A stretch of 32,000 bases of DNA. It comes from Candidatus Arthromitus sp. SFB-mouse-Japan. GTDB lineage: Bacteria > Bacillota > Clostridia > Clostridiales > Clostridiaceae. Location of the stretch: assembly GCF_000270205.1 (NCBI RefSeq), contig NC_015913.1, positions 1,070,188-1,102,187 on the forward strand. Reading direction: 5' to 3'. This document shows, in pieces, positions 1 through 32,000 of this stretch. The notes beneath the pieces were generated by a model. That model did no database searches and was not told the DNA's origin. It saw only the letters and a program-made list of their open reading frames with translations. The first letter of the stretch is position 1. Every line of letters begins with the position of its first letter. A program made the translations under genes and the position numbers.

Positions 1-21
1 CCAATTTTTAAAAATAAAGGA

Positions 22-1008
22 ATGGAATTCTCAAATAATTTCTATAAAATTTTATTTGAATATAATAATAACGCTAAATTACTTTTTAAAGAAAATAGCT
101 TAAAAAATGATGAGCAAATAAAAGATACGTCGTTTCTTTTTGTATCCATCTTTGAAAACGTAAACAACATTGATAAAATTATTCCTATTATAAAAGAATT
201 TGTAAATAAACATATGAACATAAATTCTAATATTAAAATAGACTCTTGTCAGATTATTAAAGAAGCTTTCTTATCATCTTTTAAGAAAACATTTAACGAA
301 ATTGCTACAAATGAACTTATAACTGCATATTCCGATATATATGACCTAATTTCTAGAGAATTATGTGATAAGAAAAATAATTCGGGATACAAAAATGAAC
401 ATGAATTCATTCAAGACCCTTGGGCAAGAATTACTACAAGAAATGGACTTGCTGGAGATGAGGTTATATCTTCACTTCAAAAGTGTATAAGACGTGGTCT
501 TGTTGAAGATGCTTGTAAATTTGCATATGAAATGTACATCACATCCCCACAAATGGAAGATAAACTTTGGAGAAGACTTGTTACTATAACTGTTGAGGAT
601 ATTGGTATGGGTGATGTTAATGCCCCAATATTAATAAACACATTAAACGAAATGAGAAAAAATTACGCATATGCTGACGGAGACAGACCAATATTTTTCA
701 TACATGCAATAAGATATTTATGTGCTTGTCAGAAAGATCGTTCAAGTGATCTACTTAAAAATATAGTTATAAAAAGTTTTGCTATGGGATTTATTCCTGA
801 GATTCCAGACTTTGCTTTAGATAAACACACTATAAGAGGTGCAAAAATGGGACGTGATTCATTCCACTTCTTAAACGAAGCAAGTAAAGTAATTCCCCAA
901 CTTCCAATAGACAATGACTATAAACAACGTTATGAAGAAATACTAAAGACCTATAATCCTGATAATGTTTGTAAATCAGCATTTAAATACAATCCTTGGC
1001 AAGAATAA
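22..1008 (+). CDS. MgsA_C-like helical-domain protein with no visible AAA+ module (5' end uncertain)
   Basis: The block GDEVISSLQKCIRRGLVEDACKFAYEMY...LWRRLVTITVEDIGMGDVNAPILIN...FFIHAIRYLCACQKDRSS follows the pattern of the C-terminal helical domain of MgsA/RarA/WRNIP1-type ATPases (SA.QKSIRGSD.DAALYW.ARM...ASEDIGLADP...). The preceding ~140 aa show no Walker A/B motif. AAGGA abuts the ATG with no spacer, and the frame is open back to nt 1, so the gene may start upstream of the window. Confidence 0.5.
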   Translation: MEFSNNFYKILFEYNNNAKLLFKENSLKNDEQIKDTSFLFVSIFENVNNIDKIIPIIKEFVNKHMNINSNIKIDSCQIIKEAFLSSFKKTFNEIATNELITAYSDIYDLISRELCDKKNNSGYKNEHEFIQDPWARITTRNGLAGDEVISSLQKCIRRGLVEDACKFAYEMYITSPQMEDKLWRRLVTITVEDIGMGDVNAPILINTLNEMRKNYAYADGDRPIFFIHAIRYLCACQKDRSSDLLKNIVIKSFAMGFIPEIPDFALDKHTIRGAKMGRDSFHFLNEASKVIPQLPIDNDYKQRYEEILKTYNPDNVCKSAFKYNPWQE

Positions 1009-1029
1009 TAGAACGAGAGGTTATAAAAA

Positions 1030-2325
1030 ATGAAATCAAGTTCAATGTTTGAAAAATTAGATAAAGCACTATCTCCTATAAGTACAAAAATAGCTAATCA
1101 ACGTCATTTAAGAGCCGTTTCAACGGGTATGATGTTAACATTACCTTTAATTGTAATTGGTTCACTGTTTCTTATAATAGCGAATCCTCCGGTAAACCCT
1201 GATATAATTGATCCTAATACTACAAATATATTTTTAAAATTCCTTCTTTTATGGAAATCATTTGCTGTACAAAATTATTCTCTAATCACTACGCCATACG
1301 ATATGACAATGGGACTTTTAGGACTTGCATCAGCATTCACAATTTCATACGCTTTGGCTAATGAATACAAAATGAAAAGCATAATGTCTGGTCTTATATC
1401 AATGTGTGTGTACTTTATGGTATCTGCAACAGTAATTGACGGAAATATATCAACAGCATTTTTAGGATCTGATGGATTATTTGTAGCCATAATTATTAGT
1501 CTTTTATCAGTCGAAATAACTAGATTAATAGAAAGAAAAGGATTCCAGATTAAAATGCCAGATAGCGTTCCCCCTGCAGTAACATCATTTATAAATTCAA
1601 TGTTCCCACTACTCGCAAACATTTTAATAATCTATGGCATAAATGTAATAATAAAAGTAAATTTTGATATGTCAATACCTCAAGCCATAATGTCTATATT
1701 AAACCCTGCTCTTTCTGTTGTTGACAATTTATGGGGATTCCTATTAATTATGACATTTGGTAATTTATTATGGATTATTGGCGTTAATGGTACATCAATA
1801 ATATTCCCAATCGTATTCACTCTTGGGATAACTAATACTGGATTAAATGCCGATTTAATTGCATCTGGTCAAGCTCCAAATTTTTTAATGAACTTACAAA
1901 TGTTTAGGGTCACAGTACTTGGTGGAGCTGGGAATACATTAGGACTTGTAATTTTAATGTTATGGAGTAAATCTGTTCATTTAAAATCCCTAGGTAAACT
2001 CTCTATTATTCCAGGAATATGCGGAATCAATGAACCTATAATTTTTGGTGGACCAATCGTATTTAATGCAATATTAGCAATACCATTTTTATTAACTCCA
2101 ATAATAACGGTAAGTATGACATATTTTGCACAGAAAATTGGATTAATAGGACTTGGATATTTAGTTGATCCATCATTTACTCCTTTCTTTGCTCAAGCTT
2201 ATTTATCATCATTAGACTTTAGAAATGTTATATTTTCATTCTTTTTAGTTCTTGTAAGTCTTGTCATATATTATCCCTTTTTCAAAGTTTACGAGAAAAA
2301 CACACTAATCAAGGAAGCTAAATAA
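1030..2325 (+). CDS. PTS sugar transporter subunit EIIC, lactose/cellobiose family
   Basis: The N-terminus MFEKLDKALSPISTKIANQRHLRAVSTGMMLTLPLIVIGSLFLII is the typical opening of cellobiose/lactose-type EIIC permeases. The 431 aa are hydrophobic throughout, with about 10 helices. A GAGAGG RBS lies ~9 nt upstream. The 21-nt gap to the previous ORF suggests co-transcription. No EIIA/EIIB gene is in the window. Confidence 0.85.
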   Translation: MKSSSMFEKLDKALSPISTKIANQRHLRAVSTGMMLTLPLIVIGSLFLIIANPPVNPDIIDPNTTNIFLKFLLLWKSFAVQNYSLITTPYDMTMGLLGLASAFTISYALANEYKMKSIMSGLISMCVYFMVSATVIDGNISTAFLGSDGLFVAIIISLLSVEITRLIERKGFQIKMPDSVPPAVTSFINSMFPLLANILIIYGINVIIKVNFDMSIPQAIMSILNPALSVVDNLWGFLLIMTFGNLLWIIGVNGTSIIFPIVFTLGITNTGLNADLIASGQAPNFLMNLQMFRVTVLGGAGNTLGLVILMLWSKSVHLKSLGKLSIIPGICGINEPIIFGGPIVFNAILAIPFLLTPIITVSMTYFAQKIGLIGLGYLVDPSFTPFFAQAYLSSLDFRNVIFSFFLVLVSLVIYYPFFKVYEKNTLIKEAK

Positions 2326-2333
2326 AAACAATT

Positions 2334-2362
2334 AAAGGTATAGCAGTTTTAGCTATACCTTT
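2334..2362. terminator. Bidirectional intrinsic terminator between convergent genes
   Basis: Perfect 11-bp stem aaaggtatagc (2334-2344) / gctataccttt (2352-2362) with a 7-nt loop. T-rich sequence follows on both strands. It lies between the PTS EIIC stop (2325) and the hydrolase stop (2368). Confidence 0.6.
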
Positions 2363-2367
2363 AATAA

Positions 2368-3363
2368 TTAATTTATGAAACTAATATCTTGATCTTTTGG
2401 AATCTCTATATATTTAATTTTTGTATTATTAAGTTCTTTTTTAAGATCAATACAAGAAATTCTTCTATTAGTTGTTAAAGAGAAATAATATTTCAGGCTT
2501 TCAGAGCACATTATATCTATACTTTGTGTGAACTCAAAATCTGATCCCTTATCTGTTTGAAGCCCAACTATTCCTTCTGCCATATAAACTGTTGAAAACA
2601 TATTAAACATTCTTGTTACTCCATCAAGCTCATCATTCCCCTTAGGAGAAAAATTTTTAGTAAGAGCAACTCTTATAAAACGATCAGTTGAAGCATATCC
2701 TCCTGGGAATCTTAACCCCCACACACCAAAAGCCTTAAACTCTTTTCCACATATAGTATCTTGTTTTACTCCAAGTGGTGATTGCCCCAAATAATTCCTA
2801 ATATTTTGTTCATGCCATTCATAGTTAGGACTATTTGTCATAACACCTATAGTATTTCTATGTACAGTAACTCCTCCTTCATTAGGTTCAACAATTATCG
2901 CCTCACCTGTAGAATCAAAAAATATAAAATGAACTCTTATTTCATTCCCAAATACCTTCTCACTACTAAAGTTTATTGCTTTAGCCTCTCTCTCTACCTC
3001 ATCTAAAGTTTTACAAGTAGACAACATATAGGTAACTATAAATGACGGATTAACACTAACACTATAATTATCATTTGTATCATAACAAGCAAAACCTGGA
3101 TAATTTAGAAGTGCACCCATAAGTCCATGTTCATTGATTCCATCAACAAGAAATGGTGTATCTAGACCGTTTATATTCATTCCTGTTACTACATATTCTG
3201 ATTTCACCATACTCTTAGTTTCAATAAGTGTACTAAACTCATAATTCCTTGGAATAACAACGAATGAATTACTATCTAAATTCCCAAAATAATCATAAGT
3301 TCTTCCGAGCAAATGTTTCCCGTCAATTGTCTGCCATGAAAAACTACTACAACCAATATTCAT
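2368..3363 (-). CDS. Choloylglycine hydrolase family Ntn-hydrolase (bile salt hydrolase / penicillin V acylase type)
   Basis: Family blocks are visible: nucleophile Cys near the N-terminus (MNIGCSSFSW), LLGRTYDYF (Arg/Asp block), VMTNSPNYEWH (the L-T-N-x-P block) and GLRFPGGYASTDRFIRV (the G-L-P-G-D..S..R-F block). The ORF track starts at a TTG (3375). I prefer the ATG at 3363, which would leave a 3-residue propeptide before the Cys. Confidence 0.8.
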   Translation of the reverse strand: MNIGCSSFSWQTIDGKHLLGRTYDYFGNLDSNSFVVIPRNYEFSTLIETKSMVKSEYVVTGMNINGLDTPFLVDGINEHGLMGALLNYPGFACYDTNDNYSVSVNPSFIVTYMLSTCKTLDEVEREAKAINFSSEKVFGNEIRVHFIFFDSTGEAIIVEPNEGGVTVHRNTIGVMTNSPNYEWHEQNIRNYLGQSPLGVKQDTICGKEFKAFGVWGLRFPGGYASTDRFIRVALTKNFSPKGNDELDGVTRMFNMFSTVYMAEGIVGLQTDKGSDFEFTQSIDIMCSESLKYYFSLTTNRRISCIDLKKELNNTKIKYIEIPKDQDISFIN

Positions 3364-3524
3364 ATCGATTACCAACCTTCAAATTTTATAATAATTTATT
3401 ATACTCTTAATTTTAAGAATTAGCCAAAACACTCAAAAATTTTTTAGAGTATTTAATTCAAATATTGCAAACAATAATTATGTTTAATGATTTTTTACAT
3501 TGCAAATTATCAGGAGTGAAATTA

Positions 3525-5135
3525 ATGAAAAATATAGAAAATAATAATTTATTTCCAATAAGTTTATTAATAGATCGAATCATTTCTAAATTTAACCCCA
3601 CAAATTGCAACAACTTACATATAGTTTATTCTCTTGTATTTGATAATCAAGATCCTATTTATTTGGAAGTTAAAGATGGATTTTGTAAACTTTTAGATCA
3701 TATCCCTTCACACATAAATACGACAATCAAAACAACTCACGCAATTTGGCAAAAAATTTGCTTAAATGAAGCATCACTACAACACGCATTAGAAGAAAAT
3801 CTAGTTAAATGTGATGGAGAAATCAAAAATTATATGTTGCTATGCAACTTACTCAATAAAGATTTACCTGATGATATCAAAAACTCTAATGCATTCTCAA
3901 TTACTAAAACAACAACTGAAGAAATCAGTACAGAAAATAAAGAATTGCTACCACACCCAAATACCATAACGAAAATTGAAACTCCTTCAAATATCATAAC
4001 TATAACAGAAACTCAAAATCCTGAAGTCAAAATAAATGGATCTACCCCTATAGATAACACAGCAATAGCAAACTTAGATAATTTAAAAAATAAGAACGTG
4101 GAAATACAAGATAAGAAAGTTCACAAACGTCAAAAAAAGAAGAAAGAAGAAAAGAAATGCAAGAAAATTATTGTCAAAGAAAATAAAAAACCTCAAAAAA
4201 TAAAAGCTCCTAAACCACCAAAAGTTAAAAATAAATATAAAAATTTTATTTCAGCTAATTCCCTATTAAGTGTAATGGTAGCCAACTTCAACCCTACACA
4301 ATCAAATAATCTAAATCTATCATATAAATTTATATTTGAAAATTCAAAACCAATTTATCTTGAAATTAAAAATAAAACCGCAAAATTACGTCATCGATTT
4401 AATGAGGAAGTAAACACTACAATAACATCAACTTATAAAACATGGTATGAAATTATTTTTAAGGATTTAAAAATTGAAACTGCATTATTAGATGGAAAAA
4501 TTAAATGCGATGGGGAAGTCAAAAATTTAAAAATTTTACGTGAATTATTTAAAACTAATAGTGAAAACAAACAACTAAAAACAACAAATTTAAATCTCAA
4601 TCCTATTATTTGGTTTGTACTCGCTATAATACCATGGTTATTTTACTGGATAGGTATAGATACTTTTAATTCACTAATTACTTCTACATTTGCAATACTA
4701 TACACTACAATTTTTGTAACATTTATAAAACCCTCAAAGTTTAGAAAAATTACAAAACTTGAAGCATTAACATTAATTGTCTTTCCATTTTACAATCTAT
4801 TTAATGTATTAAATCCAGTAGTATTTAATGAAATAGTCTCATCTTTTTTTCTTAACATAATACTAATTTTGATGTTCTTTATGAGTTCAGGATGTGAAAT
4901 ATCAGCTATGTCAGAATATTCTGAAATTTCATACAATTCTACAATTTCTGAAACACTGTTATTTAAGATTATAAATAAAAATTTAACAATATTATGGTCA
5001 ATTATATTTACAATTAGATTTATTTTATCCTTGATTTTAGAAACACCTCTATATAATGTATCTTATATATTTATTATATTAGGAATAATTATTTCATGGA
5101 TATATTTAAAATTAAAACTTAATATTAAGGACTAA
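3525..5135 (+). CDS. Membrane protein with two SCP2 (sterol-carrier-like) domains, a Lys-rich linker and a C-terminal multi-pass membrane domain
   Basis: There are two internally homologous ~100-aa segments: LLIDRIISKFNPTNCNNLHIVYSLVFDNQDPIYLEVKDGFCKL...VKCDGEIKNYMLLCNLL and LLSVMVANFNPTQSNNLNLSYKFIFENSKPIYLEIKNKTAKL...IKCDGEVKNLKILRELF. Both have the SCP2-domain pattern (..w.l.lk.g...; G.l...A...Gk.k..Gd......L). They are separated by a KKKKEEKKCKK...KAPKPPKVKNK linker and followed by ~6 hydrophobic helices. I prefer the ATG at 3525 (AGGAGTG RBS, 7-nt spacer) over the track start at 3465. Confidence 0.6.
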   Translation: MKNIENNNLFPISLLIDRIISKFNPTNCNNLHIVYSLVFDNQDPIYLEVKDGFCKLLDHIPSHINTTIKTTHAIWQKICLNEASLQHALEENLVKCDGEIKNYMLLCNLLNKDLPDDIKNSNAFSITKTTTEEISTENKELLPHPNTITKIETPSNIITITETQNPEVKINGSTPIDNTAIANLDNLKNKNVEIQDKKVHKRQKKKKEEKKCKKIIVKENKKPQKIKAPKPPKVKNKYKNFISANSLLSVMVANFNPTQSNNLNLSYKFIFENSKPIYLEIKNKTAKLRHRFNEEVNTTITSTYKTWYEIIFKDLKIETALLDGKIKCDGEVKNLKILRELFKTNSENKQLKTTNLNLNPIIWFVLAIIPWLFYWIGIDTFNSLITSTFAILYTTIFVTFIKPSKFRKITKLEALTLIVFPFYNLFNVLNPVVFNEIVSSFFLNIILILMFFMSSGCEISAMSEYSEISYNSTISETLLFKIINKNLTILWSIIFTIRFILSLILETPLYNVSYIFIILGIIISWIYLKLKLNIKD

Positions 5136-5165
5136 AATATATTAATATTTTAGTCCTTTTTTATT
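5127..5165 (+). terminator. Intrinsic terminator of the SCP2 membrane-protein gene
   Basis: Perfect 14-bp stem aaggactaaaatat (5127-5140) / atattttagtcctt (5145-5158) with a 4-nt loop, followed by a T run. The stem includes the stop codon. Confidence 0.75.
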
Positions 5166-5189
5166 TACATTTAGTTTTATTTTTTAATA

Positions 5190-5218
5190 TTGACGTAATG
5201 TTAATTATTTTTTATACT
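5190..5218 (+). promoter_or_regulatory. Sigma-A-type promoter candidate for the DAACS symporter gene
   Basis: TTGACG (5190-5195), a 17-nt spacer, then TATACT (5213-5218), about 105 nt upstream of the ATG at 5325. Sequence match only. Confidence 0.5.
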
Positions 5219-5324
5219 ATTCCTGCAGTCACATTTTTGCATAAAACCAAAAAGTATTACAAAAAAAATATCACATAGTAATAAAAAATATTAAATTTTT
5301 CTAAAGGGTTGGTGATTTATTTCA

Positions 5325-6716
5325 ATGGAAAATTCATTTCTGAGTGGATTTTTAATGGTAAGCAATCCTTTAACGCTTACATTTTTAGTTTCATTAATAC
5401 TATTGTTTGGCATCATGGTATTCTTGAAGAAAAAACATATAAGCTTTTCAATCAGAACAATAATAGGGACAATTATCGGTATTTTATTGGGTGTGGTAAT
5501 CCAGTTAGTATCTAGAACTCCTGAGAATCCACTAGATATTACTTGGATTAATGAAACAACAAAATGGTATTCACTATTTGGTAATGGATTTATCGATTTG
5601 ATAAGAATGATTGTTATTCCTCTAATTGTTATATCAATTATTCATGTTATTATTTCAATTAAAAATTCATCAAATATAAAAAACCTCACATCAAAAACCA
5701 TTTTCGGATTTATTGTAAATGTTCTTATAGCATCCATTATAGGTATAGTAGTTGCCCAATTGTTCAAATTAGGAATATCAGGAAATGTAGTTTCTTCATC
5801 TGTAAAGATAAAAGAAGTTAAAAATTTCGTTGATATACTAAGAAATTTAATTCCAAAAAATCCAATTGAAGCAATGGTTAATACAAATATAATTGCTGTT
5901 GTAATTTTTTCTGCATTTGTTGGGATTGCAACCAAAAAGATGGCTTCAATTTATAAAACTCAAATCAGTACTTTTGTTAATTTAATTGATGCTCTTCATA
6001 AAATAATAGTTAGTATTGCAATGTCAATAATAAGTCTAATACCTTACGCAGTTATTCCACTAATGGCGAATTCAATTGCACAACGAGGTTTAAAATCAAT
6101 TTTAGAAGTTTTGACATTTATAGTAGCTATGTATGTTGCAATGGCCATAATGTTTGTGGTTCATTTGATAGCCTTATCGATATTTGGATTAAATCCGATT
6201 ATCTATTTAAAAAAATCTATCGCTCCTCTGTTCCTTGCATTCACTTCAAGATCTAGCCTAGGAACGCTACCTGTTGCCGTTGAATCTTTAACAGATTCTA
6301 TGGGTGCTACTGACTCAACTTCCGCCTTTGTTATGGGGCTTGGTTCTACAGCAGGACAGGCTGGTTGTGCCGGAGTGTTTGGTGCAATGGTTATCATTAC
6401 TATAGCAAATATGAGTTCTACACCAATGACATTTTCATTTTATTTAATGTCGGTTTTAGTTGTAACTATAAGCTCATTTGGTATTGCAGGTATCCCTGGT
6501 GGTGGACATACTGTTGCCTCATCAGTTTTATCTGGTACGGGATTAGCTCCATATTTTGAACTTGTTGGACCAATATTAGCTGTTGATCCTATAATAGATA
6601 TGGGGAGAACACTTTTAAATATAAACGGTGCTATGACCATATCACTAATTGTTGATAAATCATTAAATCAACTAGATATAGAAAAGTTTAACAATGAGAG
6701 TCTAAAAATAAATTAA
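5325..6716 (+). CDS. Dicarboxylate/amino acid:cation symporter (DAACS/SDF family); substrate not assignable
   Basis: 463-aa polytopic protein. AFTSRSSLGTLPVAVE matches the S-S-x-A-T-L-P re-entrant hairpin block, GIAGIPGGG the second hairpin, and VDPIIDMGRTLLNINGAM the D-x-x-R-T-x-x-N-x-x-G block of GltP/SstT/TcyP-type carriers. Confidence 0.85.
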   Translation: MENSFLSGFLMVSNPLTLTFLVSLILLFGIMVFLKKKHISFSIRTIIGTIIGILLGVVIQLVSRTPENPLDITWINETTKWYSLFGNGFIDLIRMIVIPLIVISIIHVIISIKNSSNIKNLTSKTIFGFIVNVLIASIIGIVVAQLFKLGISGNVVSSSVKIKEVKNFVDILRNLIPKNPIEAMVNTNIIAVVIFSAFVGIATKKMASIYKTQISTFVNLIDALHKIIVSIAMSIISLIPYAVIPLMANSIAQRGLKSILEVLTFIVAMYVAMAIMFVVHLIALSIFGLNPIIYLKKSIAPLFLAFTSRSSLGTLPVAVESLTDSMGATDSTSAFVMGLGSTAGQAGCAGVFGAMVIITIANMSSTPMTFSFYLMSVLVVTISSFGIAGIPGGGHTVASSVLSGTGLAPYFELVGPILAVDPIIDMGRTLLNINGAMTISLIVDKSLNQLDIEKFNNESLKIN

Positions 6717-6756
6717 ACACTTTGTAAAAATAAAACATAAAACAATCCAAAAATGA

Positions 6757-6782
6757 CGGGTATAGATTTTTATCTATACCCG
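6757..6782. terminator. Intrinsic terminator between convergent symporter and sigF genes
   Basis: Stem cgggtatagat (6757-6767) / atctatacccg (6772-6782) with a tttt loop. On the minus strand it is followed by TCATTTTTGG, a better fit as the sigF operon terminator. The T tract on the plus strand is weaker (CTTTG). Confidence 0.6.
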
Positions 6783-6817
6783 CTTTGAAAATATAAAAAT
6801 CTTCTAACATTCAAAAA

Positions 6818-7579
6818 TTAATACTCTTTCAAAATTCCTTTTAGCTTTGCTAATACCCTTTTTTCAATACGAGAAACCTGTACCTGACTAATTCCAAGTA
6901 CAGATGCTACTTGAATTTGTGTCTTATCTTTAAAATATCTAAGCATTATAATTTGCCTACTTTTTTCATCAAGTTTACTTATCATTTCTTTTAACACGAG
7001 CCTATTTAAAATAATTGAATCATCAGAAACTTTTTCTTCAATTTTATCGATCAAAAGAATTGGTGATCCGTCGTCTTGATGTACAGTATCGTATAAATAC
7101 TGCGTACTTGAACAAGAATCTATAGCCAAAATTATATCATCAACACTTAATTTAGTATATTCAGCCAATTCATAAACCGTTGGTTCTCTATTCAATTCTT
7201 TTGTAAGCTCATCACGCTTAAACATTATTTTTCTTGATATCCCTTTTACATTTCTACTAATTTTAACGATTCCATCATCTCTCAAAAACCTTTTTATTTC
7301 ACCCAAAATCATAGGAACCGCATAAGTAGAGAATTTAACATTATAATCGCTATTAAAATTTTTAATAGCTTTAATAAGTCCAAGTGCTCCAACTTGGTAA
7401 ATATCATCATAATCATATCCCCTACCTAAAAATTTTTTACTTAGTGATGCAACTAATGGTAAATTAATTTCCAAGAGCAAATCTTCAGCTTTTTTATCTC
7501 CATCTTTAACTCTCTTTAAGAGCTCATCATTTTCATAATGACGTAAAGTATTACTGGAGACTGCATTTTCATGTGCCAT
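6818..7579 (-). CDS. sigF: Sporulation forespore sigma factor SigF
   Basis: 253-aa sigma-70 family protein. Region 2 is YDDIYQVGALGLIKAIKNFNSDYNVKFSTYAVPMILGEIKRFLRDDG and the region 4 HTH is TQIQVASVLGISQVQVSRIEKRVL. It is the third gene after spoIIAA and spoIIAB, the canonical spoIIA operon order. An AAGGTGAG RBS overlaps the end of spoIIAB. Confidence 0.9.
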   Translation of the reverse strand: MAHENAVSSNTLRHYENDELLKRVKDGDKKAEDLLLEINLPLVASLSKKFLGRGYDYDDIYQVGALGLIKAIKNFNSDYNVKFSTYAVPMILGEIKRFLRDDGIVKISRNVKGISRKIMFKRDELTKELNREPTVYELAEYTKLSVDDIILAIDSCSSTQYLYDTVHQDDGSPILLIDKIEEKVSDDSIILNRLVLKEMISKLDEKSRQIIMLRYFKDKTQIQVASVLGISQVQVSRIEKRVLAKLKGILKEY

Positions 7580-7591
7580 TATACACTCACC

Positions 7592-8038
7592 TTACTTTTT
7601 TATATACTTTACCATTCTAATATGAGTTCCTTTATCCTTGCCACTCTCCACATATAATTCATCCATAAAGCTTTCCATCACAGAAAATCCCATACCTGAA
7701 CGCTCAAGATCAGGTCTTGATGTATACAAAGGCTCTCTTGCCTGAACAATATCATCAATTCCACATCCATGGTCTATAACACTTATTATAACTTTGTATT
7801 TGTCATTTTCATTTTCTTCTTCATCTTCGATACTAACATTAATAATCACATTAGTACTTTTATCTTCATTATAGCCATGTATTATAGCATTAGTAACAGC
7901 TTCTGATACTGCAGTTTTAACATCACTAATCTCTTCGAGCGTTGGGTCCAATTGAGCAATAAACGCAGCAACAGCAACCCTAGCAAAACTTTCATTGCTA
8001 GATCTACTGCTTAAAGTTAAACTCATAGTATTTTGCAT
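7592..8038 (-). CDS. spoIIAB: Anti-sigma F factor (serine protein kinase) SpoIIAB
   Basis: GHKL kinase boxes are present: [11 protein letters not shown] (N box), DHGCGI (G1) and GMGFSVM (G2). The ATG at 8038 is preceded by AGGGGGA with a 5-nt spacer. The track start at 8056 would overlap spoIIAA and lacks an RBS. Confidence 0.9.
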
Positions 8039-8048
8039 ACAAATCCCC

Positions 8049-8393
8049 CTAAGCATTATTCATAACCTCTGTCAAATCACTATGTATTTTCACAATCTTA
8101 CTAATACCCGACAATTCAATAACTTTTTTGATCGTTTTATTCAAATTAATTAAAAACACTTGTCCATTCTTAGCTGTTATTTTCTTATGTCTTCCGATTA
8201 TTATTCCAATACCTGAACTATCCATAAACGAAACGTTTTTAAAATCAAAAACTAAATTTTTAGAAGTGGACGTATCTATGTAGTAATCTATTTTTATCCT
8301 TATGTATTCAGCCGAATGATGATCTAATTCTCCATTAAGATAAGCTACAATGGTATTATTTTGTTCTTCACAAAAAACTTCCAAAAAAAACAT
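8049..8393 (-). CDS. spoIIAA: Anti-sigma F factor antagonist SpoIIAA (STAS domain)
   Basis: [18 protein letters not shown] matches the SpoIIAA L-x-G-E-L-D-H-H-x-A-E block, and [13 protein letters not shown] contains the phosphorylatable Ser of the DSSG motif. It is the first gene of the three-gene operon. AAGGA abuts the ATG, so the TTG at 8384 is a possible alternative start. Confidence 0.85.
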
Positions 8394-8496
8394 CCTTTCT
8401 AAAAAACGAATTTGGGATATCTTGAATATGTAAAAATTTTACAATATTATAATAATAAATTCAACATAAAAATATAAATATTTTCTATATTATAAT

Positions 8497-8533
8497 AAAA
8501 AAATTTCAGTACACAAAATTTTATGTACTGAAA
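8497..8533 (-). terminator. Intrinsic terminator of the 8541..9203 gene
   Basis: 10-bp stem tttcagtaca (8504-8513) / tgtactgaaa (8524-8533). On the minus strand it is followed by a run of 7 T (plus-strand A run 8497-8503). It lies 8 nt after the stop codon. Confidence 0.7.
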
Positions 8534-8540
8534 ACTTCTA

Positions 8541-9203
8541 CTACTTTGTTAATTGTATAATCTTAACAATATCATTTATTTTATATATCAAATGATCACT
8601 ATTTTTCATAACAAGAGATATATTTTCATCTTCATAAAGTTTCTTGAATAGTTTCAATTTGTGTTCAACATCTAGTAAAAATTTTTCATTTACTGCTTGT
8701 ACCGATACGTCATTCTTATATGTAACTGAATCATTTATTTTTCCTAATATAAAAGATAAAACACTGTCTAAATCTTCATTTAATAAATACAAATAAATTT
8801 CAACAATACATAAAAGATCAATTTCTTCCAAAAGGTCAACAAGCTTTACACACAAATTGATATCAAACTTATTTTTTAATGTCATCCCTCTTAATATAGA
8901 ACTTATATGAAATAAAATATTTTTTACATCATCGTTACTAAAAATCCCATTACAAATATTTTTGATATGTCCAACATTGATAGATCTATTTCTAATGTGA
9001 GCATTTAAGTTTAGTTGATTAATATAGCTTCTTACGATTTCAAAAATTCTCCCCGAAAAATCGCTAAATAATTTATAGAAAGTATTTCGAAATTCGTTTA
9101 ATACTTTTGAATAATCAAAGGAATCCTCTAAGTCATTTAATAATTCTATAGCATTATGACCTTCATTAAATAAGAAAAAATATCTTTCATTGCAGTATTT
9201 CAT
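8541..9203 (-). CDS. Hypothetical protein (predicted all-helical, no recognisable motif)
   Basis: 220-codon ORF with an AAGGAG RBS ~10 nt upstream and its own terminator. I recognise no signal peptide, TM segment or family motif. Confidence 0.55.
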   Translation of the reverse strand: MKYCNERYFFLFNEGHNAIELLNDLEDSFDYSKVLNEFRNTFYKLFSDFSGRIFEIVRSYINQLNLNAHIRNRSINVGHIKNICNGIFSNDDVKNILFHISSILRGMTLKNKFDINLCVKLVDLLEEIDLLCIVEIYLYLLNEDLDSVLSFILGKINDSVTYKNDVSVQAVNEKFLLDVEHKLKLFKKLYEDENISLVMKNSDHLIYKINDIVKIIQLTK

Positions 9204-9294
9204 CTGATTTTTACTCCTTATTTATTACCAAATTATTAACTAATTATTATTATTTTAACATATTATTTACTTTTTCTTCAATATATTTTGATCT

Positions 9295-9327
9295 AAAAAA
9301 CAAAAAAAACCTCCTTCAGGAGGTTTT
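9295..9327 (-). terminator. Intrinsic terminator of the SBP-M28 peptidase operon
   Basis: Stem aaaacctcc (9306-9314) / ggaggtttt (9319-9327) with a ttca loop. On the minus strand it is followed by TTTTGTTTTTT. The stem overlaps the peptidase stop codon. Confidence 0.8.
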
Positions 9328-10267
9328 AAATACCAGTCAATATAAATTCTTTAATTAAACTTATATATCCTACTAAATGTTCTCTTATTCTTTCATCAAA
9401 AAAGTTCTCTAAAAAATTCATGTTATCCATTGGAGTGTGAATTATTCTTCCGAACATTTCAGTTTGTGTACGTCCATCATTCTCCCCAATGTTCCAATTT
9501 GTAGATTCAAAATACAGAACAGGTATTCCAACTTCAAAAAACGGATAATAATCACTTTTAGTATTTGTAAAGCTTAACTCTTCCCCATCTCTAGGATTAA
9601 TCATTATATCTATCTCCATATTTTGAGCTACTTCTATCAGCTTTTGCAAAAATATATTGTCTATTTCATCAATTTTTTCATCTTTATAAACATTATAAAC
9701 ATACATATTATCACCAGATAGTAATGTATCTAAATTAATCATATACTTTATTTTTTCCTTATCAGAATCACTTAATGATTCAACATAATTATATGATCCA
9801 TGAAGTCCTCGTCCTAATAAATTTATCTCTTCAGCTCCAAAAAATATAAATTTCAAATCATAATGGGTTTGTGTATTTCGGAATATTTCGCAAAGTTCTA
9901 AAAGCGTAGCAATTCCAGAAGCATTATCATCGAATGCATTACCTTCAATACGTCCGTCATAGTGTGCACCTAAAATTATAACTTTTGAAGAATCAAGACC
10001 TTTTTTATTTACCTCAATGTTTGCAGTTTCATATCCATCAACATCAAATTTATGAATATCTACTTCATATCCTAAATCTTTCAGGGTCTTTTCTATATAA
10101 TTTCTAGAATTTATTTCACTTTGTGTAACTAATGCTCTACTTCCTATTAATGAAAATTTCAATAAATGTCTATATGCAATATCTCCATTAATTGCCATAA
10201 CATTAAGTAAATCAAAATTACAAATCAATATTATAAAAACTACAACTATTTGTATATATTTTTTCAA
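9326..10267 (-). CDS. Secreted M28-family metallo-aminopeptidase
   Basis: M28 Zn-ligand blocks are visible: ILGAHYDG, FDDNASGIATLLELCEIF (D-N-x-S-G) and FIFFGAEEINLLG (G-x-E-E-x-G-L-x-G). There is an N-terminal hydrophobic signal sequence. The start is TTG with a GGAAGGGG RBS. It lies 22 nt downstream of the SBP gene. Confidence 0.8.
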   Translation of the reverse strand: MKKYIQIVVVFIILICNFDLLNVMAINGDIAYRHLLKFSLIGSRALVTQSEINSRNYIEKTLKDLGYEVDIHKFDVDGYETANIEVNKKGLDSSKVIILGAHYDGRIEGNAFDDNASGIATLLELCEIFRNTQTHYDLKFIFFGAEEINLLGRGLHGSYNYVESLSDSDKEKIKYMINLDTLLSGDNMYVYNVYKDEKIDEIDNIFLQKLIEVAQNMEIDIMINPRDGEELSFTNTKSDYYPFFEVGIPVLYFESTNWNIGENDGRTQTEMFGRIIHTPMDNMNFLENFFDERIREHLVGYISLIKEFILTGI

Positions 10268-10289
10268 TCATACACACCCCTTCCGAGAA

Positions 10290-12032
10290 TCATTTTCTCA
10301 AAATTATTTCATCATAATAAAATGTTTTAAATACATTAGTCGAATTTATTCCAAAAATTCTTCCATTATAAGCATCAAACTTTTTACGTTGAAATAATGG
10401 AATTACTGGCAAATCTTCTCTAAGAATTTCATAAGCTTCAAGATAAAAATTTCTATTTGCTTCTATATCAAAATTTGTATCTATATTCGTTAATAATTCA
10501 TCTAAGCTTTGATTGGAGTAAGAAAAATAATTGTTTACTCCCGATGTATAAAAACTCTTGTACCAATTGCTGCCATAAGTAAACTCATCATCAACCAAAA
10601 ACAAATCATAATTATGTTTTCTTGCACTCACATCTGAAAAATCATTAATATTGACATATTCTTTAATCAATGAAATTCCAATATTTTTAAGATTATTTTC
10701 TATTATCGGAAAAATATCTTGACATATGGAACTATTTTCCTGAACCAAAATATTAAATTGCAGAGCCTTACCATCTTTTTCTAAAATTCCAGATTTATTT
10801 TTAACCCATCCATGTTCATTTAAAATTCTGACTGCTTCGTTCTTGTTAAAATCATTTTTCATATTATCTTTATCATAAAAAAATTTTTGAAATGCTCCAT
10901 CAATTGGAGCATCTATAATATTAAAATTTTTATCCGATATATTCTTTACAATTTGGTTTTTATCTATACATACATTAATTGCTTTCCTGATAGAAATATC
11001 TTTCAATAATTCATTTGAATGATTTATTCCGATAGAACCATAATCATATGTATCAAACATATATCCATTTAAAAATTGAGCATTTGATGCCTCTTCAATA
11101 TTTTCATTATTTGGCAAAATATCATATGCTATATCAATATTTCCAGATATCAAATTATTTATATACGATTTTTCATCAACCTTTTTAAAAGTTAATGTTG
11201 AAATATCACTTTTATCCTTGTAATAATAATCATTAGTTTTAAGAATCAAATAATCATCTTCATAAGCAAAAAATTTAAATACTCCATTACCAAAAGGTTT
11301 TAAATTTTTTTCAACAATATCATTTGCTTTCCCTTGATAATAATATTGACCATAATATATGTAAGAAAGAGGATAAATATTTAAAAGTCCAATTGTTTGA
11401 ATACTTGGATTTTCCACATTGACTCTAAAATTATAATCATCTATAATTTCAATTCCTTCAATTGTGTTACTTGTTCCACTGTTATAATCTCTCCAATTTT
11501 TTAAGTTCAATGTTTCTCGATCAAAACTTCCTCTATAATCTCCATCCATTAAAAATTTATATGTAAAATCAATGTCTTTTGTCGTCAACTTTGTTCCATC
11601 TTCCCATAATAAATTCTCTTTCAATGAAAACAAATAAGTTTTCTTATCTTCCGAAACTGTAGGAAGTTGTTTTAAAATATTTGGATAAAACTCACCATCA
11701 TATCCTACCTTCATTAAAGGTTCCCAGATAGCATCAATCACATAATAATCAGATTTAGACTCAACGAAATATGGATTAAAATTAAACTTGCCTAAAAACT
11801 TCACACCAACATTTAATATATCTTGCTTTGCCATAGCATTATTAACATAAGTATTAAAATTACTAGCACTTATATATAAAGTATCCTTATCAAATTTACC
11901 CGATCCTCTATGTATGTTATCAACTTGTATTTTGTTTCCATTTTCCCCTTTCTTTCCTATACAAGATGAAAGTGAATAGAAAATTATCATAATAGATAAA
12001 ATTAAATTAATTTGTTTTATATATTTTTTCAT
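10290..12032 (-). CDS. ABC-transporter substrate-binding lipoprotein, family 5 (peptide/nickel, OppA/DppA type), orphan
   Basis: Signal peptide with lipobox LSSC. The size (580 aa) is typical, and WEDGTKLTTKDIDFTYKFL corresponds to the family-5 signature region W-x-D-G-x-x-x-T-x-x-D-x-x-F. No permease or ATPase genes are nearby. Confidence 0.8.
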   Translation of the reverse strand: MKKYIKQINLILSIMIIFYSLSSCIGKKGENGNKIQVDNIHRGSGKFDKDTLYISASNFNTYVNNAMAKQDILNVGVKFLGKFNFNPYFVESKSDYYVIDAIWEPLMKVGYDGEFYPNILKQLPTVSEDKKTYLFSLKENLLWEDGTKLTTKDIDFTYKFLMDGDYRGSFDRETLNLKNWRDYNSGTSNTIEGIEIIDDYNFRVNVENPSIQTIGLLNIYPLSYIYYGQYYYQGKANDIVEKNLKPFGNGVFKFFAYEDDYLILKTNDYYYKDKSDISTLTFKKVDEKSYINNLISGNIDIAYDILPNNENIEEASNAQFLNGYMFDTYDYGSIGINHSNELLKDISIRKAINVCIDKNQIVKNISDKNFNIIDAPIDGAFQKFFYDKDNMKNDFNKNEAVRILNEHGWVKNKSGILEKDGKALQFNILVQENSSICQDIFPIIENNLKNIGISLIKEYVNINDFSDVSARKHNYDLFLVDDEFTYGSNWYKSFYTSGVNNYFSYSNQSLDELLTNIDTNFDIEANRNFYLEAYEILREDLPVIPLFQRKKFDAYNGRIFGINSTNVFKTFYYDEIILRK

Positions 12033-12095
12033 TTATATAAATGCCTCCACAATTTGTATTAAATATATTATTTACAGTAAAATTGGAATTTATTT

Positions 12096-12130
12096 AAAAA
12101 ATAAAAAAAGGAAAGGAAAATCCTCTCCTT
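12096..12130 (-). terminator. Intrinsic terminator of paralog A
   Basis: 10-bp stem aaggaaagga (12108-12117) / tcctctcctt (12121-12130) with one mismatch and a 3-nt loop. A T-rich tract follows on the minus strand. It lies 5 nt after the stop codon. Confidence 0.65.
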
Positions 12131-12135
12131 TTTTA

Positions 12136-15100
12136 TTAATATCTTAGTCCCATAGAAGTAATATATTGTTTGAATTCTGATTCATTCATCATTTCACTAG
12201 CTATTCTTATTCTTAATTCTGCCAATGACTCTACTTGTAATTTATATTCATCATATTTTCCTTCCCAATACTTCTGTCCTTCTTCTTCAGGATCTCTTCC
12301 AACAACTATTTTATACATCATTTTTACGAATTCTTCTTTACTAAGATATCTGCTTATAAATTCATCTTGTTTCATCAAACCATAAATAAATTGAGTCACT
12401 GGTAATTCCTTAGATTCCAATTTTTGAACCCAAAATTTCCAACCCTCAACTTCTGGATCACGTCCAAGTGAAACAGAATAAATTTTTGATACAAATTCTG
12501 CAACTTTTCCAGTAGGTGGTTGTAATTCTTGTTTTGTCGTAAAAGAATCAATTTTATATCTAGTTATTAAACCATTCTCAAGTTTAAAAGTTATCTCTAA
12601 ATCTCTGTAAGTCGTCATTGGTTTCAAGTCGCTTAATCTTAAAATTAATGAATTTGTATCCCAAGTAAATTTAATTTTTTCATCATTCAAAGCTACACTA
12701 GATATTTTTGATTTTGGAGATGCGAATAATTCAAATACAATTTCCGCACTCTTATCAGTAGTAGTTATTTTCGTTGATTTTACATCAACAGATGGAGATT
12801 GAGGTGTGGATATTTTTGCATATTTTGATAATGTTTGTTCTTTATTATCCTTATCTTTCCAAATAAAATCAAGTTTATATACTGATTCAGTCTTTGGCTC
12901 TAGATTTGTGAATTTTAAGAGTCCTCCCTCTAACTTAAGCTCAACATTAGGATTATTGCTTGGCTTTTGGAAGTCAATTCTTAAAAATCTTTCATTTAAA
13001 TCATCAATTAATACTGGTATTTCAGCTTTTCTAGCCTCTAAAGTTTTGGCCTCAAATAAAGTTACATTAAATGAATCTGTTACACTCAACTCTGGTCCTG
13101 TCTGGTTATCAAGCGTTACATCTGGAACTTGGTGTATACCTGTAGTCGTAAAAACTGCACTTGGAGATGTAGGCGCACTAGGTATACTAACATTAGTTAT
13201 TTTATTAATATCATTCAATACTTGTCTTGTAATAAGTTCTCTCTTATCGATGTCTATATAGCTAAGTTCAAGAATCAAAAATCCATAATCTCTCTTCTCT
13301 GACAAATTATACAAAGTTAAAATAAAATAAATTTTCTCTTTCCCTTCAATTTTTTCAACTTTGTATTTCTCTTCACCTTTAAGTCCATTAACAGTTAAAT
13401 TCTTAATAGTTACATCACTATTATCAACTTCTATTACATATCTTAGAGATGTTTTATCATTCTTAACAGCAGGTATTATTGTTTTATTTGGAAGTTCAAC
13501 ATTTAATTTTGGAAAAAATACTTCAACTGTATCAGTGGAAGAAGCTGCTGACGAAAAAATTCCTTGTTTTATATCAACATATTTTTTTTCTGGATCAAGT
13601 TCTATATAGAGCTTAGGCTCTGTAAAGTTTGAAGTTCTAATTGATAAATTATGCGTGCTTACAGTTGTTACAGTTGTTACAGTTGAACTACCACTAGTAG
13701 TAGCAGATGTCATTATTTGTGAAAAGTAAAAAGTTTTTGTTATATCTTTGTCTTCTGGCTTCGCTGTTACATATAACTTTCTAAATGTATATGGAGTCGA
13801 TCTCTGTAATCCTGTTATATTAAGATATCCACCTTTTTCTGGTTTATCTGTATTAATTAAAGAAACAGATGCTGAATATTTGTTAAGTCTATCATCTTCT
13901 ACTTCCATCTTTGTTATTGTACTATCTTTATCAAATATCTTGAAAGTATTAAATCTTATGCTATTACCATTAGTTCTCAAGGCTATATTTGAAGCTGTAG
14001 TTGATATCATTTGTTCATAATCCAAATAAGTTGTATCATCTATAGAATTAAAATCAATATTCATTTTTGAACCTACATTACTATTAGGTAATGTATATAT
14101 CATATTTGAAACTTCAAGTGATGAATTTGATGATGATACTAAATAAGTTTCAAAAAGTGGTAATTGTTTACCAGTCTTGAAGTTTGTCATGCCGAATCCT
14201 TCAAGATAGTTAACAACTGATAGATTATTAAGATCAGGATAAAAAGTAATATTCTTGTTTAACGCAATAAACTGGTAATTTGTGTTAGTCTTCAAAAATT
14301 CGTATGGTTGAAAATCAGATCCATTCTTTATATCAAATTTTATAGCCATTCCATCAGCATTCAAATTCAAATTAGATGCTTTAACATTACTAGTCACAGA
14401 ATTATTGATTAATGAATCTTCTGCTATGATACTTCTTAAATAATCCATGCTTGTTGGAAATATAGTTTCTCCATCATAAATTACTGAAACTTGTTTAGGA
14501 GAAATATCATCAATATCTTTAAAACCAAATATTAATGGTAACGTATCACGATCATAATCAACATCATTAGACTGAAATACTTTTCTTAAAGCTAATGCCA
14601 AATGAGCTCTGTTTGTTATATTAGGTATTCCTGCAGGAGCACTAGGCGATGTCATCCCAGCTGGAGTTCTAACTCCATTAATATCATCAATCATCTCATT
14701 TGCAGCTTTGATCATAAAGTCTCTTAAACTAGCTGTTACAGTTGTCGGTGTACTAGAAATACTAGAAATACTAGAATCCATAAATACAACATCGTTTAAA
14801 TTAAAAGATGAAACTAATGATACTGTTGCAATAACATCCAAAATTTTTCCAGTCAATACGAAATTTGACTTAGCCTTACCTTGGAAAGTATACATTCCAC
14901 TCTCAACTGTAGTCTCTGCAGTAGATATTATTAAATCTACTCCTCCAATTGTACTCTTAAACTGCGAAATCGTTCCTGTTGGCTTAGTTACATTACTTGG
15001 AATTCTTGTATCTTCTACTGCTCTTGTCGCACCATAAACAGACATATTATCTAAATTATCTATTATTTCTTGATTAATTTTGGATTCATCTTGTAAATCA

Positions 15101-15663
15101 CTTATAATTTCTGAACTATCATTCGAAACTACTTGATCAATACTTAAATCTGGAATGATACTATCTTGGACTCCATCCATCTGTTCTACTTCCGTGTTTC
15201 CTTGATTATATTCTCCTGATCCGGACACGGTAACTCCATTCTCTTGAGCATCCGTTTGATCTTGTGAATCGTTTGTATTGTCCTCACTGTTATTTTCACT
15301 TTGTAGTGCATTTTCTTGACTGTTTGTTTCGTCATTTTCAATAATTTGTTCAGAATCTTCTTTCTTTTCAAATTCCATTTGAACAACATCTCCTTCCTCC
15401 ACTAATATTGTTTCCTCTTCTTTAGTGGATTCCTGAAAATCTTGTAATGGTTGTTCATTTTCACTCACGACCGTCTCCATATGTTCTAATTTTTCTACCT
15501 CATCTACGCTTTCAGCTGTATTTTTACTAATCCCACTATTAGCTTGCTCCATAATTTTATTATAAATTTCATTGAAATTTAATGAGTTATTATCATTTTG
15601 GTCTTTCATGAATTTTTTGATTCCTTTAAAATTAATTGATTCAATATCATTATTAGTTACCAT
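12136..15663 (-). CDS. Giant DUF4214-tailed protein, paralog A (no signal peptide; acidic low-complexity N-terminal module)
   Basis: 1175 aa. From SQFKSTIGGVDLII to the C-terminus it aligns with the three downstream-numbered paralogs, for example SLRYVIEVDNSD...RDYGFLILELSYID and PKSKISSVALND. The C-terminal ~125 aa is a tandem DUF4214-like repeat (LGRDPEVEGWKFWVQKL...VGRDPEEEGQKYWEGKY). An E/D/Q/N-rich region covers about 15049-15516. The N-terminus has no hydrophobic segment. There is an in-frame stop 4 codons upstream of the ATG and no good RBS. Confidence 0.85.
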   Translation of the reverse strand: MVTNNDIESINFKGIKKFMKDQNDNNSLNFNEIYNKIMEQANSGISKNTAESVDEVEKLEHMETVVSENEQPLQDFQESTKEEETILVEEGDVVQMEFEKKEDSEQIIENDETNSQENALQSENNSEDNTNDSQDQTDAQENGVTVSGSGEYNQGNTEVEQMDGVQDSIIPDLSIDQVVSNDSSEIISDLQDESKINQEIIDNLDNMSVYGATRAVEDTRIPSNVTKPTGTISQFKSTIGGVDLIISTAETTVESGMYTFQGKAKSNFVLTGKILDVIATVSLVSSFNLNDVVFMDSSISSISSTPTTVTASLRDFMIKAANEMIDDINGVRTPAGMTSPSAPAGIPNITNRAHLALALRKVFQSNDVDYDRDTLPLIFGFKDIDDISPKQVSVIYDGETIFPTSMDYLRSIIAEDSLINNSVTSNVKASNLNLNADGMAIKFDIKNGSDFQPYEFLKTNTNYQFIALNKNITFYPDLNNLSVVNYLEGFGMTNFKTGKQLPLFETYLVSSSNSSLEVSNMIYTLPNSNVGSKMNIDFNSIDDTTYLDYEQMISTTASNIALRTNGNSIRFNTFKIFDKDSTITKMEVEDDRLNKYSASVSLINTDKPEKGGYLNITGLQRSTPYTFRKLYVTAKPEDKDITKTFYFSQIMTSATTSGSSTVTTVTTVSTHNLSIRTSNFTEPKLYIELDPEKKYVDIKQGIFSSAASSTDTVEVFFPKLNVELPNKTIIPAVKNDKTSLRYVIEVDNSDVTIKNLTVNGLKGEEKYKVEKIEGKEKIYFILTLYNLSEKRDYGFLILELSYIDIDKRELITRQVLNDINKITNVSIPSAPTSPSAVFTTTGIHQVPDVTLDNQTGPELSVTDSFNVTLFEAKTLEARKAEIPVLIDDLNERFLRIDFQKPSNNPNVELKLEGGLLKFTNLEPKTESVYKLDFIWKDKDNKEQTLSKYAKISTPQSPSVDVKSTKITTTDKSAEIVFELFASPKSKISSVALNDEKIKFTWDTNSLILRLSDLKPMTTYRDLEITFKLENGLITRYKIDSFTTKQELQPPTGKVAEFVSKIYSVSLGRDPEVEGWKFWVQKLESKELPVTQFIYGLMKQDEFISRYLSKEEFVKMMYKIVVGRDPEEEGQKYWEGKYDEYKLQVESLAELRIRIASEMMNESEFKQYITSMGLRY

Positions 15664-15711
15664 TTTAATGTTTTATGACAAATTTAATGAACTTTATTTC
15701 ATAAAAATAAA

Positions 15712-15745
15712 TTAAAAAAATAAAGAACTCATAATAATGAGTTCT
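15712..15745 (-). terminator. Intrinsic terminator of the 85-aa ORF
   Basis: 9-bp stem agaactcat (15724-15732) / atgagttct (15737-15745) with an aata loop. On the minus strand it is followed by TTATTTTTTTAATTT. Confidence 0.7.
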
Positions 15746-15784
15746 CTTTATACAAAATAACTGCTATTAAATAATCTACCTATA

Positions 15785-16042
15785 TTAATCTGTTACACCA
15801 TCTTCTATTAAGTTAGTAGTAACAAGCTTAACATCATATCTTGTGTGATCAACTAGTTCTGCTACAGCTCTCGCTGCTGCACTCAAAATATCATTTGTCA
15901 ATCCTGACTTTATGTCTGCAATTGTTCTTGTAAATTTTCTCACAGTTCCATCAAGATTATCAGTATAAAAAGTTATTACAAGGCTAGTAGCTAGCGTTGT
16001 AGATGTTATTACTTGAGTGTTAAATAGATTGCTTACTCCCAT
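15785..16042 (-). CDS. Small protein, reminiscent of DUF1659/DUF2922 Firmicutes families
   Basis: 85-codon ORF with a GGAGA RBS ~10 nt upstream and its own terminator. The pattern LVITFYTDNLDGTVRKFTRTIADIKSGLTNDILSAAARAVAELV...VKLVTTNLIE resembles the L-x-L-x-F-x-x-x-x-G-K...I-x-D-P-K-x-x-L-T...V-x-x-A-M-x-x-I layout I recall for DUF2922/DUF1659. This comes from memory, not a search. Confidence 0.5.
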   Translation of the reverse strand: MGVSNLFNTQVITSTTLATSLVITFYTDNLDGTVRKFTRTIADIKSGLTNDILSAAARAVAELVDHTRYDVKLVTTNLIEDGVTD

Positions 16043-16079
16043 GTCTACACATTCTCCACAGCTATTATTATTTCAAAAT

Positions 16080-16140
16080 AGTAGATGAACTCGGTATAAG
16101 GGGCTTTTCTGGATAATTGGTGAATTCAAGTTCATCTACT
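16080..16140 (-). other. 12-bp perfect inverted repeat with 37-nt spacer (weak terminator or leader structure) between paralog B and the 85-aa ORF
   Basis: agtagatgaact (16080-16091) and agttcatctact (16129-16140) are exact reverse complements. On the minus strand the structure is followed by ATTTTGAAATAATAATA, then the RBS of the small ORF. Confidence 0.4.
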
Positions 16141-16182
16141 TTAATATAATATTATCTGTTATAACAATTTATTCCAAAAATT

Positions 16183-19100
16183 TTAATACCTAAGTCCTAT
16201 TCTAGTTACTAACTCTTTAAATTCTGGTTGATCCATCATTTCTCTTGCAATCTTAATTCTAAGTTGCTCAATAGTTGAAACCTGGTCCCTGTATTCGACA
16301 TATTTACTTTCCCAGTATTTTTGACCTTCCTCTTCTGACTCCCTATCTACTATTAAAGTATACATCGTTGAAACAAACTTAGATTTAGTTAGCTCTCTAT
16401 CAACAAATTCTGGTTGAGTCATTAAATTCTCAGCTATAAATTCTGTAGCACTAAGTTCTTTACTTTGTAATTTCTCTATCCAAAAATTCCATCCTTCATT
16501 TTCTGGTTCACGTCCAAGTGCAATCTTATAAACTCTCCTCACAAATTCAGCCACATCACCTTTTGGTCTATTCTCATCAATAACTGTCTTAAAAGTTCCA
16601 AGTGGATATTCAACACTCTTGCCATTTTCTAAAATTAATCTTATAATAACATTTGTGTAGGTGTAGTCTGGTTTAAGTCCTTCTAATTTTATAGTGCTTA
16701 TATCTTTATCCCATGTTGCCTTAAGAGCATTGTTTAAATCATCAAGAACTGTAACTGACTTCACCTCCGATTTTGGATTGTTATAAATGTTTAATTTAAT
16801 ATTTACTTTAGTTAGGTCTACAACCTCAATATCCGTGGACTTAATATCATAATCTGGTGTTTCTGTAGTACTCAACTGAACATATTTTTTTATCTGTTTT
16901 GTTTCTCTAGAAACACCATTATCTTCGCAATTAAATATTATAGTAAACATCCCACTCGTTTCTGGTTTCAAATCGCTAAATTCCAATATAAAGTTATCAT
17001 AACTTACTCTAGCATTTGGATTATCTACAGGATTTTCAACATCAATTGAAGTTACTCTATTTTCTAGGTCATCAATTAAAATCGGAACTCTTGCCACTCT
17101 TGCATATGATGATGTAAAACTATCACTCAATGAAATCTGCACGGCCTCTTCAATCGGTAAAGACTCGGCCTCAGTCATGTTGTCATATTTTGTATTTTCA
17201 CCTTTTGTCGAATTTAATGTAGATAAACTCTTCCTAGAAGTTTGAACGTTACCACTATCATCTAAATAATTTAATTCCAAAATTACAAATCCATAATCTT
17301 TATTCTTCTCTAAATTGTTTAAAGTTACTATATAGTAGTTTTGTTTCTGAACCCTATCTACTATCTTCTCAACTTGATATGATTCCGAACCCGTAAGACT
17401 TATAACTTTAAGATCTAAAATATTTCCTTGCTTATTATCAACTTTAAAAACATATCTTAGAGCTGTATCAGAATTTTTAACGGTATTCATTTCAATACCA
17501 TTTGGAAGTTTAACTGTCGAAGAATTTGTAGCTGCCAATTGAATTTTTGGTTCAGGTTGCTTAATAGTCCTTATAGGTATATAATTCTGTTTCACACTTC
17601 CATTATCATAACAACCCAAATCCAATTCTTGGCTTGTCATTCTTCCATCCGTATTTGATGTAATAAATAATTTTGTAAAAATATAAGACGTATCGCTTTC
17701 AAGACCATTAACTTCAATCGAAAAAGTATCTGTATATTCTGAAATTAAACTACAACTATATCTATAACCTCGATCATCCTGAATTTCAACCCTTGATATA
17801 CTCCTATCAGGATCACGGAAAGTTATATTTTTAAATTTAATAGAATTTTCTGCGATAGAAATATCTGATTCACTTGTCCCATATGATCCCATATCCAAAT
17901 AAACACCATTTTTAAATTGTGTAACATACATATCATTTTTTGATGTACCTTGTAAGTTTTGAGAATTTGTTTCATATAAATTAGGTTTCGCTGCATTTTT
18001 AGATATAAACAATGCTGGTGCTTTACCTGTTTTACAATTACTTAATCCAGTTAAAGTCAACTTAACATCATCGCCGACAGTTATATCTCGATTTGTTTGT
18101 GACTCCTCTAGAGCACCAAGACTATAAACTGTATTAGTTAGAAGTTTATCACCAACATTTTCATTTCTAACTACAATTCTCAAAGCAATATTACTTGGAT
18201 CAATTCCATTATCTAATTTCGTATTACCTAGATCAATGATGCTTTTTATATAATCATCAGTATTAGGTACAAAATCTGAACTCATTTTAATCTTCTTCAC
18301 ACCATGTGTACTTTCAAATGATAATTGTGCATTCATATCATCTAATATCTTAGAAAGGGCATCACGAAGTTTCTTTCTCTCTGTTACAGTTTCAGAACTA
18401 CGGTCACCTTTTGCCTCTTGATATGCTCTCTTAATTAAATCTCCAAGAGTTCCAGTTTCAAAATTTTTAACTCCATAAGTTAAAGGCTCTTCTTCAGTAT
18501 CTTCTACATCATCTGTAATGTCACTATCCTCAGAGTCTGTTGGAGGTTTTGTTGATTCACTCGGTGATTCTTGTGATGGTGGTAAGCTTGATGATCCTTC
18601 CATATTAACTTCATCATCACTGGGTTGATCTGTACTTCCTCCATCAACTTCTGGTTTTTCTTCTTCACCAACATCTGGAGTCCCATTTACACCATTATCT
18701 GGAATTCCTTCTCCCTCATCTGGTTTATTACCACCATCTTCTGTTGGTGGTTTTTGTTCTCCATCTCCATTACTCGGTTTATCACTATCTTCTCCTGATG
18801 AATCTCCTGAACCATCATCAGTACCTCCCTCTGAAGGCTTGTTCTCATCTTCTCCATTATCTATATCACCTCCACCAGTTCCATCATCTGGTTGTTCTGG
18901 AGTTACTGGTATATCAATCTTTGACTCTAATATTTTTCCTGATAATTTCAAACTCAACTCTATTGTTCCATAAGGTGTATATGATTCTCCCGCTCCAACT
19001 AGCTCAGAACTTCCTGTACTTTTTACAATCTGAACTTGACTTTGATTTGTTACTGTTGGCTCTGAAGGTTGTTGATCTCCTCCACTTTCTGGTGGTGTTT

Positions 19101-19524
19101 GAGAAGTATCTCCATCACTACCAGTTGGTGGTGTTGTATCTCCTTCAATTGTTGGCGGTATTGCAACTTCATCGTTTGATGGAGGTTTACTTGAACCCCC
19201 TTCATCCACTGATGGTCCCTCTGAATCTTCACCTTCACCACCTTCAGAACCATCTCCTGAACTATCATCACTTGGTGGTATAGTTCCCTCTACTTGTTCT
19301 GTATCGTCAGGATTCTCACTTTCTTCACTAGATTCTCGAGTAATCGTAGTATTTAAATATGCGTACAATGAATCACTATCTTGACTTACCTCAGCTCTTG
19401 CGTAATTCAAAGCTGTTGCAACTTCCCTATTATATTGTGTACTATAAGGCACAAAGCATCCTGAAAAAATACTTGATGTAACAAACATCGTAATTAACAT
19501 AAAACTAACTTTTCTCTTATTCAT
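16183..19524 (-). CDS. Giant surface lipoprotein with C-terminal DUF4214 tandem, paralog B (two P/E/D/G/S-rich modules)
   Basis: 1113 aa. Signal peptide MNKRKVSFMLITMFVTSSIFSGC (lipobox FSGC, Cys23) with a GGGAGGG RBS. Low-complexity modules lie at about 19051-19335 and 18487-18912. The core aligns with paralogs A, C and D. The C-terminal ~127 aa (LGREPENEGWNFWIEKL...VDRESEEEGQKYWESKY) is about three quarters identical to paralog C by hand alignment. Confidence 0.9.
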   Translation of the reverse strand: MNKRKVSFMLITMFVTSSIFSGCFVPYSTQYNREVATALNYARAEVSQDSDSLYAYLNTTITRESSEESENPDDTEQVEGTIPPSDDSSGDGSEGGEGEDSEGPSVDEGGSSKPPSNDEVAIPPTIEGDTTPPTGSDGDTSQTPPESGGDQQPSEPTVTNQSQVQIVKSTGSSELVGAGESYTPYGTIELSLKLSGKILESKIDIPVTPEQPDDGTGGGDIDNGEDENKPSEGGTDDGSGDSSGEDSDKPSNGDGEQKPPTEDGGNKPDEGEGIPDNGVNGTPDVGEEEKPEVDGGSTDQPSDDEVNMEGSSSLPPSQESPSESTKPPTDSEDSDITDDVEDTEEEPLTYGVKNFETGTLGDLIKRAYQEAKGDRSSETVTERKKLRDALSKILDDMNAQLSFESTHGVKKIKMSSDFVPNTDDYIKSIIDLGNTKLDNGIDPSNIALRIVVRNENVGDKLLTNTVYSLGALEESQTNRDITVGDDVKLTLTGLSNCKTGKAPALFISKNAAKPNLYETNSQNLQGTSKNDMYVTQFKNGVYLDMGSYGTSESDISIAENSIKFKNITFRDPDRSISRVEIQDDRGYRYSCSLISEYTDTFSIEVNGLESDTSYIFTKLFITSNTDGRMTSQELDLGCYDNGSVKQNYIPIRTIKQPEPKIQLAATNSSTVKLPNGIEMNTVKNSDTALRYVFKVDNKQGNILDLKVISLTGSESYQVEKIVDRVQKQNYYIVTLNNLEKNKDYGFVILELNYLDDSGNVQTSRKSLSTLNSTKGENTKYDNMTEAESLPIEEAVQISLSDSFTSSYARVARVPILIDDLENRVTSIDVENPVDNPNARVSYDNFILEFSDLKPETSGMFTIIFNCEDNGVSRETKQIKKYVQLSTTETPDYDIKSTDIEVVDLTKVNIKLNIYNNPKSEVKSVTVLDDLNNALKATWDKDISTIKLEGLKPDYTYTNVIIRLILENGKSVEYPLGTFKTVIDENRPKGDVAEFVRRVYKIALGREPENEGWNFWIEKLQSKELSATEFIAENLMTQPEFVDRELTKSKFVSTMYTLIVDRESEEEGQKYWESKYVEYRDQVSTIEQLRIKIAREMMDQPEFKELVTRIGLRY

Positions 19525-19544
19525 TTCAAACCCTCCCTGTTTTT

Positions 19545-19575
19545 AAAAAAAAAGATGGCTAGATAAGCCATCTTT
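19545..19575 (-). terminator. Strong intrinsic terminator between paralogs C and B
   Basis: Perfect 10-bp stem aaagatggct (19551-19560) / agccatcttt (19566-19575) with a 5-nt loop. On the minus strand a continuous run of 9 T starts within the descending arm of the stem and extends past it (complement of the plus-strand A run 19545-19553). An A-rich tract precedes the stem, so it could act in both directions. Confidence 0.85.
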
Positions 19576-19589
19576 CTTTTTTGAAATGA

Positions 19590-22500
19590 TTAATATATCA
19601 ATTGAAGTTTAGTCACTAACTCTTTAAACTCTGGTTGATCCATCATTTCTTTTGCAATTTTAATTCTTAACTCAGCTATAGACTTAACTTGATCCTTGTA
19701 TTCATCATATTTTCTTTCCCAATAGTTTTGGCCATCACTATCTGGCTCCCTATTAACTATTAATGAATACATTGTCGTAACAAACCTCGATTTACTTAAC
19801 TCCCTATCCACAAATTCTGGTTGAGTCATTAAGTTTTCTGCAATAAATTCTGTAGCTGAAATCTCTTTTGATGTTAATTTTCCAATCCAAAAATTCCATC
19901 CTTCAACTTCTGGCTCACGTCCAAGAGCTATTGTATAAACTCTTGCAACAAAATCTGCAACTGCTCCAGTTGGTTTAATAATTTCTTCGCTAGTTGTAAA
20001 TGGAGTCAACTCATATTTACTTGTCAATTTATTTTCGAGAGTAAATGTTACTACAAGCTCACTATACTCTTTGTTTGATTCAAGATTATACAATGTTATA
20101 GTATTAGTTGTTTTATCCCAAGAACTTCTTATTACCTTAGAGTTTTTATCTTTAATTTCTATTGCCTTAATAGGTGATTTTGGATTTTCATAATACTCAA
20201 GTTTTATAGTCACTTCATTTCCTTTAACAGTTGCTGTATCGCTCTTAATATCTACTTCTGGCACAGCTGGAGTCATAACTTTTAAATATTTTGTTAATAC
20301 TTTATCATTACCACTTGCATCTTTGTAATTAAATTCTAAAGTTATTGTTGTAGTTGCATTAGGTTTTAATCCTGTAACATCTAAATAAGAATCCTTATAC
20401 TCAACTTTAACATCTGAATTATTTGTTACAGGTTTAAAAGTCATACCAGATACTCTTCCATAAATATCATCAACAAAAACTGGAACTCTTGCTTTTCTTG
20501 CATATTCACTCTTAAACTCATCATTCATTATTACGTTAACATCATTTAATCCTGTTAAAGCTTCCTTCTCTGTTCTATTATCCATTGTTGGATTTTTATC
20601 ATCAGTCTTATAAATATTTCCTATAGATTGTCTTGTAGTTTTATCATTACCACTTGCATCCTTATAACCAAGCTCAAAAATCACATGACTATAATCAGTA
20701 TTAGGTGTAAGACCTGTTAAAGTTACTATATAATAGTTAGTTTTTGTCTTACTATCTTCAATCTTTTTAACATCTGCTTTCTCATTTGAAGTTAAAGAAA
20801 GTACTTGTAAATCTCCAATATTTCCTTCATTATTATCAACTTTAACTATATATCTAAGTGCTGTAGAATCATTCTTAACTGGTTTTACTTTTAATCCATT
20901 AGGTAAAGTAACATCTTCAGTTACCTTTGCAGAACCTAATTCTATTTTTGGCTCAGAAACTTGAGTTGTTCTAACAGATAATTGGTTAGCTGTAACATTA
21001 TTACTAGCATCCACGTTAGCTAAATCGATTGTAACCGTTTTATCTTTTACCCCAGTGTTTGAAGTTACAAGCAATTTTGTAAACGTGTATGACATATCCC
21101 TCTCAAGGTTATTTACTTGAACATAATATCCATTATCTTTATTTGAAAGATCAACTGGAACTAGACTACACGTATATTTTGTACCTCTAGCATCCTGCAT
21201 TTCAATTTTCACAATAGTACTATCTGGATCGTTTAAAACTATATTTTTATATTTAATTGATGTTCCACTAGCTACTATTCCTTCTTTAACATTTTCGTGA
21301 TAATCTGTCATGTTTAAATAAATTCCTGGTTTAATCATCGTTGTTATATATTTATCTTTTAAAGTACCCTTATCAGTACCTGATGAAGTCTGATATATAA
21401 CACTTGTAGTTTTATCTTCCTTCTGAGCTGTTAAAATTGAAGGTGATTTACCCGTTCTACATTCTGGTACTGTAAAGCCTGATATGAATTGATTATCATT
21501 TGCATCTACCTTAATATTATTTCCATCACTGTTAGTTCCACCTATACCAACAAATGTATAGTCAGTGTTGGTTTTTAATATTGAGTTATCATTATTTGAT
21601 GCAGAACTATTTCTTATCATCATTCTTAATACAACATCTTTAGAATCCGTAGATCTTGCAGTTCTCATAGTTCTTCCTGTAGTCCTCATACTGTTTAAAT
21701 CTATAATACCTCTTACATAATCCTTGTTACTAGTTTTATCTGGGAATATATCGCTAATTGGAACATTTACAAGGGTACCTTTTGGATCTCTAAACATTAA
21801 CGTTTTTCCTGTATTATTATCACAAATCACTTTTTTAAGAGCAGCTTGCAAAGCTTCTCTAGCTGTTGTTGTACCTTCTCCTGACCATCCACTGTTAGAA
21901 TCTTTAATTGCTTCATCAAAGGCACCTGAAATTAATCCACTTAGATTTTCTTTATTTAATACTTCTCCTGATAACTTAAAGCTCAAATAAATAACACCTT
22001 GAATATTACCATCATCACCTGTACCTATTACTTCGCTTGATCCAACACTCTTTAATGGTACGAATTCTCCTATCGTTGTTCTTTCTGTGCTAGCTTGTGG
22101 AGAAATAGCAGATTGTGAATTAGACTGTGGAAGATTTGGATCATTTTGAGCATTATTATTAATAGTTACTCCACTAGTTGATGGTGTTGTTCCTTCGCTA
22201 ACTCCATTATTTGGAGATATAATATTCCCTTGTCCTGAATTATCTACTACACCTGTACCTTGTGAAATGCCTGAATTATCTACTATATCTGTACCTTGTG
22301 AAGAATTTGAACCTGTTAAATCATTTGTATCAGTCAATGAAGAAATATCATCTTCTACAACAGCTCCCCCAAATCCTGTCATAGTATTACCGTTACTAAA
22401 TGAATTAATATTATCATTTGATATTATTTCATCAGATGGAGACATTTCATATGGTGTCATTTCATAATCTGTTCCCATTTGATCAAATAAATTTGTATCA

Positions 22501-22877
22501 TTTGACCTTGCACCCATTTTTATATCATTTGTTGTTTCACCATTTTGAATTCCATTGTCATATACATTTGTGTCACCACTAAAAATATTTTGATCATCCA
22601 TTAATGCTCCATCTGTAATTTCATCACCATAGGTAACATTTGGATAATTTCCAGGATTATAATCTGGCGCTGTATTATCTGTATATGGGTTATTTACTCC
22701 ATATCCATCTCCTGTATATTCTGTAACAGTTCTATCTGTTGCTCTTCTAAATGCATCCTCTCCTTGTGCTACATTTGCACCATTATCTGCACTCTTATTA
22801 TTTGATGTGCATCCTGTTAACATACTTGAGGCAACAACTAATCCAGTTAATAGAAGTGTAATTTTTTTTCTATTCAT
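19590..22877 (-). CDS. Giant surface lipoprotein with C-terminal DUF4214 tandem, paralog C (N/S/T/G/D-rich module)
   Basis: 1095 aa. Signal peptide MNRKKITLLLTGLVVASSMLTGC (lipobox LTGC, Cys23) with an AGGAGG RBS. The low-complexity module lies at about 22077-22808. Serial beta-sandwich-like modules cover aa ~538-962 (nt ~19992-21266) and carry recurring G-L-x-P-x-T-x-Y type motifs. The DUF4214-like tandem covers aa ~969-1095 (nt 19593-19973). Confidence 0.9.
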   Translation of the reverse strand: MNRKKITLLLTGLVVASSMLTGCTSNNKSADNGANVAQGEDAFRRATDRTVTEYTGDGYGVNNPYTDNTAPDYNPGNYPNVTYGDEITDGALMDDQNIFSGDTNVYDNGIQNGETTNDIKMGARSNDTNLFDQMGTDYEMTPYEMSPSDEIISNDNINSFSNGNTMTGFGGAVVEDDISSLTDTNDLTGSNSSQGTDIVDNSGISQGTGVVDNSGQGNIISPNNGVSEGTTPSTSGVTINNNAQNDPNLPQSNSQSAISPQASTERTTIGEFVPLKSVGSSEVIGTGDDGNIQGVIYLSFKLSGEVLNKENLSGLISGAFDEAIKDSNSGWSGEGTTTAREALQAALKKVICDNNTGKTLMFRDPKGTLVNVPISDIFPDKTSNKDYVRGIIDLNSMRTTGRTMRTARSTDSKDVVLRMMIRNSSASNNDNSILKTNTDYTFVGIGGTNSDGNNIKVDANDNQFISGFTVPECRTGKSPSILTAQKEDKTTSVIYQTSSGTDKGTLKDKYITTMIKPGIYLNMTDYHENVKEGIVASGTSIKYKNIVLNDPDSTIVKIEMQDARGTKYTCSLVPVDLSNKDNGYYVQVNNLERDMSYTFTKLLVTSNTGVKDKTVTIDLANVDASNNVTANQLSVRTTQVSEPKIELGSAKVTEDVTLPNGLKVKPVKNDSTALRYIVKVDNNEGNIGDLQVLSLTSNEKADVKKIEDSKTKTNYYIVTLTGLTPNTDYSHVIFELGYKDASGNDKTTRQSIGNIYKTDDKNPTMDNRTEKEALTGLNDVNVIMNDEFKSEYARKARVPVFVDDIYGRVSGMTFKPVTNNSDVKVEYKDSYLDVTGLKPNATTTITLEFNYKDASGNDKVLTKYLKVMTPAVPEVDIKSDTATVKGNEVTIKLEYYENPKSPIKAIEIKDKNSKVIRSSWDKTTNTITLYNLESNKEYSELVVTFTLENKLTSKYELTPFTTSEEIIKPTGAVADFVARVYTIALGREPEVEGWNFWIGKLTSKEISATEFIAENLMTQPEFVDRELSKSRFVTTMYSLIVNREPDSDGQNYWERKYDEYKDQVKSIAELRIKIAKEMMDQPEFKELVTKLQLIY
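20302..20667 (-). repeat. In-frame intragenic repeat pair in paralog C, 339 nt (113 codons) apart
   Basis: ttatcattaccacttgcatctttgtaa (20302-20328) and ttatcattaccacttgcatccttataa (20641-20667). The first 20 nt are identical and 25 of 27 match overall. Both encode YKDASGNDK at the end of consecutive beta-sandwich-like modules. Confidence 0.8.
22233..22304 (-). repeat. 36-nt in-frame tandem duplication inside the variable module of paralog C
   Basis: cctgaattatctactacacctgtaccttgtgaa (22234-22266) and cctgaattatctactatatctgtaccttgtgaa (22270-22302) sit 36 nt apart. They encode SSQGTDIVDNSG / ISQGTGVVDNSG. Confidence 0.8.
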
Positions 22878-22889
22878 AACCTTCTTAAA
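22838..22889 (-). repeat. 52-nt cassette (12 nt of leader + signal-peptide codons 1-13 and first base of codon 14), copy at paralog C
   Basis: The plus-strand string ctaatccagttaatagaagtgtaattttttttctattcataaccttcttaaa is identical, letter for letter, at 22838-22889 and 26146-26197. Confidence 0.9.
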
Positions 22890-22930
22890 ACCTCCTAATT
22901 TATAAAATAACCTTCGTAATTTTATCTAAA

Positions 22931-25900
22931 TTAATATTTTAATCCTAATGAAGTTACTAACTCCTTGAACTCCTTCTCATTCATCATTTCTCTTGCTATT
23001 TTAATTCTCAAGGTTGCAACTGAACTTGTTTGTTCTCTGTATTCGTTATATTTTTTCTCCCAATAACTTTGTCCATCTTCATCTGGAGTTCTATTAACTA
23101 TCAATGAGTACATAGTTGTAACGAATTGTTGTTTATTTAACTCTCTTTCAATAAACTCTGGTTGAGTCATTAAATTTTCAGCTATAAACTCTGTAGCTGA
23201 AAGCTCTTTAGACGTTAATTTATTAACCCAGAAATTCCATCCTTCAGCCTCTGGCTGACGTCCAAGTGCTATTGTATAGACTCTTGATACAAAGTTCGCA
23301 ACATCACCTGTTGGTTTTGGAGTAACTGTACCAGTTTTAAATGAAGTTAATGGATACTCTATAACTTCTGTATTTTCTAAAGTAAACTTAGCAATCAATC
23401 CTTTAAACTCCGTATTTGCATCCAATCCTTGTATAAAAATTGAATTTGTTGATGAATCCCAATTAGAAGTATATTTTTTACCTGTTGAATCCTCAATTGA
23501 TATAGATTTAATAGGAGATTTTGGTGTTGAATAATACTCAAGTTTAACTATAGCCTCATTTTCCTTAATAATCACTGTATCTGATTTAATATCTAAATCT
23601 CCTGTAACTGGTGTCTTTATAGTTACATACTTTCTCATACTTTTCTCTATACCAGCATCAGTTTTATAAACAAATTCTAAAGTAATAGTAGTGCTTGAAT
23701 TTGGAGTTAAACCTGTTACATTTACATAAGAACCATCATACTCAACTTTAACATCTAAATTTGATTCTAATGGAATGTAATTCATCCTAACAAATCTTCC
23801 ATTCATATCATCAATGAATAATGGAACTCGCGTACTCCTTGCATAATCAGCTTTATGATTTGTTTCAATATCTACTGTAAAAGTGCCTTGTCCTGTAATA
23901 GGAGTATTCTCTGTTACGTTATCAACTGTTTTATCATCTCTCTTAGTATTAATTTGAGCTAATGTTGTTCTAAGAACCCCATCTTTTCCATCATAATCTT
24001 TATAATCTAATTCTAAATTAACAAAATTATAATCTGTTCCTGGAGATAGACTACTTAAAGTTACTACATAATAATTAGTTTTACTTTTCTTATCTACAAT
24101 CTTTTGAATCTTAGACTCTTCTCCAGGTCTTAAACTCGTTACTCTTAACTCCCCAATATTATCTTCGGAATTATCAACTTTTAAAACATATCTAAGAGAA
24201 GTTGCATCATTCTTAACAGCTTGTACCTTTAATCCACCAGGAAGTGTAACAGTTTGTTTTGGTCCATCTGCTCCTAACTCTAACTTTGGCTCACTAAAGT
24301 TAGTTGTTTTAATTGCTGTAGTATTAACTGTAGCCCCCGCAGTATCTTTTTTCATCAATTGAAGTACGTTTAATTGATCCTTACCTTCAGTATTTGTAGT
24401 TATATCAATTTCTGTAAAGATGTAACTACTATCAGTTCTTAATCCACTAATTTGCAAATATTTACCAGCTTTTTTGTTATCAGGATCTACTTGAATTAAT
24501 GTTCCAGGATAAGTTTTGCCCTCTGAATCTTTCATTTCAATCTTAACTATACTATCATCAGAATCAACAAACTTAATCCCTTTAAATCTTATAGTTGTAC
24601 CCCTAGCCTCTACTTTATCAGGACTATTTAAATCGAAATCTTCTACGTTTAGATAATTTTTCTTATTAAGTTTTGTTACATATACCGTTCCAGTAGTTAC
24701 AGTTCCTGCTGAACCATTACTAAGATTTTCATATATAGCACTAGTTGAACTGTCTTTCATTATTTGTATAGTAGAAGGAGCTTTAGCTGTTGTTGCTTGA
24801 GGAATTCTTAATCCTGTAAGAACTTTATCATCTTTTATTGGTAACTCATTATTCTTAACTGTGCTACCAGTTAAACCTACAAATGTATAACTTGTATTTG
24901 TAGCTAACTCATCATTACCTTGTCCATCTGCACTTTGAAATCTCATAATAAGTGTAATTGGAATATCTTGTGAAGTAGCTCTTACTGATCTTTTTCCACC
25001 ATCTCTGTACATACCATCAATGTCAATTATTCTTCTTACATACTGTGAATTTTTATTCTTATCAGGACAAATATTAGCAGCTGTATATGGTATGTTAATT
25101 ATTTGACCCTTACTGTCCTGAAATGTAAAATTATTACCAGTATCTGTTGGATTAAATATCTCAGCTAATCCTTTTTGTAAAGCTTCTCTTGCTGTAGTAT
25201 TTTGTGCAGCTCCTTCAAAGTTTGTATTCGCATCTTGTAAAGTTTCTTCATAAGCCTTTTGTATTAAATCAGCTAAAGTACTTTGAGTACTGCCATTGGT
25301 AACTTGTGTAGAAAGTACATCTCCTGTTAACTTGAAACTAAATCTAATAGTTCCTTGTGGTTTTTTACTTCCTTGAGCACCGGTTAATTCTACACCACCA
25401 ATACTTCTTACAGGTACTATATTACCAGCTACAGTACTTTGAGTATTTCTACCCTCTTGTATTGTTTGTGGAGTATCCATGACTTGTCCATTAATATCTG
25501 AACTCATATTTGTATTTGGAGTCATTCCATTCTGAGTATTATTATTTACATCCATATCATTTTTAGTTGTGTCAGAATTATTAGATATATTTGGATTTTC
25601 AGTTGTATTTAGATTGCTATCAACTCCATTTATCCCAGACACATCTTGTCTACTTGAATTTGTTGACCCATCTGATAAATCACTTCCATTTGTTCTATCT
25701 GGTAATCTTCCAAAACCATTCAATGGCTCCATGATAGACGCATTGTTTTGGAATTCATTTATATTATCTTTTCCTGACACATCCTCTGATGAAATCAAAT
25801 TATTTCCCGTTCCATTTTCATTTATTGACTCATCAGATGTTATATCTCTAGAATATCTATTTAAATTCTCATCTACTGAGTTATTAAATCCATTATCAGT

Positions 25901-26185
25901 TCCATTATCAAACTCATTAACTGTATCCATTCCCGTTATATCATCAGCATAAGCAACATCTGGATATCCTCCAGATTGATATTGATTATTAGAATTGTAT
26001 GGATATTGCGCTTCTTCTTTAAACTCTGTTACAATTCTCTCTGTTGCTCTCTGCAATCCATTCTCATCATATTGAGAAACTTTATTGTTATCTTGAGTTT
26101 TGTTACCTGATGATGCACATCCTGTAAATATACTTGAGGCGATCGCTAATCCAGTTAATAGAAGTGTAATTTTTTTTCTATTCAT
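22931..26185 (-). CDS. Giant surface lipoprotein with C-terminal DUF4214 tandem, paralog D (N/S/T/G/D-rich module)
   Basis: 1084 aa. Signal peptide MNRKKITLLLTGLAIASSIFTGC (lipobox FTGC) with an AGGAGG RBS. The low-complexity module lies at about 25433-26116. The core and C-terminus are colinear with paralog C. It sits 53 nt upstream of paralog C with no terminator between them. Confidence 0.9.
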   Translation of the reverse strand: MNRKKITLLLTGLAIASSIFTGCASSGNKTQDNNKVSQYDENGLQRATERIVTEFKEEAQYPYNSNNQYQSGGYPDVAYADDITGMDTVNEFDNGTDNGFNNSVDENLNRYSRDITSDESINENGTGNNLISSEDVSGKDNINEFQNNASIMEPLNGFGRLPDRTNGSDLSDGSTNSSRQDVSGINGVDSNLNTTENPNISNNSDTTKNDMDVNNNTQNGMTPNTNMSSDINGQVMDTPQTIQEGRNTQSTVAGNIVPVRSIGGVELTGAQGSKKPQGTIRFSFKLTGDVLSTQVTNGSTQSTLADLIQKAYEETLQDANTNFEGAAQNTTAREALQKGLAEIFNPTDTGNNFTFQDSKGQIINIPYTAANICPDKNKNSQYVRRIIDIDGMYRDGGKRSVRATSQDIPITLIMRFQSADGQGNDELATNTSYTFVGLTGSTVKNNELPIKDDKVLTGLRIPQATTAKAPSTIQIMKDSSTSAIYENLSNGSAGTVTTGTVYVTKLNKKNYLNVEDFDLNSPDKVEARGTTIRFKGIKFVDSDDSIVKIEMKDSEGKTYPGTLIQVDPDNKKAGKYLQISGLRTDSSYIFTEIDITTNTEGKDQLNVLQLMKKDTAGATVNTTAIKTTNFSEPKLELGADGPKQTVTLPGGLKVQAVKNDATSLRYVLKVDNSEDNIGELRVTSLRPGEESKIQKIVDKKSKTNYYVVTLSSLSPGTDYNFVNLELDYKDYDGKDGVLRTTLAQINTKRDDKTVDNVTENTPITGQGTFTVDIETNHKADYARSTRVPLFIDDMNGRFVRMNYIPLESNLDVKVEYDGSYVNVTGLTPNSSTTITLEFVYKTDAGIEKSMRKYVTIKTPVTGDLDIKSDTVIIKENEAIVKLEYYSTPKSPIKSISIEDSTGKKYTSNWDSSTNSIFIQGLDANTEFKGLIAKFTLENTEVIEYPLTSFKTGTVTPKPTGDVANFVSRVYTIALGRQPEAEGWNFWVNKLTSKELSATEFIAENLMTQPEFIERELNKQQFVTTMYSLIVNRTPDEDGQSYWEKKYNEYREQTSSVATLRIKIAREMMNEKEFKELVTSLGLKY

Positions 26186-26197
26186 AACCTTCTTAAA
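26146..26197 (-). repeat. 52-nt cassette (12 nt of leader + signal-peptide codons 1-13 and first base of codon 14), copy at paralog D
   Basis: Identical to 22838-22889. After a 1-nt indel, the following cctcctaa (the RBS complement) is also shared. Confidence 0.9.
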
Positions 26198-26342
26198 CCT
26201 CCTAAATTTTTAAAATAGCACTTAATAAAAATAAATAACTCGAACCTTTTAAAAAATAAAAATATTTAATAAATCAGCAATTTCTTAACTACTGATAAAA
26301 CTATTATGAACAATTTATTTTTTTATATTCATATTTTAAAAT

Positions 26343-26373
26343 AAAAAAAATGACTACTCTAAGAATAGCCATT
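26343..26373 (-). terminator. Strand-specific intrinsic terminator of the deacetylase/antiporter operon
   Basis: 11-bp stem at 26349-26359 / 26363-26373. On the minus-strand RNA every position pairs (two are G-U wobbles), and a run of 8 U follows. On the plus strand the same two positions are mismatches. Confidence 0.65.
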
Positions 26374-26377
26374 TTAA

Positions 26378-27211
26378 TTAATAACCATATTCAGCCAATT
26401 TTTGTTTAAAAATGTCAATATCACTTCCACCTGGTATACTAACTCTCTCCATAGTCATATAATGATCAAAAAATTCCCCTGGCTCAGTCGACAAAGCCCA
26501 TTCATATCCTACATCTTGAGCAACTCTTATAACCTCAGAGTTAAATGAAGAATTTGGATAAACTAAAAATAAAACAGGTTTATTTAATGTTTCCTCCAAT
26601 ATCTTCTTACTTATATACATTGACTTATGTACTTGAGCAAGCGATGTATTAATAAAGTCTTCGTTGTTATGTCCTTGACTTTCTATGTCTTGACCAGCTT
26701 CGTGCATCTCTACAAGATTATCCTTCGTAACATATCCTCTCTCTCCAAGTTGCCTTGTTGTAACAAAAAAGCTCGCCTTTAAATTCCTTTTTTGAAGTTC
26801 AGGGAACACCGTATCATATGAGCTTTTATCTCCATCATCAAAAGTTAAAACTAATGTTTTCTCTGGAATCTCCTCACAAGATTTACGTAATCTATAAAGT
26901 TCTTCTAATGTTATAACATTGTATCCATTTCCAACTATATAATCTAATTGTTTTCTAAAATCATCAATATGTACGTATAAATCATCTTCCTGACTAGCTT
27001 TCTTACTATTTGTTACATTATGATAAAGCAAAATTAACGCTTCATTCTTTTCTTTCCTACTTAACATTTCTTCATTTGTAAGTGATGGCTTTACTTCATC
27101 ATATATTTTTTTAGCATCATAATAAGATTTTGCAACCTGACTTCCTATGGATAAAAAACTAACTAAAATTAATAACGGAAGCAAAACTTTATAAACTTTT
27201 TTTCCTCTCAA
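26378..27211 (-). CDS. Polysaccharide deacetylase (NodB-homology domain) with N-terminal membrane anchor
   Basis: LVLTFDDGDKSSYDTVFPELQKRNLKASFF is the NodB T-F-D-D-G block, and the later FLVYPNSSF block fits the family. The N-terminus has the hydrophobic segment VLLPLLILVSFLSIG. The start is TTG, 9 nt after AAGGA and 12 nt after the antiporter stop. Confidence 0.8.
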   Translation of the reverse strand: MRGKKVYKVLLPLLILVSFLSIGSQVAKSYYDAKKIYDEVKPSLTNEEMLSRKEKNEALILLYHNVTNSKKASQEDDLYVHIDDFRKQLDYIVGNGYNVITLEELYRLRKSCEEIPEKTLVLTFDDGDKSSYDTVFPELQKRNLKASFFVTTRQLGERGYVTKDNLVEMHEAGQDIESQGHNNEDFINTSLAQVHKSMYISKKILEETLNKPVLFLVYPNSSFNSEVIRVAQDVGYEWALSTEPGEFFDHYMTMERVSIPGGSDIDIFKQKLAEYGY

Positions 27212-27223
27212 GTTAACACATCC

Positions 27224-28198
27224 TTATAAAGATAATATTAAATACGCAATATATATTAATATAATTGCCAAACTTAAGACTAAATAAACAATCTTCAATT
27301 TTTTATTGCTATTTTTAATGATAAGTAAGATTGCAATTAATACTGTTGCTATAAATCCAAATAATAATAATATTTTTGTTTGAGAATGATTTGTAATATA
27401 AAGTGATGCACTGACATATAAAAGATCTATTATCGAAATTATAAATAAGTTAAAAATATTACTCCCAATAATATTTCCCACTACTAAATTAAATTTTGCT
27501 TTTTTCGCAAGTGCAACACATGACGTAACTTCTGGAAGTGATGTTGCTATTCCTAAAAATAACGCTCCACTTAAACTTGCAGCTAGATTCAATTTTACAG
27601 AAATTATATCAGTTACATACGTTATAAAAACACTCGCAATAACTAATCCTATACTAACTAATATAAATCTCGTAAAAATTTGTTTAAGGGTAAGTTTACA
27701 TTCCCCTTTGTCTTCCTCATCTGCATCTATGTCATTTGTCGCCATAAATTTAAGAGAAGTAAAATATAATACCAAAATCAAAATTGAAACAATACTCACA
27801 TTAAAAATGTTAAAATCCTTTGAAAAATAAACTGGTATGAATAAAATTATGTTTATTATTATAACAAATAAAATCGTTTTAGTATGACTCTTGCTTATTT
27901 GACTTTGTACAAACCCTTTAATAAATAAAATAACAATAGCAGACAATGTAGCTAAATTAAAAATATTACTTCCTAAAATATTTCCTAAAACAAGCTCAGG
28001 ATTATTTAAAATAAGTGCCCCAGAAATACTCGTAAATAATTCTGGAAGAGATGTTACTGCCGCAAGCATAACTCCTCCTATAAAAGCTCCAGATACATTT
28101 GTCTTTTTATCGATTAAATCAACATAATCAGCAGCTTTTATCGAAAATAATATTACAGTTATTGCCAATATGACATAAAGCAAATATATCAACAACAT
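27224..28198 (-). CDS. Ca2+/cation antiporter (CaCA family, YrbG-type sodium/calcium exchanger membrane protein)
   Basis: Two internal alpha-repeats, GNILGSNIFNL in the first half and GNIIGSNIFNL in the second, are separated by the acidic loop DIDADEEDKGE. There are ~10 hydrophobic helices. The GGAGG RBS is only 2 nt from the ATG, so one of the next two TTG codons may be the real start. Confidence 0.8.
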   Translation of the reverse strand: MLLIYLLYVILAITVILFSIKAADYVDLIDKKTNVSGAFIGGVMLAAVTSLPELFTSISGALILNNPELVLGNILGSNIFNLATLSAIVILFIKGFVQSQISKSHTKTILFVIIINIILFIPVYFSKDFNIFNVSIVSILILVLYFTSLKFMATNDIDADEEDKGECKLTLKQIFTRFILVSIGLVIASVFITYVTDIISVKLNLAASLSGALFLGIATSLPEVTSCVALAKKAKFNLVVGNIIGSNIFNLFIISIIDLLYVSASLYITNHSQTKILLLFGFIATVLIAILLIIKNSNKKLKIVYLVLSLAIILIYIAYLILSL

Positions 28199-28283
28199 TT
28201 CCTCCTTTAAAAATTTTTTTGAAAATTATATGTAAAAACTATGTTTTATTATAATAGTTAATCTCTTTTTATACAATATGTAT

Positions 28284-28311
28284 TAAATATCTAGTCGTCA
28301 CTACGATTAAT
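28284..28311 (+). promoter_or_regulatory. Possible SigD/FliA-type (flagellar) promoter upstream of the flagellin-like gene
   Basis: TAAA (28284-28287), then 16 nt, then CGATTAAT (CGAT at 28304-28307). The sigma-D consensus is TAAA-N15-GCCGATAT. The match is partial, in AT-rich DNA, ~55 nt upstream of the ATG. Confidence 0.25.
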
Positions 28312-28365
28312 TATATTGAGGCTTGTTTACAAGGACGTATATTTTCGATCAAGGAGGATCTAACT

Positions 28366-29112
28366 ATGAGAATAAATAAAAATTCTAATATCACAAAAGC
28401 CTTAAGTGTTTTTAAAATTGGAAAAGTAAATAATAATTTATCAAAAAATAATTCAAATTCAGACAATATTCAAATTAATTATCTTATGGATGAGCTTACA
28501 GAATCCCAATATATAACACGCAATTACCAAATAGGTATAACTTATGTACAAATAGCCAAATCCACTTTGAGTGAAGTAAAGAAAACTATTTTAGATATGA
28601 AAGAAATTTTTGATAAATGTAAAAATGAAGATAATACTTCTTTTGGTCGTGAATCACTAAATTTTAAATTCGAAGAATTGTGCCAAAAATTCAACAAAGA
28701 ATCGAACAAATTAACTATAGATATAAGAGAAAATTTATTTTATAATAGCAATAACGAACTTGTATTTAAAGTATTCGATTCAAAGTCTCTAGAAAATTGT
28801 ATTCTTATTCCTAAACTCGACGCAAACAAATTAAATCTTAGAAATATAAATATAAAAAACGAAATCAACGCTAATGAGGCATATAATAAAATGAATCAAG
28901 CTCTTGACTATATCCTTTTGTCAGAGAAAGCAATAAAAGATTCTGAAGAAAAACTTCTGCGAGTTAATCTAACAGATATTATGTCTGCAAATCTCATGGC
29001 GTTAAGTAGCAATGAAAACAAAGAATCTATTGAAAAATTATTAGAGCTAACAAGAAGAGGCTTGCTCAAAGAAGGCAACACCTATTTGAAAGAAATAAAC
29101 AAAGATAAATAA
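28366..29112 (+). CDS. Short, highly divergent flagellin-like protein (N- and C-terminal helical regions only)
   Basis: It starts MRINKN, like flagellins (MRINHN). QIGITYVQIAKSTLSEVKKTILDMKEIFDKCKNEDNTSFGRESLNFKFEELCQKFNKES is colinear with the flagellin ND1 block QDGISLIQTAEGAL.E...ILQR.REL.VQA.N.T....DR..IQ.E...L..EI. The C-terminal part ANEAYNKMNQALDYILLSEKAIKDSEEKLLRVNLTDI is colinear with A...ID.A...V...RA.LGA.QNRLE.TI.NL. At 248 aa there is no central domain. The AAGGAGGA RBS is strong. Confidence 0.55.
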   Translation: MRINKNSNITKALSVFKIGKVNNNLSKNNSNSDNIQINYLMDELTESQYITRNYQIGITYVQIAKSTLSEVKKTILDMKEIFDKCKNEDNTSFGRESLNFKFEELCQKFNKESNKLTIDIRENLFYNSNNELVFKVFDSKSLENCILIPKLDANKLNLRNINIKNEINANEAYNKMNQALDYILLSEKAIKDSEEKLLRVNLTDIMSANLMALSSNENKESIEKLLELTRRGLLKEGNTYLKEINKDK

Positions 29113-29124
29113 TCTAAAAAATAG

Positions 29125-29157
29125 AAAGTATCTTAGAGTCTAAGATACTTTTTGTAT
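29125..29157 (+). terminator. Intrinsic terminator of the flagellin-like gene
   Basis: Perfect 12-bp stem aaagtatcttag (29125-29136) / ctaagatacttt (29140-29151) with a 3-nt loop, followed by TTGTATT. Confidence 0.75.
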
Positions 29158-29195
29158 TATATACAAAAAACAAACTAAATGAAATTAGTTTGTTT
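29158..29195 (-). terminator. Intrinsic terminator of the MCP / PLP-enzyme operon
   Basis: Perfect 11-bp stem aaacaaactaa (29168-29178) / ttagtttgttt (29185-29195) with a 6-nt loop. On the minus strand it runs into TTTTTTGTATAT. Confidence 0.6.
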
Positions 29196-29210
29196 ATAAC
29201 GAGCGATATC

Positions 29211-30350
29211 TTATTTCAGTGCTTTCCTTATTCTAGTGAAACACTCCTTAAGCATCTCTCTTGGATAAGCCATATTAATTGCAATCTTACCTTGAAGATT
29301 TCCTTCAATTTCTTCTCCAAACTTAAGTGTAAGTTTTCCATTTCGTAAAATTCTATACTCAAGTTCTTCAGGCATATATCCATATTTTGATAAGTCGATA
29401 AATGCCAATGTTCCGCTCTCAGGTCTCTCAAGTTTCATTGTTCCAAATATATCTTTAAGATAACCATCAAATAAATCAAAATTTTTATTAACATATTCTC
29501 TAAGTTTTCTTAACCAAATATCTATTCTACTATAAAAAATATTAAATATTTCAACATCTATTGCGTTAATTGCAAACCTACTATTATCACTCAATTGCAT
29601 TTTCATAAAATCCCTAAACTTTTTGTTATTTATAACTAAATTACCCATGGTACTATCCATAAGATTTAATGTCTTACATGGACTTAGATATGTTATAACG
29701 TTACTACTATTATTAAGTGCCTTTGACAATGGAATATATTTAATTCCATCTCTTGTTAACTCATATCCCTCTTCAATACTTAAAATCCATAAATTATTTT
29801 TTCGTGCAATGTCTCCAAGTTTTTTTAATTCATCTTCACCAAAACACCTTCCAGATGGATAATGTGGATTGCTTATAACCATAACCTTAGCATCTTTAGA
29901 ATATTTTTCTAAAAGTTCAAAGTCAAGCTCGGGTTTTTCTCCTTCATAAATAAGTGGTATTGATATAAGATTCCTACTTGATGCTAAAATCTTATATCTA
30001 AGTATTTTTTCTAAGGGTGAGAGTACAACCACATTATCATTCACTTGAGTTAAAGATTCAAATATCAAAGTATACGCCATTTCATCACTTGGTATATATT
30101 GTATATTCTGTATATCAATCTCCCACTCATATTCTTTCATAAAATAGGCACTCATGAGCATCTTATACGATTCTTTATCATAATAACCTTGACTTACTTG
30201 TTTCTCAAAAAGATTATAATTTTGTATTACAAACATTACAGGCTTAGGACTTAAAAAATACATTTTCTCAGTTTCATGCATTATTAAATCAAAATCATTC
30301 GTATCCAAATTTGAATATTGATAATTATTTTTACTCTTAGTTGCTTCCAT
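29211..30350 (-). CDS. Fold-type I PLP-dependent enzyme, MalY/PatB (C-S lyase / aminotransferase class I-II) like, divergent
   Basis: VISNPHYPSGRCFGEDELKKLGDIARKNNLWILS corresponds to the N-P-H-N-P-T-G...L block, and YLSPCKTLNLM to the S-x-S-K-x-F-N PLP-lysine block. The usual D-E-I-H block reads IEEGYE here. I prefer the ATG at 30350 (GGGGGAG RBS) over the TTG at 30365. Confidence 0.65.
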   Translation of the reverse strand: MEATKSKNNYQYSNLDTNDFDLIMHETEKMYFLSPKPVMFVIQNYNLFEKQVSQGYYDKESYKMLMSAYFMKEYEWEIDIQNIQYIPSDEMAYTLIFESLTQVNDNVVVLSPLEKILRYKILASSRNLISIPLIYEGEKPELDFELLEKYSKDAKVMVISNPHYPSGRCFGEDELKKLGDIARKNNLWILSIEEGYELTRDGIKYIPLSKALNNSSNVITYLSPCKTLNLMDSTMGNLVINNKKFRDFMKMQLSDNSRFAINAIDVEIFNIFYSRIDIWLRKLREYVNKNFDLFDGYLKDIFGTMKLERPESGTLAFIDLSKYGYMPEELEYRILRNGKLTLKFGEEIEGNLQGKIAINMAYPREMLKECFTRIRKALK

Positions 30351-30375
30351 ACTTCTCCCCCTCAATCTAAAACTT

Positions 30376-32000
30376 CTACTTTACATCATTAATTTCATTC
30401 TTGTTATCATTTCCATTATTATCTCCAAAATTATCTTGATTCATAGAATAATCTTGATTCCTATCTACTATTTGTAAGTGGATATCTTCCGTAATTTTAA
30501 ATTTATTTACAATATTGTTTAACTGAGATGTTGTAATTTTATTATCTTTAATAAATTGTTTCAAGCTATTTATCTTCTCAACAATTTGAAAATTCTTATC
30601 AGAAATATTTGATAATCCAATTGTTCCACTATTAACAGTCGTTGAAATTTCAGTTATTGATCCAACTATTGTTTCAACCGCATCGCTTACCTTTTTAGAT
30701 ATATCTAAGAAATTTTTCATAAAATCATTAATTTTAAATGTGTCACTCCTATACTCCTCACTACTATCTATAAAACTATCGTAATCGAGTATAATTTTAT
30801 TATCTATAAAATCTAGAATCTGTCTTGAACTTATAATCAAACTTTCAATAGACGTATTTACATTTTGAGCTATGCTCTTAATATTATTTGCGGTAACTGA
30901 ACTTTCTTCTGCAAGAGTTCTAATTTCCTCTGCAACAACAGCAAACCCTTTTCCAGCTTCTCCAGCCCTTGCAGCTTCAATTGCTGCATTCAATGCAAGC
31001 AAATTTGTTTGACTTGCAATACTCAAAATAGATTCTGTAAGAGTATTAATTTCATCAACTTCCTTTGATTTAGAAATTGCTGTCTCTAAATCACTCTTAA
31101 CATTCTCGTAAATCTGTATAGCCTTATCTTTAGACTCTGTAATATTACTCTTTATCAAGTTAGTTCGCTTAGAAATATCTTGGGTGCTATCATAACCTTT
31201 TTCAGCATTCATTTTTATATTAAACATCTCATCACTTATAAGTTTTGATGATGCTGTTATTTCTTGAAGAGTCGCATTTGTTTGTTCCATACCAGCATAC
31301 AAATTATCAGTTTCAGAAGATGTAATCGTAGTAGAATCTTTTAACTCTTTTGTCAATAATTCAATCTCACTATACTTAGAATTTAAATCAACTATCTTAA
31401 TCTTAATAATTTTTATCACTTTACCAATATTCAATCTCATCCTAATTAAACCATTATAAGTATTAGTAAGCTCATCTTTAGAATTATTTTGAATCTTATA
31501 ATTATCTATGAGTTCAAAATTAGCTGTCTTGTCAATTATCTTATCATTATCCTCTAATTTTGATAAAATAAGAATCTTAAGTGTAATCAATGATATACCA
31601 AAAAGTAGAATTGCAAATCCTGCTAATAATATAAATGACATAATTTGACTCTTTGTATATGATTCCAACATAGATGACACCGGTAGAAAATAAGAAATTT
31701 TCCATCTAAGATCTGAAATATAATAAGTCAACATCTTATAATTCTTTTTAGCAATTGTTATATCCCCTGAATACAAAACATTTCCAGAATCAGCTTTTGA
31801 TATATTTGTGAGCATATTTTCATCAGTAAGATATTGCCCAACAATATTTTTAAAATCAGAATAAATTACACGCTTATCATGAGCATAAATTTCAACATTA
31901 TTATTGTACATTATATCTAATTTCATATCAGAAACAATATCTTTAATTAAATTTGATGATAAAGTACCACATAAATAGCTAAATACAGATCCTCTAGAAT
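30376..32000 (-). CDS. Methyl-accepting chemotaxis protein (5' end outside the window)
   Basis: The signalling hairpin is canonical: [40 protein letters not shown]. There is a TM segment [27 protein letters not shown] after a periplasmic Cache-like region. My hand translation of 31927-32000 shows no stop upstream of the first Met at 31926 (...[28 protein letters not shown]), so the gene continues past nt 32000. Confidence 0.85.

Follow-up and report, generated by a model that had tools for sequence, protein, structure and literature searches.

Four large DUF4214 paralogs encoded at one locus of Candidatus Arthromitus: a candidate cell-envelope protein family of the SFB lineage

SFB is a model commensal for the induction of Th17, IgA and CD8 responses through intimate, host-specific contact. 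What, then, are the four large and mutually similar proteins encoded side by side in Candidatus Arthromitus sp. SFB-mouse-Japan, and where in the cell would they act? The window analysed here is a stretch of 32,000 nucleotides, in which an original prediction had placed four minus-strand reading frames, termed paralogs A to D; these were recovered at exactly the same coordinates (Table 1). The array had been said to fill 44% of the window, in agreement with its span of 43.9% and its coding sequence of 41.9%. The proteins align colinearly at identities of 31-43%, which marks them as ancient paralogs, and BLASTP cross-matches among them and their rat copies had E values of 1e-102 to 0, far above chance. 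The genes do lie head-to-tail as described, but the array is interrupted between B and A by a small DUF1659 gene, and the conserved segments that the prediction quoted are colinear, but the order in which they were given is C, D, B, A rather than A, B, C, D. C is 100% identical to an NCBI sequence cluster and shares 77% identity with a protein of SFB-rat-Yit. In a literature search, the locus tags SFBM_1023-1027 were mentioned in no paper found. An inverted repeat (I1) between the upstream regions of A and D, AT-rich, with a similarity of 75% and partly coincident with one arm of a terminator, was judged to be due to chance.

Table 1. Features of the array and its surroundings, in window positions, with residue ranges and basis or database identity where available.
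Feature	Position	Strand	Residues	Basis, identity or remark
D upstream region	26186..26377	(-)		kept in six SFB-lineage genomes
PDA terminator upstream of D	26347-26375	(-)		
GAATA-N17-CATAATA element upstream of D	26302-26330	(-)		
Palindrome upstream of D	26273-26296	(-)		
TGCTATTTT upstream of D	26212-26220	(-)		
AGGAGG upstream of D	26198-26203	(-)		
Paralog D	22931..26185	(-)	1084 aa	SFBM_1027 / SFBmNL_01102 / AID45007.1; sequence identical to SFBM_1027
D segments			Cys23 signal; acidic N/S/D-rich tether 24-253; head 254-524; four beta-sandwiches; DUF4214 x2 957-1084	
Paralog C	19590..22877	(-)	1095 aa	SFBM_1026 / AID45006.1
C signal peptide MNRKKITLLLTGLVVASSMLTG/C with lipobox	22809..22877	(-)	1-23	
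C acidic low-complexity tether	22071..22808	(-)	24-269	composition
C alpha/beta head	21279..22070	(-)	270-533	model pLDDT 84.6, pTM 0.80
C four Ig/FN3-like beta-sandwich modules	19977..21278	(-)	534-967	AlphaFold2 model, Foldseek, weak fn3 match
C tandem DUF4214, all-helical	19593..19976	(-)	968-1095	Pfam and model
GC-rich hairpin with T-run, intrinsic-terminator-like, between C and B	19551..19575	(-)		~25 nt before B ribosome-binding site
Paralog B	16183..19524	(-)	1113 aa	SFBM_1025 / AID45005.1
DUF1659 gene between B and A	15785..16042	(-)	85 aa	SFBM_1024
Terminator-like hairpin 3' of DUF1659 gene, upstream of A	15722..15747	(-)		
Paralog A	12136-15663	(-)	1175 aa	SFBM_1023
Terminator-like hairpin directly 3' of A	12104..12134	(-)		

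The four proteins share one plan, consisting of an acidic low-complexity segment of 210-340 residues, an alpha/beta head of ~260 residues, four Ig/FN3-like beta-sandwiches and a tandem DUF4214 domain. The tether is presumably disordered, judging by its composition. In C, 71% of its residues are D/E/N/Q/S/T/G/P, its net charge is -29 and it is the least conserved region of the protein (57% identity, mouse vs rat); it appears to be a wall-spanning spacer. The B tether is rich in P/E/G/D/S with a net charge of -69, and an acidic disordered insert of ~150 aa splits the N-terminal hairpin of B (163-200) from its head (from ~348). The head of C was modelled as a long beta-hairpin, two long helices and a beta-rich subdomain, and Foldseek searches of PDB and BFVD found no counterpart for it in solved structures or viral folds, the best match having an E value of 3e-3 and a TM of about 0.2. 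The serial beta-sandwiches of the original prediction are supported by the AlphaFold2 model and Foldseek, but the head that precedes them had not been distinguished. For full-length C the model reached a pLDDT of 85.4 with a pTM of 0.50, so that the inter-domain geometry is uncertain, and its Foldseek matches were exclusively Ig, FN3 or cadherin domain strings, SraP among them. Fibronectin type III (PF00041) stayed below its cut-off of 25 in C (18.9 bits) and D (13.3 bits), with no match in A and B.

The predicted C-terminal DUF4214 pair was confirmed, with two stretches of PF13946 per protein and scores of 54.7, 51.0, 62.7 and 56.0 bits (51-63 bits against a cut-off of 23.2). Each C-terminus also carries two copies of the described repeat motif, but the second copy begins with N or D and not with G in B, C and D. 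To our knowledge, DUF4214 occurs in many unrelated bacteria without a known role. It was the sole family found in A-D by Pfam and NCBIfam; the core profile had 0 matches among PDB sequences and the fold matches were generic Ig/FN3 strings. This agrees with the reported lack of an enzyme motif, and neither profile nor fold searches placed the core in an enzymatic or housekeeping family. No SLH (PF00395) or CWB2 (PF04122) domain was detected in A-D by Pfam at E<=1, and an LPXTG motif with hydrophobic stretch and charged tail is absent, the proteins ending in ...GLRY, ...QLIY or ...GLKY right after the DUF4214 helices.

Export was assessed with a PS51257-type lipobox rule, which asks for a positively charged n-region, an uncharged h-region and a Cys within residues 15-35 in the pattern [LIVMFWSTAG]2-[LIVMFYSTAGCQ]-[AGS]-C. 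Read from their sequences, B (IFSGC), C (MLTGC) and D (IFTGC) satisfy this rule, all at Cys23, and they are predicted to be lipoproteins; 20 of the 26 database homologs passed the lipobox regex. The signal peptide of C is nearly the same in D (repeat D5, 87% of nucleotides) and in distant SFB lineages. B of rat SFB has lost the lipobox Cys (SGH) and no longer follows the rule, hence lipidation would be dispensable for this paralog. An LspA (Peptidase_A8) gene is present in a locus of one SFB-like MAG, and 12 lipoproteins have been predicted in human SFB (PMC7474095). The lipobox ascribed to the array thus holds for three members but not for A, upstream of which no signal peptide or remnant was found in any frame. 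The conserved start of A is probably the ATG at 15609 (MKDQNDNN...) according to a four-lineage alignment, and it is followed by an acidic E/N/S/D/Q-rich N-terminus, a larger head with extra inserts and the two DUF4214 stretches. This signal-less type is found in at least five lineages, is basal in the NJ tree and lacks an export signal in every lineage examined. Surface display is therefore not to be assumed for A, which on its sequence may never be extracellular. The proposed surface-display locus finds support in the predicted lipidation of B, C and D and in DUF4214 as a proposed anchor, but it does not extend to A.

A profile of the core without DUF4214 gave 38 matches in 1.84e9 representatives, 20 of them full-length, and the genome matches of the core alignment came only from Arthromitus, Ca. 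Dwaynia gallinarum and one low-GC Clostridiales MAG. By these searches the core family does not extend beyond the SFB lineage (Candidatus Arthromitus/Savagella and its relatives), and it is uncharacterised, as had been postulated. A genome scan with the C sequence alone gave no confirmed relative, whereas the alignment-based scan did recover relatives; a word-index search with the 128-aa DUF4214 tail returned 13 candidates, all of them fragments. Rat SFB has 1:1 positional orthologs of all four genes at 65-78% identity. The array is flanked in mouse, rat and other lineages by a polysaccharide deacetylase on one side and by SBP_bac_5/M28 genes on the other, and its chromosomal position is fixed across SFB lineages. 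Between mouse and rat, identity is 40-59% in the tether, 65-81% in the head, 76-85% in the Ig modules and 85-94% in DUF4214; between paralogs the tether was not aligned, and the corresponding values are 21-36%, 29-47% and 56-76%, DUF4214 being the most conserved part. This rise in conservation from tether to DUF4214 fits a common C-terminal wall-docking module.

DUF4214 is common to about 19 secreted SFB proteins, a class described in 2012 (PMC3371716), and this tail module has been proposed as an SFB surface anchor (PMC3371716, PMC7474095, PMC12780176). A-D belong to this class, and the surface-anchor idea has likewise been published already; since the class dates from 2012, the finding is less new than the original prediction assumed. 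A wall-localised Th17 antigen carries DUF4214 and a sortase gene is absent from SFB (PMC7474095), while SLH and other usual clostridial wall-binding domains are largely missing from SFB in published genome analyses. Judged by their features, A-D fit the description of Cluster.1/.3 of Pamp 2012 (PMC3371716), being SFB-restricted and carrying PF13946, with a secretion signal in B, C and D and not in A. Tryptic peptide NFETGTLGDLIK, which occurs in B and is absent from A, C and D, was detected by mass spectrometry (PMC6034559), so B is expressed; the detection gives no information on the stage.

The identity of any of A-D with the Th17 antigen P3340 was considered and rejected, the accessions (AID45003-45007 vs AID45212) lying 205 genes apart (PMC12780176). 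The masses also disagree (119.6-132.3 kDa for untagged A-D vs 113.76 kDa for tagged P3340), and residues 1-399 of P3340 show no homology to the core profile (hhalign probability 2.6%). The sequence QFSGAVPNKTD, which we take to be the Th17 epitope, is absent from the window, and the CD8 epitope SGLIYVTL is absent from A-D. One of A-D might be the antibody target SFB5460, and extrapolation from gene order gives a putative position of the locus near SFBNYU_005390-005430.

On balance we lean, with confidence a little better than even, towards the view that the locus encodes a ~120-kDa cell-envelope structural protein family exclusive to the SFB lineage. B, C and D would be lipidated and held at the outer face of the membrane, with the acidic tether passing through the thick Gram-positive wall and the head and sandwich rod, ~25-30 nm if extended, contributing to an outer layer of the envelope. 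The two DUF4214 domains would bind a common wall or surface-layer component non-covalently, and such docking would replace the sortase, SLH and CWB2 systems, which published SFB genome analyses found to be absent or largely absent. A would be made in the cytoplasm and could reach a wall only from the mother-cell side, in the course of intracellular offspring or spore formation, or after lysis. Several points count against the envelope assignment: the lost lipobox Cys of rat B, the missing signal of A, the occurrence of DUF4214 in many unrelated bacteria, the uncertain inter-domain geometry, and the unusual, doubly tethered topology that an N-terminal membrane anchor combined with a C-terminal wall anchor would give. 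SFB has an S-layer on its unicellular offspring, a hair-like layer on its filaments and hair-like structures at the adhesive tip (PMC12780176), and A-D are plausible candidates for such surface layers. It is doubtful that DUF4214 represents a novel type of module for docking to the Gram-positive wall or surface layer and that the locus encodes stage-specific outer layers of SFB. B, C and D would then be the subunits that repeat in the hair-like layer of the filament or in the hair-like structures of the tip, and A would be laid from the mother-cell cytoplasm onto the intracellular offspring as S-layer or coat.

The same domain plan could also belong to host-contact adhesins or a holdfast, whose variable heads would recognise ligands on the ileal epithelium and determine host specificity. 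Gram-positive adhesins typically consist of Ig-like rods that carry a novel head at the distal end, SraP being among the fold matches, and head and tether evolve fastest between mouse and rat SFB. A-D fall under the genome-wide mouse-rat average of 83.4% (PMC3371716), copy number varies among host-specific lineages, and SFB secreted hypothetical proteins evolve faster and were proposed as host-specificity factors (PMC7474095). However, we regard an adhesive role as rather unlikely: the fold of the head resembles that of no known lectin or adhesin, A lacks an export signal, and a cryo-ET study of 2025 deems the whole-cell layers probably not adhesive since only the tip attaches (PMC12780176). 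Distinctly unlikely, in our view, is a role as development-specific envelope or coat proteins, in which the locus would serve spores or intracellular offspring and the mother cell would deposit A in the manner of a coat or exosporium protein. The conserved GAATA-N17-CATAATA upstream of D fits a forespore sigma-G-type pattern, one among several consensus patterns compared by eye, and is the only match to it in the window, but ~1.8 matches per window are expected by chance. A sigma-factor assignment was rejected, as the element can also be read as sigma-A -35/-10 and CAT is missing in 2 of 6 lineages. A is signal-less in every lineage, the S-layer is restricted to intracellular offspring (PMC12780176), and the array contains a gene for DUF1659, a domain statistically linked to endospore formers (PMC2955703); rat SFB also has this gene, but in two other lineages the locus lacks it. 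At a distance of 3.7 kb from the array lies the spoIIAA-spoIIAB-sigF operon, but this nearness may be coincidence, and the mass spectrometric detection of B is not stage-informative.

The original prediction drew an analogy to variable surface lipoproteins and suggested that copy number and strain variability be measured. Lipoprotein-type copies do range from 1 to at least five among deeper lineages, but within mouse SFB D is near-invariant, with 0-6 of 1084 residues differing among ten variants. At no less than 99.4% identity, antigenic variation is not supported. A repertoire for antigenic or phase variation, as in Mycoplasma or Borrelia, would agree with tandem lipoprotein paralogs that have diverged exposed regions, with an A8 run in the signal-peptide codons of C and D and with the highly alike ribosome-binding sites and signal peptides of these two genes. 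The A8 run, however, codes for an RKK that the signal peptide retains in all lineages, the paralogs are ancient, each with a 1:1 positional ortholog in rat SFB, and the repeats reported included no invertible promoter, silent cassette, long tandem repeat or other switching machinery. The analogy is thus largely refuted and such a repertoire scarcely credible; as far as these comparisons go, A-D are old paralogs whose heads have diverged and whose set is fixed. Very improbable too is a nutrient-capture scaffold that partners the products of two neighbouring genes, an oligopeptide-binding lipoprotein (SBP_bac_5) and an M28 aminopeptidase. SFB, an auxotroph, relies on host-derived nutrients, and the gene order A, SBP_bac_5, M28 holds in mouse SFB and MAG.106 as well as in rat SFB, where M28 is truncated by the end of the locus. 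Between A and SBP_bac_5 there are terminator-like hairpins, though, A-D carry no binding or catalytic domain signature, and synteny is weak evidence in a small and highly syntenic genome.

Several known T- and B-cell antigens of SFB are DUF4214 proteins, and the locus adds four large relatives, at least one of which is expressed. A-D have a defined domain plan, clear rat orthologs and a copy number that varies in other hosts, and they are therefore concrete reagents for work on the DUF4214 ligand, on the makeup of the outer layers and on the part of the fast-evolving heads in host specificity or antigenicity. The gain is at the level of candidates.

Among known systems, the Vsp/Vlp families of Mycoplasma and Borrelia resemble the array in that paralogous lipoprotein genes lie in tandem and their products keep similar signal peptides but differ in the mature part; the array, however, has no switching mechanism that we could see and no strain-level variability, and its orthologs are stable across host species. 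The SLH-, CWB2-, GW- or LysM-anchored proteins of Firmicutes (C. difficile SlpA/Cwp, B. anthracis Sap/EA1) share with A-D a conserved anchoring module, with the other domains variable in a large secreted paralog set. In A-D, however, the candidate anchor is DUF4214, with no SLH or CWB2 by Pfam, and the N-terminal lipid anchor joined to a C-terminal module in B, C and D departs from the usual S-layer design. The surface layers of SFB are replaced by stage, for which B. anthracis has been given as an analogy (PMC12780176). The Cluster.1/Cluster.3 DUF4214 proteins (PMC3371716) come from the same organism and have the same C-terminal tandem DUF4214; they include the Th17/B-cell antigen P3340 (SFBNYU_003340 = AID45212) and the CD8 antigen SFBNYU_003240. 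Like A-D they are without catalytic domains and are proposed wall-anchored surface components, with secretion predicted, whereas A-D additionally have a lipobox and long tether, or no signal. The SFBM_1251 family (P0218/P0038) is a single-copy family of ~970 aa in the SFB lineage, with a signal-peptidase-I-type signal and a DUF4214 tail. It differs from A-D in having neither lipobox nor disordered tether and in being better conserved (51-60% across most lineages sampled), and its head is only marginally similar to theirs (probability 13%). The order of head, sandwiches and DUF4214 and the low-GC, SFB-type genome context are shared, and the sandwiches of the two families are homologous (hhalign 99.6%, E 1.7e-23, 402 columns).

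The four large paralogs (A to D) of this AT-rich window (GC 24-36%) are long minus-strand open reading frames lying exactly where the original prediction had placed them, and their colinear paralogy is borne out by ~800 aligned residues at 31-43% identity. Since BLASTP E-values among the paralogs and against the copies of the rat segmented filamentous bacterium (SFB) are 1e-102 or better, the paralogy is beyond doubt. All four genes of the proposed head-to-tail array are present, but the array is not uninterrupted: since a DUF1659 gene lies between B and A, the order is D-C-B-DUF1659-A. D is SFBM_1027 of SFB-mouse-Japan, identical at every residue, and B, C and D together correspond to SFBM_1025-1027, to AID45005-45007 of SFB-mouse-NL and to EGX28524-28522 of SFB-mouse-NYU. 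Since there was no named A entry among the matches, A is assigned by gene order to SFBM_1023 / AID45003 / EGX28526. C matches a cluster of NCBI sequences at 100% identity and a protein of Candidatus Arthromitus sp. SFB-rat-Yit at 77%. The window belongs to mouse SFB.

Table. Features of the locus, in window positions. A7 is an alignment of the window with the related loci L001, L002, L005, L006 and L009.
Feature	Position	Strand	Basis or remark
Paralog A	12136-15663	minus	long ORF
Paralog B	16183-19524	minus	long ORF
Paralog C	19590-22877	minus	long ORF
Paralog D	22931-26185	minus	long ORF
DUF1659 gene (85 aa, SFBM_1024)	15785-16042, between B and A	minus	DUF1659, E 6e-10
spoIIAA	8049-8393	minus	operon with spoIIAB and sigF-like gene (6818-8393), 3.7 kb downstream of A
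spoIIAB	7592-8056	minus	same spoIIAA operon
sigF-like gene	6818-7579	minus	same spoIIAA operon
Choloylglycine (bile-salt) hydrolase-family gene	2368-3375	minus	Pfam CBAH, E 6e-66; ileal symbiont
Deacetylase terminator, compensatory changes	within 26186-26377	minus	A7
GAATA-N17-CATAATA	26302-26330	minus	A7
Palindrome ATCAGT-N12-GCTGAT	26273-26296	minus	A7
Invariant TGCTATTTT	26212-26220	minus	A7

The tandem DUF4214 expected at each C-terminus is detected by Pfam at 51-63 bits (cut-off 23.2); nothing else in the four proteins rises above the Pfam threshold, fn3 matches in C and D fall below it, and NCBIfam gives no match. An AlphaFold2 model of C (residues 270-1095, 12 family sequences as input; mean pLDDT 85.4) predicts a head of ~260 residues, comprising a long beta-hairpin, two long helices and a beta-rich subdomain, then four beta-sandwich modules, in agreement with the serial modules first envisaged, and finally an all-helical DUF4214 pair; since the pTM is 0.50, the packing of these domains is uncertain. 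Foldseek against the PDB returned solely strings of Ig, FN3 and cadherin domains (NCAM2, PTP-delta, filamin, titin, SraP), and the head had no fold match in the structure libraries searched. With no enzyme in the structure search and DUF4214 alone above threshold in Pfam, the original failure to recognise an enzyme motif is borne out. From the signal or start to the core, the chain consists of 67-79% D/E/N/Q/S/T/G/P with a net charge of -24 to -69, a composition from which we infer that this tether is disordered. In B, an N-terminal beta-hairpin segment (163-200) is split from the remaining core by a D/G/E/P-rich insert of ~150 residues. The tether of C contains a 36-nt tandem duplication (22234-22302, minus strand; 94% identical) encoding a repeated 12-residue unit.

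B, C and D begin with MNK or MNR and a hydrophobic stretch followed by SGC or TGC at residue 23, and as predicted lipoproteins they fit the PS51257-type lipobox rule. The rule is passed by 20 of 26 database homologs, in which the signal peptide MNRKKI[TA]LLLTGL is near-invariant across distant lineages, and among the 26 proteins four distinct clusters have no signal whatever. A has no signal peptide and no remnant of one in any upstream frame. Its conserved start is ATG 15609 (MKDQNDNN...), with AAAGGAA ahead of it in an upstream alignment of four lineages; the longest-ORF start, at 15663, is unconserved and lacks a ribosome-binding site, and database entries use other starts again (1172 aa). 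The ribosome-binding site and signal-peptide coding DNA of C and D (22803-22909 and 26111-26217, minus strand) are 87% identical, and both signal-peptide coding regions contain a run of eight A (22862, 26170); runs of at least eight A or T number eight in the whole window. In the rat ortholog of B (L001 13278-13400; also P0012/P0060) a two-base change converts the lipobox cysteine to histidine, SGC to SGH, a form seen again in a separate Logan assembly (P0012), and this protein is probably not lipidated.

The outline of the original prediction, an uncharacterised family of surface proteins, holds, but its analogy with variable antigens does not. In SFB-rat-Yit the locus has the same order (D, C, B, DUF1659, A) between a polysaccharide deacetylase and an SBP_bac_5 gene, with unambiguous 1:1 orthologs of D, C, B and A at 78, 77, 65 and 73% identity; for most of the flanking genes identity is 83-91%, and the genome-wide mouse-rat average is 83.4% (PMC3371716). 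The expected strain-to-strain variability was not seen either: in each of ten full-length D variants from mouse-SFB assemblies, 0-6 of the 1084 residues are changed relative to the window copy. A repeat search at the locus reported no invertible elements, cassettes or long repeats, and with the DUF4214-coding 3' DNA only 74-77% identical among the paralogs, there has been no recent gene conversion. Antigenic variation is therefore effectively excluded. Identity follows a gradient along the proteins, from the tether, the least conserved part (40-59% mouse versus rat; not aligned between mouse paralogs), through the head (65-81%; 21-36%) and sandwiches (76-85%; 29-47%) to DUF4214 (85-94%; 56-76%). 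A slow, shared tail with fast N-terminal parts would be expected were the tail in contact with a common bacterial component and the remainder exposed to surroundings that change. Fast evolution of the heads and different copy numbers in different hosts would also fit adhesins or a part in host specificity, a less probable reading given that no adhesin fold was recognised.

Four pointers, each of them weak, suggest that the locus may act in development, in offspring or spores: one paralog has no signal, a DUF1659 gene lies in the array, the spoIIA genes are nearby and a promoter-like element is conserved. The staphylococcal DUF1659 member SroA stabilises a sigma-factor mRNA. The DUF1659 gene of the array is syntenic in rat SFB and missing from the locus in two other lineages, and the domain has been statistically tied to endospore formers (PMC2955703). 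The genes flanking the array, which fit an origin in mouse SFB, are the spoIIAA-spoIIAB-sigF operon, the bile-salt-hydrolase-family gene, a flagellin-like gene and a chemotaxis receptor. The non-coding DNA upstream of D (26186-26377, minus strand) is strongly conserved in six SFB-lineage genomes whose proteins are only ~40% identical, and it looks like a conserved promoter with an operator or 5'-UTR element. Terminator-like hairpins precede D, separate C from B, and follow both the DUF1659 gene and A; a single simple operon for the four paralogs is improbable. The B-DUF1659 intergenic region has a perfect 12-bp stem with a 37-nt loop (16066-16154), possibly a terminator or RNA element 3' of B. 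Nutrient capture together with the adjoining SBP and M28 genes is suggested by synteny alone.

A profile of the core without DUF4214 retrieved 38 proteins from 1.84 billion cluster representatives, 20 of them full-length at E<1e-150. When each GTDB species was represented by one genome, a scan recovered the family from none other than an uncultured Arthromitus MAG, Candidatus Dwaynia gallinarum and a low-GC Clostridiales MAG; on these searches it is confined to the SFB lineage. Copy number, which is fixed between mouse and rat, differs between deep lineages: in one Arthromitus MAG a lone lipoprotein-type copy is followed by one without a signal, in the Clostridiales MAG at least five of the lipoprotein type accompany a signal-less copy adjoining SBP_bac_5/M28, and one further assembly has D-like and C-like copies. 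A neighbour-joining tree without bootstrap places the signal-less type basal and B next, with the C/D duplication within the rodent-type lineage and an independent expansion in the MAG. At the A position of Clostridiales MAG.106 lies a signal-less copy (L008 7765-10620) whose DUF4214 tail is A-type (GRDPEVEGWKFWVQKLESKEL...), whereas in the tree its core clusters with a lipoprotein-type copy from its own genome; this mismatch could reflect a chimera, gene conversion or a tree artefact. The same locus carries inserted TetR-like, oleate-hydratase-like and hydrolase genes.

Proteins of this class have been described before. Pamp et al. 2012 reported clusters, restricted to SFB, of proteins predicted to be secreted that have in common a C-terminal DUF4214-like region, one member having FN3, and proposed them as surface-structure components (PMC3371716). 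The wall-localised Th17 antigen P3340 carries this C-terminal motif too according to Jonsson et al. 2020, who noted that sortase is missing from SFB and postulated the motif as an anchor (PMC7474095). A 2025 cryo-ET study regards DUF4214 as a likely surface-anchoring domain and describes the hair-like layer as being of unknown composition (PMC12780176). Among the peptides tabulated for "DUF4214 domain-containing protein" in a 2018 proteomic study are NFETGTLGDLIK and EMMDQPEFK (PMC6034559); since the former is present in B and missing from A, C and D, at least B is made, while the latter is present in B and C. None of the four is P3340, which in SFB-mouse-NL is AID45212 (the locus being AID45003-45007), whose tagged mass of 113.76 kDa none of them matches, and whose first 399 residues, as given in the source data of the paper, show no homology to the core. 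The epitope of SFBNYU_003240, another DUF4214 protein and a CD8 T-cell antigen (2026 preprint, PMC13174671), is likewise absent from the four. A phage-display screen gave four antibody targets, SFB3340, 3310, 5460 and 15470 (bioRxiv 10.1101/2023.10.13.562275). Since NYU numbering runs opposite to NL and D lies 205 genes from P3340, extrapolation gives positions of about SFBNYU_005390 for D and 005430 for A, a few genes away from target 5460, which is a tentative lead and not a result.

We propose that B, C and D would be exported, lipidated at Cys23 and retained on the membrane's outer leaflet, with the acidic tether spanning the wall and the folded head and sandwich rod contributing to an outer envelope layer. 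The DUF4214 pair would dock to a wall or surface-layer component common to these proteins, thereby replacing the sortase, SLH and CWB2 systems, which published analyses find absent or largely absent from SFB. Since A is without a signal everywhere, it would meet the wall only from the mother-cell side, during offspring or spore formation, or after lysis. The weak points of this mechanism are the unusual topology of double anchoring, by lipid and DUF4214, and the rat B, which has lost the lipobox cysteine. The four paralogs are good, testable candidates for SFB surface layers, candidates and no more. New here are the domain plan, including a head without a fold match in the libraries searched, the lipoprotein and signal-less subfamilies, a division that the lineage retains, the gradient of conservation along the proteins, a locus that stays in place while its copy number differs by lineage, and a link to the SFBM_1251 family.

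The SFBM_1251 family (P0218, P0038; L003 6001-8910) comprises single-copy proteins of ~970 aa in the SFB lineage with a DUF4214 tail, and is another candidate major surface protein; in one MAG its gene adjoins lspA. Unlike the four paralogs it has an ordinary signal peptide and no tether, and its head is only marginally similar to theirs (hhalign probability 13%), whereas the sandwich regions are homologous (hhalign 99.6%, E 1.7e-23, 402 columns). By these profile comparisons it is a more distant branch of the family to which the four paralogs belong.

What the first reader, a model, noticed from the sequence alone, without database searches (positions are those of the whole stretch)
18487..19335. 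Each paralog carries a compositionally different low-complexity N-terminal module; paralog B has an extra ~140-aa P/E/D/G/S-rich insertion
Seen: between the lipobox and the conserved core, C (nt ~22077-22808) and D (~25433-26116) are N/S/T/G/D-rich. A (~15049-15516) is E/D/Q/N-rich. B has a Pro/Glu/Asp/Gly/Ser-rich module (~19051-19335). B also has a second module of the same type (~18487-18912, PEQPDDGTGGGD...KPSEGG...KPSNGDGEQKPPTEDGGNKPDEGEG...EEEP), inserted exactly where C and D pass straight from KL(S/T)G(E/D)VL into the conserved helical segment. The B modules make the plus strand locally pyrimidine-rich and visibly raise the G+C content. Inference: the conserved scaffold is combined with interchangeable, fast-evolving disordered tethers. 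The Pro-rich, acidic B modules look like wall-spanning spacers or ion/host-matrix binding regions.
Basis: partly seen in the sequence, partly recalled or inferred. Interest (0 to 1): 0.6.

Follow-up and report, generated by a model that had tools for sequence, protein, structure and literature searches.

The report
Disordered acidic spacers in SFB surface protein
One of four tandem surface-protein genes of the mouse gut symbiont SFB carries two floppy, strongly acidic, proline-rich segments that evolve almost freely while the folded protein is conserved: a real feature of a familiar kind whose function is untested.

Summary
The window comes from a mouse segmented filamentous bacterium (SFB). 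It carries four tandem paralogs (A-D) of an SFB-only surface-protein family ending in DUF4214.

Paralog B has two Pro/Glu/Asp/Gly/Ser-rich segments, aa 64-158 and 205-346, with net charges -26 and -41. No other ORF in the 1.62-Mb genome has such a region.

AlphaFold gives pLDDT below 50 across both segments. The G+C rise sits only at codon positions 1 and 2.

Module 2 is not an artefact and not mouse-specific. Eight independent assemblies carry the same 3342-nt gene, and rat-SFB orthologs have it at the same junction (146-160 aa, against 4-58 aa in all other family members).

A model of C's head domain (pTM 0.84) shows that junction joins a beta-hairpin to a helix inside one compact domain. 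So module 2 is a surface loop, not a tether.

Between mouse and rat, the modules and tethers evolve with omega 0.56-0.85 and many indels, while the cores run at 0.16-0.21. "Fast-evolving and disordered" is supported. "Interchangeable" is not: each orthogroup keeps its own type.

Mouse B's modules have no trypsin or chymotrypsin sites, and all 7 lysines are Lys-Pro.

This is an ordinary kind of feature. The same stretch was also noted in another window of this scan.

The parts
16183..19524 (-). Paralog B, 1113 aa: SFB-specific surface protein with a C-terminal DUF4214
   Evidence: ORF and translation. Pfam PF13946, E 1.5e-13. Rat ortholog at 65-70% identity.
19456..19524 (-). B signal peptide with lipobox-like IFSGC (aa 1-23)
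   Evidence: Sequence. The rat orthologs have H or R in place of the Cys.
19336..19455 (-). B N-proximal segment (aa 24-63), not low-complexity
   Evidence: Lies on the folded side of the charge-hydropathy plot. AF2 predicts helices at low confidence. YAYLN is conserved in rat.
19051..19335 (-). B module 1 (aa 64-158): polyanionic S/E/P/G/D-rich disordered segment
   Evidence: Composition and net charge -26. pLDDT about 30. Omega 0.65 with 5 gap events against rat.
18913..19050 (-). Conserved beta-hairpin of the head domain (aa 159-204)
   Evidence: 52% identity to C's hairpin, E 1e-9. Omega 0.10. AF2 strands E181-185 and E188-196. In C the hairpin has pLDDT 81-96 within a compact domain.
18487..18912 (-). 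B module 2 (aa 205-346): 142-aa polyanionic D/E/G/P/S-rich loop inserted at the hairpin/helix junction
   Evidence: Alignments. Net charge -41. pLDDT 24-34. Omega 0.83 with 7 gap events. All 6 Lys are Lys-Pro.
17851..18486 (-). Rest of the B head domain (aa 347-558): helical hairpin plus mixed beta
   Evidence: AF2 pLDDT is mostly 70-90. C's equivalent domain has pTM 0.84 and no PDB analogue. Only 19 relatives among 1.84 billion representative proteins.
16570..17850 (-). String of Ig/FN3-like beta-sandwich domains (aa 559-985)
   Evidence: AF2 pLDDT 80-95. Foldseek hits to titin, filamin and FN3 arrays.
16186..16569 (-). C-terminal DUF4214 tandem helical domain (aa 986-1113)
   Evidence: Pfam match in 2 stretches. 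AF2 helices 990-1109.
22077..22808 (-). Paralog C N-terminal tether: N/T/G/S/D-rich and acidic
   Evidence: Composition. Omega 0.75 against 0.19 in the core. Contains the RATDRTVTEY and YPNVTYGDE motifs.
25433..26116 (-). Paralog D N-terminal tether: N/S/D/T/G-rich and acidic
   Evidence: Composition. Omega 0.56 against 0.17 in the core.
15049..15516 (-). Paralog A N-terminal E/N/S/D/Q-rich acidic region, with no signal peptide before it
   Evidence: Sequence. Composition. Omega 0.70 against 0.21 in the core.
19551..19575 (-). Intrinsic-terminator-like hairpin between the C stop codon and the B ribosome-binding site
   Evidence: A 10-bp stem and T-run lie about 10 nt before GGGAGGG and the ATG of B.

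Best explanation
B's two modules are intrinsically disordered, polyanionic, proline-rich spacers in an SFB-specific cell-surface protein.

The protein's layout is: signal or lipoprotein leader, then a disordered segment, then an SFB-only head domain, then a rod of Ig/FN3-like domains, then a DUF4214 tandem. The literature treats DUF4214 as the likely wall anchor.

Module 1 replaces the Asn-rich acidic tether that the rest of the family carries after the leader. Module 2 is a large loop that grew at a permissive beta-hairpin/alpha-helix junction inside the head domain, in the common ancestor of the mouse and rat B orthologs.

Selection appears to act on bulk properties rather than on sequence. 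Those properties are length, about -0.25 to -0.3 net charge per residue, about 10% Pro, and the absence of hydrophobic and basic residues. That would explain why substitutions and indels accumulate at a nearly neutral rate.

The inferred role is an extended, hydrated, negatively charged spacer or brush. It would hold or shield the head domain at the cell surface and would survive pancreatic proteases in the ileum.

Shown here: the anatomy, the predicted disorder, the evolutionary pattern, the restriction to one clade and the native origin. Inferred: the spacer/brush role and protease resistance as a selected trait.
For: - Disorder: pLDDT is below 50 over B residues 1-180 and 206-357, while the core is mostly at 80-95. 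The modules lie on the disordered side of the charge-hydropathy boundary.
- Loop position: C's head domain models as one compact unit (pLDDT 86.5, pTM 0.84) in which the hairpin runs straight into the helix. B's hairpin is homologous to C's.
- Permissive site: linker lengths at this junction are 4-37 aa across the family, about 58 aa in P0063 and 146-160 aa in the B clade.
- Ancestral and real: the rat orthologs have both modules. Thirteen protein variants and 8 DNA haplotypes from independent runs all have the same length.
- Relaxed sequence constraint: omega is 0.65 and 0.83 in the modules against 0.10 and 0.16 in the hairpin and core, and indels are concentrated in the modules. Within mouse SFB, Pn/Ps is 12/2 in the modules against 6/4 in the rest of the gene.
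- Bulk properties conserved between mouse and rat: module 2 length is 144-158 aa, D+E is 0.30-0.35, net charge per residue is -0.25 to -0.30, and Pro is 0.08-0.11.
- Native origin: GC3 is 0.10, with the usual A/T-ending codons.
- Protease sites: the 237 module residues hold no tryptic site, no F/Y/W and one L/M. All 7 of 7 Lys are Lys-Pro, which none of 100,000 shuffles reached.
- Surface context: DUF4214 is regarded as a likely SFB surface-anchoring domain (PMC12780176, PMC3371716).
Against: - There is no experimental or expression evidence.
- Near-neutral omega is equally what a functionless tolerated insertion would show.
- The conservation of length and composition rests on only four B-clade sequences, and three of them are close relatives.
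- Alignment of low-complexity sequence is uncertain, so dN and dS in the modules are rough.
- The absence of protease sites in mouse B follows largely from the composition. The Lys-Pro pattern could be inherited from a degenerate KPxxGxG repeat unit rather than selected. The rat modules have a few exceptions.
- Loss of the lipobox Cys in rat B argues against an obligatory membrane tether.
- I could not inspect the model coordinates, so hairpin docking is inferred from pTM and pLDDT.
Confidence: 0.65

Rival explanations
1. The modules are functionless, tolerated low-complexity expansions. They arose by replication slippage or drift in a small-population symbiont, at sites where the fold permits insertions.
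For: Omega is 0.65-0.85 with frequent indels. The junction also accepts unrelated inserts of 37 and about 58 aa in other family members. There is no detectable homology between module 1 and module 2 beyond composition.
Against: Module 2 kept its length (144-158 aa), charge density and Pro content across a divergence with dS of about 0.8. Pro is rare in this proteome at 2.4%, and SFB's proline pathway is reported as incomplete (PMC3371716), so the modules are costly. The Lys-Pro exclusivity is non-random.
Confidence: 0.2
2. The modules are exposed immunodominant regions under diversifying selection from host IgA and T cells. They would act as decoys or host-specific variable epitopes.
For: Amino-acid polymorphism among mouse SFB strains is concentrated in the modules: 12 of 243 sites against 9 of 870 elsewhere, p = 4e-4. 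Pn/Ps is 12/2. Two other DUF4214 family members are the known Th17 and CD8 antigens (PMC12780176, PMC13174671).
Against: Omega stays below 1 everywhere. A Pn/Ps of 6 is close to the neutral site ratio of roughly 3.5, and the counts are tiny. There is no length variation among mouse strains. No serological data exist.
Confidence: 0.1
3. The modules bind a specific partner, such as divalent cations (Ca2+ or Mg2+), host mucus or matrix, or wall polymers.
For: The modules have high acidic charge density. A few short motifs persist between mouse and rat: KPSEG, PSEP(S/T)KP and DDSS.
Against: There is no recognisable binding motif or domain. About 60% of the aligned residues differ between mouse and rat. 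No experimental data exist.
Confidence: 0.05
4. The insertion in B is an assembly or annotation artefact.
For: None found.
Against: The same 1113-aa protein occurs in complete genomes of 1.59, 1.62 and 1.65 Mb and in Logan and ENA assemblies of separate runs. The rat orthologs carry the insertion too.
Confidence: 0.01

Closest known systems
SFB-specific DUF4214 secreted proteins ('Cluster.1/Cluster.3' of Pamp et al. 2012, PMC3371716). The family includes the Th17 antigen P3340 and the CD8 antigen SFBNYU_003240.
   Same: All share the C-terminal DUF4214 tandem, predicted secretion, restriction to SFB, polymorphism between mouse SFB lineages and low mouse-rat identity. B, C, D and A match these proteins over the last 120-250 aa.
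   Different: This four-gene subfamily has a lipobox leader (B, C, D), a long acidic N-terminal tether and its own head domain. Most other DUF4214 proteins in the genome have plain signal peptides and no long low-hydrophobicity stretch. B's Pro-rich acidic modules are unique in the genome.
Pro/Gly-rich wall-spanning regions of Gram-positive surface proteins, such as streptococcal M protein, protein A region X and the pneumococcal PspA proline-rich region (from general knowledge)
   Same: Both are proline-rich, hydrophilic, low-complexity segments next to an anchoring element, thought to act as extended spacers through or above the wall. They are variable in sequence between strains.
   Different: Those regions lie next to a C-terminal LPXTG or choline-binding anchor. 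Here there is no LPXTG. Module 1 follows an N-terminal leader and module 2 is a loop inside a folded domain. B's modules are much more acidic.
Intrinsically disordered N-terminal linkers of bacterial lipoproteins (bioRxiv 10.1101/2021.01.05.425367, E. coli outer-membrane lipoproteins)
   Same: Both are disordered linkers placed directly after the lipobox, separating the lipid anchor from the folded part.
   Different: Those linkers were described in Gram-negative Lol sorting. The SFB tethers (135-300 aa) look much longer, judged from general knowledge of such linkers. SFB is a monoderm, and rat B has no lipobox Cys.
Pro-rich extended spacers with Lys-Pro/Glu-Pro or PEVK-type composition, such as the TonB periplasmic spacer and titin PEVK (from general knowledge)
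   Same: Both combine charged residues with Pro, contain Lys-Pro dipeptides, and are predicted to adopt an extended, polyproline-II-like, non-globular conformation.
   Different: There is no regular repeat here: TRF finds none. The net charge is strongly negative rather than mixed, and there is no homology.

Membership tests
DUF4214 (PF13946) proteins / SFB Cluster.1-type surface proteins | A C-terminal DUF4214 match above Pfam's gathering score | tested here: met
   B scores 51 bits, A 54.7, C 62.7 and D 56, against a cut-off of 23.2. Each match comes in two stretches.
DUF4214 (PF13946) proteins / SFB Cluster.1-type surface proteins | An N-terminal secretion signal | tested here: inconclusive
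   B, C and D have a basic n-region, a hydrophobic core and (S/T)GC. A has none. No SignalP or LipoP tool was available.
Bacterial lipoproteins | A lipobox [LVI][ASTVI][GAS]C at the end of the signal peptide | tested here: inconclusive
   C has the canonical LTGC. B (FSGC) and D (FTGC) have Phe at position -3. The rat-type B orthologs have H or R instead of Cys. Lipidation itself cannot be tested here.
Intrinsically disordered / low-complexity regions | Low hydropathy with high net charge, low sequence entropy and no confident predicted structure | tested here: met
   Mean hydropathy is 0.32-0.34 against a boundary of 0.51-0.52. Entropy is 3.2-3.3 bits against 4.0 in the core. pLDDT is below 50.
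LPXTG wall-anchored proteins with Pro-rich wall-spanning regions | A C-terminal LPXTG sorting signal adjacent to the Pro-rich region | tested here: not met
   B has no LPXTG-like motif, and the protein ends in DUF4214.
Tandem-repeat surface proteins (slippage-prone repeat arrays) | Detectable head-to-tail repeats with copy-number polymorphism between strains | tested here: not met
   TRF finds only a 12-nt x 2.2 array scoring 33 at the module edge. Only short degenerate matches turn up. All 13 mouse variants are 1113 aa. A degenerate KPxxGxG periodicity is visible by eye only.
Collagen-like proteins | Runs of G-X-Y triplets | tested here: not met
   None of the four paralogs has a run of 5 or more GXY triplets.

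The most novel reading that the evidence does not exclude
This four-gene array may encode the still unidentified outer layers of SFB seen by cryo-ET in 2025: the S-layer, the 'hair-like layer' or the tip-restricted 'disordered hair-like structures'. Under this reading, B's protease-site-free, polyanionic, Pro-rich loop and tether would form the disordered hairs, or a host-lineage-specific brush at the adhesive tip. The evidence does not exclude it. The proteins are SFB-specific and predicted to be rod-shaped surface proteins carrying the presumed wall anchor. The composition of those layers is unknown (PMC12780176). B sits on the longest branch of the family tree.
Probability: 0.07. Interest if true: 0.75.

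Novelty: new member of a known kind. Interest (0 to 1): 0.3.

Why it matters
SFB is the model commensal for induction of intestinal Th17, IgA and CD8 responses. Both mapped T-cell antigens belong to the same DUF4214 surface-protein superfamily. What makes up the SFB surface layers is still an open question.

Knowing which parts of these proteins are conserved folded scaffold and which are free-running disordered spacers helps in three ways: designing recombinant constructs, choosing antibody or nanobody targets, and choosing epitopes.

The apparent absence of trypsin and chymotrypsin sites in an exposed disordered region suggests a simple, testable adaptation to life in the ileum. In itself, though, a fast-evolving acidic or proline-rich linker in a bacterial surface protein is not surprising.

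Tried and rejected
- Assembly artefact: rejected. Identical gene length appears in 8 independent assemblies and in 3 complete genomes.
- Foreign or horizontally acquired DNA as the cause of the G+C rise: rejected. The rise is confined to codon positions 1 and 2, GC3 is lower than in the core, and codon choice is native.
- Recent tandem duplication, or module 2 as a copy of module 1: rejected. TRF is negative. The module 1 vs module 2 alignment score is barely above composition-matched shuffles (z 1.9 for protein, 1.1 for DNA).
- Module swapping or gene conversion between paralogs ('interchangeable'): no tracts found. Paralog nucleotide identity is 0.4-0.8 throughout, and the tether type follows the tree.
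- Mouse-specific insertion: rejected, because the rat orthologs share it.
- Strain length polymorphism in B: none among mouse SFB. It appears only between the mouse and rat lineages. Paralog A does show 3-aa indels between strains, but these lie outside its N-terminal tether.
- Sequence or fold relatives for the head domain: none in the PDB by sequence or by Foldseek. There is no NCBIfam model. Only 19 relatives turn up in 1.84 billion representatives, all of family-typical length apart from a few short fragments and sharing the family's leader where read.
- LPXTG motifs and collagen-like repeats: absent.
- The antisense ORF 18744-19283 (+): it translates to an L/H/V/Y-rich string and is best read as a by-product of the purine-rich sense strand.
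Full report
**What is there.** The window has about 28-30% G+C. It holds four tandem minus-strand ORFs: A 12136-15663, B 16183-19524, C 19590-22877 and D 22931-26185. All four end in a DUF4214 tandem (PF13946, 51-63 bits against a cut-off of 23.2).

The genome is a single 1,620,005-bp contig. The closest named homologue of B is a DUF4214 protein of Candidatus Arthromitus sp. SFB-rat-Yit. So this is a mouse segmented filamentous bacterium (SFB).

About 26 ORFs in the genome carry DUF4214. They include the genes holding the published Th17 and CD8 T-cell epitopes (PMC12780176, PMC13174671, bioRxiv 10.64898/2026.10.17.759871). The literature describes this set as SFB-specific secreted 'Cluster.1/3' proteins that are polymorphic between lineages (PMC3371716). 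It regards DUF4214 as the likely surface-anchoring domain (PMC12780176).

**Check of the observation.** Module 1 is B aa 64-158 and module 2 is B aa 205-346.

- P+E+D+G+S makes up 0.75 and 0.73 of the modules, against 0.32 in the core.
- Net charges are -26 and -41.
- Pro is only 2.4% of the proteome.
- A scan of 1,205 ORFs finds B as the only protein with an acidic Pro-rich region. The one other hit is a basic Ser/Thr/Lys-rich protein.
- Local G+C is 0.40-0.41 against about 0.30. The rise is confined to codon positions 1 and 2 (0.67/0.57 against 0.41/0.34), while GC3 is lower (0.10 against 0.19) and codon choice is native. The base-composition signal is therefore just the amino-acid composition, not foreign DNA.

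Two corrections are needed. A has no signal peptide or lipobox in any of the five SFB genomes. The C and D tethers contain conserved short motifs: RAxERxVTEY in 17 of 36 family members and YPxVAYADD in 10 of 36. B and A lack both.

**Where module 2 sits.** All family members share a conserved element...KS.G(G/S).E...G.I..SFKL(S/T)G(E/D)(V/I)L, followed by a helix, L..LI..AY.E. B's copy of the element is 52% identical to C's over 33 residues (E 1e-9).

The distance between the two is 4-37 residues in 32 family members from several SFB species. It is about 58 in one further member and 146-160 in the B clade only.

An AlphaFold model of C's head domain (aa 261-536, 32-sequence alignment) has mean pLDDT 86.5 and pTM 0.84. 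It shows a long beta-hairpin running directly into the first helix of a helical hairpin. Module 2 is therefore a loop at a strand/helix junction inside a compact domain, not a tether.

The full-length B model gives pLDDT below 50 for residues 1-180 and 206-357, 66-75 for the hairpin, and mostly 80-95 for residues 358-1113. I could not read the coordinates, so docking of the hairpin is inferred from pTM and pLDDT.

The core resembles strings of Ig/FN3 domains. The head domain has no PDB analogue by sequence or fold. It has only 19 relatives among 1.84 billion representative proteins, which look like members of this SFB family.

**Is it real, and how old is it?** The 1113-aa protein occurs in complete genomes of 1.59, 1.62 and 1.65 Mb and in many Logan and ENA assemblies. 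Seven further DNA copies from separate sequencing runs are all 3342 nt.

The rat-SFB ortholog and two rat-like variants have both modules at the same positions. On a core-only tree the B clade has 100% support. It sits on the longest internal branch (0.75 substitutions per site) and is sister to the C/D-type group. The modules are thus an ancestral, clade-specific trait of B and not an artefact.

**Evolutionary pattern.** Mouse-rat Nei-Gojobori estimates:

| Segment | Omega | Gap events |
|---|---|---|
| B module 1 | 0.65 | 5 |
| B module 2 | 0.83 | 7 |
| B hairpin | 0.10 | 0 |
| B core | 0.16 | 4 in 768 columns |
| C tether / core | 0.75 / 0.19 | 9 / 4 |
| D tether / core | 0.56 / 0.17 | 6 / 5 |
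| A tether / core | 0.70 / 0.21 | 7 / 5 |

Gap events run at about 3.5 per 100 columns in the tethers and 0.56 in the cores. Alignment of low-complexity sequence is uncertain, so these values are approximate.

Among 13 distinct mouse-SFB B proteins there is no length variation. Variable residues are 12 of 243 in the modules against 9 of 870 elsewhere (Fisher p = 4e-4). At the DNA level, Pn/Ps is 12/2 in the modules and 6/4 in the rest of the gene, while synonymous density is similar. That fits relaxed constraint or weak diversifying selection rather than a mutational hot spot.

D shows a weaker enrichment, C a non-significant one and A none. A's strain indels lie outside its tether.

Despite about 60% sequence change, module 2 keeps its bulk properties in mouse and rat:
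- length 144-158 aa
- D+E 0.30-0.35
- net charge per residue -0.25 to -0.30
- Pro 0.08-0.11

**'Interchangeable' is not supported.** Tether type follows phylogeny. Modules 1 and 2 are no more alike than composition-matched shuffles. No gene-conversion tracts link the paralogs.

**A specific sequence feature.** In mouse B's 237 module residues, all 7 Lys are followed by Pro; none of 100,000 shuffles reached this. There is no Arg, no Phe/Tyr/Trp and only one Leu/Met. That means zero canonical trypsin sites and zero main chymotrypsin sites, against 12 and 8 per 100 residues in the core.

The C and D tethers are poor in Lys/Arg but keep aromatic residues. The pattern in B is compatible with selection for survival of an exposed disordered chain in the protease-rich ileum. 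It is equally compatible with descent from a degenerate KPxxGxG unit. The rat modules show a few exceptions near their structured flanks.

**Most likely mechanism.** These are disordered polyanionic spacers selected for bulk properties. Module 1 separates the leader or anchor from the head domain. Module 2 is a protruding charged loop or brush on the head domain.

Loss of the lipobox Cys in the rat-type B proteins (H or R) argues that lipid anchoring is dispensable. In that case the DUF4214 end is the main attachment.

The rivals are a functionless tolerated expansion, an immune decoy under diversifying selection, and specific cation or host binding. None can be excluded without experiments. 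An assembly artefact is excluded.

**Novelty.** The family, its SFB restriction and its polymorphism were already described (PMC3371716). Disordered Pro-rich or acidic spacers in surface proteins are a familiar kind. What is added here:
- the localisation of the variability to the disordered parts
- the recognition that B's second module is an intradomain loop at a recurrent insertion site
- its restriction to the B clade of mouse- and rat-type SFB (the only clade among the sampled family members that has it)
- the protease-site-free composition

The same stretch was also noted in another window of this scan (e1-2608253).

Noticed in passing
window 19525-19589: On the coding (minus) strand, C's stop codon is followed by a 10-bp G+C-containing hairpin and a T-run. 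GGGAGGG and the ATG of B follow within about 25 nt. B may therefore depend on terminator read-through or on a promoter inside C.
   Followed up: partly
window 12136-15663 (paralog A) and its orthologs in L029, L031, L032 and L033: The A-type paralog lacks any signal peptide or lipobox in all five SFB genomes examined, yet keeps the full head domain, Ig rod and DUF4214. It also carries its own 37-aa hydrophobic/Ser-rich insert at the same hairpin/helix junction. Mouse strains differ by 3-aa indels at aa 297-299 and 661-663.
   Followed up: partly
genome G000:C1:1333917-1337129 (-), outside the window: The Th17-antigen gene of this strain reads QFNGAVPNKTD where the published SFB3340 tetramer peptide is QFSGAVPNKTD. 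This is a Ser-to-Asn difference inside the immunodominant epitope. The second recalled epitope, IRWFGSSVQKV, is intact at 1146083-1147045.
   Followed up: partly
window 21270-22097 (C head domain) and its equivalents in A, B and D: The roughly 275-aa head domain models confidently (pTM 0.84). It has no Foldseek match in the PDB (best E 2.9e-3, TM below 0.25) and only 19 sequence relatives in 1.84 billion representatives. It is a candidate new fold restricted to SFB.
   Followed up: yes
L029-L034 and L027 (other SFB genomes): The locus is syntenic across five SFB genomes: Na/Ca exchanger, polysaccharide deacetylase, the lipoprotein paralogs, the A-type gene, an SBP_bac_5 protein and an M28 peptidase. 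The number of lipoprotein paralogs varies from 1 to about 5. Candidatus Dwaynia gallinarum and one uncultured Arthromitus MAG have a single copy.
   Followed up: partly
window 22077-22808 and 25433-26116: Two short motifs, RA(T/S/A)(E/D)R(T/I)VTE(Y/F) at about aa 45-57 and YP(D/N)VAYADD at about aa 64-82, are conserved across many family members inside the otherwise fast-evolving tether. They may be docking or processing motifs. The B clade and the A type lack them.
   Followed up: partly
window 18744-19283 (+): A 179-aa antisense ORF overlaps B's modules. Its L/H/V/Y-rich translation looks like a by-product of the purine-rich sense strand, not a gene.
   Followed up: partly
genome G000:C1:1431644-1433587 (-), outside the window: A 647-aa ORF has a roughly 300-aa basic Ser/Thr/Lys/Pro/Asn-rich low-complexity region with KPS/NKP repeats and C-terminal DGSGY(Y/L)DKDGNF repeats. 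It is the only other Pro-containing low-complexity protein flagged in the genome scan.
   Followed up: no
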